From contig CAMKGX010000004.1 in the NCBI GenBank assembly GCA_946412355.1, forward strand, positions 476-64,475: a stretch of 64,000 nt of DNA, written 5' to 3'. This DNA is from an uncultured Clostridia bacterium (GTDB lineage Bacteria > Bacillota > Clostridia > Oscillospirales > Oscillospiraceae). Made by a program: the position numbers and the translations under genes. This document shows positions 1 to 64,000 of the stretch, in pieces; within the stretch, counting starts at the first letter, position 1; every line of letters starts with the position of its first letter. The notes under the pieces are model-generated. The model saw only the letters and a list, made by a program, of their open reading frames with translations. It did not search any database and was not told the DNA's origin.

Positions 1-1
1 G

Positions 2-178
2 GTGTTCGCCGCCGCCCCCTTCGCCCCCATCCCGGAGGCGGTGGTGCGGGAGGCCCTGGCGGCCATGGAGACGTGCGACGAGGTCATCGTCACCGATTTC
101 CCCATCGCCGAGACCAACGCAGCGGTGAAAGACCTCATCGCCCGGGCGGAAGCGCGGGGCATTCTCCGCCGGGAATGA
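2..178 (+). CDS. 3' end of a gene running in from the left edge; possibly the C-terminus of an iron/cobalamin ABC transporter ATP-binding protein
   Basis: Open frame VFAAAPFAPIPEAVVREALAAMETCDEVIVTDFPIAETNAAVKDLIARAEARGILRRE* with host-like codon usage, ending TGA 176-178 just before a terminator. The family guess rests on resemblance only. Confidence 0.5.
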   Translation: MFAAAPFAPIPEAVVREALAAMETCDEVIVTDFPIAETNAAVKDLIARAEARGILRRE

Positions 179-187
179 TACAATCTG

Positions 188-216
188 AAAAGACCACCCG
201 AAAGGGTGGCCTTTTT
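188..216. terminator. Bidirectional intrinsic terminator
   Basis: AAAAGACCACCC-GAAA-GGGTGGCCTTTTT between convergent genes. Confidence 0.8.
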
Positions 217-230
217 CATGGGTGAAACCG

Positions 231-1385
231 TTACGCCGCGCAGGTTTGGTGGATTAACGCCCGGTGCAGCAGCGCCATGGCGACGAGCAGCGCCGCCATG
301 TACCAGGGAAAGAGGGCCAGGGTGGTGCGCCCCGCCAGCAGGCCGAACAGGGGCGGCATCAGCGTGGTGCCCAGGTAGGCGGTGGCCATCTGCAACCCGA
401 TGACCGCCTGGGACCGCTCCGCACCGAACCGAATGGGGGCGGCGTGGATGAGGGAGGGGTACACCGGCGCGCAGCCCAGGCCCAGCAAAATGAGCCCGGC
501 AAAGGCGGCCCAGCGGGGGAGAGGAAGCAGCAGCAGCCCCAGGCCCGCCGCCATCATGGCGCTGCCCAGCCGGATGAGGGCCGTGTCCTTGAGCCGCAGG
601 GTCAAAAAGCCGTTTACGGCCCGGCCCGCCGTAATGCCCAGGTAAAACAGGCTGGCCCATCTGGCCGCCGTCACCGCGTCCAGCCCCCGGCAGGCCACCA
701 GGTAGCTGCTGGCCCACAGCCCCGCCGTCTGCTCCAGGGCGCAGTAGCAGAAGAAGCAGGCCACCGCCGCCTTCACCCCCGGCAGGGCGGCCACCCGGCC
801 CAGGGGCATGGGGCGATTGTCGCCGTTTTCGGCGGCAGGGGCGGCTTTCCAAAGCGGCAGCGACAGCAGTAAAATCGCCGTCAGCCCCAGCTGCAGCCAG
901 CCGATGGCCCGGTAGCCCCCCTGCCAGCCCCGGCCCACCGTCAGGGCCCGGGCCATGATGGCGGGGCCGATGGAGGTGCCCACGCCCCACATGCAGTGGA
1001 GCCAGCTCATGTGGCGGGAGGCGTAGTGGAGGGCCACGTAGTTGTTCAGCGCCGCGTCCACGCCGCCGGCCCCCAGGCCGTAGGGCACGGCCCACAGCAG
1101 CAGCGCCCAGTAGTGGCGGCAGCAGGAGAAGCCAAAGAGCGCCCCGCAGGTCAGCGCCACCGACATGGCGGTGACCCGTCCGGGGCCAAACCGCCGGGTA
1201 AGGGCGTCGCTGGCCAAGCTGGACACGATGGTGCCCGCGGAAATCACAGTGAAAATACCGCCGGAGAAGGCCAGGGGCACCCCCAGCTCGCCGTGCATAA
1301 TGGGCCACGCCGCCCCCAAAAGGGGATCCGGAAGCCCCAGGCTGATAAAGGCCATGTAAATCACGGCCAGAAGAAGCGTTACCAT
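231..1385 (-). CDS. MFS transporter
   Basis: About 12 hydrophobic segments, N-terminal LLAVIYMAFISLGLPDPLLGAAWP. Start moved to ATG 1385 (AAGGA upstream); the longer ORF-track start lies inside a repeat. Confidence 0.85.
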   Translation of the reverse strand: MVTLLLAVIYMAFISLGLPDPLLGAAWPIMHGELGVPLAFSGGIFTVISAGTIVSSLASDALTRRFGPGRVTAMSVALTCGALFGFSCCRHYWALLLWAVPYGLGAGGVDAALNNYVALHYASRHMSWLHCMWGVGTSIGPAIMARALTVGRGWQGGYRAIGWLQLGLTAILLLSLPLWKAAPAAENGDNRPMPLGRVAALPGVKAAVACFFCYCALEQTAGLWASSYLVACRGLDAVTAARWASLFYLGITAGRAVNGFLTLRLKDTALIRLGSAMMAAGLGLLLLPLPRWAAFAGLILLGLGCAPVYPSLIHAAPIRFGAERSQAVIGLQMATAYLGTTLMPPLFGLLAGRTTLALFPWYMAALLVAMALLHRALIHQTCAA

Positions 1386-1418
1386 AGCAATGATGTCCTT
1401 ATCGATAAAATGAAACAG

Positions 1419-1997
1419 CCTTCCCCATGGGGGGGGGGGGGAGGTGGCACGGCCGCAGGCCGTGACGGATGAGGGGGCGATGACCAAAGACGTTGTGTGT
1501 TCACCGCCCCACCCATCTCTCCGTAGGGCGGGACCTGTGTGTCCCGCCTACCCCGGTTGCGGGTTTTACAAACGGTTTCGTTGGCTGAAAAGGCTTGCCG
1601 CCTCGGTCGTAGGGGCGGACGACTCTGTCCGCCCCAGCCTTCCCCCCGAGGGGGAAGGCAGGCCAATAGCGTGCCTTTCCGCAGCCAACGACACCTTTCC
1701 CGTCATTGCCAACCCGCAAGCGGGCGATTCGTGAATCGCCCCTACGGTATTTACGCCCCGCTGCCCGTTTCTCCGTAGGGGCGCTTCATGAAGCGCCCGT
1801 CCCCCCCGGCGGCGGATTTGATAAAGGTCCCCATCGGCTGCGGAGAGGCCCCGTTTTGCCTGTAGGGGCGGGGCTCTGCTCCGCCCTAACGCCACAGGAT
1901 TTCGCTCCATGTGGGCGGAGCAGCGTCAGCGACCCCCTGCGAAGAATGAGCAGTTGGTGGAGCCAGTGCCCTTGGGGTAAGCCCCGCCCCTACGCAG
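1419..1997. repeat. Intergenic cluster of REP-like palindromes (GTAG family) plus a CCTTCCC-type repeat
   Basis: GTAGGG(G)CG-palindrome-CGCCC units at 1523, 1609, 1775 and 1862, with inverted units near 1745 and 1993. Confidence 0.8.
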
Positions 1998-2014
1998 GGA
2001 ACGGGCCCATTCCC

Positions 2015-2989
2015 TCACAGCGCCACAATCAGCGGCACCAGCAACGGCACCAGCAGCGACAGCACCACGCCGGAGGTGAAGGAATACAGCGTCAGCCGCT
2101 GGTGGGTGGCCCCCACCACCACGGGCAGCACCGTGTCCATGGCGGCGGCGCCGGGCATGGCCACGCACTCTAAATACCCCACGTGCTTTGCTACCATCGG
2201 GACGAGGATGATGGCCAGCACCTCCCGCATCACGTTGGACAAAAACGCCACCGCCGAGATTTCCAGGGAGTAGGGGGCCAGCAGCGTGGTGGCCAGGGAG
2301 TACCACCCCATGCCGGAGGCGGAGGCCATGGCGTCCTTTACGGTCATGGGCAGCAGCGTCCCCGCCAGCGCGGCGAAGGCCAGCGTCCCCGCCGCCACCG
2401 CAGCGGGAAGGAGCAGCACCCGCCACCCGGCGGCCTTTATCTCCTGCAAAATGGTGCCCTGGCGGCCCATGTCCATACCCACTAAAAACAGCAGCACGTA
2501 CAGCCCCACGTCGATGACCGTGCCGCACACGTCCCGCGCCGCCGCCGGCAGCACGAAGCGGCCCAGGGCCATGCCCGCCGCCACCGCCGCCACGATCCAC
2601 CAGGTCATGGCGTTGTCCGCCTTGCCGCCGCCGGCAGGGGAGGGGTCGTCCCCCGTCTCCGCCGCCGCGCCCAGGGGCCGGGCGTACCGATCCAGATGCA
2701 GCACGAAGCGCCGCAGCGCCGTCACCGCCAGCACCGACCCGGTCATGGCAAACAGCGTAATGACCGCCGCCGCCAGGCCGATTTGCCCCAGGGAGGCGAT
2801 GATCTTTTCGTTGCCCCCCAATGACACGCCCAGGGAGAGAATCATCACCATCAGCGCCAGGGTTTGGAGCCGCCCCAGCCATCTGGCCTCCCGCTTTTGG
2901 CCGATGGCCTTGGCCCCGATGAGGGCGCCCACCACCATCAGCACCACGTAGATGCCCATATTCAGCAGCGTACCCGCTGTGGTACTCAT
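2015..2989 (-). CDS. LysO/YbjE (DUF340) family lysine exporter, two-domain form
   Basis: Hydrophobic protein with SGMGWYSL and FLSNVMREVLAI motifs and GAAAMDTVLP; GAGG RBS before ATG 2989. Confidence 0.8.
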   Translation of the reverse strand: MSTTAGTLLNMGIYVVLMVVGALIGAKAIGQKREARWLGRLQTLALMVMILSLGVSLGGNEKIIASLGQIGLAAAVITLFAMTGSVLAVTALRRFVLHLDRYARPLGAAAETGDDPSPAGGGKADNAMTWWIVAAVAAGMALGRFVLPAAARDVCGTVIDVGLYVLLFLVGMDMGRQGTILQEIKAAGWRVLLLPAAVAAGTLAFAALAGTLLPMTVKDAMASASGMGWYSLATTLLAPYSLEISAVAFLSNVMREVLAIILVPMVAKHVGYLECVAMPGAAAMDTVLPVVVGATHQRLTLYSFTSGVVLSLLVPLLVPLIVAL

Positions 2990-3009
2990 GTCCATCACCT
3001 CAAAAATGA

Positions 3010-5757
3010 TTACGCCGTCACCGTCACCCGGCTGCCGCCGGCGGCGTCCTTTTTTACGATAATCTGCCTGTCAATGCGGCCCTTCAGCTCCGCCACGTGG
3101 GAGATGATGCCCACCAGGCGGCGGCTCTCGGACAGCCCCTGCAGCGCCCGAAGCGCCATGGAGAGGGATTCCTCGTCCAATGAGCCGAAGCCCTCGTCCA
3201 CGAAAAGGGTGTCCAGCCGGATGCCTCCGGCGGAGGACTGCACCTCGTCGGCCAGCCCCAGGGCCAGGGCCAGCGACGCCTGGAACGACTCACCGCCGGA
3301 CAGCGTTTTCACGCTGCGGCGACTGCCGTTGTAGTGGTCGATGACATCCAGCTCCAGCCCCGACTGGCTGCGGTTGTTCTCCGCCGCGGCGCGGCGGCAC
3401 AGCTCGTAGTGGCCTCCGGTCATCACCAGCAGCCGGGTGTTGGCCCGGGCCAGGATGCGGTCGAAATACGTCATCTGCACGTAGGTTTCCAGCATCACCT
3501 TTTCCCTGCCGGACACAGCGCCGTTGGCGGTATTGGACAGGGCTTGCAGCCATGTGCTGCGCTGCTCCAGGGCCCCCAGCTCCCGGCCCACCTCCGCCAC
3601 TTTTCCGGCGGCGGTACGGTTGGCGGTGAGGGTGGCCATCAGGGCGGTGTATTGCCCGTCAACGGTTTTCTTCTCCTCGCTCACCTGCTGCCACAGGGTT
3701 TCCAATGCCGCCATATCCACGGCGGGCAGGGCGGTGAGCTGCCGCTCCAGCTCCGCTGTACGCTCCCGGGCGGCGGTAAGGGCCAGGGCCGCGTCGTGGT
3801 GTGCCCGCTGCAGGGCGTCTATGGCCGTGGCGGCCTCGTTGCGCTGCAGCGTCAGCGCCGCCGCCTGCTGCCGGGCCTCATCGGCGGTGGGGTAGGGCAG
3901 GGTGCGCCGCACCTCGGCGGCGGACTGCTGCTGCCCCTCGTACTGCCGGGCCAGGGCCTCCGCCTGCTGCCGCTGGGCTTCGGCGGTGTCGGTGGCGGCG
4001 GTGAGCTGCTGCTCCAGCCGGGGCAGCTCCCGCTGTATCTCCCCCCGCCGGGCCATCCGCTGCTCCTGGGAGCGCAGCGCCGCGGCGCACTGGGCAAGGT
4101 CGTCCGCCAATGCTTGGGCCTCTGCCTGGGCCGCGGGCCGCAGCGTTCCCTTTTCCAGGGGGCCGAACAGGGCCTGGCCGCTGTCCGAAATGGCCCGGCC
4201 CAGGGTGTCCCGCCGCCCCTTGGCCTCCGAGGCCCGTGCGGCGGCGGTCTCCACAGCGGCCCGAGTGGCGTCCGCCACTTGCCTGGCTGTTTGCAGCGCC
4301 GCCTCCGTGGGGGCGCCGTGGGCCAGGGCCGCCGGGGCGGGGTGGGCTGTGGAGCCGCATACCGGGCAGGGAAGGCCCGGGGAGAGCTTCTCCGCCAGCA
4401 GCCCCGCCTGGGCCTGGTAAAAGGCCCGCTCCATGGTCAGCACCGTCTGGGCGGTGACCTCATAGCGCGCCTGGGCGGCCCGGTACGCCTCTGCATCCCG
4501 GCGGTACGCCGCCTCCCGGCCGTCATATTCCTGTATTTTTTCCAGCAAATCCGTGATCTGGGCCCGGCGGGCGGCCTGGGCCTCCTGCTGCCGCAGCAGC
4601 GCCTGGTGCTTGGCGGGGGCGTCCTCCCACTCCGCCAATTGCGCCCGCCGCTGCCCCAGCGTCCGGGAGAGGGCTGCCGCCTTTTCCTGCTCCGCCTGGG
4701 CGGTCTGCCGGACGGCGTTGAGGGCGGTCTCTGTCTGCTGCAAGGCGATTTCCAGCTCGGTCAGCCGTCCGTAGTCATCCATCCGGGCCTGGAGGGCGGC
4801 CAGGGCCCGGTCGGCCTCCTGCTGCCGCGCCGTCAGGTTTTCGGTGGCGGTCAGGGCCGTTTCCGCCTGGCGGAGAGCCGCCTCCGCCCCCAGGTGCTGC
4901 TGCTGCGCCGCCGCCAGATCCCGGGCTGTTTTCTCCCGCTGCAAGCCCTGCTGCCGCTGCTGCGTCAGGCCCAGCAGCCGCTCTTGCAGTTCATTTTGCC
5001 GCCCCTCCAGCATCTGGCAGCGCTGCTGCTGGCTGTGGATGACGGCTTGCAGCGCCGACAACGTGTCCTCCAGGGGCATCTCCCGCCCCAGCGGCGCCAA
5101 CAGCACCTCCTCGCCGGCAACGCCGTCCACATACTGCTGCACGCTCTGCCGCAGCTCCCGGCACCGGCGGTACAGCCCGGCGGCCTCGTCCTTCACCGCC
5201 TCCTGGAATTTCTGGTAGTTCTCCGTGTGGAACAGCTGGCGAAAGATGGCCTGCCGCTCCCGGGTGTCGGACAGCAGCAGACGCAAAAAGTCCCCCTGGG
5301 CGATCATGGCAATCTGCCGGAACTGCTGCCGGTCCACCCCCAAAATGGCGGTGACTGCCTCGTTCACCTCCCGCACCTTGGTGACGATGCGGCCGTCGGG
5401 ATAGGTGAGCATGGCGTCGGCGGGCTGCTTCACCGTGCCCTCGCCCCGGGCCTTGGGCCGCAGGTATTCGGGGCTGCGGCGGACGGTGTACCGCTGGCCG
5501 CCGTAGGCGAAGGTCAGCGCCACAAAGGTGGGGGTGTCCGCCGCGGCGTAGAGGGAGCGCAGCATGGTGCTCTGGCGGTTCTCGCCGCTGGCCTCGCCGA
5601 ACAGGGCGAAGCTGATGGCGTCGAAGATGGTGGTCTTGCCCGCCCCGGTGTCGCCGGTGATGAGGTAGAGCCCCGCCTCCCCCAGGGCGGTGAAGTCGAT
5701 GGTGGTCTCCCCAGCATAGGGCCCGAAGGCGGATACGGTCAGTTGCAGCGGTCTCAT
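3010..5757 (-). CDS. sbcC: SbcC/Rad50-like SMC ATPase
   Basis: Walker A GDTGAGKT, coiled coils, Zn-hook CPVCG, signature LSGGE, Walker B LFVDEGFG. Confidence 0.95.
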   Translation of the reverse strand: MRPLQLTVSAFGPYAGETTIDFTALGEAGLYLITGDTGAGKTTIFDAISFALFGEASGENRQSTMLRSLYAAADTPTFVALTFAYGGQRYTVRRSPEYLRPKARGEGTVKQPADAMLTYPDGRIVTKVREVNEAVTAILGVDRQQFRQIAMIAQGDFLRLLLSDTRERQAIFRQLFHTENYQKFQEAVKDEAAGLYRRCRELRQSVQQYVDGVAGEEVLLAPLGREMPLEDTLSALQAVIHSQQQRCQMLEGRQNELQERLLGLTQQRQQGLQREKTARDLAAAQQQHLGAEAALRQAETALTATENLTARQQEADRALAALQARMDDYGRLTELEIALQQTETALNAVRQTAQAEQEKAAALSRTLGQRRAQLAEWEDAPAKHQALLRQQEAQAARRAQITDLLEKIQEYDGREAAYRRDAEAYRAAQARYEVTAQTVLTMERAFYQAQAGLLAEKLSPGLPCPVCGSTAHPAPAALAHGAPTEAALQTARQVADATRAAVETAAARASEAKGRRDTLGRAISDSGQALFGPLEKGTLRPAAQAEAQALADDLAQCAAALRSQEQRMARRGEIQRELPRLEQQLTAATDTAEAQRQQAEALARQYEGQQQSAAEVRRTLPYPTADEARQQAAALTLQRNEAATAIDALQRAHHDAALALTAARERTAELERQLTALPAVDMAALETLWQQVSEEKKTVDGQYTALMATLTANRTAAGKVAEVGRELGALEQRSTWLQALSNTANGAVSGREKVMLETYVQMTYFDRILARANTRLLVMTGGHYELCRRAAAENNRSQSGLELDVIDHYNGSRRSVKTLSGGESFQASLALALGLADEVQSSAGGIRLDTLFVDEGFGSLDEESLSMALRALQGLSESRRLVGIISHVAELKGRIDRQIIVKKDAAGGSRVTVTA

Positions 5758-6890
5758 CTCTCACCCTCCCAGATTTTCGCCATCAGCTCTTTCACATAGG
5801 CCGATTGCGCCTCGTTCATGTCGGCGCCGTTCTGCTGTCGGTACAGCCGTCCCATCAGCTCCGGCGGCGTCAGTTTTTCCGCCGCCTGGGCCGCCGCCAG
5901 GGCCGCATCGGTGCGGGTGCGGCGGTTGTCGTAGGTCAGCTGTACCAGGTGGGGGTACACCGTCCGCAGCCGGGCCGCGCCGTCGGGGATGTCCTCCTCG
6001 TCGGTAAGGGTCACGTATACGTAGTCGTCGGTGGCAGTGTTTTCATAGTTGCGCCGGTCCATCAGTTCCATGTAGCTGCCCCGCAGGGCCCGCACGTCCC
6101 GCCGGGGCGTGAGAGGCAGGGCCTCCACCGTCACGTGGCCTTTTTCCCCCAGCGTTACCAGTGTCACGGACTTCTCCTGCCCCGCCTCGGACAGGGAGTA
6201 TTTCAGCGGCGTGCCGCAGTAGCGCAACGTCTCCCGCCCCACGCTCTGGGGGCCGTGGAGGTGGCCCAGGGCCACGTAGTCGATGCCGTCAAACACGGCG
6301 GCGTCCACGTTGTCCGCCCCGCCCAGGGAGATCTCCTCCGACTCCGTCCTCGCCGCCCCGGTGACGAACTGGTGGGCCACCAGCACGTTGCGCTGCGTCT
6401 CATCCATGCCCATCGCCCGGATGGCCACGGCCAATGCGTCGGTGGTGGCGGCGATGTCGGCGTCGGGGTAAAACCGCTTTACGTGGGCGGTTTTCACAAA
6501 GGGCAGCAGGTAGAAATGCACCGGGCCGTGTTCGTCGGTGAGGGTGACGGGGGTCACATGACCGTCATACACCGGCGCGATGTGTACGCCGCTGCCCGCC
6601 ATCAGCCGGGCGCCGAAGGCCAGGCGCTCCGCCGAGTCATGGTTGCCGGCGATGAGCAGCACCTCCGTCCGCCGCTGCTGCAGCGCCCACAAAAAGCCGT
6701 CCAGCAGCGTCACCGCCTCCGCCGGCGGCAGGGGCTTGTCGTACACATCCCCGGCGATGACCACCGCTTGGGGCGCCAGGGCGTCCACCTTGTCCAATAT
6801 GGCCTGCAAAATGTACGCCTGGTCGTCCAGCAGGCTGAATTCGTTTAGCCGCTTGCCCAGGTGCAGGTCGGAGATGTGCAGCACACGCAT
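5754..6890 (-). CDS. sbcD: SbcD/Mre11-like exonuclease subunit
   Basis: HISDLHLG, AGDVYD, AGNHDS and LGHLH metallophosphoesterase motifs; 4-bp overlap with sbcC. Confidence 0.95.
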   Translation of the reverse strand: MRVLHISDLHLGKRLNEFSLLDDQAYILQAILDKVDALAPQAVVIAGDVYDKPLPPAEAVTLLDGFLWALQQRRTEVLLIAGNHDSAERLAFGARLMAGSGVHIAPVYDGHVTPVTLTDEHGPVHFYLLPFVKTAHVKRFYPDADIAATTDALAVAIRAMGMDETQRNVLVAHQFVTGAARTESEEISLGGADNVDAAVFDGIDYVALGHLHGPQSVGRETLRYCGTPLKYSLSEAGQEKSVTLVTLGEKGHVTVEALPLTPRRDVRALRGSYMELMDRRNYENTATDDYVYVTLTDEEDIPDGAARLRTVYPHLVQLTYDNRRTRTDAALAAAQAAEKLTPPELMGRLYRQQNGADMNEAQSAYVKELMAKIWEGER

Positions 6891-6980
6891 GGCCTTGCCC
6901 TCCCGCGTCAAAATCTACCCCATATTATATAATGCGACACCCGCCGCCGTCAACGGCCCGCAAATCTCTATAATCAGGCC

Positions 6981-7009
6981 TTGACCTGGCGGGGGATTTG
7001 TGTTATTCT
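6981..7009 (+). promoter_or_regulatory. Sigma-A type promoter for the ABC operon
   Basis: TTGACC-17 bp-TATTCT with TGn extended -10. Confidence 0.55.
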
Positions 7010-7071
7010 GCACCTTGCCTGAGAAAATTGAATACAGGAGCCATTTTTATTGGAGTAAAAAGGAGTAAACC

Positions 7072-8616
7072 ATGAAAAAAAGACTTTTTGCGCTGGTTCT
7101 GGCTCTGGCCATGACTGTTGCACTCTGCGCCTGCGGAGGCGACAAGCCCTCTGATCAGACCGCTGATCCTACCAACACCGGCTCCACCGGCGAAAAGCTG
7201 ACGGGCGGAACACTGACCGTCGGTATCGCCGCAGACCTGGACACCAGTCTTGACCCCCACGTCTCATCGTCGTCGGCAGGAACACGAGAGGTCCTCTTCA
7301 ACATCTATGAAGGGCTGATGAAGCCCGACACCGAAGGTAATCTCATCCCCGCTGTCGCCGAGAGCTGCACCGTCAATGAAACCGCCGACGTCTACACCTA
7401 CACCCTGCGTGAAGGCGTCAAGTTCCATAACGGGGCCGACGTGACGGTCGGGGATGTTGTGTATTCTCTCACCAGGGCTGCGGGTCTGGAAACCGGTGAG
7501 CCCTTAGTGGGCGAGGTAAAGGGTATTGCCTCCGTGGAGGCCACCGACGACCGCACCGTCGTCGTCACCCTGAAAGCCCCCGACGCCGAGTTCAACGCCT
7601 ATATGAGCGTGGCCATTATCCCCCAGGACGTCGACCCCAACGACAGCCCCGTGGGCACCGGCCCCTTCCGCTTCGTGTCCCACATCGCCCAGGACAGCGT
7701 GGTGCTGGAGAAGTTTGATGAATACTGGGGCCAGGGCGCCTATCTGGATCAGGTGATCTTGAAGGTCATCCCCGACCCCCAGACCCTGGTGATGAGCCTG
7801 CGCTCCGGCGCCATCGACCTGGCCTGCCACCTGGACGCCACCCAGATTGCCAACATGGCGGATATGACCGTCATGGAGGGCAGCAGCAACGTCATCCAGG
7901 CGCTGTATCTCAACCACGATTTCGCCCCCTTTGCCGACGAGCGTGTCCGCCAGGCGCTGTGCTATGCCGTGGATAAGCAGGCCGTCATCGACCTGGCCAT
8001 GGACGGCCACGGCACCCCCGTGGGCACCAGCATGCTCTCCACCCTGGGCCGCTACGCCATGCCCGAGCTGGCTGACTACTACAAGCCCGACGTGGAAAAG
8101 GCCAAGGCCCTGCTGAAAGAGGCGGGCTATGAGAATTTGAGCTTCACCATCACCGTTCCCTCCAACTACGCCTCCCACGTGGGCACCGCCCAGGTGCTGG
8201 TGGAGCAGCTGAAGGCCGCCGGTGTGGACGCCAAGATCGACCTGGTGGACTGGAACACCTGGCTGACGGAAACCTACCAGGGCCGCAACTTTGAGGCCAC
8301 CGTCAGCGGGTTCGACTCCCACAGCCTGTCCGCCACCGGGTGCCTTGCCCGGTTCCAGAGCGAGAGCGGCAAGAACTTCATCAACTTCAAGAATGATGAC
8401 TACGACGCGGCCTACGCCGCCGCCGTGTCCAGCCTGAACGCCGACGAGCAGACGGCCCTGTTCAAGCAGTGCGAGACCATCCTGGCGGAGACCGCCGCCA
8501 ACGTGTATCTCCAGGATATGTCCACCTTCGCCGTGATGCAGAGCGACGTGGGCGGCTTCGTGTACTATCCCGCGCTGTACATCATGGACCTGGCCACGCT
8601 GTATCGCATTGGATAA
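7072..8616 (+). CDS. Peptide/nickel ABC transporter substrate-binding lipoprotein (family 5)
   Basis: Lipobox ALCAC, SLDPH, IYEGL, LREGVKFHNG, PVGTGPF. Confidence 0.93.
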   Translation: MKKRLFALVLALAMTVALCACGGDKPSDQTADPTNTGSTGEKLTGGTLTVGIAADLDTSLDPHVSSSSAGTREVLFNIYEGLMKPDTEGNLIPAVAESCTVNETADVYTYTLREGVKFHNGADVTVGDVVYSLTRAAGLETGEPLVGEVKGIASVEATDDRTVVVTLKAPDAEFNAYMSVAIIPQDVDPNDSPVGTGPFRFVSHIAQDSVVLEKFDEYWGQGAYLDQVILKVIPDPQTLVMSLRSGAIDLACHLDATQIANMADMTVMEGSSNVIQALYLNHDFAPFADERVRQALCYAVDKQAVIDLAMDGHGTPVGTSMLSTLGRYAMPELADYYKPDVEKAKALLKEAGYENLSFTITVPSNYASHVGTAQVLVEQLKAAGVDAKIDLVDWNTWLTETYQGRNFEATVSGFDSHSLSATGCLARFQSESGKNFINFKNDDYDAAYAAAVSSLNADEQTALFKQCETILAETAANVYLQDMSTFAVMQSDVGGFVYYPALYIMDLATLYRIG

Positions 8617-8656
8617 AAAGCTATAACGGCGGGGGGCGAAAATCCCCACACCCAAA

Positions 8657-8828
8657 AAGCATCGCAGATTTCGCGCCGCCGCGCGGCGCGAACCCGTACA
8701 ATCGAAATTTCTGACGACATGCGCGTCAGAAATTTCACCGCTCAGGCCACGCAGTGTGCGAGCGAAGCGAGTGCGCGGAGTGGACTGCAAAAAAGTGGCA
8801 AAAAACGGCGCAGCCGATTTTTGCCAGA
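8657..8828. repeat. Structured dispersed repeat, copy 1 (MITE-like)
   Basis: AAGCATCGCAGATTTCGCGCC...CTGACGACATGCGCGTCAG...GACTGCAA is shared with 41510-41658. Confidence 0.7.
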
Positions 8829-8839
8829 GAAAGGCCGCT

Positions 8840-9781
8840 ATGGGAACGATTGCAAAAAAAACAGGCACTTTACTGCTGACACTGCTCCTGGTATCAGCTA
8901 TGGCCTTTCTGGCCTTTCAGATCATCCCCGGCGACCCCGTCACCAAGATCCTGGGCACGGACTACACGCCGGAGCGGGCCGCCACGCTGCGCCACGAGCT
9001 GGGGCTGGAGGGAGATCTCTCCGCCCGGTATCTCCGGTGGCTGGCCGGCTTCATCACCGGCGACTTCGGCATCTCTTACAGCTACATGAAGCCCGTGCGG
9101 CAGGTCATGCAGGGCAAACTGGCAGTCACGGCGGCACTTTCGGTGCTGTCGTGGCTGCTTGTGCTGCTTTTCAGCATCCCTCTGGGCATCGCCCTGGCCC
9201 GGTACCACAAGGGCGTTTTCGCCCGGGCTGCCGCCACGGTGAACCAGGTGTTCATGGCGGTGCCGCCGTTTTTCATCGGCATTTTGTTCACCTATCTCTT
9301 CGGCCTGCTGCTGAAATGGTTTGTGCCGGGTAAATTCGTCCCCTTTTCCGAGAGCTTTTGGGGCTGCCTGGGCTATCTCTTCTTCCCGGCCCTTGCCATC
9401 GCCATCCCCAAGGCCGCCAAAACGGCCCGACTGCTGGTGTCGTCCATCATGGGCGAGATGCAAAAGGACTACGTCCGCACCGCCTACAGCCGGGGCAACT
9501 CCCGCTGGATGGTGATACGCACCCACGTGCTGCGCAACGCCCTTTTGCCGGTGGTCACGTACCTGGCCATGTCCCTGGCGGACATCGTGGCCGGCTCCAT
9601 CATCGTGGAGCAGGTGTTCGTGGTGCCGGGCATCGGGCGGCTGCTGGTGGCCTCCATCGCCTCCCGGGACTTCCCCGTGGCGCTGACCATCGTGGTCATC
9701 ATCGCGGCGCTGGTGGTGTTTATGAACTACGTGGCCGACCTGGTCACCCAGTTCATCGACCCCCGGGTCAGACTGTCGTAA
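8840..9781 (+). CDS. Peptide/nickel ABC transporter permease (OppB/DppB-like)
   Basis: IIPGDP, GDFGISY, YVRTAYSRG, LRNALLP. Confidence 0.93.
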   Translation: MGTIAKKTGTLLLTLLLVSAMAFLAFQIIPGDPVTKILGTDYTPERAATLRHELGLEGDLSARYLRWLAGFITGDFGISYSYMKPVRQVMQGKLAVTAALSVLSWLLVLLFSIPLGIALARYHKGVFARAAATVNQVFMAVPPFFIGILFTYLFGLLLKWFVPGKFVPFSESFWGCLGYLFFPALAIAIPKAAKTARLLVSSIMGEMQKDYVRTAYSRGNSRWMVIRTHVLRNALLPVVTYLAMSLADIVAGSIIVEQVFVVPGIGRLLVASIASRDFPVALTIVVIIAALVVFMNYVADLVTQFIDPRVRLS

Positions 9782-9795
9782 AGGGGGACCGGGCC

Positions 9796-10599
9796 ATGAT
9801 TGATACCCACAACAGAACCTTCCGGGCCGGGGCGGTGATTACCGGTATCATGCTGCTCATCATCCTCGTCGGCCTTGTCTGGACGCCCTATGACCCCAAC
9901 GCCATGAACGGCGCGGCCAAGCTGGCCTCCCCCAGCCTTGCCCACCTGCTGGGCACCGACAACTTCGGCCGGGACATCTTCTCCCGTGTGGTGCAGGGGG
10001 CCGGGGCCACGTTCCTCATCGCCGCCGTGTCGGTGGCGGCGGGGCTGGTCATCGGCGTGGTGCTGGGGGGCCTCACCGGCTGGTACGGCGGCTGGGTGGA
10101 TGAGCTTTTGATGCGGCTCAACGATACCCTTACCGCCTTTCCCAGTATCCTGCTGGCCCTGGTGCTGATTGCCCTTTTCGGCAGCGGGAAATACAACATC
10201 ATCTTCGCCCTGGGCCTGCTGTTCGTGCCCACCTTTGCCCGCATCGTCCGCATGGAGGTGGCCAAGCAGAAGGAGCTGGACTACGTCCGCAGCGCCCGGC
10301 TCATGGGCGTGGGCAGCATGCGGATATTGTTCGTCCATATCCTGCCCAACATCGTGCCGGTGCTGCTGTCCACCATCGCCATCAGCTTCAATAACGCGGT
10401 GCTGGCGGAGGCATCCATGAGCTATCTGGGGGTGGGCGTGCAGCCCCCGGACCCCAGCCTGGGCCGTATGCTCAACGAGGCCCAGAGCTATCTGCTCTCC
10501 GCGCCGTGGTACGCCCTGTCCAGCGGCGTGGCCATCGTGCTGCTGGTGCTGGGCTTCGGACTGCTCAGCGAGGGCCTGGGAGGTGAAACCGATGCTTGA
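9796..10599 (+). CDS. Peptide/nickel ABC transporter permease (OppC/DppC-like)
   Basis: LLGTDNFGRDIFSR, HILPN, LSYLGVGVQPPDPSLG-like motifs. Confidence 0.93.
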   Translation: MIDTHNRTFRAGAVITGIMLLIILVGLVWTPYDPNAMNGAAKLASPSLAHLLGTDNFGRDIFSRVVQGAGATFLIAAVSVAAGLVIGVVLGGLTGWYGGWVDELLMRLNDTLTAFPSILLALVLIALFGSGKYNIIFALGLLFVPTFARIVRMEVAKQKELDYVRSARLMGVGSMRILFVHILPNIVPVLLSTIAISFNNAVLAEASMSYLGVGVQPPDPSLGRMLNEAQSYLLSAPWYALSSGVAIVLLVLGFGLLSEGLGGETDA

Positions 10600-11392
10600 A
10601 ATCCGTGATTTGCACGTCACCTTTACCACCACCGGCAAGGAGGCGGTAAAGGGCATCGACCTCACCATCCAGCCGGGAGAGCGGGTGGGCCTGGTGGGGG
10701 AGTCGGGCTCGGGGAAAACCGTGACCGCCATGACCCTCTCCGGCCTTATCGAGCGCAGCATCGTGCAGCTCTCCGGCCAGGTGCTGCTGGACGGCCGTGA
10801 CATTCTCCACTGCTCCCGGGCGGAGCTGCGACAGGTCCACGGCCGGGAGATCGGCATGGTGTTCCAGGAACCCATGACCAGCTTGAACCCCCTCATGCGG
10901 GTGGGGGAGCAGATTGAGGAGACCCTCCGCATCCACACCCACCGCACCCCGGCCCAGCGCAAGGCCCTGGCCCTGGAGGCCATGGCCCAGGTGGGCCTGC
11001 CTGACCCGGAGACCACCTATTATAAATATCCCCATCAGCTCTCCGGCGGCCAGCGGCAGCGGGCCATCATCGCCTCGGCCATGATTATCCTGCCCAAGCT
11101 GCTGATTTGCGACGAGCCCACCACCGCCCTGGATGTGACGGTGCAGAAGCAGATTCTGGATTTGCTGCGCCGCCTCAGCGAGGAATACCACGTGGCGGTG
11201 CTGCTCATCAGCCACGATATGACCGTGGTGCGCCGCCTGTGCGAGAACGTGGCGGTGATGTACCAGGGCCGCATTGTGGAGCGGGGCAGGACGGAGGATA
11301 TCTTCCGCCATCCCCAGGACGAATACACCCGGCGGCTCATCGCCGCCATCCCCACGAGGAAACGCCATGACGCAACCGGAAAAGACAACTGA
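10592..11392 (+). CDS. Peptide ABC transporter ATP-binding protein (OppD-like)
   Basis: [24 protein letters not shown]. Confidence 0.93.
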
Positions 11393-12125
11393 ACACGTGC
11401 TGGAGGTGGCGCATCTCTCCGTCACCTACCACGATAAGCACCTTTTCGCCCCGGACACGTCCTTTCAGGCCCTCACCGACGTGACCTTCCACGTGAACCA
11501 CGGGGAGATTCTGGGCCTGGTGGGGGAGTCGGGCTGCGGCAAATCCACCTTGAGCAAGGCCATTTTGGGCATGCTGCCCCGGGCGGAGGTAAAGGGTGAG
11601 ATCCGCCACTTCACCAAGCGGCCCCAGATGGTGTTCCAGGACCCCTTCGGCAGCCTGAACCCCGCCAAAACCGTGGGTTGGATTCTGGAGGAGCCCTTAC
11701 GGGTGTTCGGCAAGTACGACGCCCCGGAGCGCCGCCGCCGGGTATTGGATATGCTGGAGCGCGTGGGGCTGGGGGAGGAGTACGCCTCCCGGCGGCCCGC
11801 CCAGCTCTCCGGCGGCCAGCGGCAGCGGCTGTCCATCGCCGTGGCGCTGATCCAGCGGCCCCGGTTCATCCTGGCCGACGAGCCGGTGTCCGCCCTGGAT
11901 GTCACCATCCAGGCCCAGATACTGGACTTGCTGTGGGACTTGCGGCAGGAGCTGGATTTGAGCTACCTCTTCATCAGCCATGATCTGAACGTGATCTACT
12001 CTATCTGCGACCGTGTCATGGTGATGGAAAAGGGCCGCATCATCGAGCAGGGCACCGTGGATGAGGTCTACGACCACCCCCAGCAGGAGTACACCCGCAA
12101 GCTGCTGGGCGCGGTGCAGCTATGA
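11367..12125 (+). CDS. Peptide ABC transporter ATP-binding protein (OppF-like)
   Basis: [24 protein letters not shown]. Confidence 0.93.
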
Positions 12126-12139
12126 AAGGAGCAAGGGAA

Positions 12140-12292
12140 ATGAAACGGTTTCTCAGCGTAATCCTGGCGCTGCTGGCCCTCACCGGCCTGGCACTGGCCT
12201 ACATCCTGCGGTGGGACGTGAAATGGATCAAAGCCATCGAGCCCATCGGATTGAAAATCTTCAAGCCCATCCGGCGTAAGGAAGAAGAATAA
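12140..12292 (+). CDS. Small (50 aa) putative membrane protein, not in the ORF track
   Basis: AAAGGAG RBS; MKRFLSVILALLALTGLALAYILRWDVKWIKAIEPIGLKIFKPIRRKEEE*; followed at once by a terminator. Confidence 0.6.
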   Translation: MKRFLSVILALLALTGLALAYILRWDVKWIKAIEPIGLKIFKPIRRKEEE

Positions 12293-12293
12293 G

Positions 12294-12322
12294 AAAAAGC
12301 CACCCGGAAGGGTGGCTTTTTT
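12294..12322 (+). terminator. Intrinsic terminator of the ABC operon
   Basis: AAAAAGCCACCC-GGAA-GGGTGGCTTTTTT. Confidence 0.85.
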
Positions 12323-12362
12323 GCCGGTGAAGAGAGAAAAGGGAGGAGGGAAAGGAGGCGGC

Positions 12363-13009
12363 GTCCGCTGCGCGAACGGATTGGAATGACATCATTCTGA
12401 TGCGCCGCAGCGCAAATCATGTGCCGTCAGGCACCATTCATGCCGCAAGGCAATTCATGCGCCTTTGGCGCAATTCATTTTTCCATGCGCCCACCGCCCC
12501 GCCCGGATGAACGGCACCCGGTAACGCCAACCATGCGTAGGGGCGGGGCTCTGCTCCGCCCAAACCCGGCACCGCCCACCATTCCGCCCGTTTGGATGGC
12601 AACGGCGTCAAATCACTCCGTAGGGGCGCTTCACGAAGCGCCCGCCGCCCAGGCAACGCCTACCGCCGAGCCGGGTTGCACGCCACCCGGCGGCAGATAC
12701 CACCGTAGGGGCCGACGCCCCGGCGGCCCGCACCCCGGCAACAATCACCGTCCATGTTGGCTGAATGGCACATGCCTTCCTATTGTCCGTAGGGGCGCTT
12801 CAGGTCGCGCCCGCCACCCAGGCAACGCCTACCAACCCGCCTGGATGAATGGCACACGGTAACATCACCCATTCGTAGGGGCGGACGACTCTGTCCGCCC
12901 GATGCCCGGGCGCAGCATCGCAAAAAGGGCGGAGCAGCGCCAGCGACACCCTGCGAAGAATGAGCAGTTGGTGGAGCCAGTGCCCTTGGGGTAAGCCCCG
13001 CCCCTACGA
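12363..13009. repeat. Intergenic REP-like array
   Basis: GTAGGGGC-palindrome units at 12537, 12620, 12705, 12789 and 12875; inverted 82-bp module at 12927-13008. Confidence 0.85.
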
Positions 13010-13030
13010 GCCATTTGGCAATATCCCCGG

Positions 13031-14086
13031 TCATCCCCCGTAATACACGCCGGTTTCCTTGCCGTTCAGCATGTAATACGCCGTGTCCGCCGCCTCGTCC
13101 AGCCGCGTCAGGTGGGACCCGGCGGGGAAGCACAGCGTCTCCGTGTCGGCGGGGAACCGGGAGGCGGAAAGACTGACCCAGAACCGGGGCAGCAGGGGCA
13201 CCGTCAGGTCGTCCACCGGGCAACCGGATTGGGCCCGCATCTCTCCCGTCATCAGGAAATAGGTCAGGTCCAGGGGCTCAGCGGGGTCCCGCAGCCCCCA
13301 GGTGACGTCGGAGTGATACCCCGCCCCGTCCAGCACCAGGTAGACCCACTCGTGGTCCATGCCGTCGGAGAAGCAGCTGACATCCACCGCCTCCACCCCG
13401 GCCTGCACCAGCAAAAAGGCATAGAGCCCCGCCAGATCCACGCACTGGCCCTCCCGGGAATGGAAGGTGACGAAAACGGAGCCGTCCCCCTTGTCCGGCA
13501 CGAAGTCGTATTCGTACAGGAAGTTGAGGGACATATAGTTGTACAGCTTCAGGGCCTTTTCAAAATCGGTGTCGCAGTTGCGGAGGACCTTGTTCAGCAG
13601 CGCCGCCACGTCGGCCTCAAACTGGGCCTGCCGGCCCAAAAACTCCTCCACGGGAACCTCGTAATGCACCCGGCCCACGCCGTCCGAGAAGCCGTCCTCC
13701 ACCGGCGTGACCCTGGTGCAGGCGGCGGGGAAGAGGTGGTTCAGCGTGGCCTGGTCGGTGGCCCAGCGGTAGGCCTCCTGGCTGGCGCAGGCGAAGGTGT
13801 CCTCCCCGGAGCGCAGGGCGTCGCAGAGGCTGTGCAGCGCCTGCCAGTATTCCTCCGGCACGTCCGCCGCCACCAGAGGCACGGTGAGGTGGGGGTTATA
13901 GACGTAGGGCTCCCCCGGCTCCTCCGCCTCGCTGCCCGCCTCGCTGTCGGTCTCGCCGCCGTCTTCACCGGCGATTTCGCCGCTCTCCACGGGGGCGGCG
14001 TCGTCCTCCGGCGCCGCGGTTTCCTTTGCCCCGCAGCCGGCGAGCAGCAGCAGCGCCAATATCACACATAGCCATTTTTTCAGCAT
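13031..14086 (-). CDS. Transglutaminase-like domain lipoprotein
   Basis: Lipobox LLLAGC; Cys-His-Asp triad in GQCVDLA, DHEWV and HSDVTW. Confidence 0.8.
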   Translation of the reverse strand: MLKKWLCVILALLLLAGCGAKETAAPEDDAAPVESGEIAGEDGGETDSEAGSEAEEPGEPYVYNPHLTVPLVAADVPEEYWQALHSLCDALRSGEDTFACASQEAYRWATDQATLNHLFPAACTRVTPVEDGFSDGVGRVHYEVPVEEFLGRQAQFEADVAALLNKVLRNCDTDFEKALKLYNYMSLNFLYEYDFVPDKGDGSVFVTFHSREGQCVDLAGLYAFLLVQAGVEAVDVSCFSDGMDHEWVYLVLDGAGYHSDVTWGLRDPAEPLDLTYFLMTGEMRAQSGCPVDDLTVPLLPRFWVSLSASRFPADTETLCFPAGSHLTRLDEAADTAYYMLNGKETGVYYGG

Positions 14087-14169
14087 AATCATTTTCCTTT
14101 CTGAGATGGGAGAAAAGCGCCACCCATAGAGGGTGGCGTTTTATCATAGCATAACCTTTGTCAGCCCTA

Positions 14170-15060
14170 TTATTCCGGCCGCGGCTCCTTGCCCCAGAAG
14201 TATACCGCCACGGTGCCGGGGCCGCAGTGGGCGGCGATGATGGTGCCGATGTCGTGAATCCGCACCTCCTCCACGTGGGGGAAGCGATCCAGCAGCATCT
14301 GCCGCACCTCGGCGGCGTCCTCGGGCACGTTGGCGTGGGAGATGAAGATCTTCTTGCTGTAATCGGTGCCGTCCAATGCGTAGCGCTCCACCTCGTCCAC
14401 GATTTTCTTCATGGCGGCCTTCTTGCCCCGCACCTTGTCGTAGGCGATGATGCGGCCGTCGATGTTCAGCCGCAGGATGGGGCAGATGTTGAGGATGGAG
14501 GCGATGGTGGCCGTGGGGCCGGACATCCGTCCGCTGCGGCGGAAATACTGGATGTCGGTGGTGAAGAACTGGTGGTGCATGATCATGCAGTGGTCGTCGC
14601 ACCATTGCAAAAGCTCGTCCATGGTGGCGCCGTTGTCCCACTGGTCCGCCGCCTCGTCCACGAACAGGCCGTAGCCGGAGGAGCTGCAATAGGAGTCCAC
14701 CACCACCAGCTTCCTGTCGGGGAACTCCTCACGCATCATCTCCGCCGCCTCCCGGGCGTTGTTCACGCTGGGGGTCATGCCGGAGCCGAAGGCGATGTGG
14801 AACACGTCGCCCTTTGCCAGCAGGGCGCGGAAATACTCACAGTAGGTATAGGTGTTCACCTGAGAGGTCTTGGGCACTTTCCCGTCCGCGATAAACTGAT
14901 AGAATCGAGGCAAAGCCTGGCTGTCCCGGCCCATATCGTCCACGTATTCCACGCCGTCCACGGTGTAGGAATAGAACAGCACGCTCAGTCCCCGTCCGTC
15001 CACGTAGGAAAAAGGCATATCCACCGTGGACTCACAGGAAAGTTGATAGTTTTGGCGCAT
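14170..15060 (-). CDS. DegV family fatty-acid-binding protein
   Basis: PKTSQVN, SGMTPS, FRRSGR, AHCGPG. Confidence 0.92.
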   Translation of the reverse strand: MRQNYQLSCESTVDMPFSYVDGRGLSVLFYSYTVDGVEYVDDMGRDSQALPRFYQFIADGKVPKTSQVNTYTYCEYFRALLAKGDVFHIAFGSGMTPSVNNAREAAEMMREEFPDRKLVVVDSYCSSSGYGLFVDEAADQWDNGATMDELLQWCDDHCMIMHHQFFTTDIQYFRRSGRMSGPTATIASILNICPILRLNIDGRIIAYDKVRGKKAAMKKIVDEVERYALDGTDYSKKIFISHANVPEDAAEVRQMLLDRFPHVEEVRIHDIGTIIAAHCGPGTVAVYFWGKEPRPE

Positions 15061-15111
15061 GGTAGAGTCTCCTTGTCTTTAATCTATATAAGGTAAGTGC
15101 GGCGCAGGCCG

Positions 15112-15963
15112 TCACGCTTCCTTTTTGAAAAACAGCACGCCCAGGCAATCGGGCCCGCAGTGGCTGGAGACGGTGCAGCCCGCCTCCGTCACCAGCACCT
15201 CCTCAAAGGGATGGAGCTGGCGCACCAGGGCCACCACCTGGTCCACGATCTCCCGGGGGGCCTTGGCGTGGGTGATGAAAATGCGATGGGTGTCCACGTC
15301 GGTGCGGCCCTCCAGCCGGCCCTTTACGTAGTCCAGAATGGTGCGCTGGGCGTCGCCGCGGTACTTTTTGCCCACGATCATCTTGCCGTCCACCACCCGG
15401 ATCTCCGGCCGCAGCTTCAAAAGGGACGCGCCCAGCGCCACCACGCCGGGGCACCGTCCGCCCATGGACAGGTAGTCCAGCCGCTGCAATACGAAGCTGA
15501 CGTCCAGCAGCGCCTTTTTCCGCTCCACCTCGTCCACAATGGTCTGGGCCTCCAGACCCTGCTGCGCCAGCTCTGCCGCCAGCACCGCCAGATGGCCAGA
15601 GCCGGAGGACAGGTTGCGGCTGTCGATGGGGTGGACGTGGCCCAGCTCCGCCGCCGCCAGACAGGCGTTCTGGTAGCAGGCGGAGAACTCGGAGGAGATG
15701 TTGATGTGGATGACCTCATACCCCTGCTCCACGTAGGGGCGGAACTGCGCCTCGTAATCGGCGGGGCTGACGGCGCTGGTCTTGGGGAGCTGGCCCTTGG
15801 CGTCGGCGTAGGCGAAAATCTCCTGTGCGCCGATGTCCACGCCGTCGCTGTACAGCGTGTCCCCCAGGGTGATGCCCAGGGGCACCACGTGGATGTCGTA
15901 TTTTTGGTAAAGCTCCTGTGTCAGGTCGCAGGTGGAGTCGCAGGTCACTTTGATTTTGGCCAT
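15112..15963 (-). CDS. DegV family fatty-acid-binding protein
   Basis: CDSTCDL, PKTSAV, ISSEFS, DSRNLS, GGR, SHCGP. Confidence 0.92.
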   Translation of the reverse strand: MAKIKVTCDSTCDLTQELYQKYDIHVVPLGITLGDTLYSDGVDIGAQEIFAYADAKGQLPKTSAVSPADYEAQFRPYVEQGYEVIHINISSEFSACYQNACLAAAELGHVHPIDSRNLSSGSGHLAVLAAELAQQGLEAQTIVDEVERKKALLDVSFVLQRLDYLSMGGRCPGVVALGASLLKLRPEIRVVDGKMIVGKKYRGDAQRTILDYVKGRLEGRTDVDTHRIFITHAKAPREIVDQVVALVRQLHPFEEVLVTEAGCTVSSHCGPDCLGVLFFKKEA

Positions 15964-16141
15964 GATAAGGCTCCTTTCTTCAAAGGGGCGGGGCAAAAGG
16001 CCCCCAATCGCCCATAATAAAGCATTCTAATAGTACACGATTCCGCCTTTTCTGTCAAGGGAGGCGCCGGGCCCATGGGGAATGGTTGATTTCCCGGCGG
16101 TATGGTGGTACAATACCCCCGTGAGAAAGGAAGTGACAGCG

Positions 16142-16747
16142 GTGGCGTATGATAACGATTTGGTGGCCGGCAAGCTGCGCCGCTGGGAGACGTATCTGGA
16201 CCATTTCCGCCTGCCCCCCTGGGAGGAGATTCCTGACCTGGGCCTCTATATGGAGCAGGTCATCGACCTTTTGCGGCAGTATCTGGACTACCTGCCCCCG
16301 GAGCTGAAGGAGGAGCAGCAGTTCATCACCGCCGCCGCCATCAACAACTACGTCCGCACCCGCATCATGCCCCAGCCCCGGAAAAAGCGGTATTACCGGG
16401 AGCACATTGCCTACCTTATCATGATCCTGACGCTGAAGCCCACTCTGTCCATGGCGCTGATCCAGCGGCTTATCCCCGCCGACCTGCCACCGGAGGAGGT
16501 GCAGCGGGTGTACACCGCCTACGCCCGGTGCCACGCCATGGCCGCCGTGAATTTCCTGCGGCAGGCCCGGGCCATGGGCGACGGCATCTTGCAGCACGAC
16601 GACCCCAGCGACATGGCCGCCGACACGGTGGAGGATCTCATCGCCATGTCCGCCATCACCGCCGGCTTTTCCCGTCTGCTGGCGGAAAAGCTGCTGCTGT
16701 TGCAGGACAAGGCCGCCACGGAGAAGCCCACCGAAAAAACGGAATAA
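16142..16747 (+). CDS. DUF1836 domain putative transcriptional regulator
   Basis: LPPWEEIPDLGLYMEQVI, INNYVR, KKRYYREHIAYL; GTG start after AAAGGAAG; divergent from degV. Confidence 0.85.
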   Translation: MAYDNDLVAGKLRRWETYLDHFRLPPWEEIPDLGLYMEQVIDLLRQYLDYLPPELKEEQQFITAAAINNYVRTRIMPQPRKKRYYREHIAYLIMILTLKPTLSMALIQRLIPADLPPEEVQRVYTAYARCHAMAAVNFLRQARAMGDGILQHDDPSDMAADTVEDLIAMSAITAGFSRLLAEKLLLLQDKAATEKPTEKTE

Positions 16748-16780
16748 CAGGGCCATGCCGCCCCAAAGGGAGGAAGAACG

Positions 16781-17179
16781 ATGCGCCGACTGTTTTCTGC
16801 TGCCCTCTTACTGACCCTGCTCTGCACCGGCTGCGGCGCCGCCCCCGCCCGCCCTGCGGCGGAGCCGCCTGTGCTGGCGGGCACCTTTGCCGGGCCCGGG
16901 GGCACCCTGGCCTTCAACGCCGACGGCGTTACCGTTACCATGACGCTGACGGCGGAATTCGCCGCCGCCACCGGCCTGCCGGAGGGGGAGACGGCGGGGC
17001 AGTACGGTTACACCTGGCCGGAGGGGGAGCGCAGCCGGGAGTTTGACCGTGCCTCCCGTTTTTCCCTCACCGCCGGCGGCGTCACCGTCACCTTTGCCAA
17101 CGACGCCGCCGCCACCGACGGCGACACCATCGCCTTCTTCCTGCCGGAGGGCGAGAGCGTGCAGTTCAAGCGGCAGTAA
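16781..17179 (+). CDS. Hypothetical lipoprotein
   Basis: GGAGG RBS; lipobox LCTGC. Confidence 0.7.
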   Translation: MRRLFSAALLLTLLCTGCGAAPARPAAEPPVLAGTFAGPGGTLAFNADGVTVTMTLTAEFAAATGLPEGETAGQYGYTWPEGERSREFDRASRFSLTAGGVTVTFANDAAATDGDTIAFFLPEGESVQFKRQ

Positions 17180-17188
17180 ATGAAACGC

Positions 17189-17226
17189 AAAAGGCCGACC
17201 CGCTTGGCGGGTCGGCCCTGTTTTTT
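17189..17226. terminator. Bidirectional intrinsic terminator
   Basis: AAAAGGCCGACCCGC-TTG-GCGGGTCGGCC..TTTTTT between convergent genes. Confidence 0.8.
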
Positions 17227-17239
17227 GGAAGTCAGCCGT

Positions 17240-18070
17240 TCAGGAGATGGGCACCAGCTCCCCCAGCACCACGTAGCGCCAGTTCTCATGCTCGTAGGAG
17301 CAGGTGGACAGTGTGAGGATGTTGCCGGTGGGGTTCACCGTGGAGGTGAAGGTGGACTGGGCCTTGAAGCGGTCTATTTTCTCCTGCTCCAGGCCGGTGA
17401 AATACACTTCGCCGTCCGCCGGGGTGGGGAAGCCTGCGAACAGGTCCACCCGGTAGGTCTGCCCCGGGGTGTACAGGTACATGCAGGGGTGGTTCAGGTA
17501 GAAGTCGTGGCTCTTGTAGTATTGGAGGGAGGCGAACATGTTGCCCGCCTTCATGTTGTGGCCGTACAGAATGCTGTTGCCATCAGAGAAATCGCTGTGG
17601 TTTTCGCTGGCCAGAATGATGGAGCCGTTGATGTCCTCCCGGCCGTCCAGGTCGTGGTGAAGGTAGAAGTCGGTGTCGCCGTACACGATGGGGTAGCTGA
17701 TGGCGGTGCCGGGGTTGTAGATATAGCCCACCACGTCGCTGTATTTGTCCATCCAGTACCCCAGGTCAATGGATGCCGGGCCCCGGGGGGTGGCGGCCTG
17801 CCGGGCGGCCTCCTCGGCCTCCTTTTGAAGCCGCTCCTGCTCCTGCTGCTCCCAGATGGCCCTGGCCTGCTCCTCCGCCAGCGCCTGGGCCTGGGCCATG
17901 GCCTCATCCAGCTGCTGCCGCAGGGCCTGCCCCTCATCCTGGGCCTGCAACAGCGCCTGCTGCGCCGCCGCCACCTGGGCCCGGGCCTGCCGGTATTCCA
18001 CGCCCAACGCGGCGGCGGTCACGCCGCCCACGGCCACTACCGCCAGCAGCATCGCCAAAAGACGGTTCAT
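17240..18070 (-). CDS. Class B sortase with N-terminal anchor and coiled coil
   Basis: YGHNM (His), TLSTCSYE (Cys), WRYVV (Arg). Confidence 0.88.
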   Translation of the reverse strand: MNRLLAMLLAVVAVGGVTAAALGVEYRQARAQVAAAQQALLQAQDEGQALRQQLDEAMAQAQALAEEQARAIWEQQEQERLQKEAEEAARQAATPRGPASIDLGYWMDKYSDVVGYIYNPGTAISYPIVYGDTDFYLHHDLDGREDINGSIILASENHSDFSDGNSILYGHNMKAGNMFASLQYYKSHDFYLNHPCMYLYTPGQTYRVDLFAGFPTPADGEVYFTGLEQEKIDRFKAQSTFTSTVNPTGNILTLSTCSYEHENWRYVVLGELVPIS

Positions 18071-18196
18071 GGTTCCGCCCTCCTTGTGTCTTTTTCTTCC
18101 CTATATTATACGGAAAGCGAGGAAAAACGCAATCATTTCCAGGGAAAATTTTACCGCTTCCGCCAGTCAAAAGGCAATCGGCATCCTCAACCCTTC

Positions 18197-18592
18197 GTAG
18201 GGCGTGAAAATCGTAGGGGCGCTTCACGAAGCGCCCGCGCCCGGTTGAATGGCAAACGGCCACGTCTCCCACCGTAGGGGCCGCCGCCCCGGCGGCCCGT
18301 TGCACGGTGACGATGATAATGAACGGTATCGTTGGGTGAGGTGGGTTGCGATGTTGTTCGTAGGGGCGGGGCTCTGCTCCGCCCATGACGGCGACGGGTT
18401 TGATGAAAGGCCGGTTGGTTGCGGGGCGGTTTTTGCTTTCTTTTGCCATTCACCCGCCCTTGGCGGTAATCGTTACCGGGCAACGGCGCGCCGAGTCGTC
18501 GCGCCCTACGGTGGATTTCGATGCCGTTCACCATTCACCCGCCCTTGGCGGTGGTCGTTACCGGGTTCGGGCGATTCGTGAATCGCCCCTAC
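18197..18592. repeat. Intergenic REP-like array
   Basis: GTAG units at 18197, 18213, 18274 and 18360; inverted units ending near 18510 and 18592. Confidence 0.8.
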
Positions 18593-18641
18593 AGAATCAT
18601 CGCCGCCAACGGAACCGTCCAAAAGCTGCTCCCTCGCCCCC

Positions 18642-18672
18642 AAAAGAAAACCGCCCTTTCGGGCGGTTTTCT
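18642..18672 (-). terminator. Intrinsic terminator of the PFOR gene
   Basis: AGAAAACCGCCC-TTTC-GGGCGGTTTTCT, A-run on the + strand side. Confidence 0.8.
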
Positions 18673-18696
18673 CGTTATACCGTAAAGCGTGACGCC

Positions 18697-21600
18697 TTAC
18701 TTGTACATCTCAATGAGCTTCAGCAGGTGCTCGTAGCGAGCCTTGGCCTCTGCCTCGTTGCGCTGGAACAGATCGCCCGCGCGCTCGGGGAACTCCCGGG
18801 TCAGACGGCTGTAACGGGCCTCGTTCATCAGGAACTCCTGATAGCCGCCGGCAGGGGCCTTGGAGTCCAGGGTGAACTTCTGCTCGGCCTCGGGATTGAA
18901 GCGGAACAGGTTCCAGTAGCCGCAATCCACGGCCTTCTTCATTTCCTTCTGGCAGTTCATCATGCCGCCCTTGATGCTGTGCATCTCGCAGGGGCTGTAG
19001 CCGATGATCAGGGACGGGCCGTGATAGGCCTCGGCCTCGGTGATGGCCTTGATGGTCTGAGCGGGGTTGGCGCCCATGGCGATCTGGGCCACGTACACGT
19101 AGCCATACTGCATGGCGATCTCCGCCAGGCTCTTCTTCTTGACCTCCTTACCGGCGGCGGCGAACTGTGCCACCTGGCCGATGTTGGAAGCCTTGGAGGC
19201 CTGACCGCCGGTGTTGGAGTAGACCTCGGTGTCGAACACGAACACGTTCACGTCCTGCTTGGAGGCCAGCACGTGGTCCAGTCCGCCGTAGCCGATGTCG
19301 TAAGCCCAACCGTCGCCGCCGAAGATCCACATGGTCTTCTTGGCCAGGTAATCCTTCTTGTCCAGGATCCGGGCCACCAGGGTGCAGGCGCTGCAATCGC
19401 AGAACTGCTCACCGGCGGCCTTGCGCTCCTGGGCGTGGGCGAGCATCTCGGCGGCCTTGTCGCCGAAGAGCTCCTTGCCCTTCTCGCTGCCGAACAGGGC
19501 GATGTTCTCGTCCACGGTGGCGATGTTGGCCATCAGGGCCTTCACGTACTCCTTGGCGGGCTCGGCGTTGGCGTTGCCGTCGTCCATGGTGTCCAGCCAC
19601 TTCTGGGCGGCGTCCTTCAGCTGGGGACGGGTCTGGGGCTGGGCGATGAGCTCCCGGGTCATCGCGGCCAGATCGTCGCGAATCTTCTGCTGGCCGATGT
19701 ACATGCCCAGGCCGTGCTCGGCGTTATCCTCAAACAGGCTGTTGCACCAGGCGGGGCCGTGGCCCTCCTTGTTGGTGCAGTAGGGGGAGGTGGCAGCGGG
19801 GCCGCCCCAGATGGAGGAGCAGCCGGTGGCGTTGGAGACGTACATTCTGTCGCCGAAGAGCTGGGTCACCAGGCGGGCATAGCTGGTCTCGGCGCAGCCG
19901 GCGCAGGAGCCGGAGAACTCCAGCATGGGCTGACGGAACTGGCTGCCCTTGACGGTGTTGTCCTGCATGTCCTTCTTGTCGCTGACCTTCTCCACGCAGT
20001 AGTCAAAGACCTTCTGCTGGGGCAGCTCGCCCTCCTGGGCCACCATGCTCAATGCGCTGGTGGGGCACACGCCCACGCACACGCCGCAGCCCATGCAGTC
20101 CAGGGGGCTGATGGCCATGGTGAACTTGTAGGTGCCCTTGCCCTTGCCGGCCTTCACGTCCACGATCTTGGCCTCGGCGGGCGCCGCAGCGGCCTCAGCC
20201 TCGGTGAGAGCGAAGGGACGGATGGTGGCGTGGGGGCAGACGTAGGCGCACTGGTTGCACTGGATGCACTTGGCGCTGTCCCAGGCGGGGACGGACACGG
20301 CCACGCCGCGCTTCTCATAGGCGGAGGCGCCCAGCTCGAACTGGCCGTCCACGTGATCCATAAAGGCGGACACGGGCAGGCTGTCGCCGTCCATCTTGCC
20401 CACGGGGTCGAGAATGTCGTTGACCATCTTGACAAGCTCCGCCTTGCCATGGCGCTCCACAGCGGGCTTGTTGTCCTGGGCGTCGGCCCAGTCGGCGGGC
20501 ACGTCGATCTTCTTGAAGGCGGAGGCGCCCAGGTCGATGGCCTTGTAGTTCATGTCCACGATGTCCTGGCCCTTCTTCAGGTAGGACTTCTTGGCGGCCT
20601 CCTTCATGTAGCCGATGGCCTCCTCCTGGGGCATGACCTTGGCCAGGGTGAAGAAAGCGGACTGGAGAATGGTGTTGTTGCGCTTGCCCATGCCGATCTC
20701 AATGGCCAGGTCAATGGCATCGATGGTGTAGAGCTGGATGTTGTTGCGGGCGATGTAGCGCTTGGAGGCGGCGTCCAGATGGTGGTTCAGCTCGTCGAAG
20801 TCCCACTGGCAGTTGATCATGTACACGCCGCCGGGCTTCACGTCCTGCACCATCTTGAAGCCCTTGGTCACGTAGCTGGGGTTGTGGCAGGCCACGAAGT
20901 CAGCCTTGTTGATGTAGTAGGGGCTGCGGATGGGCTTGTCGCCGAAGCGCAGGTGGCTGATGGTCACGCCGCCGGTCTTCTTGGAGTCGTACTGGAAGTA
21001 GGCCTGCACGAACTTGTCGGTGTGGTCGCCGATGATCTTGATGGAGTTCTTGTTGGCGCCCACGGTGCCGTCGCCGCCCAGACCCCAGAACTTGCACTCG
21101 ATGGTGCCTTCCGCGGCGGTGTTGGGGCAGTTGGGATCCTCAGGCAGGGACATGTTGGTCACGTCGTCCACGATGCCGATGGTGAACTGGCGCTTCATGT
21201 GGTCGCGCTTCAGCTCGCTGTACACGGCGAACACGGAGGCAGGAGGCGTGTCCTTGCTGCCCAGGCCGTAGCGGCCGCCGATGATCTGCACGTCGTTGCG
21301 GCCGGCGTTGGCAAGAGCCGTGACCACGTCCTGATACAGGGGCTCGCCCAGAGCGCCGGGCTCCTTGGTGCGGTCCAGGACGGCAATCTTCTTGGCGGTG
21401 GCGGGGATGGCCTCGATCAGCTTCTCGGGGGCGAAGGGGCGGAAGAGGCGGACCTTCACCAGGCCCACCTTCTCGCCGTGGGCGTTGAGGTAGTCGATGA
21501 CCTCCTCGGCCACGTCGCAGATGGAGCCCATGGCGATGATGACGCGGTCGGCGTCGGCAGCGCCGTAGTAGTTGAACAGCTTATAGTCGGTGCCCAGCTT

Positions 21601-22356
21601 GGCGTTGATCTTGTCCATGTACTTCTCGACCACGGCGGGCAGCGCGTTGTAGTAGCTGTTGCAGGCCTCGCGGTGCTGGAAGAAGATATCGCCGTTCTCG
21701 TGGGAGCCGCGCATGTGGGGATGCTCGGGGTTCAGGGCGTGCTCGCGGAAGGCCTTCACGGCGTCCATGTCGCACATTTCCTTCAGGTCCTCGTAGTCCC
21801 ACACGGCGATCTTCTGGATCTCATGGCTGGTGCGGAAGCCGTCGAAGAAGTTGATGAAGGGCACCTTGCCGGTGAGGGCGGCCAGATGGGCCACGGGGCT
21901 CAGGTCCATGACCTCCTGCACGTTGCCCTCGCACAGCATGGCAAAGCCGGTCTGGCGACATGCCATCACGTCGCTGTGGTCACCGAAGATGTTCAGCGCG
22001 TGGGTGGACACGGTACGGGCGGACACGTGGAACACGCAGGGCAGCTGCTCGGCGGCGATCTTGTACATGTTGGGGATCATCAGCAGCAGGCCCTGGGAGG
22101 CGGTGTAGGTGGTGGTGAGAGCGCCGGCGCCCAGAGAGCCGTGCACCGCGCCGGCGGCGCCGGCCTCGCTCTGCATCTCCACAACCTTCACCTGAGTGCC
22201 GAAGATGTTCTTAAGACCATTGGCGCTCCACTGGTCCACAAAGTCGGCCATGGGGGAGGAAGGGGTGATGGGGTAGATGGCTGCCACTTCGCTGAACGCA
22301 TAGGAAACGTGCGCCGCAGCGTTGTTGCCATCCATGGATTTCATTTTTCTTGCCAT
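18697..22356 (-). CDS. nifJ: Pyruvate:ferredoxin (flavodoxin) oxidoreductase
   Basis: YPITPSS, EMQSEAGAAG, ferredoxin CIQCNQC and CMGCGVC, FSGSCAGCAE, GGDGWAYDIG. Confidence 0.97.
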   Translation of the reverse strand: MARKMKSMDGNNAAAHVSYAFSEVAAIYPITPSSPMADFVDQWSANGLKNIFGTQVKVVEMQSEAGAAGAVHGSLGAGALTTTYTASQGLLLMIPNMYKIAAEQLPCVFHVSARTVSTHALNIFGDHSDVMACRQTGFAMLCEGNVQEVMDLSPVAHLAALTGKVPFINFFDGFRTSHEIQKIAVWDYEDLKEMCDMDAVKAFREHALNPEHPHMRGSHENGDIFFQHREACNSYYNALPAVVEKYMDKINAKLGTDYKLFNYYGAADADRVIIAMGSICDVAEEVIDYLNAHGEKVGLVKVRLFRPFAPEKLIEAIPATAKKIAVLDRTKEPGALGEPLYQDVVTALANAGRNDVQIIGGRYGLGSKDTPPASVFAVYSELKRDHMKRQFTIGIVDDVTNMSLPEDPNCPNTAAEGTIECKFWGLGGDGTVGANKNSIKIIGDHTDKFVQAYFQYDSKKTGGVTISHLRFGDKPIRSPYYINKADFVACHNPSYVTKGFKMVQDVKPGGVYMINCQWDFDELNHHLDAASKRYIARNNIQLYTIDAIDLAIEIGMGKRNNTILQSAFFTLAKVMPQEEAIGYMKEAAKKSYLKKGQDIVDMNYKAIDLGASAFKKIDVPADWADAQDNKPAVERHGKAELVKMVNDILDPVGKMDGDSLPVSAFMDHVDGQFELGASAYEKRGVAVSVPAWDSAKCIQCNQCAYVCPHATIRPFALTEAEAAAAPAEAKIVDVKAGKGKGTYKFTMAISPLDCMGCGVCVGVCPTSALSMVAQEGELPQQKVFDYCVEKVSDKKDMQDNTVKGSQFRQPMLEFSGSCAGCAETSYARLVTQLFGDRMYVSNATGCSSIWGGPAATSPYCTNKEGHGPAWCNSLFEDNAEHGLGMYIGQQKIRDDLAAMTRELIAQPQTRPQLKDAAQKWLDTMDDGNANAEPAKEYVKALMANIATVDENIALFGSEKGKELFGDKAAEMLAHAQERKAAGEQFCDCSACTLVARILDKKDYLAKKTMWIFGGDGWAYDIGYGGLDHVLASKQDVNVFVFDTEVYSNTGGQASKASNIGQVAQFAAAGKEVKKKSLAEIAMQYGYVYVAQIAMGANPAQTIKAITEAEAYHGPSLIIGYSPCEMHSIKGGMMNCQKEMKKAVDCGYWNLFRFNPEAEQKFTLDSKAPAGGYQEFLMNEARYSRLTREFPERAGDLFQRNEAEAKARYEHLLKLIEMYK

Positions 22357-22647
22357 GAAATGAACCTCCTAATTGTTATGTCACCGTGCCATTCTACACG
22401 GCAGTATACATTGTACAGAATACCACAATTCCCTCCCCTTGTAAATCAAAAAATGCACCGATTTCACAAGCTTTGAAAGAATTATCGAAATGCGAAAATT
22501 CCCTTAATATTTTGCCCCAAACCCTGTGAATAATGGCGAAGGGCAGGGGAGAGGGGCCAAATCTTTCGCAAAAAATCATTCACAACGGCGGCGGAATATG
22601 GTATCATCATACAAATAGGTATTTTTAGCAAAAAGGAGGCGGGCGAT

Positions 22648-24165
22648 ATGGTGGTGACGGTGCGGTCCCTGGGCCTTTCCGGCATGACGGGCTACGAGGT
22701 CAGCGTGGAGTGTATGCTCTCCGGAGGTCTGCCCGCTTTTGACGTGGTGGGCCTGCCCGACGCGGCGGTGAAGGAGGCCCGGGAGCGGGCCCGTGCCGCC
22801 GTGAAGAACTGCGGCGCCAAGTTCCCCGTCAGCCACATCACCGTCAACCTGGCCCCCGCCCGGGTGCGGAAGGAGGGCACGGTGTACGACCTGCCCATCC
22901 TGCTGGGCATTCTCACGGCGGCGGAGGAGATTCGCCGCCTGCCGGAGGACGCCGCCTTTCTGGGGGAGCTGAGCCTCACCGGGGCGTTGCGGGGCGTGAC
23001 GGGGGTGCTGCCCATGGCGCTGTGGGCCCGGCAGCACGGCATACGGCAATTATTCGTCCCCGCCGCCAACGCCGCCGAGGCCACGTTGGCCCAGGGGCTG
23101 ACGGTGTACGGCGTGGAGGACGTGAAGGCGCTGGTGGCCCACTTGAAGGGGGAGCAGACGCTGACCCCCGCCCCCGCCTGGCATCCCGCTGCCGCCCCCA
23201 CCGCCACGCTGCCGGATATGGCGGAGGTCATGGGCCAGGAAGCGGTGAAGCGGGCGCTGGAGATCGCCGCCGCCGGGGGCCACAACGTGCTGATGGTGGG
23301 CTCCCCCGGGGCGGGCAAGTCCATGCTGGCCCGGCGTCTGCCCTCCATTCTGCCGGATATGACCGACGCCGAGTCGCTGGAGACCACGGAGATCTACTCC
23401 GTGGCGGGCCTTACCGACCCCCATCACCCCCTGGTGGACGTGCGGCCCTTCCGCTCGCCCCATCACACCGCCTCCACCGTGTCCCTCAGCGGCGGCGGCA
23501 CCGTGCCCCGGCCCGGCGAAATCTCATTGGCCCACAACGGCGTGCTGTTTTTAGACGAGCTGCCGGAGTTTGACCGGGCGGCGCTGGAGACGCTGCGCCA
23601 GCCCCTGGAGGACGGGGAGGTGACCATCACCCGTGCCGCCGGATCGCTGACCATCCCCAGCCGGTTCATGCTGGTGTGCGCCATGAACCCCTGCCGCTGC
23701 GGCTGGTACGGCCACCCCTCCGGGCGGTGTACCTGCTCCCGCCAGCAGGTGGAGAGCTACCTGCGCCGCATCTCCGGGCCGCTCCTGGACCGTATGGATA
23801 TCCACATCGAGGTGCCCTCGGTGGAGTACAGCGCCATGCGCCGCCGTGACGCGGTGGAGACCTCGGCGGACATCCGCAAAAGGGTCAACGCCGCCCGGGA
23901 GATACAAAAGCAGCGCTACGCCGGAACCGGCGTGTCCTGCAACGCCTACATGACCCCCGCCATGATCGGCAAGTACTGCGCCCTGGACGAGCCGTGCGAC
24001 GCCATCATGCGCCGGGCCTTTGAGCGCCTGGGCCTTACGGGCCGCAGCCACGACAGGATTTTGCGCCTGGGCCGCACCATTGCGGATTTGGCGGGCAGCG
24101 AGGCCATCCGCCCGGAGCATCTGGCGGAGGCCATCCAGTACCGCAGCCATTCCATTTTGAAATAA
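22648..24165 (+). CDS. YifB/ComM Mg-chelatase-like AAA+ ATPase
   Basis: VGLPDAAVKE, GSPGAGKS, PFRSPHHT, LFLDELPEF, SGPLLDR. Confidence 0.95.
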   Translation: MVVTVRSLGLSGMTGYEVSVECMLSGGLPAFDVVGLPDAAVKEARERARAAVKNCGAKFPVSHITVNLAPARVRKEGTVYDLPILLGILTAAEEIRRLPEDAAFLGELSLTGALRGVTGVLPMALWARQHGIRQLFVPAANAAEATLAQGLTVYGVEDVKALVAHLKGEQTLTPAPAWHPAAAPTATLPDMAEVMGQEAVKRALEIAAAGGHNVLMVGSPGAGKSMLARRLPSILPDMTDAESLETTEIYSVAGLTDPHHPLVDVRPFRSPHHTASTVSLSGGGTVPRPGEISLAHNGVLFLDELPEFDRAALETLRQPLEDGEVTITRAAGSLTIPSRFMLVCAMNPCRCGWYGHPSGRCTCSRQQVESYLRRISGPLLDRMDIHIEVPSVEYSAMRRRDAVETSADIRKRVNAAREIQKQRYAGTGVSCNAYMTPAMIGKYCALDEPCDAIMRRAFERLGLTGRSHDRILRLGRTIADLAGSEAIRPEHLAEAIQYRSHSILK

Positions 24166-24202
24166 TTTAGTGGGCATTTTGCCCCACAGGAGGTATTTTG
24201 TT

Positions 24203-24316
24203 ATGAAAAAAGTCTCTTTTATCCTTTCCTGCGTGCTGCTGGGCGTAGCCGTGGGCAACTTCGTGGTGTGCCTGCTGACCATGGCGCGGCGCGAAAAGCG
24301 CCCCTTTGACATGTGA
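24203..24316 (+). CDS. Small (37 aa) single-pass membrane protein, not in the ORF track
   Basis: AGGAGGT RBS; MKKVSFILSCVLLGVAVGNFVVCLLTMARREKRPFDM*; stop lies 8 nt before the thiI start. Confidence 0.6.
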   Translation: MKKVSFILSCVLLGVAVGNFVVCLLTMARREKRPFDM

Positions 24317-24324
24317 GGCCGCCC

Positions 24325-25497
24325 ATGCAGGAAATCATCCTTTGCAAGCTGGGCGAGGTGGTCTTGAAGGGCCTCAACCGCCGCAGCTTTGAGCAGAAGC
24401 TCATCAGCAACATCCGCCGCCGCACCAATCGCTTCGGCAACTTCAAAATCTACTCCCGCCAGTCCACCATCTACGTGGAGCCCCAGGGGGAGGACTGCAA
24501 CGTGTCCGCCGCCTACGACGCCTGCCGCCAGATTTTCGGCATCATCGCCATCGCCCGGGCCGTGCCCTGCGAGAAGGACAAGGTGGCCATTTTCAAAACC
24601 GCCAAAACCTACCTGGGGGACGCCCTCCGGGAGGCCAAGTCCTTCAAGGTGGAGTCCAAGCGGGCGGACAAGAGCTTCCCCATGAGCTCCATCCAGGTGA
24701 GCCAGTGGGTGGGCGGTGCCCTCCACGACGCCTTCCCCCATCTGACGGTGGACGTGCATCACCCGGAGCTGACGGTGTACGTGGAGATTCGGGAGGACGC
24801 GGCCTACGTCCACGCCCCCTCCCAGAGCGCCGCCGGCGGCCTGCCCATCGGCATGGGCGGTACGGCGGTGAGCCTCCTCTCCGGCGGCATCGACTCCCCT
24901 GTGTCCTCCTATATGATGGCCAAGCGCGGCGTGCAGCTGGAGATGATTCACTTCGCCTCGCCCCCCTACACCAGTGAGCTGGCCCGGGAAAAGGTGCTGC
25001 AGCTGGCGAAGGAGCTGACCCCTTGGACGGGGCGGCTGAACGTGTACATCATCCCCTTTACGGAGATTCAGGAGGCCATCCGGCAGCATTGCCCGGAGGA
25101 TCATTTCACCCTCATTATGCGCCGCTTCATGATGCGCCTGGCCCATCAGCTGGCGAAAGAATTGCACTGTAAAGCGTTGGTGACAGGCGAATGTCTGGGC
25201 CAGGTGGCCAGCCAGACCATGCAGGCCCTGGCCGTCAGCGGCGACGTCACCGACCTGCCCATCCTGCGGCCCCTCATCGGCATGGACAAGGAGGAGATCG
25301 TCCGCCTGGCCCGCCATATCGGCACCTTCGACACCTCCATCCTGCCCTATGAGGACTGCTGCACCGTCTTCACCCCCCGCCACCCCAAGACCAAGCCTGA
25401 CGTGGCGGAGGTGCGGGAGCTGGAAAGCGCGCTGGATATCGACGGCCTATGCGCTCGCGCCATGGCAGGCCGGGAAATGGTGCGGGTGCGGTTTTGA
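24325..25497 (+). CDS. thiI: tRNA 4-thiouridine(8) synthase ThiI
   Basis: GEVVLKGLNR, THUMP region, LLSGGIDSPV PP-loop, GECLGQVASQT, EDCC. Confidence 0.95.
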   Translation: MQEIILCKLGEVVLKGLNRRSFEQKLISNIRRRTNRFGNFKIYSRQSTIYVEPQGEDCNVSAAYDACRQIFGIIAIARAVPCEKDKVAIFKTAKTYLGDALREAKSFKVESKRADKSFPMSSIQVSQWVGGALHDAFPHLTVDVHHPELTVYVEIREDAAYVHAPSQSAAGGLPIGMGGTAVSLLSGGIDSPVSSYMMAKRGVQLEMIHFASPPYTSELAREKVLQLAKELTPWTGRLNVYIIPFTEIQEAIRQHCPEDHFTLIMRRFMMRLAHQLAKELHCKALVTGECLGQVASQTMQALAVSGDVTDLPILRPLIGMDKEEIVRLARHIGTFDTSILPYEDCCTVFTPRHPKTKPDVAEVRELESALDIDGLCARAMAGREMVRVRF

Positions 25498-25967
25498 CGG
25501 CGGCGGAGGTGCTGGCCCTGTGTAGGCAGCAGGGCCTGACGCTGACCACCGCCGAGAGCTGCACCGGGGGCCTTGCCGCCAAGGAATTGACCGACGTGCC
25601 CGGGGCATCGGCGGTGTTCGTAGGCGGCGTGGTCAGCTATTGGAGCGAGGTGAAAGCCAAGGTGCTGGGGGTGTCCCGGCCCCTTTTGGCGGAATACGGC
25701 GCCGTGTCCGAGCCGGTGGCCCGTGCCATGGCGGAGGGCGCCCGCCGCCTCACCGGGGCCGACGTGGCCCTCGCCGTCACCGGCGTGGCGGGCCCGGACC
25801 GGGACGATCGGGGCAACGACGTGGGCACGGTGTTCATCGCCCTGGCGGCGGAGGGCGCCACGGTGTGCCGTCCGCTGGCCCTCTCCGGCAGCCGTGATGA
25901 AATACGCCGCGACGCGGTGTCCGCCATGTGGGCGCTGCTGGCAGACTATATCAACAAGGAGATTTGA
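25494..25967 (+). CDS. CinA C-terminal / PncC-like NMN deamidase family protein
   Basis: TAESCTGG, GAVSEPVARAMAEG, TGVAGP; TTG start overlapping the thiI stop. Confidence 0.88.
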   Translation: MTAAEVLALCRQQGLTLTTAESCTGGLAAKELTDVPGASAVFVGGVVSYWSEVKAKVLGVSRPLLAEYGAVSEPVARAMAEGARRLTGADVALAVTGVAGPDRDDRGNDVGTVFIALAAEGATVCRPLALSGSRDEIRRDAVSAMWALLADYINKEI

Positions 25968-25970
25968 CCG

Positions 25971-26453
25971 ATGGCTAAAAAAGAGCTGGACTATAATCCC
26001 ATCGCCGACCGGGAGGAGGCCCGCCGCAAGGGCCGGGGCAACCCCAACCGGAATAACCACACCAAGCGAAAAAACAGCAACTACGGCGGCTACGACGCCC
26101 CGGTGAAGAAAAAGGTGGCCGCCGTCACCGGCGAGGGCCGGGCCAAGACCAAGCGCCGGGAGCTGCCCGCCTGGGCCAAGGTGCTGCTGATGGTGGACTT
26201 CGCGGCGGTGCTGGCGCTGCTGGTGCTGCGCCTGGCGGTGCTGCCGGACAGCGTGGTGCTGAACCACTTGACCACCGTTGTCCTGGGCGTTTCCTGCCTT
26301 GCCGTGTTCGCCACCCGCCGCTACCAGTACCAGTTCACCGAGAAGAAGGGCGGCTACACCTTTTTGCAGGTGCTGCTGGCGGCCATCGGCGCGCTGTATA
26401 TCGTCATGGGCGCCGCCGGCATCCTCATGGACCTGGGCCTTATCACCGCCTGA
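25971..26453 (+). CDS. Hypothetical membrane protein
   Basis: Basic N-terminus then three hydrophobic segments; GGAG RBS. Confidence 0.7.
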   Translation: MAKKELDYNPIADREEARRKGRGNPNRNNHTKRKNSNYGGYDAPVKKKVAAVTGEGRAKTKRRELPAWAKVLLMVDFAAVLALLVLRLAVLPDSVVLNHLTTVVLGVSCLAVFATRRYQYQFTEKKGGYTFLQVLLAAIGALYIVMGAAGILMDLGLITA

Positions 26454-26490
26454 AAACGGCGGAAAAAGGCCATATCCCCCCATTTTGCTG

Positions 26491-26519
26491 TTGACAAACG
26501 GGAGGAAAGTTTGTATATT
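26491..26519 (+). promoter_or_regulatory. Sigma-A promoter of the T-box-ileS unit
   Basis: TTGACA-17 bp-TATATT. Confidence 0.75.
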
Positions 26520-26539
26520 GTTCTGTGCATAACGACACA

Positions 26540-26812
26540 TACGATGAAGGGGACCCAGTACCCTGCCGCGTCCACGCGAAGAGAGCCGCCGTTTGGTGCA
26601 AGGCGGACGGGGGGCGGCTGCGGGAATATCACCCCGGAGTATCCGGCTGAACACAGCAGTAAGCCAGGACGGCGGAGGGCCGTTACCATCCCTCGCCCCA
26701 TTCCGGTGGGGCACGAGCGGTCGCGCCGGAACGGCGCGGCAACGAGAGTGGTACCGCAGAGGATAACACGCCTTTGTCTCTTGAGAGGGACAAAGGCGTT
26801 TTTCTTTTTCCC
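26540..26812 (+). promoter_or_regulatory. T-box riboswitch, Ile (AUC) specifier
   Basis: Stem I AGAGA..GGTGCAA motifs, GGAAT-ATC-ACC specifier (ATC 26628-26630), T-box AACGAGAGTGGTACCGC 26741-26757, terminator CGCCTTTGTC..GACAAAGGCG-TTTTT; upstream of ileS. Confidence 0.9.
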
Positions 26813-26866
26813 CGGCAAAAAGTGTATTTACTATATGGTATTCATACCGTAATCAGGAGGAACAAC

Positions 26867-29680
26867 ATGGACTACAAAAGCACCCTGAATATGCCCAAGA
26901 GCGGCTTCCCCATGCGGGCGGGCCTGCCCATGCGGGAGCCGGATATGCTTGCCCGCTGGCAGGAGATGGATTTGTACAATGAGCTTCTCAAGAAGAACGA
27001 GGGCAAGCCCCGCTTCTCCCTCCACGACGGCCCCCCGTTCTCCAACGGCAACATCCACATGGGCCACGCCCTCAATAAGGCCCTGAAGGACTTCATCGTC
27101 CGCAGCCACGCCATGCGGGGCTATTATACCCCCTACGTCCCCGGCTGGGACAACCACGGCATGCCCATCGAGAGCGCCATCATCAAGGAGCAGAAGCTGA
27201 ACCACAAGGCCATGTCCACCTCCGACTTCCGCAGCGCCTGCCACGACTACGCCGAGAAGTACATCCAGCTCCAGATGGCGGGCTTCAAGCGCATGGGCGT
27301 GGTGGCGGACTGGGAGCACCCCTACCGCACCATGGACAAGACCTTTGAGGCCCAGGAGGTGAAGGTCTTCGGCCAGATGTACAAAAAGGGCTACATCTAC
27401 AAGGGCCTGAAGCCGGTGTACTGGTGCCCCAAGGATGAAACGGCTCTGGCCGAGGCGGAGATCGAGTATCAGGACGACCCCTGCACCACCGTGTACGTGA
27501 AGTTCGCCATGGAAGACGATCAGGGCAAGCTGTCCCATCTGGACTGCGATAAGCTCTACTTCGTCATCTGGACCACCACCATCTGGACCCTGCCCGGCAA
27601 CCTGGCCATCGCCATGCATCCGGCGGAGGACTACGCCGTGGTGAAGGCCCCCAATGGCGAAATGTACATCATGGCCCTGGCCCTCACCGAAAAGGTGATG
27701 AAGATCGGCGGCTTTGAGAGCTGGGAGATCGTGGAGACCCATCCCGGCGCCTTCTATGAGAATATGCTGGCCCGCCATCCCTTCCTGCCCAAGACCTCCC
27801 GCCTGGTGCTGGCGGACTACGTCACCATGGACTCCGGTACCGGCTGCGTCCACACCGCCCCCGGCTTCGGCGCCGACGACTATCAGACCTGCATGCGCTA
27901 CGGCATGGACATGGTGGTGCCTGTGGACGACCAGGGCCGCCATACCGACTACGCCGGCAAGTACGCCGGCCTGCGCACCGAGGAGTCCAACCCCGTCATT
28001 CTGGCGGATATGAAGGCCAGCGGCGCCCTCTTTGCCAGCCAGGACATCGTCCACAGCTATCCCCACTGCTGGCGCTGCAAGCACCCCATCATCTTCCGGG
28101 CCACCCCCCAGTGGTTCTGCTCCGTGGAGTCCTTCAAGGACGATGCCACCGCCGCCTGCGACGACGTGCGCTGGCTGCCCGCCTGGGGCGAGGACCGCAT
28201 CAAGGCCATGATCGCCGAGCGCAAGGACTGGTGCATCAGCCGCCAGCGCCGGTGGGGCCTGCCCATCCCCGTGTTCTACTGCAAGTGCTGCGGCAAACCC
28301 GTCTGCACCGACGATACCATCCATTCCGTCTCCGCCGTGTTTGAGGAAAAGGGCTCCAATGCCTGGTTCGACCTGCCCGCCGCCGACTTGCTGCCCCAGG
28401 GCTTCACCTGCCCCCACTGCGGCAAGGCCGAGGGCTTCGACAAGGAGACCGACACCCTGGACGGCTGGTTCGACTCTGGCTCCAGCCACTTCTGCTCCAT
28501 GGAGCGTGACCAGCACTTCTGGCCCGCCGACGTGTATCTGGAGGGCGCCGATCAGTATCGCGGCTGGTTCCAGTCGTCCCTGCTCACTGCCGTGGGCGCC
28601 CTGGGCCGCACCGCGCCCTTCCGCCAGTGCCTGACCCACGGCTGGACGGTGGACGGCGAGGGCCGTGCCATGCACAAGTCCCTGGGCAACGGCGTGGACC
28701 CCAACGAGGTCATCAAGAAGTACGGCGCCGACCTGCTGCGCCTGTGGGCCGGCAGCGCCGACTACCGGGTGGATGTCCGCTGCAGCGACGATATCTTCAA
28801 GCAACTGAGCCAGAATTATTTGAAGTTCCGCAACACCTCCAAATTCTGCCTGGATAATCTGGTGGACTTCGACGCCAACGATCTGGTGTCCCCCGCTGAG
28901 ATGCTGCCCCTGGACCGCTGGGCCGTCACCCGCCTTAACGGCCTCATTGAGAAGGTCTTTGCCGCCTATGACGACTATGAGTTCCACACCATCACCCACG
29001 CCATCAACGATTTCTGCGTGGTGGATTTGAGCTCCTTCTACTTCGACGTCATCAAGGACCGCCTCTATTGCGATGAAAAGGAGGGCCTGTCCCGCCGCAG
29101 CGCCCAGACTGCCATCTGGATGATCCTGGACGCCATGACCCGGATGTTCGCCCCCATCCTGTCCTTCACCTGCGATGAAATCTGGCAGGCCATGCCCCAC
29201 AGAAGCGGCGACGACGGCCGCAACGTGCTGCTCAACGAGATGGTGGCCCCCTATACCACCTACGCCCTGAGCGCCGACGCCATGGCCGCCTGGGACGAGC
29301 TCCACCGCCTCCGGGACGACGTGAACAGCGCCCTGGAAAAGGCCCGCTCCGACAAGCGCATCGGCAAGGCGCTGGAGGCCCACGTCACGCTGCTCCGCGC
29401 CCCGGACGCCGCGGCCCTCTCCGCCGCCGGCCGTCCCACCGATGAGCTGGCCGATCTCTTCATCGTGTCCGACGTGGCGCTGGAGGAGGACGCCGCCCGC
29501 TTCGCCGCCGCCGAGCCCACCCGCTTCGAGGGCTGGCGGGTGGAGGTCAGCGAGGCCAAGGGCGACAAGTGCTGCCGCTGCTGGAAGCACCACGCCGCCG
29601 TGGGCAGCGACAGCCGCTACTCCGACCTGTGCCCGAGATGCGCCGCCGTGGTAGAGAAAATCCCCCAGATCGCGGAGTAA
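26867..29680 (+). CDS. ileS: Isoleucine--tRNA ligase (bacterial type 1)
   Basis: HDGPPFSNGNIHMGH (HIGH), GWDNHG, WCISRQRRWG, AMHKS (KMSKS variant), C-terminal CCRCW..CPRC zinc finger. Confidence 0.97.
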   Translation: MDYKSTLNMPKSGFPMRAGLPMREPDMLARWQEMDLYNELLKKNEGKPRFSLHDGPPFSNGNIHMGHALNKALKDFIVRSHAMRGYYTPYVPGWDNHGMPIESAIIKEQKLNHKAMSTSDFRSACHDYAEKYIQLQMAGFKRMGVVADWEHPYRTMDKTFEAQEVKVFGQMYKKGYIYKGLKPVYWCPKDETALAEAEIEYQDDPCTTVYVKFAMEDDQGKLSHLDCDKLYFVIWTTTIWTLPGNLAIAMHPAEDYAVVKAPNGEMYIMALALTEKVMKIGGFESWEIVETHPGAFYENMLARHPFLPKTSRLVLADYVTMDSGTGCVHTAPGFGADDYQTCMRYGMDMVVPVDDQGRHTDYAGKYAGLRTEESNPVILADMKASGALFASQDIVHSYPHCWRCKHPIIFRATPQWFCSVESFKDDATAACDDVRWLPAWGEDRIKAMIAERKDWCISRQRRWGLPIPVFYCKCCGKPVCTDDTIHSVSAVFEEKGSNAWFDLPAADLLPQGFTCPHCGKAEGFDKETDTLDGWFDSGSSHFCSMERDQHFWPADVYLEGADQYRGWFQSSLLTAVGALGRTAPFRQCLTHGWTVDGEGRAMHKSLGNGVDPNEVIKKYGADLLRLWAGSADYRVDVRCSDDIFKQLSQNYLKFRNTSKFCLDNLVDFDANDLVSPAEMLPLDRWAVTRLNGLIEKVFAAYDDYEFHTITHAINDFCVVDLSSFYFDVIKDRLYCDEKEGLSRRSAQTAIWMILDAMTRMFAPILSFTCDEIWQAMPHRSGDDGRNVLLNEMVAPYTTYALSADAMAAWDELHRLRDDVNSALEKARSDKRIGKALEAHVTLLRAPDAAALSAAGRPTDELADLFIVSDVALEEDAARFAAAEPTRFEGWRVEVSEAKGDKCCRCWKHHAAVGSDSRYSDLCPRCAAVVEKIPQIAE

Positions 29681-29708
29681 AAGAGCAGTTATTACCCTGA
29701 ATAGTTAT

Positions 29709-29742
29709 AAAAAATCCCGCTCCACCCGGAGCGGGATTCTTT
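29709..29742 (+). terminator. Intrinsic terminator
   Basis: AAAAATCCCGCTCC-ACCC-GGAGCGGGATTCTTT. Confidence 0.75.
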
Positions 29743-29754
29743 ATTCGTACCCGG

Positions 29755-29818
29755 CCTTCCCCTCGGGGGGAAGGTGGCACGGCCTGTAAAGGCCGTGACG
29801 GATGAGGGGGCGACGACC
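29755..29818. repeat. CCTTCCC-GGGAAGGTGG...GGATGAGGGGG dispersed repeat
   Basis: Near-copy of 1419-1483 and of 32052-32106. Confidence 0.7.
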
Positions 29819-29910
29819 GCCAACGCCGGATGAATGGTATGCGGAAACGAAAAACATGGGTAGGGGCGGAGATGCCCTCCGCCCCTACGGTTTTTTACTT
29901 TACCGGCCTC

Positions 29911-30621
29911 TCAATACTTCCACCCGCGGCTCTCCTCGTGGAACTCCGCCACCCGCTTGCGGTAGCTGTCCATGGCGGCGTCCTCAAAGGCCAGGGTGTC
30001 GTCCAATCCCAGACGGCGCAGCAGCCATTTGGTCAGCGGCGGGTTAAGAATCAGCAGCGGCCCAATGAGACTGGTGGCCATCAGGCCGCCCCGGCGGAAG
30101 CCCTCGGCGGCGGTGGCGCCGTCCCGGCCCACGCCCCGGACGGCCCGGAACCACGCCTCCGCGTCCCCGGCGCCCTGGATATGGCCGAACAGGGACTTGA
30201 AGCCCACGATCTCCATATCGGCAAAGGTGCCCAGGAAAAAGCTGTTGTGCCGCTGCATCATCCGGTATTTCGCCTGCCCCGGCACCAGCCCCAGGCCGGT
30301 AATGGCCAGGCCGCTGTCGCTGCGGATGCCCTCCGTCAGCATATCCACCGCGTTGCCCACGGCCAAAAACCGTTGTCCCGCGTCGATTTTGGCGGCAATT
30401 TCCTCCCGCCAGGGCATGAGGGCCTCCGTGGCCAGCTTGAGGCCCTGCTCCGTGGTGCTGCCCATAAACACCAGGCCAATGTCCTCGCTTAAAAACCGGG
30501 GCTTCGTGTGCAAGTCCGTCTCCACGATGGTAAGCTGGGGGCAGCAGGCTTTCAGATACCGCACGTTGGCCAGGTCGCCGTACAGGTTGCACACCTCGCT
30601 GAACAATACTTCGATTTTCAC
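29911..30621 (-). CDS. gatD: GatD-like (CobQ-type) glutamine amidotransferase homologue with degenerate active site
   Basis: NLYGD..N N-terminal motif, GLGL, EIVGF, GPLL..NP; GTGA overlap with murT. Confidence 0.8.
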   Translation of the reverse strand: MKIEVLFSEVCNLYGDLANVRYLKACCPQLTIVETDLHTKPRFLSEDIGLVFMGSTTEQGLKLATEALMPWREEIAAKIDAGQRFLAVGNAVDMLTEGIRSDSGLAITGLGLVPGQAKYRMMQRHNSFFLGTFADMEIVGFKSLFGHIQGAGDAEAWFRAVRGVGRDGATAAEGFRRGGLMATSLIGPLLILNPPLTKWLLRRLGLDDTLAFEDAAMDSYRKRVAEFHEESRGWKY

Positions 30622-31997
30622 GCCGCGCCGCCCCCTTTCTCCAGGAGATTCTTCAAATGGGCCTTCACCCGGAAGGCCAGCGGCATGCCGTCCACGCCGT
30701 AGAGAATGTAGACCTGATGGCCGGGCTTGCGCTGCAGCCGCTCCGCCGCCCGGAACTCGTCCTCCTCCACGGTGATCTTCTCCTCGGGGATGCCCGCCAG
30801 CAGCAGCCGCAGCTTATAGTCCCTGGCTCTCGGCCCGGCGCACACCAGCTGCACCACGTCATCCCGGTTCAGGAATTCAAAGTCGGTGTCGTACATCCAA
30901 CTGGGGTTTTCCGACCAGTTTTTGGCCACGCCCATGCAGTTCATCATCACCAGCAGCTCCTTGTCCCCCGCCGTGTGGCGGATGGCGTCGAAGTTGCGGC
31001 TGCAGGCCAGGGCATTTTTGTCCTTGGACATCTGCATGATGATGTCCACGCCGCCCACCGTCTCCCGGCTCAGCCGGGTGGAGAGGATGGCGGTGTGGTC
31101 AAAGCCCTCCCGGATCTCCTCATGGGTGAGGCCCAGCTGGCGCAGGGCGGCAATCACCGTCACCATATTGTAAATATTGTGTACGCCGTCGGCAATGAGG
31201 CGGTAATCGTAATCCTGCCCCGCCTCGGTGAGGGCCATGGTGCCCGATGCCACGTCCACATCGTGGGCGAAATAGTCCGCCGCCGGGGAGGCGAAGCCGC
31301 AGCTTTCGCACACCGCGTGGCCGATGTGGTGGTAGCGGCGGTAGTCGTACCGCAGCTTCCCGGCGCAGCGGGGGCAGATGCGCATATCGTTCAGCAGGTT
31401 TTCGCACTCCTGCACGTCGCCCTCCATGGGCCCGATGGCGAAATAGACCCGGTCATTTTCCGGGGCCACCGTGGCGGAGATGAGGTCGTCGGCGTTGAGG
31501 ATGAGCTTGCTCTCCCTGGGGAAGTTAGCGGTCAGAATGTCGGCGATATAGCCGGGGTGGGCGTTGCGCATGATGCTGTCCCGGAACAGGTTGGTCACCA
31601 CGATATAGTCCGGCTTCACGTAGGGGTAAATCCGGGGGGCGGAGCGCTCGTCGATTTCCAGCACCGCCATGTCGCATTTCGTCCGCCCCAGCAGGTCGCT
31701 GCCGTAGATAAAGGCGGTGCTGACGCCGCTGGCAATGTTGGACCCGGCCCGATTGGTCAGCAGCCGGTGGCCCCGGCGCTCCAAAATGTCCTCCAGCATA
31801 TTGGCCACGGTGGTCTTGCCGTTGGTGCCCGTCACCGCGATCATTTTCGGCGGCCGGGGCACATAGCGCAAAAAGTCGGGGCACAGCTTCAGCGCCAGCG
31901 CGCCGGGAAAGTCCGTGCCGTTGTGATGGGTGATTTTCAGCGCCGGAATGGACAGCTTCGCCGCCCACAGCGCCAGTAAAAACCGTGCTTTACCCAT
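30618..31997 (-). CDS. murT: MurT-like Mur ligase (DUF1727) subunit
   Basis: VTGTNGKTT, NRAGSN, LEIDE, NLFRD, Cys4 finger CPRC..CESC, SWMYDTDFE. Confidence 0.85.
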   Translation of the reverse strand: MGKARFLLALWAAKLSIPALKITHHNGTDFPGALALKLCPDFLRYVPRPPKMIAVTGTNGKTTVANMLEDILERRGHRLLTNRAGSNIASGVSTAFIYGSDLLGRTKCDMAVLEIDERSAPRIYPYVKPDYIVVTNLFRDSIMRNAHPGYIADILTANFPRESKLILNADDLISATVAPENDRVYFAIGPMEGDVQECENLLNDMRICPRCAGKLRYDYRRYHHIGHAVCESCGFASPAADYFAHDVDVASGTMALTEAGQDYDYRLIADGVHNIYNMVTVIAALRQLGLTHEEIREGFDHTAILSTRLSRETVGGVDIIMQMSKDKNALACSRNFDAIRHTAGDKELLVMMNCMGVAKNWSENPSWMYDTDFEFLNRDDVVQLVCAGPRARDYKLRLLLAGIPEEKITVEEDEFRAAERLQRKPGHQVYILYGVDGMPLAFRVKAHLKNLLEKGGGAA

Positions 31998-32051
31998 GGT
32001 GGGTTCCTCCTTGGTCTATCATCACAAAAAACGTGAAAAAACAAACAAAAC

Positions 32052-32307
32052 GCCTTCTCCTCGGGGAGAAGGTGCCCCAGTGCGCACACTGGGGCGGATG
32101 AGGGGGCGTGCGGGCACAGCGCCGCCTGTGGCGGATGAAGCGTGCCCGCCGCAAGGCAGCGGCCCGATTTTCACGGCCCGAAGGGCCTGGAAATCGGTTT
32201 GCCGCAACGAGAGCACGAGGCAGCCTGCCCCGCCGTATGAGGGGGCGACAACCGCCCCGCCGGATGGGGGGCGCGATAACCGCCCCGCCGGATGAGGGGG
32301 CCACAGC
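32052..32307. repeat. CCTTCTCC repeat plus three 27-28 bp tandem units
   Basis: CCTTCTCCTCGGGGAGAAGGTG..GGATGAGGGGG; GCCCCGCCG(G/T)ATG(A/G)GGGGG units starting at 32226, 32253 and 32281. Confidence 0.7.
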
Positions 32308-32321
32308 CGAAGCGCCGCCCC

Positions 32322-34190
32322 TCAGCGTTTTTCCAAATAAATCATCAGCGCGGCGATGTCCGCCGGGCTCACCCCGGACACACGCCCGGCCTGCCCCAGG
32401 TTCCGGGGCTGCACCAGGGCCAATTTCTCCCGTGCCTCCAGCCGCAGGCCCTGGATGGCGCTGTAATCGGTGTTCTGGGGGATCAGATGCTTTTCCAGGT
32501 TGGCGAAGTCCTCCACCTGCCGGAGCTGCCGGCGGATGTAGCCCTCGTATTTCACCGTGATCTCCACCTGCTCCGCCTCCGCCGCCGTCAACTGTGCCGG
32601 GGCGGGGTCAAAGGGCCGCAGGTCGGCGTAGGACAGCTCCGGCCGCCGCAGCAGGTCGATGAGCCGGGCCCCGTCGGTGAGGGGCGCCGTGCCCCGCCGG
32701 GCCAGCAGACTGTTGATCACCGCCGAGGCCGCCACGCCGGTGTGTGAAAGGCGCTGTATCTCCCGCTCCACGGCGGCGTATTTCGCCTCCACCGCCGCCA
32801 TCTGCCCGTCGCTGACCAGGCCCAGGGCGTGGCCGATGGGCATCAGCCGCCGGTCGGCGTTGTCCTGGCGCAGCAGCAGCCGGTATTCGCTGCGGCTGGT
32901 CATCATCCGGTAGGGCTCCTGGGTGCCCTTGGTCACCAGGTCGTCAATCAGCGTGCCGATGTAGCTTTCGCTGCGCTTGAGAACAAGCGGCTCCCTGCCC
33001 AGGAGGGCCAGCGCCGCGTTGACGCCCGCCACAAAGCCCTGCACCGCCGCCTCCTCGTAGCCGCTGGAGCCGTTGAACTGCCCCGCGCCGTAGAGCCCCG
33101 CCACCGCCTTTGTCTCCAGGGTGGGCTTCAGGGCCAGGGGGTCGATGCAGTCGTACTCGATGGCGTAGGCGGGCCGCTGCATCACGGCCTTTTCCAGCCC
33201 CGGCACGGTGTGCAGCATCTGAATCTGCACCTCCTCCGGCAGGGAGGAGGAGAAGCCCTGCACGTATAATTCCTCGGTGTCCAGCCCCATGGGCTCGATG
33301 AACAGCTGGTGCCGGGGCTTGTCGACAAACCGCACCACCTTCGTCTCAATGGAGGGGCAGTACCGCGGCCCCACGCCGTCGATGACGCCGGTGTAAATGG
33401 GGCTGCGGTCTAAATTCTCCCGGATAATCTGGTGGGTGCGCTCGTTGGTGTAGGTGAGGTAGCACACCGCCCGGTTCTCCGGCGTCTCCCGGGTGGAGAA
33501 GCTGAAGGGGAGGGGGTGTTCGTCCCCGGTCTGGACCTCCATTTTGGAAAAGTCCACCGTCCGGGCGTTGATGCGGGGCGGCGTCCCGGTTTTGAACCGC
33601 CGCAATGGCAGCCCCATGGCAAGCAGCGAGTCGGTGAGGGCGGTGGCGGCGTGCATACCGTCGGGGCCGGATTCCTCAATGCATTCCCCGATGATGGTGC
33701 GGCCCCGGAGATACGTGCCTGAGGCGATGATGACCGCTTTGGCCTCGTACACGGCCCCTGTCCGCAGCACCACCCGGCGCACCCGGCCCTCCTCCGCCTC
33801 GATGGCCACCACCTCGCCCTGGCGCACCGTCAGGCGCTCCTGCCGCTCCAGCGTGGCCTTCATAATCCGCTGGTACTCCCGCCGGTCGGCCTGGGCCCGC
33901 AGCGACCACACCGCCGGCCCCTTGCCCCGGTTCAGCATCCGGTACTGGATGCAGGCCCGGTCGGCGGCCTTGGCCATCTCGCCGCCCAGGGCGTCCAGCT
34001 CCCGCACCAGATGGCCCTTGCCGGTGCCGCCGATGGCGGGGTTGCAGGGCATGTTGCCCACGGCGTCCAGGTTGATGGTGAACACAATGGTGTCCAGGCC
34101 CATCCGGGCCGCCGCCAGCGCCGCTTCAATGCCGGCGTGGCCCGCGCCGATGACCGCAATATCCACCTGTCCTGCCAAAAACCGCTCCAT
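32322..34190 (-). CDS. mnmG: tRNA uridine-5-carboxymethylaminomethyl(34) synthesis enzyme MnmG
   Basis: [61 protein letters not shown]. Confidence 0.97.
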
Positions 34191-34515
34191 GGCGCCACCT
34201 CGTTTCTCTGTCTAACCCCATTATTATACCCATTTTTTCCGTAAAGGCAAGAAACTTGTAGCCCCCGCCAAAAGCGGCCCGGAAAAATCAGCATATTGCA
34301 CAGGAACGCCCCGCCCCGCCGATGCATAGAATGCCCCATTAGCCATGAAAAGGGAAGGGGGGCAGCAGAAATGGAAGAGCGCAGACCCGACCGTGGCGAC
34401 GTGGACGACATGATTTTCGCCGGGGAGGAATGGCACCCCAGCGAACGATAGGGGAGGGCGCCGTTTCTCACATGAAAATGCCCCAAAATGGCGTCGCCAT
34501 TTTGGGGCAAAGGTC

Positions 34516-34866
34516 TTATTCCCGGTTGGCCGTGGCCACCACGTCCACGCCGGTGCCGCACACGTCGGCGATCACCACGTCGCCGATGTGGAGGGGCGCG
34601 GCGGGCCGGGCCTTGTTAAAGGCGTCCGCCACGTCGAACATCTTGGCCTTGGGCACGTCCGTCCGTGTCCGCACGGAGATCACCCGGCCGTCCGCCATGC
34701 GCACGGTGCCGGTGATGGTGCGCATAGGCGCCACGCACTCCTTCCGGGCGTAGTCGTCGCCCCGCTTGCAGGTGTTGCCCGTCACGGTCGTCACTACGCC
34801 GTTTTCGATGGTGGCGGTAAGCTGGCAGCCCATGGGGCAGCCGATGCAGGTCAGTTGTCTCGTCAT
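34516..34866 (-). CDS. DUF1667 small Cys-rich (Fe-S-like) subunit
   Basis: TCIGCPMGC, GNTCKRG; ATGA overlap with the upstream gene. Confidence 0.88.
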   Translation of the reverse strand: MTRQLTCIGCPMGCQLTATIENGVVTTVTGNTCKRGDDYARKECVAPMRTITGTVRMADGRVISVRTRTDVPKAKMFDVADAFNKARPAAPLHIGDVVIADVCGTGVDVVATANRE

Positions 34867-36122
34867 TGTGCCGCCTCCTCTACGGTAAAGGTGATGGTGT
34901 CGCAGTCCGCGGGGATGTCCGCCTTGCGGATGGGGAAGCTCTCCATCTCGCCGGGGGTCAATATCCGCTTGGGGATGCGGCGCAGCAGCTTGTCCCCCGC
35001 CCAGGCGCACAGCGCCGCGCCCCGGTAGGGCTGGCCCACCCGGAACCGGACGGTGACGGTGTCGGCCATGGCATCGGCGTCAATGTGCTGGGGCACGGTG
35101 TAGCGCACGCCGTTTTTGCCCCGCAGGGCCACGGTGCGGCCGGCGCTGCGGCGGTGCAGCACGTATTCCGCCGCGCTGCGGCCCGCCCGGCCCGCCTCCT
35201 CGCTGACGAAGTCCACCAGGTCGTGTACGTGGAGCACGTTGCCGCAGGCGAACACGCCGGGGAGGGAGGTGGAAAGGTCGTCCCCCACCACCGGCCCGCC
35301 GGTGACACCGTCCAGCGCCACCCCGGCGCTGAGGCTCAATTCATTCTCCGGCAGCAGACCCACGCTCAGCAGCAGCGTGTCGCAGGGAATGACCTGCTCC
35401 GTGCCGGGGATGGGCTTGCGCCGCCCGTCTACCTTGGCCAGTGTCACGCTCTCGATGTGGCCCTGGCCCTGGATGTCCACCACCGTGGTGGACAGCAGCA
35501 GGGGAATGTTGAAGTCGTCCAGACACTGGACGATGTTCCGCTTCAATCCGCCGGAATAGGGCATCACCTCTGCTACGGCGTGGACCTTGGCCCCCTCCAG
35601 CGTCATGCGGCGGGCCATGATGAGGCCGATGTCGCCGCTGCCCAGGATGACCACGTCACGGCCGGGCAGATAGCCCTCCAGGTTCACCAGCCGCTGGGCG
35701 GTGCCGGCGCTGTAAATGCCGGCGGGCCGTGTGCCGGGGATGTTCAGCGCGCCACGGGGCCGCTCCCGGCAGCCCATGGCCAGCACGATGGCCTCGGCCT
35801 GGATCTGAATGAGCCCCGTCTCCCGCCCGGTGACGGTCAATACCTTATTTTCATTGATGTCCAGCACCATGGTGCCCAATAGGTAGGGGATTTTCATATC
35901 CTCCACCCGGTCGATGAACCGCTGGGCGTACTCCGGGCCCGTCAGCTCCTGGCCGAAGGTGTGGAGGCCGAAGCCGGCGTGGATGCACTGGCCCAGGATA
36001 CCGCCCAGCGCCTCGCCCCGCTCGATGATGAGAATGTCCTGCAAGCCCGCCTCCCGGGCGGCGATGGCGGCTGCCAGCCCCGCGGGGCCGCCGCCTACGA
36101 TAGCCAGTTGTACCTTCTTCAT
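34863..36122 (-). CDS. NAD(P)/FAD-dependent oxidoreductase (thioredoxin-reductase-like)
   Basis: GGGPAGL, GGILGQCIHAGFG, MGCRER, GSGDIG, CGNVLHVHDLVD. Confidence 0.9.
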   Translation of the reverse strand: MKKVQLAIVGGGPAGLAAAIAAREAGLQDILIIERGEALGGILGQCIHAGFGLHTFGQELTGPEYAQRFIDRVEDMKIPYLLGTMVLDINENKVLTVTGRETGLIQIQAEAIVLAMGCRERPRGALNIPGTRPAGIYSAGTAQRLVNLEGYLPGRDVVILGSGDIGLIMARRMTLEGAKVHAVAEVMPYSGGLKRNIVQCLDDFNIPLLLSTTVVDIQGQGHIESVTLAKVDGRRKPIPGTEQVIPCDTLLLSVGLLPENELSLSAGVALDGVTGGPVVGDDLSTSLPGVFACGNVLHVHDLVDFVSEEAGRAGRSAAEYVLHRRSAGRTVALRGKNGVRYTVPQHIDADAMADTVTVRFRVGQPYRGAALCAWAGDKLLRRIPKRILTPGEMESFPIRKADIPADCDTITFTVEEAAQ

Positions 36123-37549
36123 GCCTGCGCCTCCTTGGTCTTGCCCTGCACCAGATAGCTGCCGCCGCCGGACTTGGTCAGCGCCTCCATGGGCACCCCC
36201 AGCTCCCGGCACAGCAGCGCCATCACCTTGGGGGAGCAGAAGCCGCCCTGGCACCGGCCCATCCCGGCCCGGCACCGCCGCTTCACGCCGTCCAGCGACC
36301 GTGCGCCCCGGTGAATGGCCTCCACGATCTCGCCCTCACTGATGCCCTCGCAGCGGCAAATCACGTTGCCGTAGGCGGGGTTCTCCGCCACCAGGGCGGC
36401 CCGCTTTTCAAAAGTCATCTCCCGCAGATGGGGAATGTCCCGGCGGGTGGGGTCGAAATCCGCCTTTTCGGCGGCGCGGAGCTTTTCCGCCACCGCCTTT
36501 GCCAGATGCCGGCCGATGGCGGGGGCGGAGGTGAGGCCGGGGCTCTCGATGCCCAGTGCCTCAAAGAAATTCTCGGCGCTCTCGCCGATGACGAAGTCGT
36601 CGGTCTCCGCCAGATGGGCCCGCAGCCCGGCAAAGCTGGTGATCACGTCCCGCACCGGCAGGTTCGGCACGCTGCGTCCGGCGGTGGACAGCACCGTGTC
36701 CAGCCCGGCGGCGGAGGTGGCCACGCTGTCCCTGTCCTCCTGGTCGGTGGCGGTGGGGCCCAGCAGCAGGTTGCCGTGTACCGTGGGGCTCACCAGAATG
36801 CCCTTGCCCATGGCGGAGGGCAGCTGGAAGATGGTGCGGTCCACGATCTTGCCGTCCTTCTTGTCCAGCAGACAGTATTCGCCCCGGCGGGGCACGGTGT
36901 GGTACTGCTTGTGGCACAGCTGGTTGTGCAGCGTGTCGCCGTGTACCCCGGCGCAGCTCACCACCACCTTTGCCGCCATGTCGCCCCGGGAGGTGTGCAC
37001 GGTGAAGTGGTCGCCGGTGCGCTCGATGCGCTCCACGGCGGTGTCAAATTGGAACCGGCAGCCGTTTTTCCGGGCGTTTTCATAGAAGGCGATGGTCATA
37101 CCGAAGGGGCACACAATGGCGCTGGTGGGGGCGTACAGCGCGGCGTACACCTTGTCCGACAGGGCCGGCTCCTTCTTCCGCAAGGCGTCGCCCCACAGGA
37201 TCTCCAGGCCCTGGACGTGGTTTTTCTTCCCCCGCTGGTGCAGCTCCCGCAGCCGGGGCATGTCCGCCTCGTCGAAGCACAGCACCAGGGCGCCGTTGCG
37301 CCGGTAGTCAAAGTCCAGCTCCCGGCTCAGCCCCTCCATCATCTCGCTGCCTTCCACGTTGAAGCGGGCCTTCAGCGTGCCGGGGGCCGCGTCAAAGCCG
37401 GCGTGAACGATGGCGCTGTTGGCCTTGGAGGTGCCCACGCACACATCCTCGCCCCGCTCCACCAGACACATATTTAATTGGTATCGGCTCAGCTCCCGCG
37501 CCACCGCGCAGCCCACCGCGCCGCCGCCCACAATGAGCACGTCGTACAT
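36119..37549 (-). CDS. FAD-dependent oxidoreductase, GlpA/LhgO-like, with C-terminal BFD-type [2Fe-2S] domain
   Basis: GGGAVG, TSKANSAIVHAG, SPGLTSAPAIG, CRCE...RAGMGRCQGGFC. Confidence 0.88.
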   Translation of the reverse strand: MYDVLIVGGGAVGCAVARELSRYQLNMCLVERGEDVCVGTSKANSAIVHAGFDAAPGTLKARFNVEGSEMMEGLSRELDFDYRRNGALVLCFDEADMPRLRELHQRGKKNHVQGLEILWGDALRKKEPALSDKVYAALYAPTSAIVCPFGMTIAFYENARKNGCRFQFDTAVERIERTGDHFTVHTSRGDMAAKVVVSCAGVHGDTLHNQLCHKQYHTVPRRGEYCLLDKKDGKIVDRTIFQLPSAMGKGILVSPTVHGNLLLGPTATDQEDRDSVATSAAGLDTVLSTAGRSVPNLPVRDVITSFAGLRAHLAETDDFVIGESAENFFEALGIESPGLTSAPAIGRHLAKAVAEKLRAAEKADFDPTRRDIPHLREMTFEKRAALVAENPAYGNVICRCEGISEGEIVEAIHRGARSLDGVKRRCRAGMGRCQGGFCSPKVMALLCRELGVPMEALTKSGGGSYLVQGKTKEAQA

Positions 37550-37595
37550 ATTCCATTCCTCCACTGGCGAAAAATCGCCTTAAATCACGCTTTGT

Positions 37596-37624
37596 AGCAT
37601 AACAAAAGCCCTCTGCAAAGTCAA
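37596..37624 (-). promoter_or_regulatory. Sigma-A promoter for the oxidoreductase trio
   Basis: TTGACT-17 bp-TATGCT with TGn, on the minus strand. Confidence 0.6.
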
Positions 37625-37808
37625 GCCGCGCCGCCGCCAAAAGGCGAAAAAACGCCGACCCTCCCGACAAAAACCGTCGCTTCGCGCACTTTTCCGCCGC
37701 CATGGGGCGGTGAAGCCCGACGCAGGCCCCATAATTATGAATAATTTGTGACTTTAGCCAATTCATTGGGGTTTTTATTGTGGGAATGGCAAAAAAATGA
37801 TTGAGAAC

Positions 37809-37837
37809 TTGACAAATTTTTTGGTCAAGACTACAAT
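37809..37837 (+). promoter_or_regulatory. Sigma-A promoter for the NhaC-type gene
   Basis: TTGACA-17 bp-TACAAT. Confidence 0.7.
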
Positions 37838-37872
37838 GATACTACCAATTTAATGAGGAGGTAAATCTCATA

Positions 37873-39552
37873 ATGGAAAAGAAGAGTACGAAAATCGCAT
37901 ACGGCGTAGCCCTGTGCGTCATCGTCGTGCTGCTGGTCGCCCTGAAGTTCCTGTACCCCGACGGCGTGTACGGAACCGTGTGGAGCCTGCTGCCCCCGGC
38001 GGTGGCTATCATCCTGGCGCTCATTAGCAAGGAAGTGTATTCCTCTCTGTTCCTGGGCGTGCTCGCCGGCTCTCTGCTGGTGGCCAACTTCCGCCCCTGG
38101 GATACCGTCCGTGTGTTCATCGGCGGCGGCGAGGATGAGTTCGGCAACGGCCTCATCAGCAACATCGGCGATGGCTGGAACGTTGGTATTCTGATCTTCC
38201 TGGTGATTCTGGGCATCATGGTGGACCTGATGAACAAGGGCGGCGGCTCCGCTGCCTTCGGTCGTTGGGCCAAGAAGACCGTGCATACCCGCGCCGGCGC
38301 ACAGCTGATGACCATGCTGCTGGGCGTGCTGATCTTCATCGACGACTATTTCAACTGCCTGACCGTGGGCTCCGTGATGCGTCCCGTCACCGAGAGCCAC
38401 AAGATCTCCCGGGCCAAGCTGGCCTACGTCATCGACGCCACTGCCGCCCCCGTCTGCATGCTGGCTCCCGTGTCCTCTTGGGCCGCCGCCGTGGCCGGCT
38501 ACGTGGATGACAGCTACGTCTCCGGCATCCAGATGTTCATTCAGCAGATCCCCTATAACTACTACTGCCTGCTGACCCTGGTGATGATTATCGTCATCTC
38601 CCTGCTGAACATCGACTACGGCCCCATGCTGACCCATGAGTACAACGCCCAGGTGAAGGACGACCTGTTCACCACCGAGCATCGTCCCTTCGCCGGCGCC
38701 GACAACTATGAGGAAGGCAACGGCAAGTCCTCCGTGCTGGATCTGATCCTGCCCGTGGTGGTGCTGATTGTCATGTGCATCATCGGCATGATCTACACCG
38801 GCGGCTTCTGGGACGGCGAGACCTTCATGGACGCCTTCGCCAATGCTGACGCCTCTGTCGGCCTGTGCCTGGGCTCCATCGTGGCCCTGGTGTTCACCTT
38901 CATCTACTTCTGGCTGCGCAAGGCCATCTCCTTCGAGAAGAGCTTTGAGTCCGTGCCCAACGGCTTCATCCAGATGGTCAGCCCCATTCTGATCCTCTGC
39001 TTCGCCTGGACCCTGGGCGCTATGACCAAGGGCGGCCTGGGCTCCGGCGACTTCGTGCAGAACCTGCTGGCTGACGCCGACGCGCTGATGAACTTCCTGC
39101 CCGTCGTCATCTTCCTGCTGTCCTCCATCATCGCCTTCGCCACCGGTACCTCCTGGGGCACCATCGGCATCATGGCTCCCATTGTCTGCCAGGTGTTCGA
39201 CTACGGCACCAATCCCACCCTGTGCGTCATCGGCCTGGCTGCCTGCTGCGCCGGCGGCGTGTGCGGCGACCACTGCTCCCCCATCTCCGATACCACCATC
39301 ATGGCGTCCGCCGGTGCCCACTGCTACCACATCAACCACGTGGCCACCCAGCTGCCCTATGCCATCACCGTGGTGTGCGTCAGCGCCGTTGGCTTCCTGA
39401 TCGCCCCCTTCATCAAGAGCTGGCCCATCTGCCTGGCCATTGAGATCGTCCTGATGGTCTGCGTCCTGCTGGTCATCAAGGCTATCGTGGCCAAGAAGCA
39501 CGCCGGCATCTTCGAGGAAATGGCAAAGGCCGACAAGGCCCTGGCCAAGTAA
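37873..39552 (+). CDS. Na+/H+ antiporter NhaC family transporter
   Basis: FIDDYFN, DATAAPVC, FATGTSWGT, GDHCSPISDTT. Confidence 0.9.
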   Translation: MEKKSTKIAYGVALCVIVVLLVALKFLYPDGVYGTVWSLLPPAVAIILALISKEVYSSLFLGVLAGSLLVANFRPWDTVRVFIGGGEDEFGNGLISNIGDGWNVGILIFLVILGIMVDLMNKGGGSAAFGRWAKKTVHTRAGAQLMTMLLGVLIFIDDYFNCLTVGSVMRPVTESHKISRAKLAYVIDATAAPVCMLAPVSSWAAAVAGYVDDSYVSGIQMFIQQIPYNYYCLLTLVMIIVISLLNIDYGPMLTHEYNAQVKDDLFTTEHRPFAGADNYEEGNGKSSVLDLILPVVVLIVMCIIGMIYTGGFWDGETFMDAFANADASVGLCLGSIVALVFTFIYFWLRKAISFEKSFESVPNGFIQMVSPILILCFAWTLGAMTKGGLGSGDFVQNLLADADALMNFLPVVIFLLSSIIAFATGTSWGTIGIMAPIVCQVFDYGTNPTLCVIGLAACCAGGVCGDHCSPISDTTIMASAGAHCYHINHVATQLPYAITVVCVSAVGFLIAPFIKSWPICLAIEIVLMVCVLLVIKAIVAKKHAGIFEEMAKADKALAK

Positions 39553-39586
39553 GCGAAGAGACCTTTGCTTGCCGAAGTGACATAAC

Positions 39587-39622
39587 AAAAGAAGCGCCCC
39601 GGACAACCGGGGCGCTTTTCTT
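39587..39622 (+). terminator. Intrinsic terminator
   Basis: AAAAGAAGCGCCCCGG-ACAA-CCGGGGCGCTTTTCTT. Confidence 0.8.
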
Positions 39623-39691
39623 GTGGAATGAATACTGAATGAGGACCACCGCCAAGGCCGGGTGAATGGTGAACGGAAGCGATGACCATGC

Positions 39692-40200
39692 GTAGGGCGC
39701 GACGACCCGGCGCGCCGCACCCAGGCGCGAACACCGTCAAGGCCGGGTGAATGGTGAACGGTGGCAATTTCCTCCGTAGGGGCGCTTCATGAAGCGCCCG
39801 TTTGCACGGCGGCGGGGTCGCTGAAAGGCAGGTTGGTTGCGGAGGGGTACGATGATTCCGTAGGGCGCGACGACCCGGCGCGCCGCCCCGGCAGCGTCCG
39901 CCGCCCTGCCCGGATAAATGGCACCCAGGCACAACAACAATTCGTAGGAGCGGGGCTTACCCCAAGGGCACTGGCTCCACCGACTGCTCATTCTTCGCAG
40001 GGTGTCGCTGGCGCTGCTCCGCCCTATGCCGTCCCGCACCCGGGCCGGGGGAGGACAGGGTCGTCCTCCCCTACGAACAAAATGCCAACCGCCCGCAAAC
40101 AGCCCGCCTTTTGTAAAACCAGCCACCGGGCAAGGCGGGACACATAGGTCCCGCCCTACGGAGAAATGACGCGCCCTCTCCGTAGGGCGGCACCTGCGTG
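39692..40200. repeat. Intergenic REP-like array with exact 84-bp phasing
   Basis: GTAGG units at 39692, 39776, 39860 and 39944; further inverted and direct units to ~40195. Confidence 0.85.
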
Positions 40201-40285
40201 TCTCGCCAATACGGCAGCGCCGCCCCGCCGATAAAGAAACAGGGAGGAGCAGAGCCCCTCCCTTACATTATTCATCATTCATTTT

Positions 40286-41353
40286 TCAATCTTCGATCCC
40301 CTCAATGGTCCCGCCGCCCAGCACCTCTTCGCCGTCGTACAGCACCGCTGCCTGGCCGGGTGTCATGGCCCGCTGTGGCTGGTCAAAGGTGAGGCGCAGC
40401 GTGCCGTCGGGCAGGGGAAAGGCGGTGGCGGTGGCCTCCCGCTGGCTGTACCGCGTTTTGGCGGTGCAGCGGATGGGTCCGCCGGGAATGGGGATGATCC
40501 AGTTCACGTGGGAGGCCGTCAGCGTGCGGTGCATCAGCCTGCCGTTGTCCCCCAGGGTGACCGTGTTCGTTTCCGGGTCCTTGTCCAGCACGTACACGTG
40601 GCGGCCCAGGGCGATGCCCAGGCCCTTGCCCTGTCCGGTGGTGTAGCAGGGCAGCCCCTTGTGGCGGCCCAGCACATTGCCCGCCTCGTCCACAAAGTCG
40701 CCGGGGGTCAGCGTCACGCCGCTGCGCTGCAGAAAGCCCACGTAGTCCCCGTCCGGCACGAAGCAGATGTCCTGACTGTCGGGCCGGTCGGCGTTGGTGA
40801 GCCCTGCCTCCCGGGCCAGCGCCCGGATGGCGGGCTTGTCGTAGTCCCCCAGGGGCAGCAGCAGGTGGGCAAGCTGGGCCTGGGTGAGCTGATAGAGCAC
40901 ATAGGTCTGGTCCTTGCTGCGGTCCGCGGCCCGCAGCAGCCGGTAGCGGCCCGCCGCGGCGTCGTATGCCACCCTCGCGTAGTGCCCGGTGGCGATGTAG
41001 TCATACCCCAGGGTGAGGGCCCTGTCCAGCAGGGCGCCGAATTTCAGGCAGCGGTTGCAGTCGATGCAGGGGTTGGGGGTGCGCCCGGCGCAGTACTCCG
41101 CCACAAAGCGGTCCATCACGTCTTTTTGGAACCGCTCCGTCTCGTTGAACACGTAAAAGGGCATCCCCAAACGGCAGGCCACGGCCCGGGCGTCGTCGGC
41201 GGCGTCGGCGGAGCAGCACTTGCCGTCCTCGCCGGGGAATAATTTCAGCATGGCCCCGGCACATTGATACCCGGCGCGCTGCAGCAGCAGCGCAGCGGCG
41301 GAGCTGTCCACCCCGCCGGACATGGCGATGAGCACTTTCTTCGTTTGCGGCAT
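40286..41353 (-). CDS. mnmA: tRNA 2-thiouridine(34) synthase MnmA
   Basis: AMSGGVDS, TPNPCIDCN, ATGHYA, KDQTY, DSQDICF, PGQAAVLY. Confidence 0.96.
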   Translation of the reverse strand: MPQTKKVLIAMSGGVDSSAAALLLQRAGYQCAGAMLKLFPGEDGKCCSADAADDARAVACRLGMPFYVFNETERFQKDVMDRFVAEYCAGRTPNPCIDCNRCLKFGALLDRALTLGYDYIATGHYARVAYDAAAGRYRLLRAADRSKDQTYVLYQLTQAQLAHLLLPLGDYDKPAIRALAREAGLTNADRPDSQDICFVPDGDYVGFLQRSGVTLTPGDFVDEAGNVLGRHKGLPCYTTGQGKGLGIALGRHVYVLDKDPETNTVTLGDNGRLMHRTLTASHVNWIIPIPGGPIRCTAKTRYSQREATATAFPLPDGTLRLTFDQPQRAMTPGQAAVLYDGEEVLGGGTIEGIED

Positions 41354-41476
41354 GGAAAACACCTCCGGCGAAATGGAATGAATCATGGCGGTATCCGCTG
41401 CGCGGGTAGACTATAATGCCGCGCAGCAGCCACCTAAATTATTCATTCTTCAGTTTTCTGTATTTATTAAAACGAG

Positions 41477-41722
41477 ACAGCGCCGCCCAGGCGCTGTCAG
41501 ATTGTCAATAAGCATCGCAGATTTCGCGCCTCGCAAGGCGCGAACCCATGAAATCGAAAAAACTGACGACATGCGCGTCAGTTTTTTCACTTCTCAGGCT
41601 ACGAAGTGTGCGAATTGTGCGCCAAAGGCGCACGATTCGTGCGCGTAGTAGACTGCAACCCCATTGTCAAAAAACGGCTATGCCGTTTTTTGACAGGCTC
41701 ACAGCGCCGCCCCGGCGCTGTT
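41477..41722. repeat. Structured dispersed repeat, copy 2 (MITE-like)
   Basis: Core 41510-41658 matches 8657-8790; bracketed by ACAGCGCCGCCC(A/C)GGCGCTGT at both ends. Confidence 0.7.
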
Positions 41723-41729
41723 TCGTCAC

Positions 41730-42563
41730 TCAGTCCAGCTTTTCCGCGGTAAAGGCGGTGTAGGGCAGGGCGTCAGACAGGGCCAGCAGCACCCGACTGT
41801 GGCCGCCGGCGTAATCCCCCGCCGTCTGGCGCAGCTCGCCGCTCTCTACCCGGCGGTCCGGCAGCGCCACGGTGACGGTGGTGCCCTCTCCCTCCCGGGA
41901 ATCCAGCATCAGCCGACCGCCGTGGGCCTCGGCGATGGCCCGGCACAGGGGCAGCCCCAGCCCCACGCCGTATTGGGCGGGGTCGGGGGCGAAGCCGTGG
42001 TGCCACCGGTCAAACACGGTGTCCATCCGGTCCTCCGGAATGCCGCAGCCGGTGTCGGACACCGTCAGCAGCAGTTGGGCCCCGGCCCGGCGCACCGTCA
42101 CGGTGACGGCCCCGCCGGCAGGGGTGAATTTCAGCGCGTTGCTCAGAAGATTCCAGAGGAGCCTGTCCATCTGCTCCCGGTCCAGACCCACGATGTGGCC
42201 CGTCAGGTCGCAGCGCCAGCTAAGGGCCACGCCCTTTTCCCGGAACAGGCCCTCGGCCTCTGCACAGCGCTCCTCCAGCCAGCGGTCCACGGCCACGTTG
42301 GCCTTGCGCGGCACCGCCTCGCCCGCCAGCAGCCCGGCGGCGGAGAGCTGGTCGGCCAGGCGCATCATGCGGTAGTAGCTCTGCTGCAAAATGGCGGCGG
42401 ACCGCTGCTCCCGCTCCCCGGCGTCCTCCGGCAGCAGCCACTGTAAGGCAAGGCCGATATTGTTCAGCGGCAGCCGCATCTGCCGGGCCACCGACGCCAG
42501 TATTTCATGGAGCGTCTGCTCCCTGTTCTCCTCCACGGCCTGCGCCTCCTCTCTACCCTCCAT
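41730..42563 (-). CDS. Orphan histidine-kinase-like protein (HATPase_c) without sensor domain or H-box His
   Basis: N-box NLLSNALKFT, G1 DTGCGI, G2 GVGLGL; H-box region reads SVARQMRLPL. Confidence 0.8.
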   Translation of the reverse strand: MEGREEAQAVEENREQTLHEILASVARQMRLPLNNIGLALQWLLPEDAGEREQRSAAILQQSYYRMMRLADQLSAAGLLAGEAVPRKANVAVDRWLEERCAEAEGLFREKGVALSWRCDLTGHIVGLDREQMDRLLWNLLSNALKFTPAGGAVTVTVRRAGAQLLLTVSDTGCGIPEDRMDTVFDRWHHGFAPDPAQYGVGLGLPLCRAIAEAHGGRLMLDSREGEGTTVTVALPDRRVESGELRQTAGDYAGGHSRVLLALSDALPYTAFTAEKLD

Positions 42564-42731
42564 CTTGCCCCGCGCCAGGGCGATTTTCCCATGGAAAGAT
42601 GGGGATTTACGGCCATATCATACCAAATGGCCGGGGAAAAAACAAGGCATTTGTCGTCTTTTGCCGAAATCGGCCCTCCAATGAAATTTTTTTCAGAAAA
42701 GGTATTGCATTTTTGCGAAAATCGCATATAA

Positions 42732-43793
<1,062 letters not shown>

Positions 43794-43972
43794 TTTGCGT
43801 CGCAAGGCCAAATTTATATCCGCTATCTGAGTTTTCCTTCTTTTGTTCCGGGAATTACGCCGTCTATTCAGACGGCGTTTTTCCTTTTGAGAAAATTTTT
43901 CCAAAAGGGGTACCATAATACACAAATGTATGGTACAATAGGTACAAGAGAACATTCTGCGAAAGCGAGGGC

Positions 43973-44761
43973 ATGAGCCTTATGGATGTCAATCCCATTC
44001 TGCGGGAGCATCTGTCGCTGGACAGCGACATCCCGCTGTATACCCAGCTGGTGGGCATCATCAAGCGCAATATCTCCACCGGCGTCATGCAGGTGGGCGA
44101 CCTGATGCCCAGCGAGGCGGAGCTGTGCCGGGCCCTGGGCATCAGCCGCAACACGGTGCGCCAGGCCATCGGCGAGCTGGAGGATGAGGGCTTGGTGGTG
44201 CGCAAGCGGGGCCGGGGCACCTTCGTGGCCGACCCGGCCACCAATCCCCGAGGCGTGCGCTACTCCTTCACCACGGAGATCAACTCCATGGGCAAGACCC
44301 CCAGCAATACCCTGGTGGATTTCCGGGTCATCGAACAGCCGGAGCCCCACATCTGCCAGCGGATGGAGCTGCGCAGCGGCACGCCGGTGTATTGCTTCAC
44401 CCGCGTCCGCAACGTGGACGGCCAGCCTCTGATTTTGGAGACCAGCTACTATCCCCAGTACACCTATCCCCAGCTTTCCCGGGAGCTGGTGGAGACCCAC
44501 AGCTTTTACAGCCTCCTCTACCACATGGGCATCACCCCCTTCTCCGCCGAGGAGAGCTACGAGGCGGTGACGGTGTCCGGCCGGGAGGCGGAGCTGCTGC
44601 AGGTGCCGTCCGGCAGTTGCGCCTTCTACCACCAGCGCCGCACCCGCACCGAGGACGGCCGGGTGTACGAGTACACCTGCAGCTTCATCCGGGGCGACCG
44701 GGTGCATCTCAACGTGAAGATGCAAAAAAGCGGCGTCAGCTTCATGCGCACAGTGGACTGA
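43973..44761 (+). CDS. GntR family (HutC/UTRA) transcriptional regulator
   Basis: PSEAEL, ISRNTVRQA, RGRGTFV, C-terminal UTRA domain. Confidence 0.92.
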   Translation: MSLMDVNPILREHLSLDSDIPLYTQLVGIIKRNISTGVMQVGDLMPSEAELCRALGISRNTVRQAIGELEDEGLVVRKRGRGTFVADPATNPRGVRYSFTTEINSMGKTPSNTLVDFRVIEQPEPHICQRMELRSGTPVYCFTRVRNVDGQPLILETSYYPQYTYPQLSRELVETHSFYSLLYHMGITPFSAEESYEAVTVSGREAELLQVPSGSCAFYHQRRTRTEDGRVYEYTCSFIRGDRVHLNVKMQKSGVSFMRTVD

Positions 44762-44789
44762 CCGTGGCGGACAATGGAATACAGCCAGA

Positions 44790-44819
44790 AGGGAGGAGCA
44801 ACGCTCCTCTCTTTTTTTG
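44790..44819 (+). terminator. Intrinsic terminator
   Basis: GAGGAGC-AAC-GCTCCTC followed by a T-run. Confidence 0.65.
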
Positions 44820-45073
44820 ATAAGAGAAAAGAGAAGAGGGAAGAGAAAAGGTGTCCGCTGCGCGGACGGATTTTAAAGGACGGCATCGCCTTCTCCTTGG
44901 GGGAATGTAAGAGTGCGATAAACGGCGGAAACGATGGGGCACCAATAGGAGGGAAACGATACTGCGCGGGGCAGGCAAAAGAATGGAACGGAGTTCTGTT
45001 AAGAACGAAAGATGCTTTTTTAGCGAAAAGGAAGCGCAAAAAAGCAAGGAATACCGCGGCCTTTCGGGTTTTC

Positions 45074-45320
45074 ATGCCGGAATTTGCCACAGGTTAAAAC
45101 GGAAGAAATGCCGTGTAATGCCGCCGATAGAAAAGGAGGAAAAGCCGGAAAAAGCGCAGCATGGAAACAAACAGAATGCCGGGATCGGCTTACGCAGAAA
45201 AGAGAGAAAATGCCGGGTAATGCTACCATATAAAACGGACAAAATGCCGGAATATCCGCTGGGAATGGGTTCGGCAATTTGTCTAAAACTGAGGACTAAA
45301 TGCCGGAATTTGCCGCTTTA
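45074..45320 (+). repeat. Degenerate 34-bp tandem array with an ATGCCG core
   Basis: Cores at 45074, 45108, 45142 (AAGCCG), 45176, 45210 and 45244; one off-phase copy at 45300. Confidence 0.8.
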
Positions 45321-45406
45321 TACTATCCTGTGAGCGCCTTTGCGGCGGGATGCGCTGCCTGCGCAGCGCACTGTGTGGCGGCGATGGGGGGAGACGAAAA
45401 TCCGGC

Positions 45407-45435
45407 TTGTATAAAATGGCCATTCGTGGTAAACT
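45407..45435 (+). promoter_or_regulatory. Promoter of the DUF4160 pair
   Basis: TTGTAT-17 bp-TAAACT with TGn. Confidence 0.55.
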
Positions 45436-45461
45436 GAAAGCGAGAAAGGCGGGTGTTTTCC

Positions 45462-45734
45462 ATGATGTATCCATTTTTGCAGATCGACGGCGATACGGAA
45501 ATTGTGCACTCTGAAATGCTTCCCGGCGGGGAAGTGAAGGTATATGTAGAGAAGCCTGACGCAAAGGACGGTTTTCATCATGCCACCTGTTTTCTGCCGA
45601 CCTATCGCTGGGAGGACATTCAGGGCTTTTCCGCGAAAGAGATTGACCGGTACCAGGAGGTCATCGAGTCGACCGCGCATTTGATTATGGAGTTTGCACA
45701 GACAGGAGGCTTCGACCATGCCGCAGGTCTTTAA
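45462..45734 (+). CDS. Small acidic protein, putative antitoxin partner of DUF4160
   Basis: MMYPFLQIDGDTEIVHS..VKVYVEKPDAKDGFHHA; AAAGG RBS; overlaps the next gene by 17 nt. Confidence 0.7.
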   Translation: MMYPFLQIDGDTEIVHSEMLPGGEVKVYVEKPDAKDGFHHATCFLPTYRWEDIQGFSAKEIDRYQEVIESTAHLIMEFAQTGGFDHAAGL

Positions 45735-45996
45735 GATCGGCGCCTACTGGGTGTATTTCTGGGCAAATGAGAATGAGCCGTTAGAGCCGGTGCACGTTCA
45801 CATTTCGGAGGGGGCACCGGTGGCGAATGGTACAAAAGTATGGATTACAAAGTCCGGAAAATGCCTGCGGTGCAATAACGACTCTCATATCCCTGAAAAA
45901 GTGCTGCGGAACATCATCAGAGTGATTGAAGCGCGCAGCGGCGAAGTCATCGAAAAGTGGGTGGACTTCTTCGGCGAGGCAACATTTTTTTGTTGA
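45718..45996 (+). CDS. DUF4160 domain protein (putative toxin)
   Basis: YWVYFWANENEPLEPVHVH..TKVWI resembles the DUF4160 motif; GGAGG RBS. Confidence 0.75.
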   Translation: MPQVFKIGAYWVYFWANENEPLEPVHVHISEGAPVANGTKVWITKSGKCLRCNNDSHIPEKVLRNIIRVIEARSGEVIEKWVDFFGEATFFC

Positions 45997-46020
45997 TGCT
46001 GCCCACGTCATGAGCATATA

Positions 46021-46066
46021 AAACCCACCCCCGCTTTCAGAATGAAAGCGGGGGTGGGTCTGTTTT
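46021..46066. terminator. Bidirectional intrinsic terminator
   Basis: ACCCACCCCCGCTTTCA-GAA-TGAAAGCGGGGGTGGGT between convergent genes. Confidence 0.8.
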
Positions 46067-46102
46067 ATGGGAAATGACGGTGCGGCACTTGCCGCCAAAG
46101 AG

Positions 46103-47794
46103 TTATGTTGCGCTTTTTACGGCGCCACCGGGATTGGGCTGGGTACCTTGGCGAGGACTTGCCTGCTGACTGGCTTTGCCTTTTCTTGCAGCGGATTTCC
46201 GCTTCGGTTTTCCGTTCTGCACGAGGCGCGGCTTTGTGGAGAGGGAGACACCGTTGAGACATTCAACAGAAACATGTCCGCCTGGAGGAATGCGAAGGGT
46301 AATGTCAGCAGCAACGGTGCTCCTGGTGTTCGGCGGGCTGAAATAAGTGGTAGAAATCCCGTTGTCGGTGTTGGCAGGCGGCTCGATGATTTTCATGAGC
46401 GGTTGGACTGCCATCTGGGCGATATGCATACGCTTTGCCGCAGCCGGTTCGGTGAAGGAGGTGTAGTGATCGCTGGTGACATCCCCCAACGGCTTACCCT
46501 GCAAAAAATGCACGGTAGCAGGATCGTCTGCCAAGCCGCAGTTGTTTTGCAGGAGAGAATCGTAGGTGTTGAACATGATCCGCTCAGAGACAGCGGATTT
46601 TGGAGCGCGCCAGCAGCGGAATGTTTCCTCTTTTACGCCGATATCGCGCAGCCGCTTATTGGCACATTGCAGGACAACATTGCGGCCCATTGCCTTAGCG
46701 GGATTGGTATCCTGGGAGATAATGGGCATTGTACGCAGCTTTTTCGGCTTGTAACGGCTTTGCAGGCTGCGGTAACGGTCCCTCAGAATCAGCGCCGCCT
46801 GGGGGAAAAGCGGACGGGTATAGTCGTGAGTAGCTCCTGCATTGTTGCTTTTCGTGATTCGCACGCGAGCCAGCGACGCATCACCCGGGTCGAAAAGGAT
46901 GTCGCCCCACACAAGGGCTTCTGAAGGGGGAACACGCCCCCAGAGCATCAGCGCTACACCGCAGTCACACCCGCTGGGCGGATGCTGCATGATTAAGGTA
47001 TAGAGTTCATCGCACATGGTCAGGTCGAGCACTGCGGGATTGGCGGCGCGTGCCTGCAGGAGCTTGGTAGATATCTTTTGCTGTGCGTTGGAGGGGACCG
47101 GGTTGACACCGGTACAAAGCGCTTTTTCCAACAGGTATTTCCAAAACCGATACAGAAGCCGTTGCCCGCGATTGGAGATGTTATCCTTTTTGACGGCGGC
47201 GGCAATTTCCGCCTGGGAGATTTCTCTCATGGCTTTATTGGGCAGCGATGCGCATGTGCTCGTTAAGCGAGAGATATGAGCATCAGCTGTTTTCTGGGAA
47301 GCCTTTTTTCCGTCTTCCAATGTAAACTGCTCGGCATAGAGCTGAGCCGCCTCGGACGGCGTAATCGTTTCCGGCTTGCACACGCCACGAAGCAACGAGT
47401 TCAGCAAAACGGCATTCTCGGCAAATAACCGCTTTGCGGTTTCCTCAATGTGCGACTTCACCGCGTCGACATTGCCGCCGTTAAACTTGGTATCTTTAAA
47501 GACCGCACACTGCTTACAGTGCGGCGTATCTATATTGACATTGCCGTGTTTACGCTGATAACTATTGATCCGCTGGCGCCGCGCCTTGCCAGTCAATTGC
47601 AGCACCTTCCCGCTCTCGGGCGAGAGGACGCTGACGCGGCCAGTATAGTCATATTCCCCGTTGACCTGCTTGGTAATGCTGAATTTAAACGCAACACCGT
47701 TATGCCAGTATATCCCCTTATAATGCTCACGTCCGTCAGCAAGCTGCCGCACATCAAATGTGGTGCGTTTGTTATCCCACTCCTTGTCCGTCAT
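46103..47794 (-). CDS. Tyrosine-recombinase-fold protein, predicted catalytically deficient
   Basis: Box I-like LMLWGRVPPSEALVWGDI, box II-like FLQGK..TSDHY; AGGAGGT RBS 14 nt downstream of the upstream recombinase stop region. Confidence 0.7.
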   Translation of the reverse strand: MTDKEWDNKRTTFDVRQLADGREHYKGIYWHNGVAFKFSITKQVNGEYDYTGRVSVLSPESGKVLQLTGKARRQRINSYQRKHGNVNIDTPHCKQCAVFKDTKFNGGNVDAVKSHIEETAKRLFAENAVLLNSLLRGVCKPETITPSEAAQLYAEQFTLEDGKKASQKTADAHISRLTSTCASLPNKAMREISQAEIAAAVKKDNISNRGQRLLYRFWKYLLEKALCTGVNPVPSNAQQKISTKLLQARAANPAVLDLTMCDELYTLIMQHPPSGCDCGVALMLWGRVPPSEALVWGDILFDPGDASLARVRITKSNNAGATHDYTRPLFPQAALILRDRYRSLQSRYKPKKLRTMPIISQDTNPAKAMGRNVVLQCANKRLRDIGVKEETFRCWRAPKSAVSERIMFNTYDSLLQNNCGLADDPATVHFLQGKPLGDVTSDHYTSFTEPAAAKRMHIAQMAVQPLMKIIEPPANTDNGISTTYFSPPNTRSTVAADITLRIPPGGHVSVECLNGVSLSTKPRLVQNGKPKRKSAARKGKASQQASPRQGTQPNPGGAVKSAT

Positions 47795-47808
47795 GATTAA
47801 CCTCCTGA

Positions 47809-49374
47809 TTAAGACCCGATGGCGGGCTTGTTTTCGCGAATACCGCGGGTATTTTTCGACACGTTGCTTGCCTGAAGCATGGTAACTCCTGTATCACAGG
47901 AGACAGAAATGGTACTGCCCGCCTCTTCGGCGTGGACTGTCAGAGTGAGCATCAGCTCCTCACTGCCGTCATTGACAAGCTTGAACTTGTCATAGGCAAT
48001 ATAATTGACATCCTGGTTTGCACACAGTGAGATGGGCGTCAAGGCAGGATGGTGAGATCCGATGGGGAAAAGGACATCCCGCTCCATCTTGGCGGCCAAA
48101 AGCGCCTGGTTGGAAGGCAGCCTGTAATCCGGCTTTGCGGTGATACTCTTGGAGGACTCGTGCCCCATGAGATAGTCAATTTCGTCCTGTGTCAGACCAC
48201 ACTTGTTGCGCCAACGAGAGGCACAGTCCCGGCGGAGCACATAGGCGGTAACCTCATTGTTGTCCACAGCGTCCTTCTGCGGGTCCAAATAGGCCACGTT
48301 GGATACATCGTCCCAAAAAGTGGGGCTCGCAATAAAAGTGCTGAGGTTAGTCCGCACCCAGGCGGAGAGGTCATCTGCTTTCATCAGCGGTTGTGGAGAC
48401 GTGGGGCGGGTCAGATGGCCAAGACAACTTCGGATGACACTTGTGGGACCGGCGGGGATGACTACGGTGCGGTAGGCGTTGTTGGTCTTGAGGGTGGGAC
48501 ACCGTGCGCTGTCTTTCTCCTGAAATAGAATCGTGACAGTGCAACCGAAGTCTGTAAAGGTAATGTCCGTCCACGGATCCACTCCTGCGGCTTCCGCTGT
48601 TCGCGCGGCCCCGGCAAACATCAGCATGGCGCACAGCGCATGCTTGGGATCGGATTCAGCGGCGGTCTGCAAGAATTCGGCAAATTGCTGCCGCACGGAG
48701 TCGCTCAGTGCTTTGACCTGCTCCGGACGAATAAGCTTGAGCCGATTACGCGACCTGAGCACAATAGTGGGGAGGGTGGGATCCACTCCGCACATGGCGT
48801 CATAGATCTTCTGCGCGGCGGTCAGATTGCTATTGGCGGTGTTAATCACGGAGGACGTGCCGGTGTGGCTGTTGCCATTGTTTGTGATGTCCTGGATGAT
48901 GGCTTGCCGCAGTTCATAACGATCCTGGTCAGTGAAGGGCTGGTTCAGATAATCCTGGAGTCTCGGGAGAATGTTAATTCCGAAATAGGTGAGCCACCGT
49001 TTGGCGACGGTGCTGCGCCACTGAGTCCAATCTTTTGGTTCGGTTTTTTCCAGTTTTCTGAAGCTGAGCGTCATGGCGTTATTTTCGTCCAGGCCGTTGC
49101 TGCTATGGGCGGACTGCTGCCGCGCCTGCACCGGGTGACGCAACGCGGACAGGATAGAGTCCACAAGACTCCGCTTTGCCGAATCGATTGCAGTCGGGTT
49201 ATCGGGGACGCCCCTGCGCGGCAGCGTTTTGGACCCGTCAACCCGCGTTTGCGTTCCGTGCTGTACAGCGTAGCCCTGTAGATTGACCGTGGACCTTCCG
49301 GCTTTGCGGGATATGGTGATGTGAGCATCTACATCCGGCCTTTTGGTCGGTACATTAATTGCATTGATTGCCGT
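47809..49374 (-). CDS. Tyrosine recombinase/integrase, apparently active; start codon uncertain
   Basis: MFAGAARTAEA (Arg), LKT (Lys), YVLRR (Arg), LMGH (His), KPDY (Tyr). AAAGGAGG RBS at 49383-49390 points to a start near 49374; the 794-aa ORF-track call overlaps the divergent gene. Confidence 0.8.
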   Translation of the reverse strand, partial: TAINAINVPTKRPDVDAHITISRKAGRSTVNLQGYAVQHGTQTRVDGSKTLPRRGVPDNPTAIDSAKRSLVDSILSALRHPVQARQQSAHSSNGLDENNAMTLSFRKLEKTEPKDWTQWRSTVAKRWLTYFGINILPRLQDYLNQPFTDQDRYELRQAIIQDITNNGNSHTGTSSVINTANSNLTAAQKIYDAMCGVDPTLPTIVLRSRNRLKLIRPEQVKALSDSVRQQFAEFLQTAAESDPKHALCAMLMFAGAARTAEAAGVDPWTDITFTDFGCTVTILFQEKDSARCPTLKTNNAYRTVVIPAGPTSVIRSCLGHLTRPTSPQPLMKADDLSAWVRTNLSTFIASPTFWDDVSNVAYLDPQKDAVDNNEVTAYVLRRDCASRWRNKCGLTQDEIDYLMGHESSKSITAKPDYRLPSNQALLAAKMERDVLFPIGSHHPALTPISLCANQDVNYIAYDKFKLVNDGSEELMLTLTVHAEEAGSTISVSCDTGVTMLQASNVSKNTRGIRENKPAIGS

Positions 49375-49531
49375 GGGATCGCCTCCTTTAGAAAAAGCTC
49401 TGGTATAGTATAGAACTATTAAAGGCGACAAAGCTAGCCAATCGTTCACTTTAGCGGGGAAGAATGTATTGTGAACCGAGGCAGATGTGGTATACTGGAT
49501 CTGGTAGTGAAAATAAGGGAGGGGAATATAC

Positions 49532-51085
49532 ATGGCAGAATCTATAGAATCTGTGTGGAAACGTGGTGTCGATTGTGAACGTACGGAGCTGCTGGGAATC
49601 GACGGGCTGAATGTACTATCGGGGGATATTGATCCGGTGTTCACAGCTGTCAAGAGCGGTGACAGGGGTTGGTACTGTGATACGTGCAGAGAAAGATTGT
49701 ATGTCAAGGAGTATTCCCGGCGCGATCTGCACGATGTCATCCCCCAATGGGTTTGCGACAACAACAAAGCGTCACCATATGATAGGCTTAAATATTTAGG
49801 ACCCAGATTACTATGCCCCAACTGTAACAAGCGGGTATCACCTAAAGAAGAGTTTGCGGCCCCAAAAGCGCGCTGCACATACAGGATGCAGCAGTATATA
49901 GGCCTGGGGGTGATGCTCTCTCCCATCAGACAAGTCAGAAAGAGCATTGACAACCAGATTAGCATAAGCGGCATCGAGAAGATTTTTTCGGGGTGGCTGA
50001 AAGAATTTGATGCAAAGGTACATGAAAGAATGAAATCGCCCGATGTTCTGGGTGTTTTCGTTATTCGCACGGAGGCAGAGCAGGAGTTAACAATTCTGCT
50101 GGATTGCTGGAGTGGGAATCTGCTGGATATTGTGGAACCGGGCGATGCTGATGCGCTGAAGGACAGGTTAAGTGCGCTGCAGGGTAAAAACAAAACAAAA
50201 GAATTGTTTATTGACCCTTATAACTGGATATATGATGCAGTAAAGGCTGTATACAAAAGGGCGTCCATCAAGATGGCCCCATTGCGTGTATCGGAAACGG
50301 TTCGAAGAGAGGCGTCAGCCGATATTGCGGCGATAGTCCGGAAGAAAGCGGACAGGAAGCTATTTCGGGATGACCCGAAACAGCTATCCCCGAGGAGGAA
50401 GAAGAAAAAGGATTGGTTACAGCAGACAATCCAGGGCCTGGAGGATCTGGAAAAGGGTATCTGCGTGATGGCAGAAGCCGCCAAAAGAGAATCGATAAGT
50501 CCACGTTTGTCTACTTTCTCAAAAAACCTACAGCGCTATTGGCGTAATAACGAGATAGCTATTTCAAACTGTGAAGTTGATAGTTTACCTGACAGCGCGA
50601 TAGATGCCATTCGGACGGAACAGGAAGCTCTTTCCTACACCAACGGATGTGGGCTGCCGGCCTTGCGGGCCCGCACGCTGTACACAGACGCGGCAGAGAA
50701 TTGCTTTAACGACTTCTTCGGCATAGGGGGGGAAAACGGATTCAACCTGAGGAAAATGGATGACGGGATAATGTATAACGCACTGATGAGTTGGGAGCTG
50801 AACAAATCATCACGCTATGTGCCCATTGACATGATCCCCTATTTGATAGCCGCCATTGAGCCGGCGGTTGATGTGCTGAATAGTGAAGGCTCCATGAGAG
50901 AGATGTGCTTCCACCCGGAAAACCGTGACCGGCTGCTGAAAGAAGCATATCAATTCGGATTTCCACAATTGGTTGTAGAGAGAAACCTTGCTGCCGCAAA
51001 CAGGCTGATTCGACAGCAACGCAGAAACAGACGAGGGGACGCAATCGAAAGAAGCGCATGGACAGAAGAGGACTGGCAGAAGTGA
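49532..51085 (+). CDS. ISL3-family transposase-derived protein with degenerate DDE motif
   Basis: CxxC..CxxC zinc finger (CDTC, CPNC), KARCTYRM, LGVFVI, LDIVE, FIDPY, LRARTLY; GGAGG RBS. Confidence 0.72.
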   Translation: MAESIESVWKRGVDCERTELLGIDGLNVLSGDIDPVFTAVKSGDRGWYCDTCRERLYVKEYSRRDLHDVIPQWVCDNNKASPYDRLKYLGPRLLCPNCNKRVSPKEEFAAPKARCTYRMQQYIGLGVMLSPIRQVRKSIDNQISISGIEKIFSGWLKEFDAKVHERMKSPDVLGVFVIRTEAEQELTILLDCWSGNLLDIVEPGDADALKDRLSALQGKNKTKELFIDPYNWIYDAVKAVYKRASIKMAPLRVSETVRREASADIAAIVRKKADRKLFRDDPKQLSPRRKKKKDWLQQTIQGLEDLEKGICVMAEAAKRESISPRLSTFSKNLQRYWRNNEIAISNCEVDSLPDSAIDAIRTEQEALSYTNGCGLPALRARTLYTDAAENCFNDFFGIGGENGFNLRKMDDGIMYNALMSWELNKSSRYVPIDMIPYLIAAIEPAVDVLNSEGSMREMCFHPENRDRLLKEAYQFGFPQLVVERNLAAANRLIRQQRRNRRGDAIERSAWTEEDWQK

Positions 51086-51105
51086 TATAGCCGGGGCATA
51101 CAGAT

Positions 51106-51154
51106 AAAAACAGCGGGCCGGGTGAGCAGAGATGCTCTCCCGGCCCGCTGTTTT
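51106..51154 (+). terminator. Intrinsic terminator
   Basis: AAAACAGCGGGCCGGG..CCCGGCCCGCTGTTTT. Confidence 0.8.
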
Positions 51155-51253
51155 GCGGAGACCGACCTACTGATACTATATTTAATATAGCGTATGTCAC
51201 GTAAAACTGGGCTGTGCAGCAGCAAAATGATTCAAAAAAGCCAAAAAAAGTGC

Positions 51254-51282
51254 TTGCAATAGGGGACACATAGTGTTATAAT
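51254..51282 (+). promoter_or_regulatory. Strong sigma-A promoter upstream of the serine recombinase unit
   Basis: TTGCAA-17 bp-TATAAT with TGn. Confidence 0.7.
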
Positions 51283-51599
51283 AGGGTAAAAGAAAAAAGT
51301 GCGGCAGCAAGAGGGGGCGGCAACCCCCACTTGCCTGCATAGGTGAAGTGAGCACCTACACAGCAGAAATGAATCTGCACCGCACCTGTAGTATATTCTT
51401 TTTTCGCTTCGTTTGCAAGGGGGGAAAGGGTATGCGAAGGGACGGGGCAGTATGTGCACCGTGTAGGACTGACCTGCACGGTTTTTCTTATTTCTTCGGA
51501 AAGGAGGTTCGTCCGGCCTGCGGGGGCAGGCTGGGCAGGTATGTTTGCCGGCATACCTTCATATGTTGGAACAACAAAACGCATATGGAGGGTATCATA

Positions 51600-51704
51600 A
51601 TGAAACGCAAAGACACGACGACCTATCGCGTTACGCGTCACTTTGAGGGGACCCGCTCCGCCAGGGAGGTAGTGGCGGCGCTGGTCAGGACCCACAGCCG
51701 ATAA
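51600..51704 (+). CDS. Small (34 aa) protein coupled to the serine recombinase
   Basis: GGAGG RBS; MKRKDTTTYRVTRHFEGTRSAREVVAALVRTHSR*; stop 4 nt before the recombinase ATG. Confidence 0.6.
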   Translation: MKRKDTTTYRVTRHFEGTRSAREVVAALVRTHSR

Positions 51705-51708
51705 GCCT

Positions 51709-53319
51709 ATGGGTACGAAAGATACATACCGCGTCGGGCGCTACGCCCGACTTTCCCGGGAGGACGGGGACAAGCTGGAGAGCGACAGCATCGTCAACCA
51801 GCAGCGGGTGATAGAGGACTACTGCGCGGTCCATGCCGGGCTGGTCATCGTAGAGGACTATGCGGACGACGGCTTTACCGGCACCAACTTTAACCGCCCT
51901 GCGTTCCGGCGGATGCTGGACGACATTGAGAAGAACAAAATCGACTGCATCGTCGTGAAGGACCTGTCCCGTTTCGGCCGTGACTATATCGACATGGGCT
52001 ACTACCTGGAGCGGTACCTGCCCAGCCGGAATATACGGTTCATTGCCATCAATGACAATGTGGACAGCCTGAATGGGCCCTATGACATGCTGCTGCCGCT
52101 GAAGAACGTCTTCAACACACAGTACGCCAAGGACATCTCCGGGAAGGTGCGGAGTGCCTTCCGCGTCAAGCAGCAGCGGGGCGAATTCGTGGGCGCCTTT
52201 GCCTCCTACGGCTACCAGAAGGACCCGGAGAACCACAACAGGCTGATGGTTGACCCGGTGGCAGCCCGGGTGGTTTTGCGGGTGTTTCAGATGGCAGCCC
52301 AGGGCATCGGGCAGGTGCGCATTGCCAAGACACTGAACGAGGAGAAGATTCCCTGTCCCAGTGAGTATAAGAAGATGATGGGCATGAAGTACTGCAACAA
52401 CCACCGCCTGGAGACCACCCGGTACTGGACCTACGCCACCATTCACCGCATGCTGACCAATGAAATGTACGCGGGTGCCATGGTGCAGAACCGCAGTGTG
52501 CGGCCCACGATGCACGGCAAGGCAAAGGCGCTGGATAAGAAGGACTGGGTGGTGGTGGACAATACCCACGAGGCCATTATCTCCCGGGAGCTGTGGGACA
52601 CGGTGCAGGCGCAGGTGGCCAAGAATGGCCGGGAGATCGACTTCCAGGGCAACCTGGGCCTGTTCGCAGGCTTTCTGTTCTGCGGTGATTGCGGACGGGC
52701 CATGGTCAAGACTATTTGGGGCAAGAAGACCACCTACTCCTGCGGCTCCTACCGCCGGTATGGGGCGACGGTGTGCAGCAGTCATTCCACGCCTATGGAA
52801 ACGCTGGAGGCCATCATTCTGGCGGACCTGAATCGCATTATCGCAGAGGTGAAGGATCTGCGCCAGGTGGCGGAGTCGTGCCGGGAGGAGAGCCCCCTGC
52901 AGGCGCGGCGCTCGTCCGAGCAGCAGCGTCTTACCGCCGCCTTGACACGGGTGCAGCACCTGAAGAAGGGCGCCTATGAAGATTACAAGGAGAACCTGCT
53001 GTCCCGGGACGAGTATCTCCGCTATAAGGAGGACTACGACAAGCAGGAGGCGTCATTGCAGGGGCAACTGGCTCAGCTGGCGCAGCAGGAGGACCCTCAA
53101 GAGCTTTTGCAGGAGCCCTGGGTGGACCAGCTCCTGCGGTTGGGCTGCCTCACAACGCTGGACCGGGCGACCCTGGCGCAGACGGTGAAGGAAATCCGGG
53201 TGTTTGAGGACAAGCACATCGAGATTACCTACCTCTTCTCCGACGCGCTGCGGGTGCTGTTGGAAAAACCCGGCGAGGAGGAGGGACAGGCCGCCCGCGA
53301 GGAGAACTGCACACCTTAA
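51709..53319 (+). CDS. Large serine recombinase (resolvase + recombinase + zinc-ribbon + coiled coil; TnpX/TndX-like)
   Basis: YARLSREDG (catalytic Ser), SIVNQ, DDGFTGTNFNRPAF, VKDLSRFGRDY, FCGDCG..CGSY..CSSH. Confidence 0.93.
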   Translation: MGTKDTYRVGRYARLSREDGDKLESDSIVNQQRVIEDYCAVHAGLVIVEDYADDGFTGTNFNRPAFRRMLDDIEKNKIDCIVVKDLSRFGRDYIDMGYYLERYLPSRNIRFIAINDNVDSLNGPYDMLLPLKNVFNTQYAKDISGKVRSAFRVKQQRGEFVGAFASYGYQKDPENHNRLMVDPVAARVVLRVFQMAAQGIGQVRIAKTLNEEKIPCPSEYKKMMGMKYCNNHRLETTRYWTYATIHRMLTNEMYAGAMVQNRSVRPTMHGKAKALDKKDWVVVDNTHEAIISRELWDTVQAQVAKNGREIDFQGNLGLFAGFLFCGDCGRAMVKTIWGKKTTYSCGSYRRYGATVCSSHSTPMETLEAIILADLNRIIAEVKDLRQVAESCREESPLQARRSSEQQRLTAALTRVQHLKKGAYEDYKENLLSRDEYLRYKEDYDKQEASLQGQLAQLAQQEDPQELLQEPWVDQLLRLGCLTTLDRATLAQTVKEIRVFEDKHIEITYLFSDALRVLLEKPGEEEGQAAREENCTP

Positions 53320-53499
53320 GGGCAGCGAACAGCTGCCCCAAAAGGACGGCAGGATGCGCAACCTGCTATTTTCAACAGAAGAAAAGGATGGGTGCGGTGA
53401 GAAAGAAAACCGTTTCTCGCCGGGCCCAAATAAAGGTACATATAGGGGACACATAAGCGAGGGCGTGTGCCCAGATAATATGATAAGGAGGTAATACAT

Positions 53500-53859
53500 A
53501 TGAAACGTCACGGTAAACAAGCAAACGCAAGGCTGTATCACTTCGGCAGGAGGGAGAGCAGCACCACCGCTCCGGCTGGGTGGGGGAGGGAGCGGATGAT
53601 GCTCTCGGGTGGGCTGGATATGGACTGTCGTAGCCGCGGCGCATTCACGGCTTGGGGGGTACCTGAAGCTGATAGGGTGAGCCTGTACCGGCAGGGCTGT
53701 GTGCTGACGGGAGGAGGTGCGGCGTAAAAAACGAATTTGCACAGCATTGACAATCTGTTTACTCTGGCAGAGCCGCTTGGCGTTACCGTGGGTAAAATGA
53801 TTGCGAGAAAACACTATTGCAACGGCAGAGAGGGGCTGTTCCCCTCCCGCACACAATAA
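53500..53859 (+). pseudogene. Possible decayed XRE-type HTH gene (in-frame TAA at 53725-53727)
   Basis: AAGGAGGT RBS and ATG 53500; the same frame after the stop reads HSIDNLFTLAEPLGVTVGKMI, resembling the C-terminal helices of XRE HTH domains. Confidence 0.35.
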
Positions 53860-53885
53860 TAATTTACGAGAGAAGAGGTAAGAAA

Positions 53886-54857
53886 ATGAGCATTATGGAC
53901 GATTATCAGAATAGCCAGAAGTTTTTCTTTGGCATGGCCGGTGGTTATAACGCCTTCGACGTGTGCGCCGCCTTCATCCTGGAGGAGGTGCGGCTGTATC
54001 GGAACAAGAACGGCGGGCAGAACATGGTGTGCACGCTGCGGAACTGCAAGGGCGCCATCGCCGGCATCTGCTTTGATTACTGCGGAGAGTTGGATGAGTC
54101 CAGCGCCGGCACCCCTGTGATGGTGCAGGGTAGGATGGGCTCCTACAAGGGCGCGCCCCAGATTCGGATTATCGACATCTGGCCTCTGGATGCTGACGAC
54201 GCGCAGAACGACATCCGGACGCTGCTGCCCCACGGGTTGTTGTCGGGGGAAGAGGGGTTTAAGACGTTCCGGGATGCCATGGTGGCGAAGATCCAGGACG
54301 GGGACTATCTCCTGTTGTGCAAGGCGTTGGTGGACGAAAACAAGGAGGTGTTCAGTTCCTGCCCGGCGTCCACCGGCAGCCATCACGCCTGCGTGGGCGG
54401 TCTGCTGACCCACACCTTCGAGGTGATGGAGTGGGCGTATAACTTCGCTGAATACTACAATGATACCTATGACTTTGGCATTGACAAAGAGCTGCTGACT
54501 GCCGGGGCGGTGCTCCACGACATCGGCAAGGTGCGTGAGTATGGCTTTGACAGCACCGGCGCGGCAATGCGGCCCACGGATGCCATGAAGGAGAACGCCC
54601 ATGCGCTGGAGGGCGCCATGATGATTCGGGAGATGGCCCAGGAGCTGGGCACGCCGGAGGATAAGGCAAGGAAGCTGGAAAACCTGGTGGCCAGCCACCA
54701 CACCGCCTATCCGTTCCGCGTTGGCGTGAGCCCCATCACGCCGGAGGCCAAGCTGCTGGCGGTGGTGGACAACCTGGACAGCAGCGTGAGCAGTAACTTC
54801 GGTAAGGACGTCACTTTTTTGGAGGGCAAGCCGGTGCACACCGGAGACGTAGCGTGA
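53886..54857 (+). CDS. YhaM/CBF1-like OB-fold + HD-domain 3'-5' exoribonuclease family protein
   Basis: HHACVGGLLTHT, GAVLHDIGKVREY, HALEG, ASHH, DNLD; GAGGT RBS. Confidence 0.85.
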   Translation: MSIMDDYQNSQKFFFGMAGGYNAFDVCAAFILEEVRLYRNKNGGQNMVCTLRNCKGAIAGICFDYCGELDESSAGTPVMVQGRMGSYKGAPQIRIIDIWPLDADDAQNDIRTLLPHGLLSGEEGFKTFRDAMVAKIQDGDYLLLCKALVDENKEVFSSCPASTGSHHACVGGLLTHTFEVMEWAYNFAEYYNDTYDFGIDKELLTAGAVLHDIGKVREYGFDSTGAAMRPTDAMKENAHALEGAMMIREMAQELGTPEDKARKLENLVASHHTAYPFRVGVSPITPEAKLLAVVDNLDSSVSSNFGKDVTFLEGKPVHTGDVA

Positions 54858-54890
54858 GGGGCCGCGGGAATGTGTATAACGGGATAATCA

Positions 54891-54921
54891 TCGTGGAGGG
54901 CTGCACAGCAGTCCTCCACGA
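54891..54921. terminator. Strong hairpin between the HD gene and the CRISPR trailer (likely terminator)
   Basis: TCGTGGAGG-G-CTGC-ACA-GCAG-T-CCTCCACGA. Confidence 0.55.
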
Positions 54922-54936
54922 AATCAGTTATCGACT

Positions 54937-55434
54937 ATTTGAGACCCCTACAGAATTACACTGCTCTCAAACGTTCAGGCTCTTGCCCACGTTTCTGCCG
55001 AGGTTTGAGACCCCTACAGAATTACACTGCTCTCAAACGACCATTTGTTGACCACGGCACAATTTTCCGTTTGAGACCCCTACAGAATTACACTGCTCTC
55101 AAACCCCGCGACCATGCTGATTTTGAAAAGCGCCGTTTGAGACCCCTACAGAATTACACTGCTCTCAAACCACCTCACAGCTGCAGGCATACGTTTGCAA
55201 GTTTGAGACCCCTACAGAATTACACTGCTCCCAAACTCACGGGCAGTATCAGCCAGCGGGATATGGGTTTGAGACCCCTACAGAATTACACTGCTCTCAA
55301 ACCGTGATTTATTTACCCCTGCTGCGATTGCCGTTTGAGACCCCTACAGAATCACACTGCTCTCAAACGTTGACGGCCTTTGCTAATAGGCAAAGGGAGT
55401 TTGAGACCCCTACAGAATTGCACTGCTCTCAAAC
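54937..55434 (-). CRISPR. Type II-A CRISPR array: 8 repeats of 36 bp, 7 spacers of 30 bp
   Basis: Repeat (minus sense) GTTTGAGAGCAGTGTAATTCTGTAGGGGTCTCAAAC at 54937, 55003, 55069, 55135, 55201, 55267, 55333 and 55399 (66-bp period); terminal repeat at 54937 is degenerate. Confidence 0.98.
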
Positions 55435-55508
55435 CTCAAATCCTGACCTACGTCGGGAAAAGCGGGCTGTACCGCCGGGGCTTGGAGGCATACAGGGTCT
55501 CAAATCCG
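55435..55508 (-). promoter_or_regulatory. CRISPR leader ending in the ATTTGAG leader-anchoring motif
   Basis: Minus strand reads GGATTTGAG immediately before the first GTTTGAGAG repeat, as in many type II-A loci. Confidence 0.8.
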
Positions 55509-55670
55509 TCAGCAAATTTCGCAGAGGGACTCGTCTACGATGTACCTCTGCTCTCCGGGCAGCTTTGCGTGTTCGCAGCTGTCCAGCAGAACAGCATTAT
55601 AACCGTGCCGGAGCGCAGAATCAAGAAACAATTCTGCATCCCGGTCGGCAATCAGACTGCGCCAGCTCAT
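55509..55670 (-). pseudogene. cas1::csn2 in-frame deletion scar (53 codons)
   Basis: ATG overlaps the cas9 stop and reads MSWRS (type II Cas1-like start); the rest, ..ELFLDSALRHGYNAVLLDS..RYIVDESLCEIC*, resembles a Csn2 C-terminus. Confidence 0.8.
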
Positions 55671-58600
55671 ACCAGCTCCAAGAGGTTCCCGGATTGCTTC
55701 TCCCACAGGCCGGAGGCGGAGACGTCGATCACCCGCACATCGGAGTAGTTCTTTTTCCAATTAGACGCTGTGGTACTGAAGTTGACTGTTGCCGCAGCTT
55801 TTCCGGCCCCTCCAATGGCTGTCAAATCACATCCTCCGGCAATGCGCCCAAAGACCTGATGGATGTTCAGCAATGCCTTTGCTTGCTCCGGAACTGTCAA
55901 GGAGCGGAAGGCTTCCTGCCCGTCGCGGAGGATTTCTGTGGGCGGATTGACGCGCTTTCGGTAGATAGAAGACTCCAGCTTTGTAAGATACAGCTCGTAC
56001 AATGCCAGGTTTTTCTCGGCAGACACCTTGTCGTAAGTCTCGTCAAACATATAGGACGGGTTTTTGCTTACTTTTTCGGCCAGCATCTCCAACTTCTTGA
56101 GATAGAATTGCCAGAACGGCGCATCGGAGAATTGCACAATAGGTTGGACAATCAGGGATTTCCCCTTACTGGAGCTGCCGGAAATACACACCCGGAAGCC
56201 ATCCAGCGACAACACGGTGTTGATCTTCCAGGGACGCATCCCCAGAGGGAAGGACACCTCGTCCACCGGCTTGCCCAGAATCCGTCCTACGCGATCCTTC
56301 GCATACTCCCGGGCAAAAGCTTCATCTTCAAGGAATCTCTGCCCGTGGAGAAGCTCCACCGGCATGATAAAAAGCTCCGCCTTTTTCCCTGCCCTGTAAC
56401 GCACAGGGATAAAGAACATGACGCTGGCGCTATTATATCCACCGTATTTCTCCGGGGGCAAATCCTTCTTGCGAGGCACAAGGCCCGCAGAGGGGGAGTA
56501 GATCGTCTGGTCAAACAATTTTCCGGTCTTAAAGAAAGCGTATTTGCTGAAGTGTGCCGTATTCTTCACGGCAGTGGCCTTGACCTTGGCAAGCATCCCC
56601 TCGCCGTCCCAGACCGTCCTGCCGCCGGCGATCACCGGGTTGGTAAAGAGGGTCTTCGTCTTGATGCTGTACTTGCTGTGAACGTCGAAGTTCGGGGTGA
56701 ACTTTGCGTGATACACATTGCCGGTGACAATGTTCAAGTAGGCGTCAACGGCGTGGTGCAGGTCGTTGAAGGCGCGGGATTTCAGCAGCTCAAATTCCTG
56801 GCGGAATTCAGAGGTGAGCCGTGCCTTACAGTAGACGATTTCCGCATCCGGATAGCGTTCTTTCAGCAGCGTGGCCACCGCCTTGGCGGACTGGGAGGTT
56901 TCCGTGAGCTGCCGGTTGATAAAGCCGCGCCGCTCCTCATCCGTGAATGGAGTTTCGCGGGTCAGACGCCGGTATTTTTCCTCGCTGATCAATTCAGCGT
57001 CCTTCAGGTATTTCCAGAAGCCTGCCCTCACCTGGCGGATCTCACTCTTTATAGGATAGTCATCGCTCTTGGCTCCGTTCTCCGTGGAGAGCACCAGCAC
57101 CTTATTGTTGATGATGCTGTCGTCTTTTACGTAGGCCTGCGGATAAATGTGGTCAATGTCGTACTTCTTGGTCCACAGCTTCTCCAGACTGATGGGCGTA
57201 TCGCTGTACATGGACTTGCCCAACTGGCGATAATAGAGAAACAGCTTATCGCTTTGCAGACGGCTGTCAGCGCTGTCACCCATCGCTTCCAACTCCTGCC
57301 GAAGCCGCGGGACATCCTCGTGCCGGCAGTGGTCGTAGAGTTCCATCAGCTGCTGGTAGCGGGACTTGGTGCGTTTGCCCTTCTGATCCTCTCGCGCCCC
57401 ACGAGTCATCTCCACAAAAATCTTTTTCGGGGTGCCGAATGCCTTCGTGACGTCCTTGACGATATCCAGCGTCCTGTAAACAGAGCGCTTCACAGTGCTA
57501 GACAGATACATAGCGTCCATGCGTTCGGAAAGACTCTGGGGGTTGTGGGCATAGTATTCGCGCTGCGCAGCCTCGATTTCGGCGGCAAACGTGAATCGGT
57601 CAGAAAGGAGCTCCATCAGGTTGCACTGGGTACGCCACAATGCGTCAATGACGGTGAAGGCTTCGCCGGTATCCTTCGATGCGCCCATAAGTTCCGCCAG
57701 GAAAGCCCGGGAAAGGCGGCCAAAATCCTTCCATCGCTGTAAGCAAAGGTAACGGCGATTCTCCTCGCTCAAATCGGGATACTCCCGCTCCAGCCACTTT
57801 GCCAGACGCGTCTTGTCCTCGGCATAAGATGCCCGCTCAACAATGCGTTCTGCGTCGTGCTCGGTCAGCGCACCGGCCTCCAGCAGCCGCTTAAATGCCA
57901 TCTGCGGCGCCAGATTGGATTTGATTTCCTCGTCAATGCCACTGACGCTGTCCTCCTCGCCCCTGGCGATGACTCCCTCTGAAAGCAGGTAATCCAGCAG
58001 CTTCTTCCGGGTGACTTTCTTTTTGCAGAGGAACAGCTCGCTGTAAATCCGCTGCTTCAGGTCAACTGAAATCCGAACACCGTTGATGCGGAGGTTGTTG
58101 ATTTCATTGAGCACGGTGAACTTGTGGTACAGCAGGGAGTCCTTGGGGAGCACATCTTCGCCCGGCAGATAGGCGCACTTTCCTGTCAGGTTCCGGATAA
58201 AGGCGTCCTCGCTGGCATCCAGATCCACCATCTGTTCAAAATTCCAAGGGTAGATTTTCCCCGGCTTGCGTACGACCCACGCATGCGCTGAGGCCGTGTT
58301 CAACGGCCCCACATAGTAGGGGATGCGGAACAGGAAAATGGATTCAATCTTGTCGGCTACCGTCAACCCCTGGCTATCAGCCTGAGCCAGGAAGGGGAGG
58401 TAGCGCTGTGCGTTGGCCAGGATTTTTTTAAGCTCGAACCAGTATAGCTGGTGGGGGATAACCCGGTTATCCCCATCACGTTGCTTGGGCATGAAAGTGC
58501 GCAGCCCGAGGCGCTCCTTCATGTCCGCAAATTCAGCCTGGTCCTCAGCATCGGGTGTGATATCCTTGATAGAGGCAAGAACGTATTTGGAGAATGCCTC

Positions 58601-59731
58601 TTTGTCTTTCCTCTTCAAATCGGATGTGTTCTTGCTATCCGTGTGATAGGAGTACGCAACGTAGTTGTCCTGCCCAACGGCGCGGAACATGGCATCATAT
58701 CGCTCCGGACAGTATTTGCGGATTACCTTCTTCAAGAAGGCAAGATCCGCCCGGTGTTGCTCATAGGTGTGCACCTTTGCTGCGGAAATCGTGTCAAACG
58801 CTCCGATTGCATCCACCAGCACAGACCAGTCGTATACGCTGCGCAAGGCGGTAATCAGCTCGAAGTCATCACCGAGCTTCGCTGCCAGCTCACCCAACTT
58901 ATCATCGTCCCATGCCAGTGAGACAGAGCCCAGCTCGCCGTAACCTTCCCGTCCGGGGAATAGTTCTTTCACTTGACGGGTTCCGCCGGCGAGAAGCTTG
59001 ATAATGGCTGCCTGGCTGAACGGAAACCCCTCCGTGCCATCCTTCGGAGCCTTGGCACCGCCCAGAAGAGCAGCCGTAAGCTCTTTTTCTTTCGCTGTAA
59101 CGCCTATATGCTTGCGCAGAGCGGCGGACACCTTTTCCTCATCTGCCCCATCCCAGGGATAGAGATAGTCCCGGTCATCAAAGAATTTGCGGAACGAAGT
59201 ATAGGTACCGGAAAAGCTCTTGAGTTCAGCAAGACTGTTTTTATCAATGTTGCTGAGAAAATGTCCGCGGTGTGCCGCGAGCCAGGCACAGGCAAGATAG
59301 ACCAGCCGCACATCGTGGGGGCGGGCATCGTTCATCAAATCACAAATCAGGTGGTGGATGGTAGGATATTGGGTGTAGTACTCCACATCCGTATAGCCTG
59401 CATCATTAAACAGAGAGAACTGCTGACCCGACTCATCACGGAACAGCGCACTTTCGCGCAGCCGCTTGAAAAATCCCGGATCGACCTTGGCGATCTCCTC
59501 CGCAAAAAGCTCCTGCGTCAGCAAAACCCGCTGCTGCCGCCGATCGAGGCGGCGTCTTCCGGTGCGAAAGCCACGCCGAGCGGCATTGAGTTCTGCCGCA
59601 TCGAAAACCTGTACACCCCAGGCTGGCTCCCCGTGGAATTTTAAGAGAGAATACTGCTCGTCCGTCACAGCGTAACCCACAGAGTCAGTACCGATATCCA
59701 GACCGAGATAAAAGTTTTTTTGCCCGCTCAT
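55667..59731 (-). CDS. cas9: Type II-A CRISPR effector Cas9 (1354 aa)
   Basis: RuvC-I LGLDIGTDSVG, Arg-rich bridge helix, RIPYYVGPL, RuvC-II IFVEMTR, HNH YDIDHIYPQ..NNKVL..N..K, RuvC-III HHAVDAYL; all catalytic residues present; GGAGG RBS before ATG 59731. Confidence 0.98.
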   Translation of the reverse strand: MSGQKNFYLGLDIGTDSVGYAVTDEQYSLLKFHGEPAWGVQVFDAAELNAARRGFRTGRRRLDRRQQRVLLTQELFAEEIAKVDPGFFKRLRESALFRDESGQQFSLFNDAGYTDVEYYTQYPTIHHLICDLMNDARPHDVRLVYLACAWLAAHRGHFLSNIDKNSLAELKSFSGTYTSFRKFFDDRDYLYPWDGADEEKVSAALRKHIGVTAKEKELTAALLGGAKAPKDGTEGFPFSQAAIIKLLAGGTRQVKELFPGREGYGELGSVSLAWDDDKLGELAAKLGDDFELITALRSVYDWSVLVDAIGAFDTISAAKVHTYEQHRADLAFLKKVIRKYCPERYDAMFRAVGQDNYVAYSYHTDSKNTSDLKRKDKEAFSKYVLASIKDITPDAEDQAEFADMKERLGLRTFMPKQRDGDNRVIPHQLYWFELKKILANAQRYLPFLAQADSQGLTVADKIESIFLFRIPYYVGPLNTASAHAWVVRKPGKIYPWNFEQMVDLDASEDAFIRNLTGKCAYLPGEDVLPKDSLLYHKFTVLNEINNLRINGVRISVDLKQRIYSELFLCKKKVTRKKLLDYLLSEGVIARGEEDSVSGIDEEIKSNLAPQMAFKRLLEAGALTEHDAERIVERASYAEDKTRLAKWLEREYPDLSEENRRYLCLQRWKDFGRLSRAFLAELMGASKDTGEAFTVIDALWRTQCNLMELLSDRFTFAAEIEAAQREYYAHNPQSLSERMDAMYLSSTVKRSVYRTLDIVKDVTKAFGTPKKIFVEMTRGAREDQKGKRTKSRYQQLMELYDHCRHEDVPRLRQELEAMGDSADSRLQSDKLFLYYRQLGKSMYSDTPISLEKLWTKKYDIDHIYPQAYVKDDSIINNKVLVLSTENGAKSDDYPIKSEIRQVRAGFWKYLKDAELISEEKYRRLTRETPFTDEERRGFINRQLTETSQSAKAVATLLKERYPDAEIVYCKARLTSEFRQEFELLKSRAFNDLHHAVDAYLNIVTGNVYHAKFTPNFDVHSKYSIKTKTLFTNPVIAGGRTVWDGEGMLAKVKATAVKNTAHFSKYAFFKTGKLFDQTIYSPSAGLVPRKKDLPPEKYGGYNSASVMFFIPVRYRAGKKAELFIMPVELLHGQRFLEDEAFAREYAKDRVGRILGKPVDEVSFPLGMRPWKINTVLSLDGFRVCISGSSSKGKSLIVQPIVQFSDAPFWQFYLKKLEMLAEKVSKNPSYMFDETYDKVSAEKNLALYELYLTKLESSIYRKRVNPPTEILRDGQEAFRSLTVPEQAKALLNIHQVFGRIAGGCDLTAIGGAGKAAATVNFSTTASNWKKNYSDVRVIDVSASGLWEKQSGNLLELV

Positions 59732-59732
59732 C

Positions 59733-59761
59733 TTGACAACCTCCCTAAACCGTCGTATTAT
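59733..59761 (+). promoter_or_regulatory. tracrRNA promoter
   Basis: TTGACA-17 bp-TATTAT directly upstream of the anti-repeat. Confidence 0.75.
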
Positions 59762-59768
59762 GACCATG

Positions 59769-59889
59769 CAGTTTGGTAGACCCCTACAGAATTGCGCTGT
59801 GAGTTCAAATAAAAGTTAACTCAAACCGTTGGGCTTGCCCAACCGCACAGTGTGTGCACGAAGGACTTCTTCAGTGAAGTCCTTTTTTT
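59769..59889 (+). ncRNA. tracrRNA
   Basis: Anti-repeat GTTTGGTAGACCCCTACAGAATTGCGCTGTGAGTTCAAAT, nexus-like AAATAAAAGTTAACTCAAACCG, two hairpins, then terminator AAGGACTTC-TTCAGT-GAAGTCCTTTTTTT. Confidence 0.9.
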
Positions 59890-60104
59890 ATTTCTCAAAC
59901 AGATGCGGGGTTTTCGCATCCCTGTGGTATTTCTCTTATTTTAGCATATCAATTCGATAATATCTTCTTTTCGTTTTATATCACTTCTTTCGATACTATT
60001 ATAACCATCACATTCCAACGACACAAGAGACAAAGACCAAAAGCTTAGATACAAATGAGATAAACAATCACGTAAAAAGTATTATTTTGAAAAGCCATCT
60101 ACAA

Positions 60105-60146
60105 GCAAGAGCCCGACAAATCGAATGGGATTTGTCGGGCTCTTGC
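60105..60146 (-). terminator. Long hairpin terminating the LacI fusion gene
   Basis: GCAAGAGCCCGACAAATC-GAATGG-GATTTGTCGGGCTCTTGC. Confidence 0.75.
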
Positions 60147-60158
60147 TATTTGTACACT

Positions 60159-62084
60159 TTATTGCTTCGTTATTGCTGACAGAGAGTAATCCCCGCTAAA
60201 AAGATCATCCAGCAGGTCGGGACTGATAATTGCGTTCTGCACGCCCTCCTTGGACACGCTGTAGGAAGCGGCGATCGTAGCAAGTTTAATGGATGTGTCT
60301 ATGTCGTTCCCTTTTGAGAGTTGTGCCGCAAGGCAGCTGATGAAAATGTCGCTTGCGCCTGTTGCATCTACAGACGGGAAATCCACAGCAGGATAAGCGC
60401 GCATCTCATCCTTTCTTGCATACAGGCAACCTTTATCAGCCAACGTGATAATCACGTTCTCAACACCTTGATTAAGGAAAGCCTTTGCCTGTCCCTCCGG
60501 GGAGAGATCCGGAGCAATGATATCAGCTTCCTCTTGATTAGGGATCAGCAGGAACAGACCGTCTAGCAGTTCCGCGGAAAGCTCCTGCGCGGGAGAGGGC
60601 TTCAGGATCACCTTCACGTTGAGTTCTTTGCAGAGCCGAATGATTGCTTTTACTGTCTCGAGCGGGATCTCCATCTGTACCAGGCAATACTGAGCTTCCG
60701 CAAAGATAGAGCGATTATTTTCTATATATTCAGGCGTCACAGAGGCGTTAGCGCCGGGATTGACAACGATCGTGTTTTGACCATCGCTCTGAACATTGAT
60801 GAACGCCGTGCCGGAGAGTTGATCCTGCGAAAAGCTGACGCCCTGCATGTTGACCTGCTCGCGTGTCAGGCGCTCGAAAAGCTGCTTCCCGTACAAGTCG
60901 TTGCCGAGACGTCCTACCATAAATGCATCCGCTCCAAAGCGGCTGACACCGATGGCCTGGTTGGCTCCTTTGCCACCGGGCCATGAACTTTGCCCGGAAG
61001 CAAGAACGGTTTCCCCGCTGTGCGGTAGCCTCGTCACATTCAGTGTGACGTCCATGTTGATACTGCCCACAATGACAATCTTATGCTTCGGCTTCGCGTG
61101 GCGCTTAACACTCTCACGCCGGATCAGCTGCACAGGAAGGTTGGTAGCAAACGCAGGGGCCTGGTTGCCGTTGATCTGAGAAATGAGTGTTTCAACGGCA
61201 AGGCGCGCCAGCTCGTTCACATCGGTTTTCACAGAGGTGACTGTCGGAGAAAGTTGCTCCATGAGGGGGCTGTCCTCCAGACAGATAACCGAAATATCAT
61301 CCGGGATCTTATATTGTTTCTGAGAAAGAATGCGATAGGTTTCACCGGCCGATGCGCTGTCCTGGCATACAACAGCATCAATCCCCGCGTCAATTAAGTT
61401 GCCAAGCTGATACCCAAATTCATCACCGGTCAAGACCAAAAGCTGATCGTCAAATGGAGCTCTGTAAGAAGAGAGCCCGGTTTTATACCCGGAAATAACT
61501 CTATCTCGTGTATCAGAGGAGGTGCTGCTTTGCAGGACAAGTGCGATTCTACGATGATTATTCTTCAATAGATACGCTGTGCCTGTTTCTGAGGCAGCAG
61601 CAAAATCACGGCTTAACTGCGGAAAAGGAAGATTGGCATACGCAGAATCCAGCAGAACTACGCTGCCGATATTACAATCGTCGTTACACAGAAATGAAAC
61701 GCTTTCGGGATCGCAGGGGAAAACCAGCATTCCAGCAATATACGCCTCGCTCAGTTCGGAGAAGATCGTCTTTTCGTTTTCTGACCGGCCAGAGGAGGAT
61801 TGTACCGTTAAGGCAAAGCCTTGGCTCCGTGCAAGGCTTTGAACTCTGTCAGCAAAATCAGAAAGAAAGGTGTCCTTTAACGAGGGCATAACAAGAGCGA
61901 TCTGATTGTTTTGAGAGAGCAGCCTCCCGCGGACACCGGCATAGGGGATATAGTTACTTTGCTCTATGACCTGCAGCACACGCTGCCGCGTTTCTTCGCT
62001 GATGCGGGCGTCCTTCTGGTTAATAACCAGAGAGACCGTTGACGGGGAAACGCCTGCTGCTTTCGCTATATCTTTAATCGTCAC
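60159..62084 (-). CDS. LacI-family regulator fused to a C-terminal PfkB/ribokinase-like domain
   Basis: MTIKDIAKAAGVSPSTVS HTH, periplasmic-binding-type core, then VGSINMD, PGGKGANQA, LIPNQEEA, DATGASD. Confidence 0.9.
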   Translation of the reverse strand: MTIKDIAKAAGVSPSTVSLVINQKDARISEETRQRVLQVIEQSNYIPYAGVRGRLLSQNNQIALVMPSLKDTFLSDFADRVQSLARSQGFALTVQSSSGRSENEKTIFSELSEAYIAGMLVFPCDPESVSFLCNDDCNIGSVVLLDSAYANLPFPQLSRDFAAASETGTAYLLKNNHRRIALVLQSSTSSDTRDRVISGYKTGLSSYRAPFDDQLLVLTGDEFGYQLGNLIDAGIDAVVCQDSASAGETYRILSQKQYKIPDDISVICLEDSPLMEQLSPTVTSVKTDVNELARLAVETLISQINGNQAPAFATNLPVQLIRRESVKRHAKPKHKIVIVGSINMDVTLNVTRLPHSGETVLASGQSSWPGGKGANQAIGVSRFGADAFMVGRLGNDLYGKQLFERLTREQVNMQGVSFSQDQLSGTAFINVQSDGQNTIVVNPGANASVTPEYIENNRSIFAEAQYCLVQMEIPLETVKAIIRLCKELNVKVILKPSPAQELSAELLDGLFLLIPNQEEADIIAPDLSPEGQAKAFLNQGVENVIITLADKGCLYARKDEMRAYPAVDFPSVDATGASDIFISCLAAQLSKGNDIDTSIKLATIAASYSVSKEGVQNAIISPDLLDDLFSGDYSLSAITKQ

Positions 62085-62249
62085 ACGAATGCCCCCTTCA
62101 AACCATTGGGAAGTCTGTTCTTTTGTATCATCTTACATGAACTTTCTGCACTTGTCGAGATGATTTTTAAATCATTGGGCAAAATAAACAATTTTATTAG
62201 ATGGATTTACTTAAAAACATAGAAATTGAGGTCGAGACTGAAATCGTAC

Positions 62250-62278
62250 TTGAAAACAACGTCGCAGTTTGCTAAATT
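62250..62278 (+). promoter_or_regulatory. Promoter of the ribokinase-ABC operon
   Basis: TTGAAA-17 bp-TAAATT with TGn. Confidence 0.55.
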
Positions 62279-62342
62279 GAAGATGTAAAATGATTTTAAT
62301 AAAATAATTTAACAAGAATTACTGAGGAAAGGATGCCTGCCT

Positions 62343-63278
62343 ATGAGAGTCCTTGTCTTTGGATCAGCCAATATAGATCGCACATATGCCGTCGAGCACT
62401 TTGTAAATGCAGGAGAAACGCTTTCCGCAGATAAGATGGACTTACACTGCGGCGGCAAAGGATTCAATCAAGCCATTGCCTTTGCCAGAGCCGGGAGTGA
62501 TGTGTACTTTGCCGGTGCGGTCGGAGAAGACGGCGGCATGCTCATCGACACATTAAAAGAAAATGGCGTCAATGTCGATCATCTGAAGCAAGTCCCAGGG
62601 CCGAGCGGCCATGCAGTGATCCAAGTCACACCGGAGGGGCAGAACAGCATCATCATTCTTGCCGGAGCAAACGGCGAGATAACACACGAAGATGTTGATC
62701 AGGTTCTCAAAGCGTTTTCATCTGGTGACCTTGTCGTATTGCAGAATGAGATTTCAAGCGTCGATTACATCATTGACCAGGCAAAAGAACGCGGCATGAT
62801 CATCGCTCTGAATCCCTCCCCGTTTAATGATAGAATCAAAACCTACGATCTTTCAAAGGTTGACTATCTGCTGGTAAATGAGGTCGAGGGCGCGCTTTTG
62901 ACAGACTGTGACGATCCGAAGAAGATGGTAGGCGCAATTCATGCGAAGTATCCTAATGCGAATGTCGTTCTGACACTTGGCTGTGCCGGATCCGTTTTCG
63001 TGAGTGCAACCGGAACAGTGCTTAGCTCAGGAATCTATCAGACTGAAGCGGTGGACACAACAGCTGCCGGTGATACATACACAGGGTTCTTCCTTTCGGA
63101 AGCGGTAAAAAGCGGAGATATCAAAGTGGCTTTGAAAACAGCGGCGATTGCAAGCGGCATATCCGTTTCCCGACCCGGAGCCTCGCAGTCTATTCCTAGT
63201 ATTCAAGAGGTCATGAAAGCGGACGAAAAAAAACTTACCGCTTTTTCTGCATCAACCTGCAAGGAGGTCAAAGTATGA
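62343..63278 (+). CDS. rbsK: Ribokinase / PfkB family sugar kinase
   Basis: GSANID, GGKGFNQA, LQNE, NPSP, VNEVE, DTTAAGDT. Confidence 0.88.
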   Translation: MRVLVFGSANIDRTYAVEHFVNAGETLSADKMDLHCGGKGFNQAIAFARAGSDVYFAGAVGEDGGMLIDTLKENGVNVDHLKQVPGPSGHAVIQVTPEGQNSIIILAGANGEITHEDVDQVLKAFSSGDLVVLQNEISSVDYIIDQAKERGMIIALNPSPFNDRIKTYDLSKVDYLLVNEVEGALLTDCDDPKKMVGAIHAKYPNANVVLTLGCAGSVFVSATGTVLSSGIYQTEAVDTTAAGDTYTGFFLSEAVKSGDIKVALKTAAIASGISVSRPGASQSIPSIQEVMKADEKKLTAFSASTCKEVKV

Positions 63279-64000
63279 GTGAAGGAAAAAACAACGATAT
63301 TGTCCTCCGAGTAGAAGGAATATATAAAAGCTTCGGACCTACGAAAGCACTTGTGGATGTCAGCCTTGATCTTCATAAAGGCGAAGTCCTCGGCCTGATT
63401 GGTGAGAACGGCTCTGGTAAATCAACTCTATCAACCATTATCGCTGGTATCCAGAAAGCAGATCAGGGAAGTATGTTCCTGGAGGGCGAGCCGTATGTTC
63501 CTACTGACATTACAGACGCAATCAGCAAAGGTGTCAGCATGGTTGTGCAGGAGCAGGGTACGCTGAATAACATCACTGTTGCATCCAACATATTTGCCGG
63601 TAAGGAAAGCGAGTTTACCAGGCATGGCCTTCTGGATATTCACAAAATGAACAAGGCTGCTGCCGAGCTTCTTTCCTCTATCGGCGTTGAAGGGATCAAC
63701 CCTGCACAGCTCGTAAACGGAATGTCGTTTGAAGAGCGTAAGTTGTTGGAGGTTGCTCGTGCAGAGTACACAAATCCCAAGGTCCTTCTGATCGACGAAA
63801 CGACCACAGCCCTCGGTAAAGAAGGGCGCGATGTCATGTATCGCTTGATCAACACCATGCGTGACTCCGGACGCTCCGTCATCTTCATCTCTCACGACAT
63901 CGAGGAGCTGATGGCGATCTGTGATTCCATTACGGTTCTCCGTGATGGACACCTCATTGGCACGCTGAGTCGTGATGAAATGAATATTCACACAATGCGC
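63275..64000 (+). CDS. Sugar ABC transporter ATP-binding protein (RbsA/MglA type), 5' part; runs off the window and is absent from the ORF track
   Basis: ATGA overlap with rbsK; MSEGKNNDIVLRVEGIYKSFG..GENGSGKSTL..LLIDETTTAL..IFISHDIEE..VLRDG. Confidence 0.92.
   Translation, partial: MSEGKNNDIVLRVEGIYKSFGPTKALVDVSLDLHKGEVLGLIGENGSGKSTLSTIIAGIQKADQGSMFLEGEPYVPTDITDAISKGVSMVVQEQGTLNNITVASNIFAGKESEFTRHGLLDIHKMNKAAAELLSSIGVEGINPAQLVNGMSFEERKLLEVARAEYTNPKVLLIDETTTALGKEGRDVMYRLINTMRDSGRSVIFISHDIEELMAICDSITVLRDGHLIGTLSRDEMNIHTMR

Follow-up and report, generated by a model that had tools for sequence, protein, structure and literature searches.

A MurT/GatD-like gene pair lacking the glutaminase catalytic residues in an uncultured Oscillospiraceae bacterium, and its possible function

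The closest described systems to the gene pair analysed here are the canonical MurT/GatD complexes, glutamine-hydrolysing lipid II isoglutaminyl synthases (EC 6.3.5.13) for which structures are available from S. aureus (6gs2, 6h5e, 7q8e and 5n9m), S. pneumoniae (6fqb) and S. pyogenes (9sq9). In the species studied so far, transpeptidation is efficient only when the position-2 D-Glu is amidated, and MurT/GatD is being pursued as a target for drugs (PMC6085368, PMC6113224). Three S. aureus substitutions bear on the glutaminase function. GatD C94G loses all glutamine-dependent lipid II amidation (PMC3266927), GatD H189A loses glutaminase activity (PMC5871853), and MurT D349N has severely reduced glutamine-dependent activity, which the figure legend gives as abolished (PMC6113224). 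The C94G and D349N mutants keep their fold and stability (PMC3266927, PMC6113224). The window analysed in this study, a 64,000-nucleotide stretch of contig CAMKGX010000004.1 from an uncultured Oscillospiraceae bacterium of the gut, encodes a related pair in which these residues are replaced. No published description of a Cys-less MurT/GatD was found in a partial literature search.

Gene layout and the MurT-like ligase

All features described below lie on the minus strand. The murT-like gene (30618..31997) encodes a 459-aa protein with a Mur-ligase central domain, a Cys4 zinc ribbon and a MurT_C domain. The gatD-like gene (29911..30621), directly after it, has a GTG start and encodes a 236-aa protein with a class I amidotransferase fold lacking the catalytic Cys and His. 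Canonical MurT/GatD has the same two-gene murT-gatD operon and the same ligase architecture. The GTG start fits the homologues, whose N-termini read MKIE..., and forms part of a 4-nt overlap with the murT-like stop (GTGA, 30618..30621), consistent with translational coupling. An AAGGAGG ribosome-binding site (32006..32012) precedes the murT-like ATG by 8 nt. A terminator-like hairpin with a T-run (29860..29888) lies directly downstream of the gatD-like gene, and another terminator-like hairpin (32053..32072) separates the murT-like gene from an upstream mnmG-like gene, so that the pair appears to form its own two-gene unit. An Rfam search of the flanks of the pair gave only sub-threshold matches, at the terminator hairpins.

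The pair is the sole copy in a genome that is 96.5% complete, with no second MurT or GatD. The other GATase_3 matches are CobQ and CbiA-like genes only, on contig 37, and no canonical MurT/GatD was found elsewhere in the genome. CobQ/CobB-type GATase_3 domains belong to the same Pfam family (PF07685) as the GatD-like protein, but they retain both catalytic residues (Cys and His), and each is fused to a synthetase domain of its own.

The MurT-like protein has the conserved domains MurT_C (85.3 bits; cut-off 25) and Mur_ligase_M (47.4 bits), and S. aureus MurT 7q8e matches it with an E-value of 2.9e-56. Among the NCBIfam equivalogs compared (NF052463, NF045636, NF052464 and NF045635), those for MurT give 204 and 181 bits, far under the cut-off of 800. 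The next-best NCBIfam match is pMurC (85 bits; structure 6vr7, E-value 7.6e-18), and in sequence searches pseudomurein peptide ligases are among the nearest relatives outside MurT. Like MurC-F and the archaeal pseudomurein ligases, the protein has the central-domain motifs of ATP-dependent acyl-phosphate chemistry. Unlike these ligases, it has no UDP-binding N-terminal domain and is paired with a GatD-fold partner. Where the Mur-ligase loop has its Asp-His motif, the protein reads Asp-Ser, with a His six residues further on; these differences place it outside MurC-F.

All of the ATP, Mg and acceptor residues of canonical MurT are kept. In 80 family loci, gathered with a motif-selected alignment and biased to T-Y-L-[LI]-G-P forms, the P-loop Lys, Glu-x-Asp-Glu, acceptor Asn, adenine Asn residues, hinge Arg and Cys4 are each present in 73 to 80 proteins, and all occur in the window's protein. 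The P-loop GTNGKTT (31809..31829) carries Lys61, and the acceptor-binding Asn87 (S. pneumoniae Asn85) lies in GSN (31737..31745). The Mg and acceptor-carboxylate ligands are in EIDE (31647..31658), corresponding to S. pneumoniae Glu110, Asp112 and Glu113 (PMC6085368), and the zinc ribbon CPRC ... CESC (31299..31376) supplies Cys208, 211, 230 and 233. The P-loop Lys, the acceptor-binding Asn, the EIDE ligands and the four Cys are each found in 80/80 of the family proteins. SWMYDTDFE is also intact, so the ATP motif, zinc finger and SWMYDTDFE string read by the first-pass annotation are all present, and the N-terminal G-T-x-x-P-G region aligns with canonical MurT. The DNAAD motif, proposed to engage stem-peptide residue 3 (PMC6113224), is replaced by CMGVAKN.

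Replacement of the glutaminase residues

The GatD-like protein has the conserved domain GATase_3 (PF07685) at 27.8 bits, just above the cut-off of 27, and reaches 43 and 37 bits against the NCBIfam GatD equivalogs (cut-offs 450 and 400). Its AlphaFold2 model (pLDDT 97.5) is most similar in the PDB to S. aureus GatD 5n9m (TM 0.85) and includes the additional GatD-specific C-terminal helix (residues 213-228). Residue correspondences were taken from HMMER alignments to the solved S. aureus structures, with residues counted by hand. In the former nucleophile elbow, FLAVGNAVDML (30337..30369), Cys94 corresponds to Gly89, Gly95 to Asn90 and Gln98 to Asp93, so that the C-G-G elbow is Gly89-Asn90-Ala91; Gly89 sits at the strand-to-helix elbow in the model. 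The signature of the Cys-less family is T-G-N-[AS]-x-[ED] here, versus C-G-G-[YF]-Q in canonical GatD. In the former His loop, TSLIGPLL (30052..30075), His189 corresponds to Ile186, giving Ile186-Gly-Pro and a family signature of [IL]-G-P rather than H-G-P. FKSLF (30187..30201) stands where canonical GatD has F-E-N-H, with Lys-Ser-Leu for Glu-Asn-His. The FLAVGNAVDML, TSLIGPLL and KSL strings on which the first-pass annotation had based a loss of Cys and His thus lie where it read them, as do the MurT-like motifs, and the alignments bear out the loss.

The third member of the inter-subunit triad, MurT Asp349, is also replaced. In WSENPSW (30897..30917; canonical D-G-R-D349-x-S-W), Arg348 corresponds to Glu363 and Asp349 to Asn364. 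The Asp is lost, as had been claimed, but the acid is not simply gone, as 79/80 of the family MurT-like proteins have a Glu one residue ahead of this position. The interface/active-site loop NLFRDSIMRNAH (31557..31592) reads R-D-S-x-x-R-N-A-H, versus R-D-Q-x-D-R-Y-G-E in canonical MurT. These Glu-to-His and Tyr-to-Asn changes accompany the loss of the GatD Cys in 3/3 Cys-less groups.

The natural Gly and Asn are the same residues as in the published C94G and D349N substitutions, which cost the S. aureus enzyme most or all of its glutamine-dependent activity in vitro, and for this reason the complex is judged to be incapable of glutamine hydrolysis; the H189A mutant points the same way, in agreement with the earlier proposal. 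Unlike those of the laboratory mutants, the changes in the window's pair are natural and apparently ancient, and are joined by further conserved substitutions in both subunits.

Other elements of the glutamine site are kept. The NLYGD loop (30574..30588) corresponds to the loop with S. aureus Tyr17 and with the Asn28-Thr29-Tyr30 plug and Asp32 of S. pneumoniae (PMC5871853, PMC6085368). Arg124, in RHNS (30241..30252), aligns in the multiple alignment with the glutamine-sequestering Arg128 of S. aureus (PMC5871853), while the pairwise alignment is one residue off. An Arg in this column is identical in at least 85% of both the Cys-less and the canonical groups. The old pocket is the best-conserved region of the protein and also keeps an E-G motif. 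These features, together with the new conserved residues Asn90, Asp/Glu93 and Lys142-Ser143, would suit an enzyme that still depends on glutamine or another amide through a different catalytic apparatus. Such an apparatus is nevertheless very unlikely: no invariant or near-invariant Cys, His or Ser column is found among 68 diverse family members, Lys142-Ser143 is absent from other Cys-less groups, Thr88, mostly conserved in the family, is Val in the window's protein, and no known amidase triad fits. Cys26, considered as a substitute nucleophile, is conserved in close relatives only.

Conservation and origin of the Cys-less family

The Cys-less family is carried by at least 565 species, among them Eubacterium nodatum ATCC 33099 and Neglectibacter timonensis SN17, and its carriers have it instead of the canonical enzyme. 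In 23/24 sampled species of the window's genus a Cys-less pair is present. The replacement motifs are themselves conserved and read T-G-N-A-x-E/D and [IL]-G-P in GatD, R-N-A-H and S-E-N in MurT. Fixation of the replacement motifs holds both for 121 close homologues and for a more distant set of about 130 cluster representatives. With VGNAVD, IGP and RNAH, the window's pair has the features that define the family as a whole (T/V-G-N-[AS]-x-[ED], [ILT]-G-P and R-[NQ]-[AG]-H). NCBI-sourced cluster members carry no family name, and in a protein atlas the members, from Bacillota, are labelled only 'CobB/CobQ-like' or 'hypothetical'.

Phylogenetic analysis places every Cys-less form on one side of one branch (SH-aLRT 94), and group A, which contains the window's pair, is monophyletic (SH-aLRT 96). 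The pair belongs to an old sister family of canonical MurT/GatD, probably with a single origin, and the loss is not a recent one. The first-pass annotation had counted three independent losses; the three changes are instead a single old signature that is inherited together and probably arose once, not separate events in the window's lineage.

In the 121 close homologues, 71/236 columns of the GatD-like protein are at least 97% conserved, and the protein is conserved to the same degree as its MurT-like partner. The ratio of GatD to MurT identity is about 1.0 in Cys-less pairs, versus 1.15-1.39 in canonical pairs. Relative to its partner, GatD is thus less constrained than in canonical pairs, as might be expected of a non-functional remnant, or of a pair that has a regulatory role only and makes no ligase product. 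This explanation is extremely improbable in view of the intact, translationally coupled frames, the invariant catalytic residues of the ligase, the presence of the pair across the genus and in hundreds of anaerobic species, and natural MurT::GatD-like fusions (728-758 aa) with the same Cys-less signature. Contigs covering the pair at 90-99% identity were also assembled from four animal gut metagenome RNA libraries (three labelled RNA-Seq PolyA and one bovine-gut metatranscriptomic); they argue weakly against a remnant and are not counted as expression, since a contig is no proof of transcription and DNA carry-over is possible. A changed function, rather than decay, is supported by the family-wide fixation of the substitutions, the constraint on the GatD-like protein and the single copy in the genome, and this part of the earlier interpretation holds. 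Its description of GatD as a structural subunit holds only insofar as the protein is retained as a partner. Because the replacement residues, the NLYGD loop and Arg124 are all conserved, the GatD-like protein looks to be more than a passive scaffold.

Genomic context and proposed model

Some 87% of the dereplicated family loci consist of the two genes alone and, besides the pair, no gene is common to more than 9/47 dereplicated loci. Directly next to the pair, 6/80 of the relatives' loci carry a gene for diaminobutyrate--2-oxoglutarate transaminase (583 bits; cut-off 438). Three gene orders occur among them, and one of these loci is from an Oscillospiraceae genome whose pair branches beside the window's clade. 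In a sample of 300 genomes of the class, Cys-less pairs occur in 4/5 transaminase-bearing genomes, the base rate being 23/300 genomes typed by motif (up to about 33/300 by score); the co-occurrence counts are small and uncorrected for kinship. The fifth has the transaminase gene inside an NRPS/PKS cluster. One transaminase genome contains a murE-dat operon in which the MurE motif is not of the mDAP type, and one locus has the order dat, murT, gatD, alanine-racemase-like. Five genomes or loci each contain two divergent Cys-less pairs, and the pair of one subclade adjoins rlmN, PP2C phosphatase and PASTA-kinase genes. The MurT loop ahead of S-E-N is constant within clades and different among them; as a predictor of the presence of the transaminase or of MurE type, loop type gave no clean correlation.

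The proposed route, in which the pair would be a working MurT-type ATP-dependent ligase with a GatD-fold partner incapable of glutamine hydrolysis, has three steps. The MurT-like protein would bind ATP and lipid II and convert the D-Glu alpha-carboxyl to an acyl-phosphate, as is thought for canonical MurT; this activation is inferred because the ligase residues are intact and invariant in the family. By homology to the published mutants, ammonia from glutamine is excluded. A directly bound amino compound (an amino acid or a diamine) would then attack the acyl-phosphate, using the remodelled MurT loop, whose counterpart in the solved S. aureus complex touches the active site of GatD. The GatD-like subunit would remain necessary as a partner and may also bind a ligand. 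This direct ligation of an amino compound to the D-Glu of lipid II is the best reading of the pair, although it is held tentatively. In transaminase-linked relatives the compound is probably 2,4-diaminobutyrate. As a description of the whole family, an enzyme joining an amino acid or diamine to the lipid II D-Glu alpha-carboxyl, with 2,4-diaminobutyrate in the transaminase-linked lineages, is put forward with somewhat more reserve.

The transaminase linkage and the genomes with two pairs, of which one would be superfluous were all to use ammonia, tilt the family towards an amine other than ammonia. The clade-specific MurT loop, the murE-dat operon, the locus with the alanine-racemase-like gene and the pseudomurein ligase relatives also count for amine ligation. 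The bare two-gene loci, and a loop type that does not cleanly follow the transaminase, count against it. In the S. aureus structures, the GatD pocket lies about 20-40 A from the MurT ATP site (PMC6113224), and a GatD-bound amine could thus not react directly.

The window's genome has a MurE with a DNPR motif, and for this reason its wall is probably of the mDAP type, able to cross-link without a bridge on D-Glu. It contains no diaminobutyrate transaminase, and no racemase or extra ligase adjoins the pair. Both the MurE type and the missing transaminase weigh against amine ligation in this organism, and because of them no donor amine is named for it.

They fit an ammonia-dependent isoglutaminyl synthase, which would make the same D-isoGln product from free NH3/NH4+ of the ammonia-rich gut. 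MurT has no activity on its own, and the GatD-like protein would be retained for that reason; it might serve as an ammonium entry port. This is the main alternative, less favoured than amine ligation. It draws on S. aureus MurT with GatD-C94G, bearing the same Gly, which is fully active with NH3 at pH 8.5 and continues to need GatD (PMC3266927); a simpler route than amine ligation thus exists. New acidic residues occupy the former active site (GatD Asp/Glu93 and MurT Glu363) and, with the new invariant His in the MurT loop, could bind and deprotonate NH4+. An unchanged product needs no re-adaptation of transpeptidases, and most loci are bare pairs. Vertebrate carbamoyl-phosphate synthetase I, an amidotransferase-derived enzyme, offers a precedent: its retained glutaminase module is inactive, the Cys being replaced, and free ammonia is its nitrogen source. 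The parallel goes no further than analogy, since the synthetase is unrelated and the domain is fused to it. Use of ammonia leaves unexplained the transaminase linkage, the two divergent pairs per genome, the clade-specific MurT loop and the retained Arg and NLYGD elements, and NH4Cl at pH 7.5 is not used by the S. aureus enzyme. Of ammonia and a different amine, both of which the first-pass annotation had allowed, the evidence from relatives tilts to the latter for the family.

The same chemistry might also be directed to another acceptor than lipid II D-Glu, such as the mDAP epsilon-carboxyl, the C-terminus of the stem peptide or another envelope polymer. Two pairs in one genome could serve two sites, and CMGVAKN in place of DNAAD would agree with an altered acceptor. 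This is unlikely, since the acceptor Asn, Mg ligands and G-T-x-x-P-G region align with canonical MurT, and the absence of the canonical enzyme from carriers suggests that the pair stands in for it in an unchanged role. The rlmN/PP2C/PASTA-kinase context fits a role in the wall and is silent on the site.

If amine ligation to D-Glu is correct, a considerable fraction of the Clostridia of gut, rumen and mouth would have group-B-type cross-bridges or D-Glu branches, the GatD-like protein would be a glutaminase turned into a substrate-binding or gating module, and the window's genus would add some substituent to an mDAP-type wall. The pair is a concrete gene candidate for substitution of the D-Glu alpha-carboxyl, to which no gene was found assigned in a partial literature search. 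Position 2 is included in the minimal muropeptide motifs for the innate receptors NOD1 and NOD2, and most gut Clostridia, including Oscillospiraceae, have no peptidoglycan chemotype in the table of the same study (PMC11382707). About one in ten sampled genomes of the class have a MurT/GatD that is unable to use glutamine and replaces the normal one. Carriers would thus modify their walls with a nitrogen source other than glutamine, which suggests that a wall modification of abundant commensals, or at the least its nitrogen source, has gone unrecognised. The pair is also a clean natural example of a catalytic subunit that has become a conserved non-catalytic partner.

Gene pair and loss of the glutaminase residues

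Positions 29911-31997 of the window are occupied by two overlapping minus-strand ORFs. The murT-like gene (30618-31997) encodes a 459-aa protein with the Pfam domains MurT_C (85.3 bits, cut-off 25) and Mur_ligase_M and aligns with the S. aureus MurT structures (HMMER E-value: 2.9e-56). The gatD-like gene (29911-30621, GTG start) encodes a 236-aa protein whose GATase_3 score (27.8 bits) barely reaches the Pfam cut-off of 27 and whose best matches among solved structures are the GatDs of S. aureus and S. pyogenes (E-values of about 1e-6). Both proteins score far below the NCBIfam equivalog cut-offs (GatD 43 vs 450, MurT 204 vs 800). An AAGGAGG site precedes murT-like, and its stop codon overlaps the gatD-like start in the sequence GTGA. 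Because minus-strand terminator-like hairpins are present at both ends (32053-32072 and 29860-29888), the pair is a two-gene unit. Its neighbours on the two sides are an mnmG-like gene and, in convergent orientation, an ileS-like gene.

The intergenic flanks of the pair (29750-29830 and 32050-32320) carry on both sides copies of a G-rich repeat, GGATGAGGGGGC (five copies in the window vs one expected), as well as hairpins of the CCTTCCCC...GGGGAAGG type. In RNA-library contigs from animal gut metagenomes, these stretches have 10-100x the depth of the genes, and two such contigs connect 29824/29826 with 32108/32219 on opposite strands. The stretches look like a widespread REP-like element. Elsewhere, the last 20 kb of the window (44000-64000) have a lower GC content, 0.47-0.58, down from about 0.64.

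All motif strings quoted in the first-pass annotation were found in the window. Counted in HMMER alignments to the crystallised proteins, S. aureus GatD Cys94, Gly95, Gly96, Gln98 and His189 correspond to Gly89, Asn90, Ala91, Asp93 and Ile186 of GatD-like, and MurT Arg348-Asp349 to Glu363-Asn364 of MurT-like, in which the DNAAD motif is replaced by CMGVAKN. The reported loss of the MurT aspartate is correct for the position itself (Asn364), but an acidic residue is kept at or beside it in all three groups of the Cys-less family (Glu363 in group A, to which the window belongs, Glu at 349 in group B and Asp in group D).

These changes can be compared with published mutants. GatD C94G wholly loses glutamine-dependent lipid II amidation and retains an ammonia-dependent activity at pH 8.5 for which GatD is still needed (PMC3266927). 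GatD C94S abolishes in vitro activity, and MurT D349N severely reduces it (or abolishes it, according to the figure legend) with fold and stability unaffected (PMC6113224). Glutaminase activity is also lost in C94A, H189A and R128A (PMC5871853). The natural Gly89 and Asn364 are therefore the same substitutions as the knock-outs C94G and D349N, which bears out the earlier view that this complex cannot hydrolyse glutamine.

An AlphaFold2 model of GatD-like, with 68 family members as input (pLDDT 97.5, pTM 0.93), has only GatD chains as best PDB matches (5n9m, TM 0.85, rmsd 2.7 A) and includes the GatD-specific C-terminal helix. Gly89 lies at the nucleophile elbow, the junction of strand 85-87 and helix 89-95. 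As none of the Cys, His or Ser columns is invariant or nearly so among 68 diverse members, no displaced nucleophile is seen; hydrolysis by an alternative mechanism is very improbable.

The ligase half of MurT-like is complete. It has Lys61 in the P-loop, Gly-Ser-Asn87 (S. pneumoniae Asn85, acceptor carboxylate), the Mg residues Glu114, Asp116 and Glu117, the adenine residues Asn136, Asn274 and Asn277, the hinge residue Arg308 (roles from PMC6085368) and the Cys4 ribbon. That the complex uses a different acceptor is unlikely.

Extent, phylogeny and distribution of the Cys-less family

A search of 5.8 billion proteins with GatD-like gave 656 matches. The best 120 of these (59-94% identical) all have Gly89, Asn90, Asp/Glu93 and Ile/Thr/Leu186, and across them 71 of the 236 columns show conservation of 97% or more. 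When cluster representatives at 50% identity were searched exhaustively with HMMER, 117 clusters matched with E-values of 1e-30 or lower. The 150 best representatives yielded an alignment of 133 full-length rows that reaches down to 29% identity. Almost all of its intact rows have T-G-N-A-x-E/D as the elbow sequence, [ILT]-G-P in the His position and G-F-K/R-S-Q-F in that of Glu-Asn-His. A scan of GTDB genomes, one for each species, with the pattern [AGC]TYL[LI]GP[LIF]L[VI], which leaves out canonical H-G-P forms, confirmed at least 565 relatives. Among the matches listed, the closest one with a name is from a Vescimonas MAG (68% identity); among the other titles are Oscillospiraceae, Papillibacter, Acutalibacter, Neglectibacter timonensis SN17, Eubacterium nodatum ATCC 33099 and an Erysipelotrichaceae MAG, and most titled matches come from human, rabbit, chicken or ruminant gut.

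Wherever a locus extends far enough upstream, a MurT-like gene is directly upstream of gatD-like or abuts it. These partners read W/S-S-E-N-x-x-W (Glu 79/80, Asn 69/80), not D-G-R/T-D-x-S-W. Four natural single-chain MurT::GatD-like fusions with the Cys-less signature (P0164, P0207, P0218 and P0242; 698-758 aa) are good candidates for structure work.

Canonical pairs for comparison were taken from the phylum and class of the window. Their GatD reads C-G-G-Y-Q, F-E-N-H and H-G-P and their MurT R-D-Q-x-D-R-Y-G-E and D-G-R/T-D-[IV]-S-W, whereas groups A, B and D share GatD T-G-N-[AS]-x-E and the MurT interface loop R-[NQ]-[AG]-H. This loop is S. pneumoniae loop 135-143, with Glu143 replaced by His and the aromatic residue by Asn. 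Group B GatD-like reads G-F-[IV]-N-K-C-S; group D has few members and keeps E-N-H or similar. Both GatD types have the NLYGD loop (S. aureus Tyr17; S. pneumoniae plug Asn28-Tyr30 and Asp32), Gly54, an E-G motif at 173-174 and Arg124, which corresponds to Arg128 in the multiple alignment and is one residue off in the pairwise alignment.

A maximum-likelihood tree of 97 GatD rows, with the CobQ and CbiA domains of the window's genome as root, separates all Cys-less rows from the others by one branch (SH-aLRT 94) and shows group A as monophyletic (96). Two GatDs that have lost Cys only or His only fall inside the canonical clade with canonical MurT motifs. Accordingly, the signature, previously described as three independent losses, is best read from these sequences as one ancient, co-inherited change. 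The half-dead GatDs (L136 in G473, L141 in G468) have fully canonical MurT partners; one has Cys with Asp for His, the other Asp for Cys with His.

At matched MurT divergence, canonical GatD exceeds its MurT in conservation (identity ratio 1.15-1.39), whereas group A GatD-like about equals MurT-like (0.9-1.08); the ratio is rough, since 1.5-kb flanks truncate some canonical MurT sequences. The difference fits the loss of one function and the keeping of another. The substitutions are family-wide in a well-conserved protein, which upholds a changed function over decay, and non-function is the least probable of all readings.

In the genome of the window (96.5% complete, 2.06 Mb), MurT_C has a single match, and no second GatD was found. 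Among 300 genomes of the class, about 137 have canonical GatD (at least 126 bits with the canonical model), at least 23 by motif (perhaps 33 by score) have Cys-less GatD, and the remainder have neither; no genome with both was seen among those typed. The Cys-less pair is a replacement of the canonical pair, not an addition. Of 24 species sampled in the window's genus, 23 have a match (20 orthologous group A pairs, two group B pairs and one match truncated at a contig edge). At ranks above genus, the occurrence of the trait is patchy, as the majority of sampled genomes from sister families of the order are without any MurT/GatD. In the two species with group B type pairs (L167 in G610, L168 in G603), which replace the group A orthologue, GatD-like reads GFVNKASQT and MurT YFTSETSW, suggesting that pair types are exchanged within the genus.

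Transaminase genes, double pairs and the proposed reaction

Across 47 dereplicated group A loci (4-kb flanks), the only universal feature is the pair itself. The most telling recurrent neighbour is dat, encoding diaminobutyrate--2-oxoglutarate transaminase (NF006733, 582.8 bits, cut-off 438; TIGR02407, 553 vs 552.2), which abuts the pair in 6/80 loci in three arrangements: downstream of gatD-like (L027, L041, L063, L065), upstream of murT-like (L044) and upstream of gatD-like (L028, a two-pair locus whose dat-adjoining pair branches beside the window's clade in the GatD tree). In L027, dat and the pair form a three-gene cassette between rplU and trpS-obg. In a 30% GC MAG (L044:16-4380), dat, murT-like, gatD-like and an alanine-racemase-family gene (201 bits, cut-off 168) form a row. 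Within the 300-genome sample dat is rare (over cut-off in four genomes, plus one copy truncated at the edge of a contig). Cys-less pairs by motif occur in four of the five, each from a different GTDB family (hypergeometric p about 6e-4 at a base rate of 33/300, uncorrected for kinship); the fifth has canonical GatD, and its dat lies inside an NRPS/PKS cluster. One of the four has a murE-dat operon and two Cys-less pairs (L146, G579:C26:220745-224992). Its MurE has EDPS at the position of DNPR in mDAP-type enzymes, a sequence that suggests diaminobutyrate at stem-peptide position 3. Peptidoglycan diaminobutyrate is reportedly known from group B walls (Schleifer and Kandler). In such walls the diamino acid is joined to the D-Glu alpha-carboxyl, exactly the carboxyl that MurT activates.

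Two divergent Cys-less pairs occur in five genomes or loci (L028, L050, G579, G596, G613). This is difficult to reconcile with one ammonia-dependent function; ammonia-dependent amidation nevertheless has a fair minority share of the probability, close behind direct ligation of an amino compound. The S. aureus structure shows DNAAD within a concave region that lies between the ATP site and the GatD triad, with Asp349 further along the same backbone (PMC6113224). The equivalent loop in the Cys-less family is invariant inside clades and varies in sequence and length between them.

In two Oscillospiraceae MAGs (L028:2701-8261, L050:3977-8229) the two pairs are in tandem, in the order dat (no match in L050), gatD-like 1, murT-like a, murT-like b, gatD-like 2, and the second pair has a near-basal position in group A. 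One species of the window's genus has two group A-like pairs on opposite strands, separated by about 3 kb (L169, G613:C38:10500-20000), and another has a group A pair with a very divergent second pair (L166, G596:C5:3000-8000; GatD elbow VTGNAQLLFG, MurT loop RNGN). Downstream of the pair in one subclade (L030, L036, L037, L039, L042, L049, L062, L080) lie rlmN and the genes for a PP2C phosphatase and a PASTA-domain Ser/Thr kinase, the conserved group of wall-sensing genes.

The MurE of the window's genome has the mDAP-type motif DNPR, in agreement with the mDAP on record for the related genus Faecalibacterium (PMC11382707). No dat was found in this genome, and the flanks of the pair hold nothing informative about the donor. 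For these reasons, a D-Glu cross-bridge is not needed in this organism. The MurT loop of its clade (M-N-C-M-G-V-A/S-K-N-W) is without the acidic residues present in many other clades.

No description of Cys-less MurT/GatD was found in open-literature searches, and the portion consulted of a 229-sequence MurT/GatD phylogeny makes no mention of such forms. The best mechanistic reading, put forward tentatively and at slightly under even odds, is that the Cys-less complex may ligate an amino compound directly to the D-Glu alpha-carboxyl.

What the first reader, a model, noticed from the sequence alone, without database searches (positions are those of the whole stretch)
46103..49374. Tandem tyrosine recombinases: one apparently active, one stripped of its catalytic Arg/His but keeping the Tyr
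Seen in sequence: two co-oriented genes (about 521 and 563 aa) separated by 14 bp with an AGGAGG RBS. The first has the full set R (GAARTAE), K (LKT), YxxR (YVLRR), H (MGH), Y (PDY). The second aligns box by box but reads GRVPPSE (R to P), ERIMF (HxxR lost), QGK (H to K) and still has TSDHY (Tyr). Both carry long N-terminal extensions and beta-rich C-terminal tails. Established: tyrosine recombinases need R-K-H-R-H/W-Y; multi-recombinase elements exist (Tn554 TnpA/TnpB, RIT triplets); Flp donates its Tyr in trans. Inference: an obligate heteromeric recombinase in which the second subunit is a structural, targeting or directionality partner, or donates its Tyr in trans. The reading frame is intact over 1.7 kb, which argues against simple decay. 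Together with the divergent ISL3-derived gene this looks like an uncharacterised three-gene mobility module and is the best candidate for a new system here.
Basis: partly seen in the sequence, partly recalled or inferred. Interest (0 to 1): 0.78.

Follow-up and report, generated by a model that had tools for sequence, protein, structure and literature searches.

The report
Split-active-site tyrosine recombinase gene pair
Two adjacent genes on a 10-kb mobile element encode related DNA-cutting proteins. One keeps the catalytic pocket and the other keeps only the attacking tyrosine, so the enzyme probably works only as a pair, an arrangement I found described nowhere.

Summary
On the minus strand, gene A (47809-49374, 521 aa) and gene B (46103-47794, 563 aa) lie 14 bp apart with an AGGAGG site.

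**Fold.** Both are tyrosine-recombinase (YR) folds. The B model (pLDDT 91.8) best matches full-length lambda integrase. A matches Cre.

**B is not decaying.**
- It belongs to a family of 434 representative clusters.
- The catalytic Arg, Lys, Arg and His are absent throughout the family.
- The nucleophile Tyr is kept in 132 of 133 members.
- dN/dS is about 0.2.

**A is complementary.**
- R-K-Y-R-H is invariant in 18 of 18 sequences.
- A's own Tyr was replaced at least four separate times (by L, M, F, W).

**Linkage.** A sits directly upstream of B in every locus that has upstream DNA.

**Best reading (inference, about 0.4).** A and B form an obligate heteromer with a shared active site. A supplies the pocket and B supplies the Tyr in trans, as in Flp.

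**What is not supported.**
- The ISL3-like third gene is specific to this clade, so there is no conserved three-gene module.
- The pair always sits in an integrative element that also has its own integrase. Here that is a 9.97-kb element (44901-54872) with a large serine recombinase.
- An empty site for this element exists in the same species.
- An array of direct repeats with a 34-bp period lies between B and the element end.

It remains open whether A/B integrates the element or nicks it for transfer.

The parts
44901..44907 (.). Left copy of the 7-bp core GGGAATG, at the left end of the mobile element (homology with the second insertion ends at 44898).
   Evidence: L029 carries the same block at 95.7% identity up to window 44898, then different host DNA. 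The empty site in the own genome (contig C2) has TGGGGGAATG.
45074..45320 (+). Array of about 6-7 direct repeats (AAATGCCGGnAAT...) with a period of about 34 bp. Proposed binding sites for the N-terminal domains of A and/or B.
   Evidence: the repeat finder families D1 and D5. Equivalent arrays with other motifs lie downstream of B in L026, L024 and L015, and elsewhere in L047 and L001.
45453..45996 (+). Two overlapping small genes: 93 aa of unknown function and a 100-aa DUF4160 protein. Accessory, absent from the L026 version of the element.
   Evidence: Pfam PF13711, E 1e-13. Present in L029, absent in L026.
46023..46059 (.). Perfect 17-nt hairpin between the convergent DUF4160 gene and B. 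Probably a bidirectional terminator.
   Evidence: Inverted repeat I12, 100% complementary.
46103..47794 (-). Gene B, 563 aa. Tyrosine-recombinase fold: N-terminal beta domain, core-binding domain, catalytic domain and C-tail. It lacks Arg-I, Lys, Arg-II and His-II but keeps the nucleophile Tyr444.
47795..47808 (-). 14-bp spacer between A and B, with the AGGAGG ribosome-binding site for B.
   Evidence: Sequence.
47809..49374 (-). Gene A, 521 aa. Divergent tyrosine recombinase with R233 (RTAEA), K271 (LKT), Y353/R356 (YVLRR), H380 (MGH) and Y392 (PDY). Residue numbers count the ACG codon as 1. The start is probably non-canonical.
49532..51085 (+). Divergent gene C, 517 aa. Zinc-ribbon N-terminus with weak similarity to the N-terminal half of ISL3 transposases. 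Restricted to this clade.
   Evidence: NCBIfam transpos_ISL3 E 8.5e-9 (35 bits, cut-off 180). phrog_5749 E 1.4e-12. Unrelated to the DUF6076-type gene of other clades.
51107..51154 (.). 22-nt hairpin after gene C (terminator-like).
   Evidence: Inverted repeat I1, 95% complementary.
51709..53319 (+). Large serine recombinase, 536 aa. The element's other candidate integrase.
   Evidence: Resolvase, Recombinase and Zn_ribbon_recom all above their Pfam cut-offs. dN/dS 0.10.
53817..54857 (+). OB-fold plus HD-domain protein, 346 aa. YhaM-like, with a short MobH-relaxase-like stretch. Last gene of the element.
   Evidence: Pfam HD E 3.5e-16. NCBIfam YhaM E 2.3e-21, MobH E 1.6e-6 over residues 160-211.
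54866..54872 (.). Right copy of the core GGGAATG, at the right end of the element, 9 bp after the HD gene's stop codon.
   Evidence: Homology with L026 ends at 54858.

Best explanation
A and B are the two subunits of one obligate hetero-oligomeric enzyme of the tyrosine-recombinase type, with its active site divided between them.

- A supplies the phosphate-activating pocket: Arg, Lys, Tyr (at the His-I position), Arg, His.
- B's own pocket is dead. B supplies the nucleophilic tyrosine in trans, as a neighbouring protomer does in Flp and in SSV1 integrase.
- Both proteins have a lambda-Int-like layout: an N-terminal beta domain, a core-binding domain and a catalytic domain.

I propose that the N-terminal domains bind the array of direct repeats (34-bp period) that lies between gene B and the end of the element. 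The complex would then cut and rejoin DNA at the short core (GGGAATG here) about 150-190 bp beyond that array. That would make it the site-specific recombination machinery at the B-proximal end of a 9.97-kb integrative element.

**Shown**
- The fold of both proteins.
- The complementary pattern of conservation.
- The linkage of the two genes.
- Purifying selection on both.
- The element's ends and an empty site.
- The repeat arrays and their geometry.

**Inferred**
- Physical heteromer formation.
- Tyr donation in trans.
- Binding of A/B to the arrays.
- A/B, rather than the serine recombinase, acting at the core.
For: 1. **Fold.**
   - B model: pLDDT 91.8. Top Foldseek hits are lambda Int (1z1b_B, E 9.2e-6), integron IntI and Cre.
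   - A model: pLDDT 79.5. Top hit Cre (prob 0.99). Also a weak PF00589 hit and phrog_1 at 7e-8.
2. **B family.**
   - 434 clusters at 50% identity.
   - In 133 full-length members, Tyr444 is kept in 132.
   - The Arg-I position is S/T/P/D. The Lys position is G (107).
   - The Arg-II position is mixed (L/Q/H/R/I/K/F). So is the His-II position (K/E/Q/R/L/H/M).
3. **A family (18 sequences, 22-35% identical outside the window's own clade).**
   - R, K, Y, R and H are invariant.
   - The nucleophile position is Y in 10, L in 2, M in 2, F in 2, W in 2.
   - The A of L047 has no Tyr in the 45 residues after His-II.
   - The tree needs four separate replacements, each kept in a deeply diverged pair.
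4. **Linkage.**
   - A lies directly upstream of B in about 19 distinct loci.
   - Gaps range from -47 to +22 bp.
5. **Selection.** dN/dS is 0.18-0.25 for B and 0.17-0.23 for A.
6. **Repeat arrays.**
   - The motif differs with the protein clade.
   - The order 'B, array, 150-190 bp, core/end' is seen in WIN and L026, which carry a serine recombinase. It is also seen in L015, which carries a Tyr Int.
7. **att sites.**
   - attP and two independent attB sites share the 7-bp GGGAATG, the length of a YR overlap region.
   - None shows the dyad symmetry expected for a homodimeric recombinase.
8. **Precedent.** Trans cleavage is established for Flp and proposed for SSV1 Int (PMC8371274).
Against: - No interaction or cleavage data exist. 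A model of the complex could not be run.
- The window's own A still has its Tyr, so here A might act alone.
- With only the A pockets active, an A2B2 tetramer could exchange only one pair of strands. Full recombination would need replication or another resolver.
- Every well-resolved element also has a canonical integrase: a large serine recombinase, or a tyrosine Int, often with an Xis. A second integrase therefore looks redundant.
- In L043 and L047 the array is 2-3 kb from B.
- Large serine recombinases can also show several shared bases at their att cores.
- The A sample is small (18 sequences).
Confidence: 0.4

Rival explanations
1. The enzyme is the same two-subunit, split-active-site complex, but its job is single-strand nicking. 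It would be a relaxase-like or replication-initiating function for an integrative mobilizable element, analogous to the tyrosine-recombinase-like MOB_M relaxases (TcpM, MobK, MpsA/MpsB). The serine or tyrosine integrase of the element does the integration. The repeat array would be part of an oriT or ori.
For: - A/B always accompanies a canonical integrase. Likewise, 96% of MOB_M relaxases lie near an integrase (bioRxiv 10.64898/2026.01.13.699239).
- The element bounded by direct repeats in L015 (4156-11810) holds only an RHH protein, Xis, Int, two HTH proteins, a 126-aa protein, A and B. That is the make-up of a minimal IME if A/B is the Mob function.
- NikA-like relaxosome proteins lie nearby in L043 and L017.
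- L001, L004 and L008 carry a RecD2/TraA-type helicase that has no relaxase domain.
- A heteromer with only half of its pockets active suits nicking better than full recombination.
- MpsA needs a separate partner, MpsB (PMC8152469).
Against: - Known MOB_M proteins lack the arm-binding and core-binding domains (PMC8152469). A and B have both.
- YR chemistry leaves the protein on the 3' end, not the 5' end used by classical relaxases.
- The window's element already has an HD protein with a MobH-like stretch.
- The array-to-end geometry and the 7-bp core fit recombination.
- No match in 72,556 plasmids.
Confidence: 0.3
2. B is a non-catalytic architectural, targeting or regulatory subunit, like Tfp of SE elements or GinC of GInts. 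Its conserved Tyr serves structure or DNA contact. Catalysis, where it occurs, is by A's own Tyr in cis. Lineages whose A lacks Tyr would be non-catalytic DNA-binding complexes.
For: - YR-fold partners without catalytic motifs are known in multi-recombinase elements (PMC10214605).
- The window's A has all six residues.
- B keeps other conserved motifs unrelated to catalysis: GATH(D/N)(Y/F)(T/S)RP, F217, W296.
Against: - Tfp and GinC lack the whole RHRY set, including Tyr. In B, the nucleophile Tyr is one of only two invariant columns among 83 sequences with 22% mean column identity.
- A's pentad stays invariant in all four lineages that lost A's Tyr. That is hard to explain if those complexes no longer do chemistry.
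Confidence: 0.2
3. B is simply a decaying duplicate of A, a pseudogene in the making.
For: - B lacks four of the six catalytic residues.
- A few relatives are broken: L006 B is split, L012 B has a TGA, L020 is a truncated remnant.
Against: - The frame is intact.
- The family has 434 clusters with the same pattern.
- dN/dS is about 0.2.
- The AlphaFold model has pLDDT 91.8.
- B is always paired with A.
Confidence: 0.01

Closest known systems
Flp (yeast 2-micron plasmid) and SSV1-type integrases: tyrosine recombinases that cleave in trans
   Same: The active site is assembled from two protomers. One activates the scissile phosphate and the neighbour donates the Tyr (PMC8371274). This is the mechanism proposed here.
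   Different: Flp and SSV1 Int are homo-oligomers in which every protomer has both halves. Here the halves are divided between two paralogous genes. B never has the pocket, and A often lacks the Tyr.
Multi-recombinase integrative transposons: Tn554 (TnpA/TnpB/TnpC), SE elements (IntA/Tfp/IntB/Srap), GInts, RITs
   Same: - Two or more adjacent YR-fold genes in an operon near one end of a small integrative element.
- Short cores of 6-7 bp and few preferred targets.
- Some partners (Tfp, GinC) lack catalytic motifs (PMC10214605).
   Different: - In those systems the catalytic members all carry RHRY, and the dead partner lacks the Tyr too.
- No small TnpC/Srap-like gene is conserved here.
- No sequence match to plasmid-borne relatives.
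- Here a separate serine or tyrosine integrase is always present.
- The hosts are Oscillospiraceae-type Clostridia.
MOB_M tyrosine-recombinase-like relaxases (TcpM of pCW3, MobK of pIGRK, MpsA/MpsB of SGI1)
   Same: - YR-derived proteins that Pfam's integrase profile misses.
- They are nearly always next to a true integrase in integrative elements.
- One of them works with a separate partner protein.
   Different: - Those are short proteins with only the catalytic domain, carrying both the pentad and the Tyr.
- A and B are 520-560 aa, with arm-type and core-binding domains, and the residues are split between them.
XerC/XerD
   Same: A heteromeric pair of paralogous YRs acting on an asymmetric core. 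Strand exchange can be limited to one partner.
   Different: Both Xer proteins have complete active sites and cleave in cis. They are chromosomal housekeeping enzymes.

Membership tests
Tyrosine recombinase superfamily (DNA breaking-rejoining fold, Pfam PF00589) | Catalytic-domain fold preceded by a core-binding domain | tested here: met
   B: Foldseek lambda Int E 9.2e-6, IntI, Cre. A: Cre prob 0.99.
Tyrosine recombinase superfamily (DNA breaking-rejoining fold, Pfam PF00589) | Catalytic pentad R-K-H/Y-R-H | tested here: inconclusive
   Met by A (18 of 18 sequences). Not met by B, which has P289, G320, F408 and K434 at the positions of Arg-I, Lys, Arg-II and His-II. The same holds across the B family.
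Tyrosine recombinase superfamily (DNA breaking-rejoining fold, Pfam PF00589) | Nucleophilic Tyr about 9-12 residues after His-II | tested here: met
   B Y444 is kept in 132 of 133. Window A has the Tyr of PDY, but only 10 of 18 A sequences keep it.
Tyrosine recombinase superfamily (DNA breaking-rejoining fold, Pfam PF00589) | Score above Pfam's gathering threshold | tested here: not met
   A scores 17.7 bits against a cut-off of 27.1. B has no hit.
Tn554 / SE / GInt / RIT multi-recombinase transposons | All catalytic recombinases carry RHRY. A small accessory protein (TnpC/Srap/GinD) is present. The recombinases are the element's only strand-transfer enzymes. | tested here: not met
   B lacks R, H and R. 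No conserved small partner was seen. A serine recombinase or a canonical Int is always present.
MOB_M tyrosine-recombinase-like relaxases | Catalytic domain only, without arm-binding or core-binding domains | tested here: not met
   The A and B models have an N-terminal beta domain and a helical core-binding domain. The definition is from PMC8152469.
MOB_M tyrosine-recombinase-like relaxases | Match to the MOB_M profile; required for mobilization from a nearby oriT | not testable with these tools
   The CONJscan profile and the TcpM, MobK and MpsA sequences were not on hand. The pIGRK record is absent from the plasmid collection.
Trans-cleaving recombinases (Flp type) | Tyr delivered to the neighbouring protomer's pocket | not testable with these tools
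   Inferred only from the complementary conservation. No multimer prediction or biochemistry was available.
ISL3 transposase (gene C) | Full-length match above the NCBIfam or Pfam cut-off, including the DDE domain | tested here: not met
   NF033550 scores 35 bits against a cut-off of 180, covering only model positions 42-203 of 370. PF01610 scores 16 bits against a cut-off of 23.
Large serine recombinase (51709-53319) | Resolvase, Recombinase and zinc-ribbon domains | tested here: met
   E 6e-21, 1.4e-24 and 1e-14, all above their cut-offs.

The most novel reading that the evidence does not exclude
This is a natural tyrosine recombinase whose chemistry is partitioned between two gene products. 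The A subunits carry the pentad and need no Tyr. The B subunits are dedicated nucleophile donors with a dead pocket. Only half of the sites in a tetramer can fire. The complex would therefore be an obligate single-strand-exchange or nicking machine, guided by an array of arm-type repeats. Integrative elements of gut Clostridia would use it alongside a conventional integrase, for example for strand-specific copy-out or for transfer initiation.
Probability: 0.5. Interest if true: 0.85.

Novelty: new variant of a known kind. Interest (0 to 1): 0.7.

Why it matters
If A supplies the pocket and B supplies the tyrosine, this would be a natural, evolutionarily stable version of the half-site complementation that was built artificially with Flp mutants to prove trans cleavage.

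- It would give recombinase biochemists a system in which the nucleophile donor and the phosphate activator can be handled as separate proteins.
- It bears on the design of obligate-heterodimer recombinases for genome engineering.
- It would define a sizeable protein family (434 clusters at 50% identity) that Pfam, NCBIfam, PHROGs and PADLOC do not recognise. Annotation therefore misses it.
- It marks a class of small integrative elements in gut Oscillospiraceae-type bacteria.
- The element here has an empty site in the same species, so an experimental test is realistic.

Tried and rejected
- **Pairwise and profile comparison of A and B.** BLASTP of A against B was not significant. hhalign of small A and B profiles gave probability 1.8%, though in the right register. 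Homology was then shown with a larger B profile and by fold.
- **PDB sequence search.** Nothing for A or B.
- **PADLOC.** No defence family.
- **Other collections.** No relatives in plasmids, phages or IMG/VR.
- **Word-based search for A.** Only close relatives, even with an 11-sequence profile. A sequences were therefore harvested by synteny.
- **Three-gene module.** hhalign of ISL3-like C against DUF6076-type C' gave probability 0.6%. Rejected.
- **Second Tyr site in A.** I considered that each A keeps a Tyr at one of two positions ('DY' or 'ERY'). The A of L047 has neither, so this was rejected.
- **Dyad symmetry at attP and attB.** None above shuffled controls.
- **Terminal direct repeats.** Only chance-level matches in L001, L004, L042 and L021. 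L015 gave a significant 15-mer.
- **First k-mer scan.** Timed out and was rewritten.
- **pIGRK (MobK) record.** Not in the plasmid collection.
- **Rfam on 43-56.5 kb.** No match.
- **Earlier scan notes.** No note on this family.


Full report
**1. What is in the window.**

The finding lies on the minus strand.
- Gene B is 46103-47794: 563 aa, ATG start.
- Gene A ends at 47809. By comparison with homologues it begins at 49374 (521 aa).
- The two genes are 14 bp apart, and the spacer carries AGGAGG.

One detail differs. Codon 49374 is ACG.
- AAAGGAGG lies 7 nt upstream.
- The 64%-identical homologue P0022 has ATG exactly there.
- ACG is kept in four close relatives.
- One of them (L018) has an in-frame stop just upstream, so it has no canonical start at all.

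A therefore probably initiates at a non-canonical codon.

The divergent gene C (49532-51085) matches only the N-terminal part of ISL3 transposases, well below the family cut-offs. Next come a large serine recombinase (51709-53319) and an OB-fold/HD-domain protein (53817-54857).

**2. Both proteins are tyrosine-recombinase folds.**

Protein A:
- weak PF00589 hit (17.7 bits, below the cut-off)
- phrog_1 'integrase' at 7e-8

Protein B matches nothing in Pfam, NCBIfam, PHROGs, PADLOC or the PDB by sequence.

An exhaustive profile search found a B family of 434 clusters at 50% identity, 238 of them at E <= 1e-30.

Structure predictions:

| Protein | Alignment depth | pLDDT | Best Foldseek matches |
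|---|---|---|---|
| B | 83 sequences | 91.8 | full-length lambda integrase (1z1b_B, E 9.2e-6, prob 1.0), integron integrase, Cre |
| A | 11 sequences | 79.5 | Cre (prob 0.99) |

Both models show an N-terminal beta domain, a helical core-binding domain, the catalytic domain and a beta-rich tail.

A profile of 133 B sequences also hits A-family ORFs (E 2e-14 to 1e-5) and a canonical integrase (4e-5). The alignments fix the register:

| Catalytic position in A | Residue at that position in window B |
|---|---|
| Arg-I | P289 |
| Lys | G320 |
| His-I position | R405 |
| Arg-II | F408 |
| His-II | K434 |
| Tyr | Y444 |

**3. The loss in B is ancient and selected.**

Among 133 full-length B representatives:

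| Position | Residues seen |
|---|---|
| Arg-I | S/T/P/D/N |
| Lys | G in 107 |
| Arg-II | L/Q/H/R/I/K/F |
| His-II | K/E/Q/R/L/H/M |
| Tyr444 | Y in 132 of 133 |

In an 83-sequence alignment with 22% mean column identity, only F217 and Y444 are invariant.

dN/dS by gene:

| Gene | dN/dS |
|---|---|
| B | 0.18-0.25 |
| A | 0.17-0.23 |
| C | 0.30 |
| Serine recombinase | 0.10 |

Simple decay is excluded.

**4. A is the mirror image of B.**

I collected A sequences by synteny, 18 in all. Outside the window's own clade they are 22-35% identical to it.
- R (RTAEA), K (LKT), Y..R (AYxLRR) and H (GH) are invariant in all 18.
- The nucleophile position, 10-12 residues after His-II, is Y in 10, L in 2, M in 2, F in 2 and W in 2.
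- The A of L047 has no Tyr anywhere in the next 45 residues.
- A maximum-likelihood tree needs four separate replacements. Each is held in a deeply diverged, well-supported pair.

So the pocket is kept without its own nucleophile, next to a partner that keeps the nucleophile without a pocket.

This complementary pattern is the main new result. It is the basis for the shared-active-site model. Trans cleavage is established for Flp and proposed for SSV1 integrase (PMC8371274).

**5. Linkage.**

A lies directly upstream of B in every locus that has upstream DNA. That is about 19 distinct loci from metagenomes and from Oscillospiraceae-type genomes.
- Gaps range from -47 to +22 bp.
- The one exception, L020, is a truncated B remnant.
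- A few copies are broken: L006 B, L012 B, L042 A. L016 has an IS21 upstream of A.

The pair is rare:
- one copy in the own genome
- 2 of 401 genomes of the order
- none in plasmid, phage or IMG/VR collections

**6. The third gene is not part of a conserved module.**

The ISL3-like C occurs only in the window's clade (L026, L029, L056). Other clades have a divergent DUF6076-type gene (L001, L004, L042), HTH genes (L015, L017, L021), or nothing (L006). Profile comparison of the two kinds of C gives probability 0.6%.

**7. The mobile unit.**

- A metagenome contig (L029) carries window 54499-44898 at 95.7% identity.
- Beyond that it has other flanks: a 75-aa ORF, then khpA, rpsP and ffh.
- Those flanks are 98-99% identical to contig C2 of the window's own genome.
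- In C2 the 75-aa ORF is the start of an intact 214-aa polysaccharide-deacetylase gene.

So the same species has this element at two sites, and C2 is an empty site.

Junctions:

| Site | Sequence |
|---|---|
| attP | ...GGCCGC GGGAATG TAAGAG... |
| attB (window) | ...CCTTGG GGGAATG TGTATA... |
| attB (C2) | ...GCGTGG GGGAATG AGGACA... |

- The core is 7 bp.
- Both targets share TGGGGGAATG.
- There is no dyad symmetry above shuffled controls.
- The element spans 44901-54872, about 9.97 kb.
- Between the window and L026, the C-A-B block is 69% identical in DNA. The serine-recombinase/HD block is 86% identical. The element is therefore mosaic.

**8. Repeat arrays.**

Between the left end and the DUF4160 genes lie 6-7 direct repeats (AAATGCCGGnAAT...) with a 34-bp period, at 45074-45320.

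Arrays in related loci:

| Locus | Motif | Position relative to B |
|---|---|---|
| L026 | AATCCCAGCATTTTGTCC | downstream of B, about 190 bp from the end |
| L024 | GAATTCACAGGAAA | downstream of B |
| L015 | AATCACAC, 3 copies | downstream of B, about 146 bp before the terminal repeat |
| L047 | ATTCACAG | about 3 kb from B |
| L001 | AAACCTGCTACAAA, about 11 copies | far end of the element |

In L015 the terminal feature is a 15-bp direct repeat. It abuts the 3' end of tRNA-Pro(GGG) and recurs 7.6 kb away.

The order 'B, array, 150-190 bp, end' recurs in elements with a serine recombinase and in one with a tyrosine Int. This ties the end of the element to the A/B module. The arrays look like arm-type sites for the N-terminal domains. 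That is inference.

**9. What argues against A/B being the integrase.**

Every well-resolved element has another integrase:

| Other integrase | Loci |
|---|---|
| Large serine recombinase | window, L026, L029, L056, L021 |
| Canonical Int, often with Xis | L001, L004, L008, L042, L043, L015, L017, L016 |

Other points:
- The L015 element holds little besides Int, Xis, regulators and A/B.
- NikA-like genes lie nearby in L043 and L017.
- L001, L004 and L008 carry a RecD2/TraA-type helicase without a relaxase domain.

This fits the profile of tyrosine-recombinase-like MOB_M relaxases (TcpM, MobK, MpsA/MpsB). Those are missed by integrase profiles, and 96% of them sit next to an integrase (PMC8152469; bioRxiv 10.64898/2026.01.13.699239).

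A and B are not members of that group as defined, because they have arm-binding and core-binding domains. The analogy is still a serious rival for the biological role. It is compatible with the split active site.

Multi-recombinase transposons (Tn554, SE, GInt, RIT; PMC10214605) are the other close comparison. There the catalytic members all carry RHRY, and the dead partners (Tfp, GinC) lack the Tyr.

**10. Verdict.**

The pair is real, obligate by linkage and under selection, and B is a YR fold with only the Tyr kept.
- The best mechanistic reading is a hetero-oligomer with a divided active site. Summed over both roles, I put that at about 0.5-0.7.
- The role is unresolved: recombination at the array-proximal core (about 0.4) or nicking for transfer or replication (about 0.3).
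- B as a purely architectural subunit stands at about 0.2.
- The 'three-gene ISL3 module' is not supported.

**Limits.**
- No multimer model could be run.
- The A sample is 18 sequences.
- The host's assignment to Oscillospiraceae-type Clostridia rests only on where relatives of these genes are found.

Noticed in passing
window 49366-49391: Gene A seems to start at ACG (49374), 7 nt after AAAGGAGG. ACG is kept in four relatives (L029, L030, L018 and the window), where L026 has ATG. L018 has an in-frame stop just upstream. This may be a non-canonical start that keeps A's level low. ATC two codons downstream is an alternative.
   Followed up: partly
window 54939-55400 and 55667-59767: A CRISPR array (repeats visible as RPLQNYTALKP in a spurious ORF) and a 1366-aa Cas9 gene on the minus strand begin about 70 bp after the right end of the element. 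The element has inserted right beside the array.
   Followed up: no
window 53817-54857: The last gene of the element is an OB-fold plus HD protein. It is YhaM-like (E 2.3e-21). Residues 160-211 weakly match the N-terminal part of MobH-family relaxases (E 1.6e-6). It could be the element's relaxase or a nuclease.
   Followed up: partly
window 44811-44883: A short repeat of about 60 bp lies just outside the element's left end. It recurs on at least four other contigs of the own genome and in a congener. It looks like a REP-like dispersed repeat.
   Followed up: no
window 46308-50636 versus 50636-54858: The element is mosaic. Against L026 the C-A-B part is about 66-69% identical in DNA, while the serine-recombinase/HD part is 86% identical. 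Either the modules were exchanged or the A/B module evolves faster, together with its repeat motif.
   Followed up: partly
window 51600-51704: A 34-aa ORF (MKRKDTTTYRVTRHFEG...) lies directly upstream of the serine recombinase. A gene of the same length is called in L026 and L056. It may be a small partner or leader peptide.
   Followed up: no
L015 11796-11887; L042 7448-7523; L001 1487-1567: tRNA-Pro(GGG) genes lie next to A/B-bearing elements in three clades. In L015 a 15-bp direct repeat abuts the tRNA's 3' end and recurs 7.6 kb away, bounding a minimal element.
   Followed up: partly
window 44000-64000: G+C falls from about 0.62-0.70 to 0.47-0.58 from about 44 kb to the end of the window. 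A congener (G412) shares the sequence only up to 44817. The whole right part, including CRISPR-Cas9, is variable DNA.
   Followed up: partly

Follow-up and report, generated by a model that had tools for sequence, protein, structure and literature searches.

An inactivated ISL3 transposase derivative as a probable DNA-binding partner of a tyrosine-recombinase pair in Clostridia

In the window, a 64,000-nt stretch of DNA from an uncultured Clostridia bacterium, we found an intact 517-aa gene, here called gene C, that is homologous to ISL3 transposases, has lost their catalytic triad, and lies divergent from two neighboring genes of the tyrosine-recombinase fold, A and B. Gene C probably encodes a transposase domesticated as a DNA-binding subunit in a tyrosine-recombinase module of three genes, a reading that rests on demonstrated homology, triad loss, strict synteny, and long-term purifying selection. 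From these we infer that the protein would bind DNA and act together with the recombinases and that the module may be mobile. C resembles a cutting enzyme put to new use, as the part that recognizes DNA for another recombination machine. The literature searched gave no description of a dead ISL3 protein arranged with a tyrosine-recombinase pair, and to our knowledge few domesticated DDE transposases of prokaryotes are on record.

RESULTS

The three genes lie in an island of at least 25 kb, at which GC falls from ~0.63 to ~0.52 and which also holds a serine recombinase and a CRISPR-Cas9 locus. The genes and landmarks of the region are as follows.

44818..44819, no strand: left junction of the lower-GC island holding the module, from the site without the island in a same-genus genome (G188)
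46103..47794, minus strand: gene A, 563-aa paralogue of B (hhalign of A against B, probability 94, E = 1.3e-7)
47809..49374, minus strand: gene B, ~521 aa, tyrosine-recombinase-like, divergent from C, apparent start ACG (Phage_integrase 17.7 bits, below the cut-off)
49532..51085, plus strand: gene C, catalytically dead ISL3-transposase derivative, 517 aa (ORF call, hhalign, AF2 model)
50636, no strand: approximate recombination breakpoint relative to locus L002 (DNA identity to L002 97% to 51771, ~66% upstream)
51588..53340, plus strand: large serine recombinase cassette, a 34-aa ORF and a 536-aa recombinase, a separate module (Pfam Resolvase, Recombinase, Zn_ribbon_recom)

B divergently adjoined C in all 10 independent loci, in which the C relatives are 17 to 92% identical to the window protein, and A followed B in each of the six loci that extend far enough. 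Each of the three genes matched its own counterparts from locus to locus. Most of the related loci are short metagenome contigs. Judged by these comparisons, C is a third, apparently obligatory component of a conserved module and is transcribed divergently from the B-A operon. Canonical ISL3 copies with an intact DDE triad, found in ~30 other genomes, never had A or B adjoining. An intact ISL3 in genome G1039 has three identical copies. This pattern favors an earlier sequence-only reading of this DNA, which proposed testing whether close homologues always sit beside the recombinase pair and never occur as free-standing, multicopy insertion sequences (IS): C is present once in its own 2.06-Mb genome, and neither B nor C had a match in the plasmid and phage collections.

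The module is rare and occurs in a low-GC island of gut and rumen Clostridia. The B family matches C in rarity, with one intact copy and one decayed B′-A′ remnant in 400 genomes of the order. A word-indexed homologue search of C returned only two relatives, and a full HMM search was required, which gave roughly 80 noncanonical hits. Copies at 90% identity (P0093, P0094, and P0097) lie on contigs of 28, 50, and 17 kb, respectively. A pattern search from the close C alignment returned one short metagenome contig and nothing in genome or viral contigs, pattern searches from subfamily alignments returned genome G219 itself or nothing, and a PADLOC search gave no match.

The homology between A and B is located in their C-terminal halves. 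B keeps the Arg/Lys/His positions, whereas A has lost them and retains the tyrosine of a DHY motif, a candidate nucleophile. The apparent start codon of B is an ACG at 49374, placed 7 nt after AAAGGAGG, and a 62%-identical relative reads ATG at that position; the 157-bp spacing between B and C described in the sequence-only reading is true only with this start. Four putative expression signals were located around C.

49469..49496, plus strand: promoter-like site for C, TTGTGA-16-TATACT with an upstream TG (consensus match only)
49475-49448, minus strand: weaker promoter-like site toward gene B, TTCACA-16-TAAAGT (consensus match only; overlaps the site for C)
49517..49522, plus strand: ribosome-binding site of C, GGGAGG, 9 nt 5′ of the ATG (sequence; conserved in loci L001 and L002)
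51107..51154, plus strand: terminator-like hairpin 3′ of C, 22-nt arms, 95% complementary, ending in TTTT (repeat search)

The ORF of C is free of stops and frameshifts and has the coordinates and length originally given for it, and it does have its own ribosome-binding site. The TATACT hexamer of its promoter-like site is kept in L001 and L002. As to its own terminator, the hairpin and its TTTT are present, but a formal terminator scan did not call it, because the T-run belongs to the stem.

C aligned to ISL3 transposases by hhalign with a probability of 99.9 (E = 1.5e-35) over 367 columns that cover the zinc ribbon, the helix-turn-helix (HTH), and the RNase-H-like domain. DDE_Tnp_ISL3 of Pfam (PF01610) scored 16 bits (E = 0.011; cut-off, 23), transpos_ISL3 of NCBIfam (NF033550) scored 35 bits over aa 85 to 246 (E = 8.5e-9; cut-off, 180), and the Zn_ribbon_ISL3 and HTH_Tnp_ISL3 profiles gave no report at E up to 1. 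C thus falls below all curated family cut-offs, yet its ISL3 homology is unambiguous at the profile level. Its parts are arranged as follows.

49676..49825, plus strand: zinc ribbon, C49, C52 ... C95, C98, the Cys pairs being separated by a long beta-hairpin (family alignment; hhalign to the ISL3 CxxC...CxxC)
49880..50029, plus strand: HTH region, aa 117 to 166 (aligned to the HTH of canonical ISL3 transposases)
50045..50719, plus strand: RNase-H-like (DDE-type) core without the triad, ending in the LRARTLY tail (hhalign, AF2 model)
50057-50059, 50276-50278, and 50600-50602, plus strand: lost catalytic positions F176, A249, and I357, respectively (hhalign)
50720..51082, plus strand: C-terminal extension with the family motif G476-x-P478...V482...L486 (nearly invariant columns; low-confidence model)

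The ISL3-like zinc finger and HTH region noticed from the sequence are both present and align to ISL3. The zinc-ribbon motifs are CDTC (C49, C52) and CPNC (C95, C98); in an alignment of 11 family members, C49, C52, and C95 were invariant and C98 nearly so, and the model has strands at 57 to 69 and 83 to 94 in this region. Helices of the HTH region were modeled at 117 to 129, 132 to 138, and 145 to 166.

Alignment to DDE-intact ISL3 transposases did not recover the acidic triad in C and showed that all three motifs had been read correctly. LGIDE is replaced by LGVFVI (D to F176), DKFH by APLR (D to A249), and TNAxTExxN by PDSAIDAI (E to I357). D358 is the immediate neighbor of the last position; the two closest homologues of C carry D where C has A249. 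The Asp of IDP had been taken for the surviving second catalytic Asp, and this part of the sequence-only reading was wrong: D228 aligns with the conserved, noncatalytic MDM Asp of ISL3 transposases, and none of the three triad residues is left. The LRARxLY tail is kept, as had been noted. With the triad lost, C therefore cannot cut DNA in the usual way.

The AF2 model of C (pLDDT, 80.5; pTM, 0.80) predicts the RNase H fold of the core, whose beta strands at 172 to 179, 185 to 191, 196 to 201, 224 to 227, and 245 to 248 have a pLDDT of >90; values of <50 were found at 399 to 430 and 445 to 458. Foldseek returned the IS256-family transposase ISCth4 first (E = 3.7e-6), followed by retroviral integrase cores, so that the closest solved structure to the predicted RNase-H-like fold is a DDE transposase. 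The C-terminal extension matched nothing beyond its own family. Columns that are invariant or nearly so among the trio-linked proteins are the four Cys of the zinc ribbon, a few Arg and Asp, the RARxLY tail, and the C-terminal GxP motif, a conservation pattern that points to a putative function in binding rather than in catalysis.

Codon comparisons show long-term purifying selection on C, with an estimated dN/dS of about 0.1: against the 62% relative, the ratio was ~0.11 for C (aa 1 to 365) and 0.11 for B. Between the window and the 92% relative, it was 0.73 for C (45 nonsynonymous and 17 synonymous changes), 0.34 for B, and 0.09 for the serine recombinase. On this recent branch, therefore, the window copy of C may be under relaxed constraint. 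Both its loss of the Asp (A249) kept in the two closest relatives and the ACG start of B likewise count against our main reading.

Catalytically dead ISL3 proteins formed one clade in the tree (SH-aLRT 99), apart from the intact transposases. In a set of 1.84 billion representatives, this clade amounts to ~40 clusters when grouped at 50% identity. The first triad Asp is hydrophobic, His, or otherwise nonacidic in all dead-clade members examined, and the second is gone in most; none of the trio-linked relatives of C keeps more than one of the three triad positions. Sister branches head type I restriction-modification (R-M) operons, and one dead-ISL3 relative, a single protein cluster in two contigs, divergently adjoins a Tn7-like TniQ-TnsA-TnsB-TnsC operon. 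A phylum-wide search with this Tn7-linked subclade returned solely DDE-intact ISL3 transposases. The linkage to tyrosine recombinases holds for the trio branch (10 of 10 loci), whereas the sister branches are linked to type I R-M operons and, in one case, to a Tn7-like operon, which qualifies the sequence-only reading.

No inverted repeats bracketing C were found at 49375-51300 (seed, 10; minimum, 14 nt), a search that short or degenerate ones could escape but that agrees with the earlier remark that terminal inverted repeats were not recognized. For the trio, repeat searches likewise turned up neither inverted nor direct terminal repeats. For the module of three genes itself, no binding site, element end, target duplication, excised circle, or empty site came to light, which counts against our main reading. 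When the right flank in G219 was compared with 21 same-genus genomes for an empty site, the sole match was a conserved 480-bp stretch of the gene that follows. A GCCGGAA-containing array lies beyond A in both the window and G219; the two arrays are weakly similar and in opposite orientation and carry no weight in our reading. A 34-bp array of the window spans 45074-45320. We also considered an invertible-segment (phase-variation) role for A and B, which is not supported, as no long inverted repeats lie nearby. The C-terminal third of C, which falls in the 97% L002 block, was considered as a foreign module and rejected, since the GxP...V...L motif is conserved family-wide. The 97% block common to the window and L002 is better explained by recombination between related elements.

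DISCUSSION

The absent triad, the linkage to B in every locus, and the single copy support the proposal of the sequence-only reading that C is a domesticated DNA-binding or target-selection factor rather than an IS. In the mechanism that we favor, the zinc ribbon and HTH of C would recognize specific DNA, namely the ends of the element, its target site, or both, and perhaps also the promoter region that B and C share, so that C would serve in end or target recognition and possibly in promoter control too. Its former transposase core may be a scaffold that assembles or positions the A/B recombinase, which would perform the chemistry.

The divergent placement at a shared promoter would fit a plain regulator equally well. 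The 157-bp B/C region has overlapping, opposed promoter-like sites, the Tn7-linked relative is likewise divergent from the first gene of its operon, and the relatives in R-M operons are the first gene, where controller proteins are usually encoded. However, proteins of 450 to 540 aa that keep a full RNase-H-like core and the C-terminal motif down to 17 to 30% identity retain much more than a DNA-binding regulator needs, and the sequence between B and C showed no operator-like repeat. We therefore regard it as rather unlikely that C is a mere transcription factor that represses or activates the B-A operon and itself from outside the recombination complex. A functional tie to the downstream large serine recombinase cassette instead of A and B is suggested by the constant position of that cassette 3′ of C in the window, L001, L002, and L037, and by the 97 to 98% DNA identity of the C 3′ end and the cassette leader. 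Distant A-B-C loci that reach past C (L023, L025, and L060) nevertheless have no serine recombinase at that place, and in G188 the serine recombinase block alone, 98.7% identical, is inserted elsewhere in a genome without A, B, or C, which makes this tie very unlikely.

Two further explanations concern the catalytic residues themselves. Their loss, the recent-branch dN/dS of C, which shows no clear difference from neutral, and scores below every curated family threshold are what would be expected of a functionless ISL3 remnant decaying next to the recombinases by chance. Such decay is highly improbable for a gene without stops or frameshifts whose long-term dN/dS is low and whose relatives are found as ORFs of 450 to 540 aa whose position and orientation stay unchanged across 10 loci diverged to 17 to 30% identity. 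Conversely, C might still be a nuclease or transposase through other acidic residues, such as D358, next to the E position, D228, which is conserved in most family members, or D199, and the second Asp is kept in P0001 and P0002. Yet no acidic residue in the core is family invariant, even the 62% relative lacks D358, and the first Asp is nonacidic throughout the dead-clade members examined, with the second absent in most; residual catalysis of this kind is hardly credible.

C as a domesticated subunit of the module can be compared with three kinds of known systems. ISL3 IS transposases share its fold and have the domains in the same sequence, from zinc ribbon and HTH to the RNase-H-like core and an LRAKxLY-type tail. 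Unlike them, C has no D-D-E triad, has no inverted repeats that we found, is single copy, and scores below every curated cut-off; it also carries an additional C-terminal region, which is conserved, and two tyrosine-recombinase genes always adjoin its gene.

Known sets with multiple tyrosine recombinases are TnpA, TnpB, and TnpC of Tn554; IntA, Tfp, IntB, and Srap of strand-biased circularizing integrative elements (SE); and GinA-D of the GInts, and these transposons need an accessory protein, namely TnpC, Srap, and GinD, respectively (PMC10214605). The module resembles them in that a third protein accompanies two of the recombinase fold, of which one, like Tfp and GinC, has an incomplete catalytic set, and terminal inverted repeats are likewise not evident. 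A and B matched no NCBIfam or PADLOC family, and without any NCBIfam match they are therefore not close to TnpA or TnpB. The accessory proteins of the TnpC/Srap/GinD type are small and encoded by the last gene of the operon, whereas C is a 517-aa dead DDE transposase transcribed divergently. The module hosts here are Clostridia, and the mobility of the module is putative.

The third comparison is with TnsF, an inactivated enzyme derived from a tyrosine recombinase that acts as a portable target selector common to Tn6022, which is Tn7-like, and Tsy, a transposon of the tyrosine-recombinase kind (PMC10293859). Like TnsF, C has an inactivated recombination enzyme domain with N-terminal zinc fingers and is linked to a recombination operon, and C may, as TnsF was, have been reused for DNA recognition. 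TnsF forms a selector family in unrelated transposition machines, and a dead-ISL3 relative adjoins a TniQ gene. The two differ in that C derives from a DDE transposase and its target selection is putative. The main text of PMC10293859 makes no mention of an ISL3-derived selector.

A broader idea, which we put forward tentatively, is that the dead ISL3 clade might be a portable sequence-specific DNA-recognition module in at least three unrelated machines, namely the split tyrosine-recombinase pair, TniQ-dependent Tn7-like systems, and type I R-M systems. The A-B-C trio might then be an undescribed family of tyrosine-recombinase transposons in Clostridia, in which a fossil DDE transposase supplies end or target recognition and a heteromeric recombinase supplies the chemistry. 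Should C be the subunit through which the A/B recombinase recognizes DNA, the trio would represent a new mobile-element family in gut and rumen Clostridia, a second independent inactivated enzyme, after TnsF, that serves as a target selector across machine types, and a compact protein-guided targeting module testable for programmable recombination. Furthermore, an entire clade has lost catalysis, stays under selection, and accompanies three kinds of DNA-handling systems. The public record of one dead-ISL3 protein reads simply "transposase," a label that would mislead IS censuses.

Homology of gene C to ISL3 transposases

Gene C, the ISL3-transposase-derived ORF, was found as the sequence-only reading had described it, 517 aa long and with its own ribosome-binding site. 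Of the terminator proposed after it, a hairpin was confirmed, but a rule-based terminator scan did not call it, since the T-run is base-paired within the stem. The promoter-like site before C overlaps a weaker candidate site on the opposite strand that faces gene B.

Features of gene C and the adjoining tyrosine-recombinase-like genes
46103-47794, gene A, after B
47809-49374, gene B, upstream of C and divergent from it, weak Phage_integrase match
49469-49496, + strand, promoter-like TTGTGA-16-TATACT with extended -10 TG (consensus match)
9 nt 5' of the C ATG, + strand, ribosome-binding site GGGAGG (sequence)
49532..51085, + strand, gene C
51107-51154, 22-nt hairpin 3' of the C stop (repeat search)

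The ISL3 signal of C in curated libraries is faint, with 16 bits on Pfam DDE_Tnp_ISL3 (PF01610; cut-off 23) and 35 bits on NCBIfam transpos_ISL3 (cut-off 180; E 8.5e-9; residues 85-246), and a sequence search of the PDB gave nothing significant. Among 1.84 billion representative proteins searched by HMM, only 89 matched at E ≤ 1e-3, 17 of them at E ≤ 1e-10. An alignment of 11 full-length proteins from among the nearest, taken as the C family, was compared by hhalign with one of five canonical ISL3 transposases (PF01610 scores of 165-209 bits). The two families matched with a probability of 99.9 % (E 1.5e-35); the 367 aligned columns begin at the zinc ribbon and end at the C-terminal LRAKxLY motif.

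Catalytic triad positions in canonical ISL3 and in C (hhalign)
First: LGIDE in canonical ISL3, LGVFVI in C; D to F176
Second: DKFH in canonical ISL3, APLR in C; D to A249
Third: TNAxTExxN in canonical ISL3, PDSAIDAI in C; E to I357 (D358 is the next residue)

Judged by this alignment, no triad residue remains in C. The profile comparison thus left the acidic triad unrecovered and upheld the motif readings made from the sequence alone (LGIDE to LGVFVI, DxFH to APLR, NxxxEGxN to SAIDAI). The second Asp (IDP), which had been taken as a retained triad residue, proved to be another position: the Asp of FIDPY pairs with the conserved non-catalytic MDM Asp of canonical ISL3. In a read-out of the triad columns across 45 sequences, including six canonical controls, every non-canonical member had lost the first Asp and most had lost the second, and D, D, and E were all kept only in the six controls. 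The invariant or near-invariant columns of the family linked to A and B were the four zinc-ribbon cysteines (C49, C52, C95, C98), R64, D68, R118, the RARxLY tail, and a C-terminal motif, G476-x-P478, a profile that points to binding, not catalysis.

An AlphaFold2 model of C built from the 45-sequence alignment had a pLDDT of 80.5 and a pTM of 0.80, with a pLDDT above 90 for the five-stranded RNase-H-like sheet (residues 172-248). In a Foldseek search of the PDB, it matched ISCth4, a transposase of the IS256 family, best (E 3.7e-6) and retroviral integrase cores next. As modeled, C is a transposase fold that is preserved, with its chemistry gone.

Linkage of C to a recombinase pair

The sequence-only reading asked whether close homologues of C always sit beside the recombinase pair, and they did: B adjoined C in all 10 loci, and A was present in each of the six that were sufficiently long. 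The arrangement was identical in every fetched contig of C relatives with upstream sequence. By BLASTP and HMM, the neighbors were orthologues of A or B, and A, B, and C each paired with their own counterparts across loci.

Loci carrying relatives of C
L001 and L002, relatives 92 % and 62 % identical: partial B, then C
L018, relative P0004: A495-B597, then C501
L019, relative P0006: A563-B542, then C541
L023, relative P0009: A538-B545, then C507
L025, relative from a Ruminococcaceae rumen MAG: A530-B534, then C460
L058, relative P0014: A'-B552, then C465
L020 and L021, relatives P0008 and P0011: N-terminal part of B, then C

In rarity the B family equals C; among 400 genomes of the order, it had one intact copy, in the source genome, and a single decayed B'-A' remnant that lacks C. 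That remnant (L057, G619:C16, 8493-10990) consists of the C-terminal half of B and of A split in two ORFs, and C was absent within 8 kb upstream. A and B are paralogues (hhalign probability 94 %, E 1.3e-7). The Arg, Lys, and His positions conserved in B are replaced in A, which keeps a DHY tyrosine, and the pair is a heteromeric-looking tyrosine recombinase.

At 49372-49389 (minus strand), a strong B ribosome-binding site, AAAGGAGG, is followed 7 nt on by ACG, also present in the 92 % relative; the 62 % relative has ATG. B either has a non-canonical start or begins at the in-frame GTG at 49452. Between a repeat array and A lie two small overlapping ORFs (45453-45996) of 93 aa and of 100 aa with DUF4160, separated from the end of A by a perfect 17-nt hairpin (46023-46059).

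Selection and mosaicism

Over aa 1-365, C gave a dN/dS of ~0.11 against the 62 % relative, with dS saturated, and B gave the same value; these estimates show long-term purifying selection. Against the 92 % relative, C had 45 non-synonymous and 17 synonymous differences (dN/dS 0.73); the ratio was 0.34 for B and, for the adjacent serine recombinase, 0.09. In this lineage, constraint on C may be relaxed or its specificity may be changing, and neutral evolution on this short branch is possible. The non-synonymous differences from L001 are clustered (e.g., at aa 298-310, where 8 of 13 residues differ), and the L001 relative has a 5-aa duplication after aa 80 of C.

A sharp mosaic boundary lies inside C at ~50636, where identity to L002 DNA changes from ~66 % upstream to 97 % downstream through 51771, into the start of the serine recombinase. 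A foreign C-terminus was rejected because the C-terminal motif is family-wide, and we read the boundary as probable recent recombination between diverged, related elements.

Triad-less ISL3 proteins beside other operons

In a maximum-likelihood tree of 51 proteins, all triad-less proteins formed one clade (SH-aLRT 99), apart from the DDE-intact transposases (SH-aLRT 95). Those linked to A and B split over two subclades. Members of a third (SH-aLRT 98) head type I restriction-modification operons (HsdM-HsdS-HsdR), as their first gene, at five independent loci (G131, G1077, G712, L061, and L062); they are 433-448 aa long, their stop often overlaps the hsdM start, and one is labeled 'transposase' in GenBank/NCBI. 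A member of a fourth, P0057 (441 aa), lies divergently beside a Tn7-like TniQ-TnsA-TnsB-TnsC operon, a placement that would be expected of a target selector. The Tn7-like link comes from one protein cluster on two contigs, and searches of reference genomes did not reproduce it. This pattern over three machine types is our most interesting lead and also the least secure part of the analysis.

Loci of triad-less ISL3 proteins beside other operons
Restriction-modification: L024 (G131:C7) 8682-13063; L061 883-6113; L062 939-3246; L064; L065
Tn7-like (P0057): L093 461-7878; L094

Proposed role of C

An insertion sequence was rejected as the identity of C. It occurs once in a 2.06-Mb genome, the repeat search around the gene found no inverted repeats bracketing it, as noted from the sequence alone, and neither C nor B matched any of 72,556 plasmids or 50,697 phage records. 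Ordinary DDE-intact ISL3 transposases, some multicopy, were numerous in samples of ~300 family-level and 400 class-level genomes, with no case of A or B beside them.

C fits best as a DNA-recognition and assembly subunit of the A/B recombinase, since it is an intact, selected, triad-less ISL3 fold with the zinc ribbon most conserved, shares strict synteny and descent with A and B, and has sister proteins on other operons. It would recognize the element ends and/or the target and perhaps also autoregulate at the shared promoter. The main rival, a pure transcription factor, is compatible with the divergent placement at a shared promoter; we consider it unlikely. Residual nuclease activity is contradicted by the triad positions, and a functionless remnant, which the high ratio on the short branch might suggest, by the long-term selection. 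A functional link to the serine recombinase next to C is also contradicted: the cassette that carries it (51588-53340) is a separate module, found at 98.7 % identity inside a different coding gene of a same-genus genome (G188), without A, B, or C.

The recognition-subunit role agrees with the earlier proposal of a domesticated DNA-binding or target-selection factor for the adjacent recombinases, supported by the lost triad, the single copy, and the B linkage. Precedents are the accessory proteins needed by multi-recombinase transposons, Tn554 TnpC, SE Srap, and GInt GinD (PMC10214605), and TnsF in Tn6022 and Tsy, an inactivated enzyme acting as a target selector that moves between machine types (PMC10293859). 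We place C as a putative accessory or selector protein of a tyrosine-recombinase element, derived here from a DDE transposase. A full-text literature search found no paper on an ISL3-derived protein as an accessory or target selector.

Genomic setting

GC content falls from ~0.63 to ~0.52 after 45 kb. G188 (~96 % DNA identity) is collinear with the window up to 44817 and then runs directly into sequence held here on another contig (C34, ~850-1276); compared with G188, all sequence from 44819 past the end of the window and on to C34 at ~850 therefore forms an island of 25 kb or more. It holds A-B-C, the serine recombinase, a 346-aa HD-domain gene, and a whole CRISPR-Cas9 locus. The insertion point is right after the terminator of a GntR-type gene, and the host side of the junction is rich in GC-rich REP-like repeats. 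The window/G188 homology block of the cassette begins at 51588. In G188 (L017, G188:C35, 198-2144; compared with window 51588-53340 and 54795-54958), the cassette all but abuts the CRISPR leader, without window 53341-54794, which holds the HD-domain gene.

No element ends, target site, or excised form of A-B-C were defined in the loci compared. In G219, the genome of L025, a conserved host-type gene begins ~290 bp past C, and many metagenome contigs end 100-500 bp past it, which together hint at an element boundary just beyond C. Phased short-repeat arrays lie beyond the A 3' end in two diverged trios (window 45074-45320; L025 1-100), with 34-bp units starting ATGCCGGAATTTGCC in the window and, where the G219 contig begins, 24-bp units TGGCGAAAATCTCCCGGCGC. 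Both have a GCCGGAA-type core in opposite orientation, a similarity that could be chance, and they are possible protein-binding arrays.
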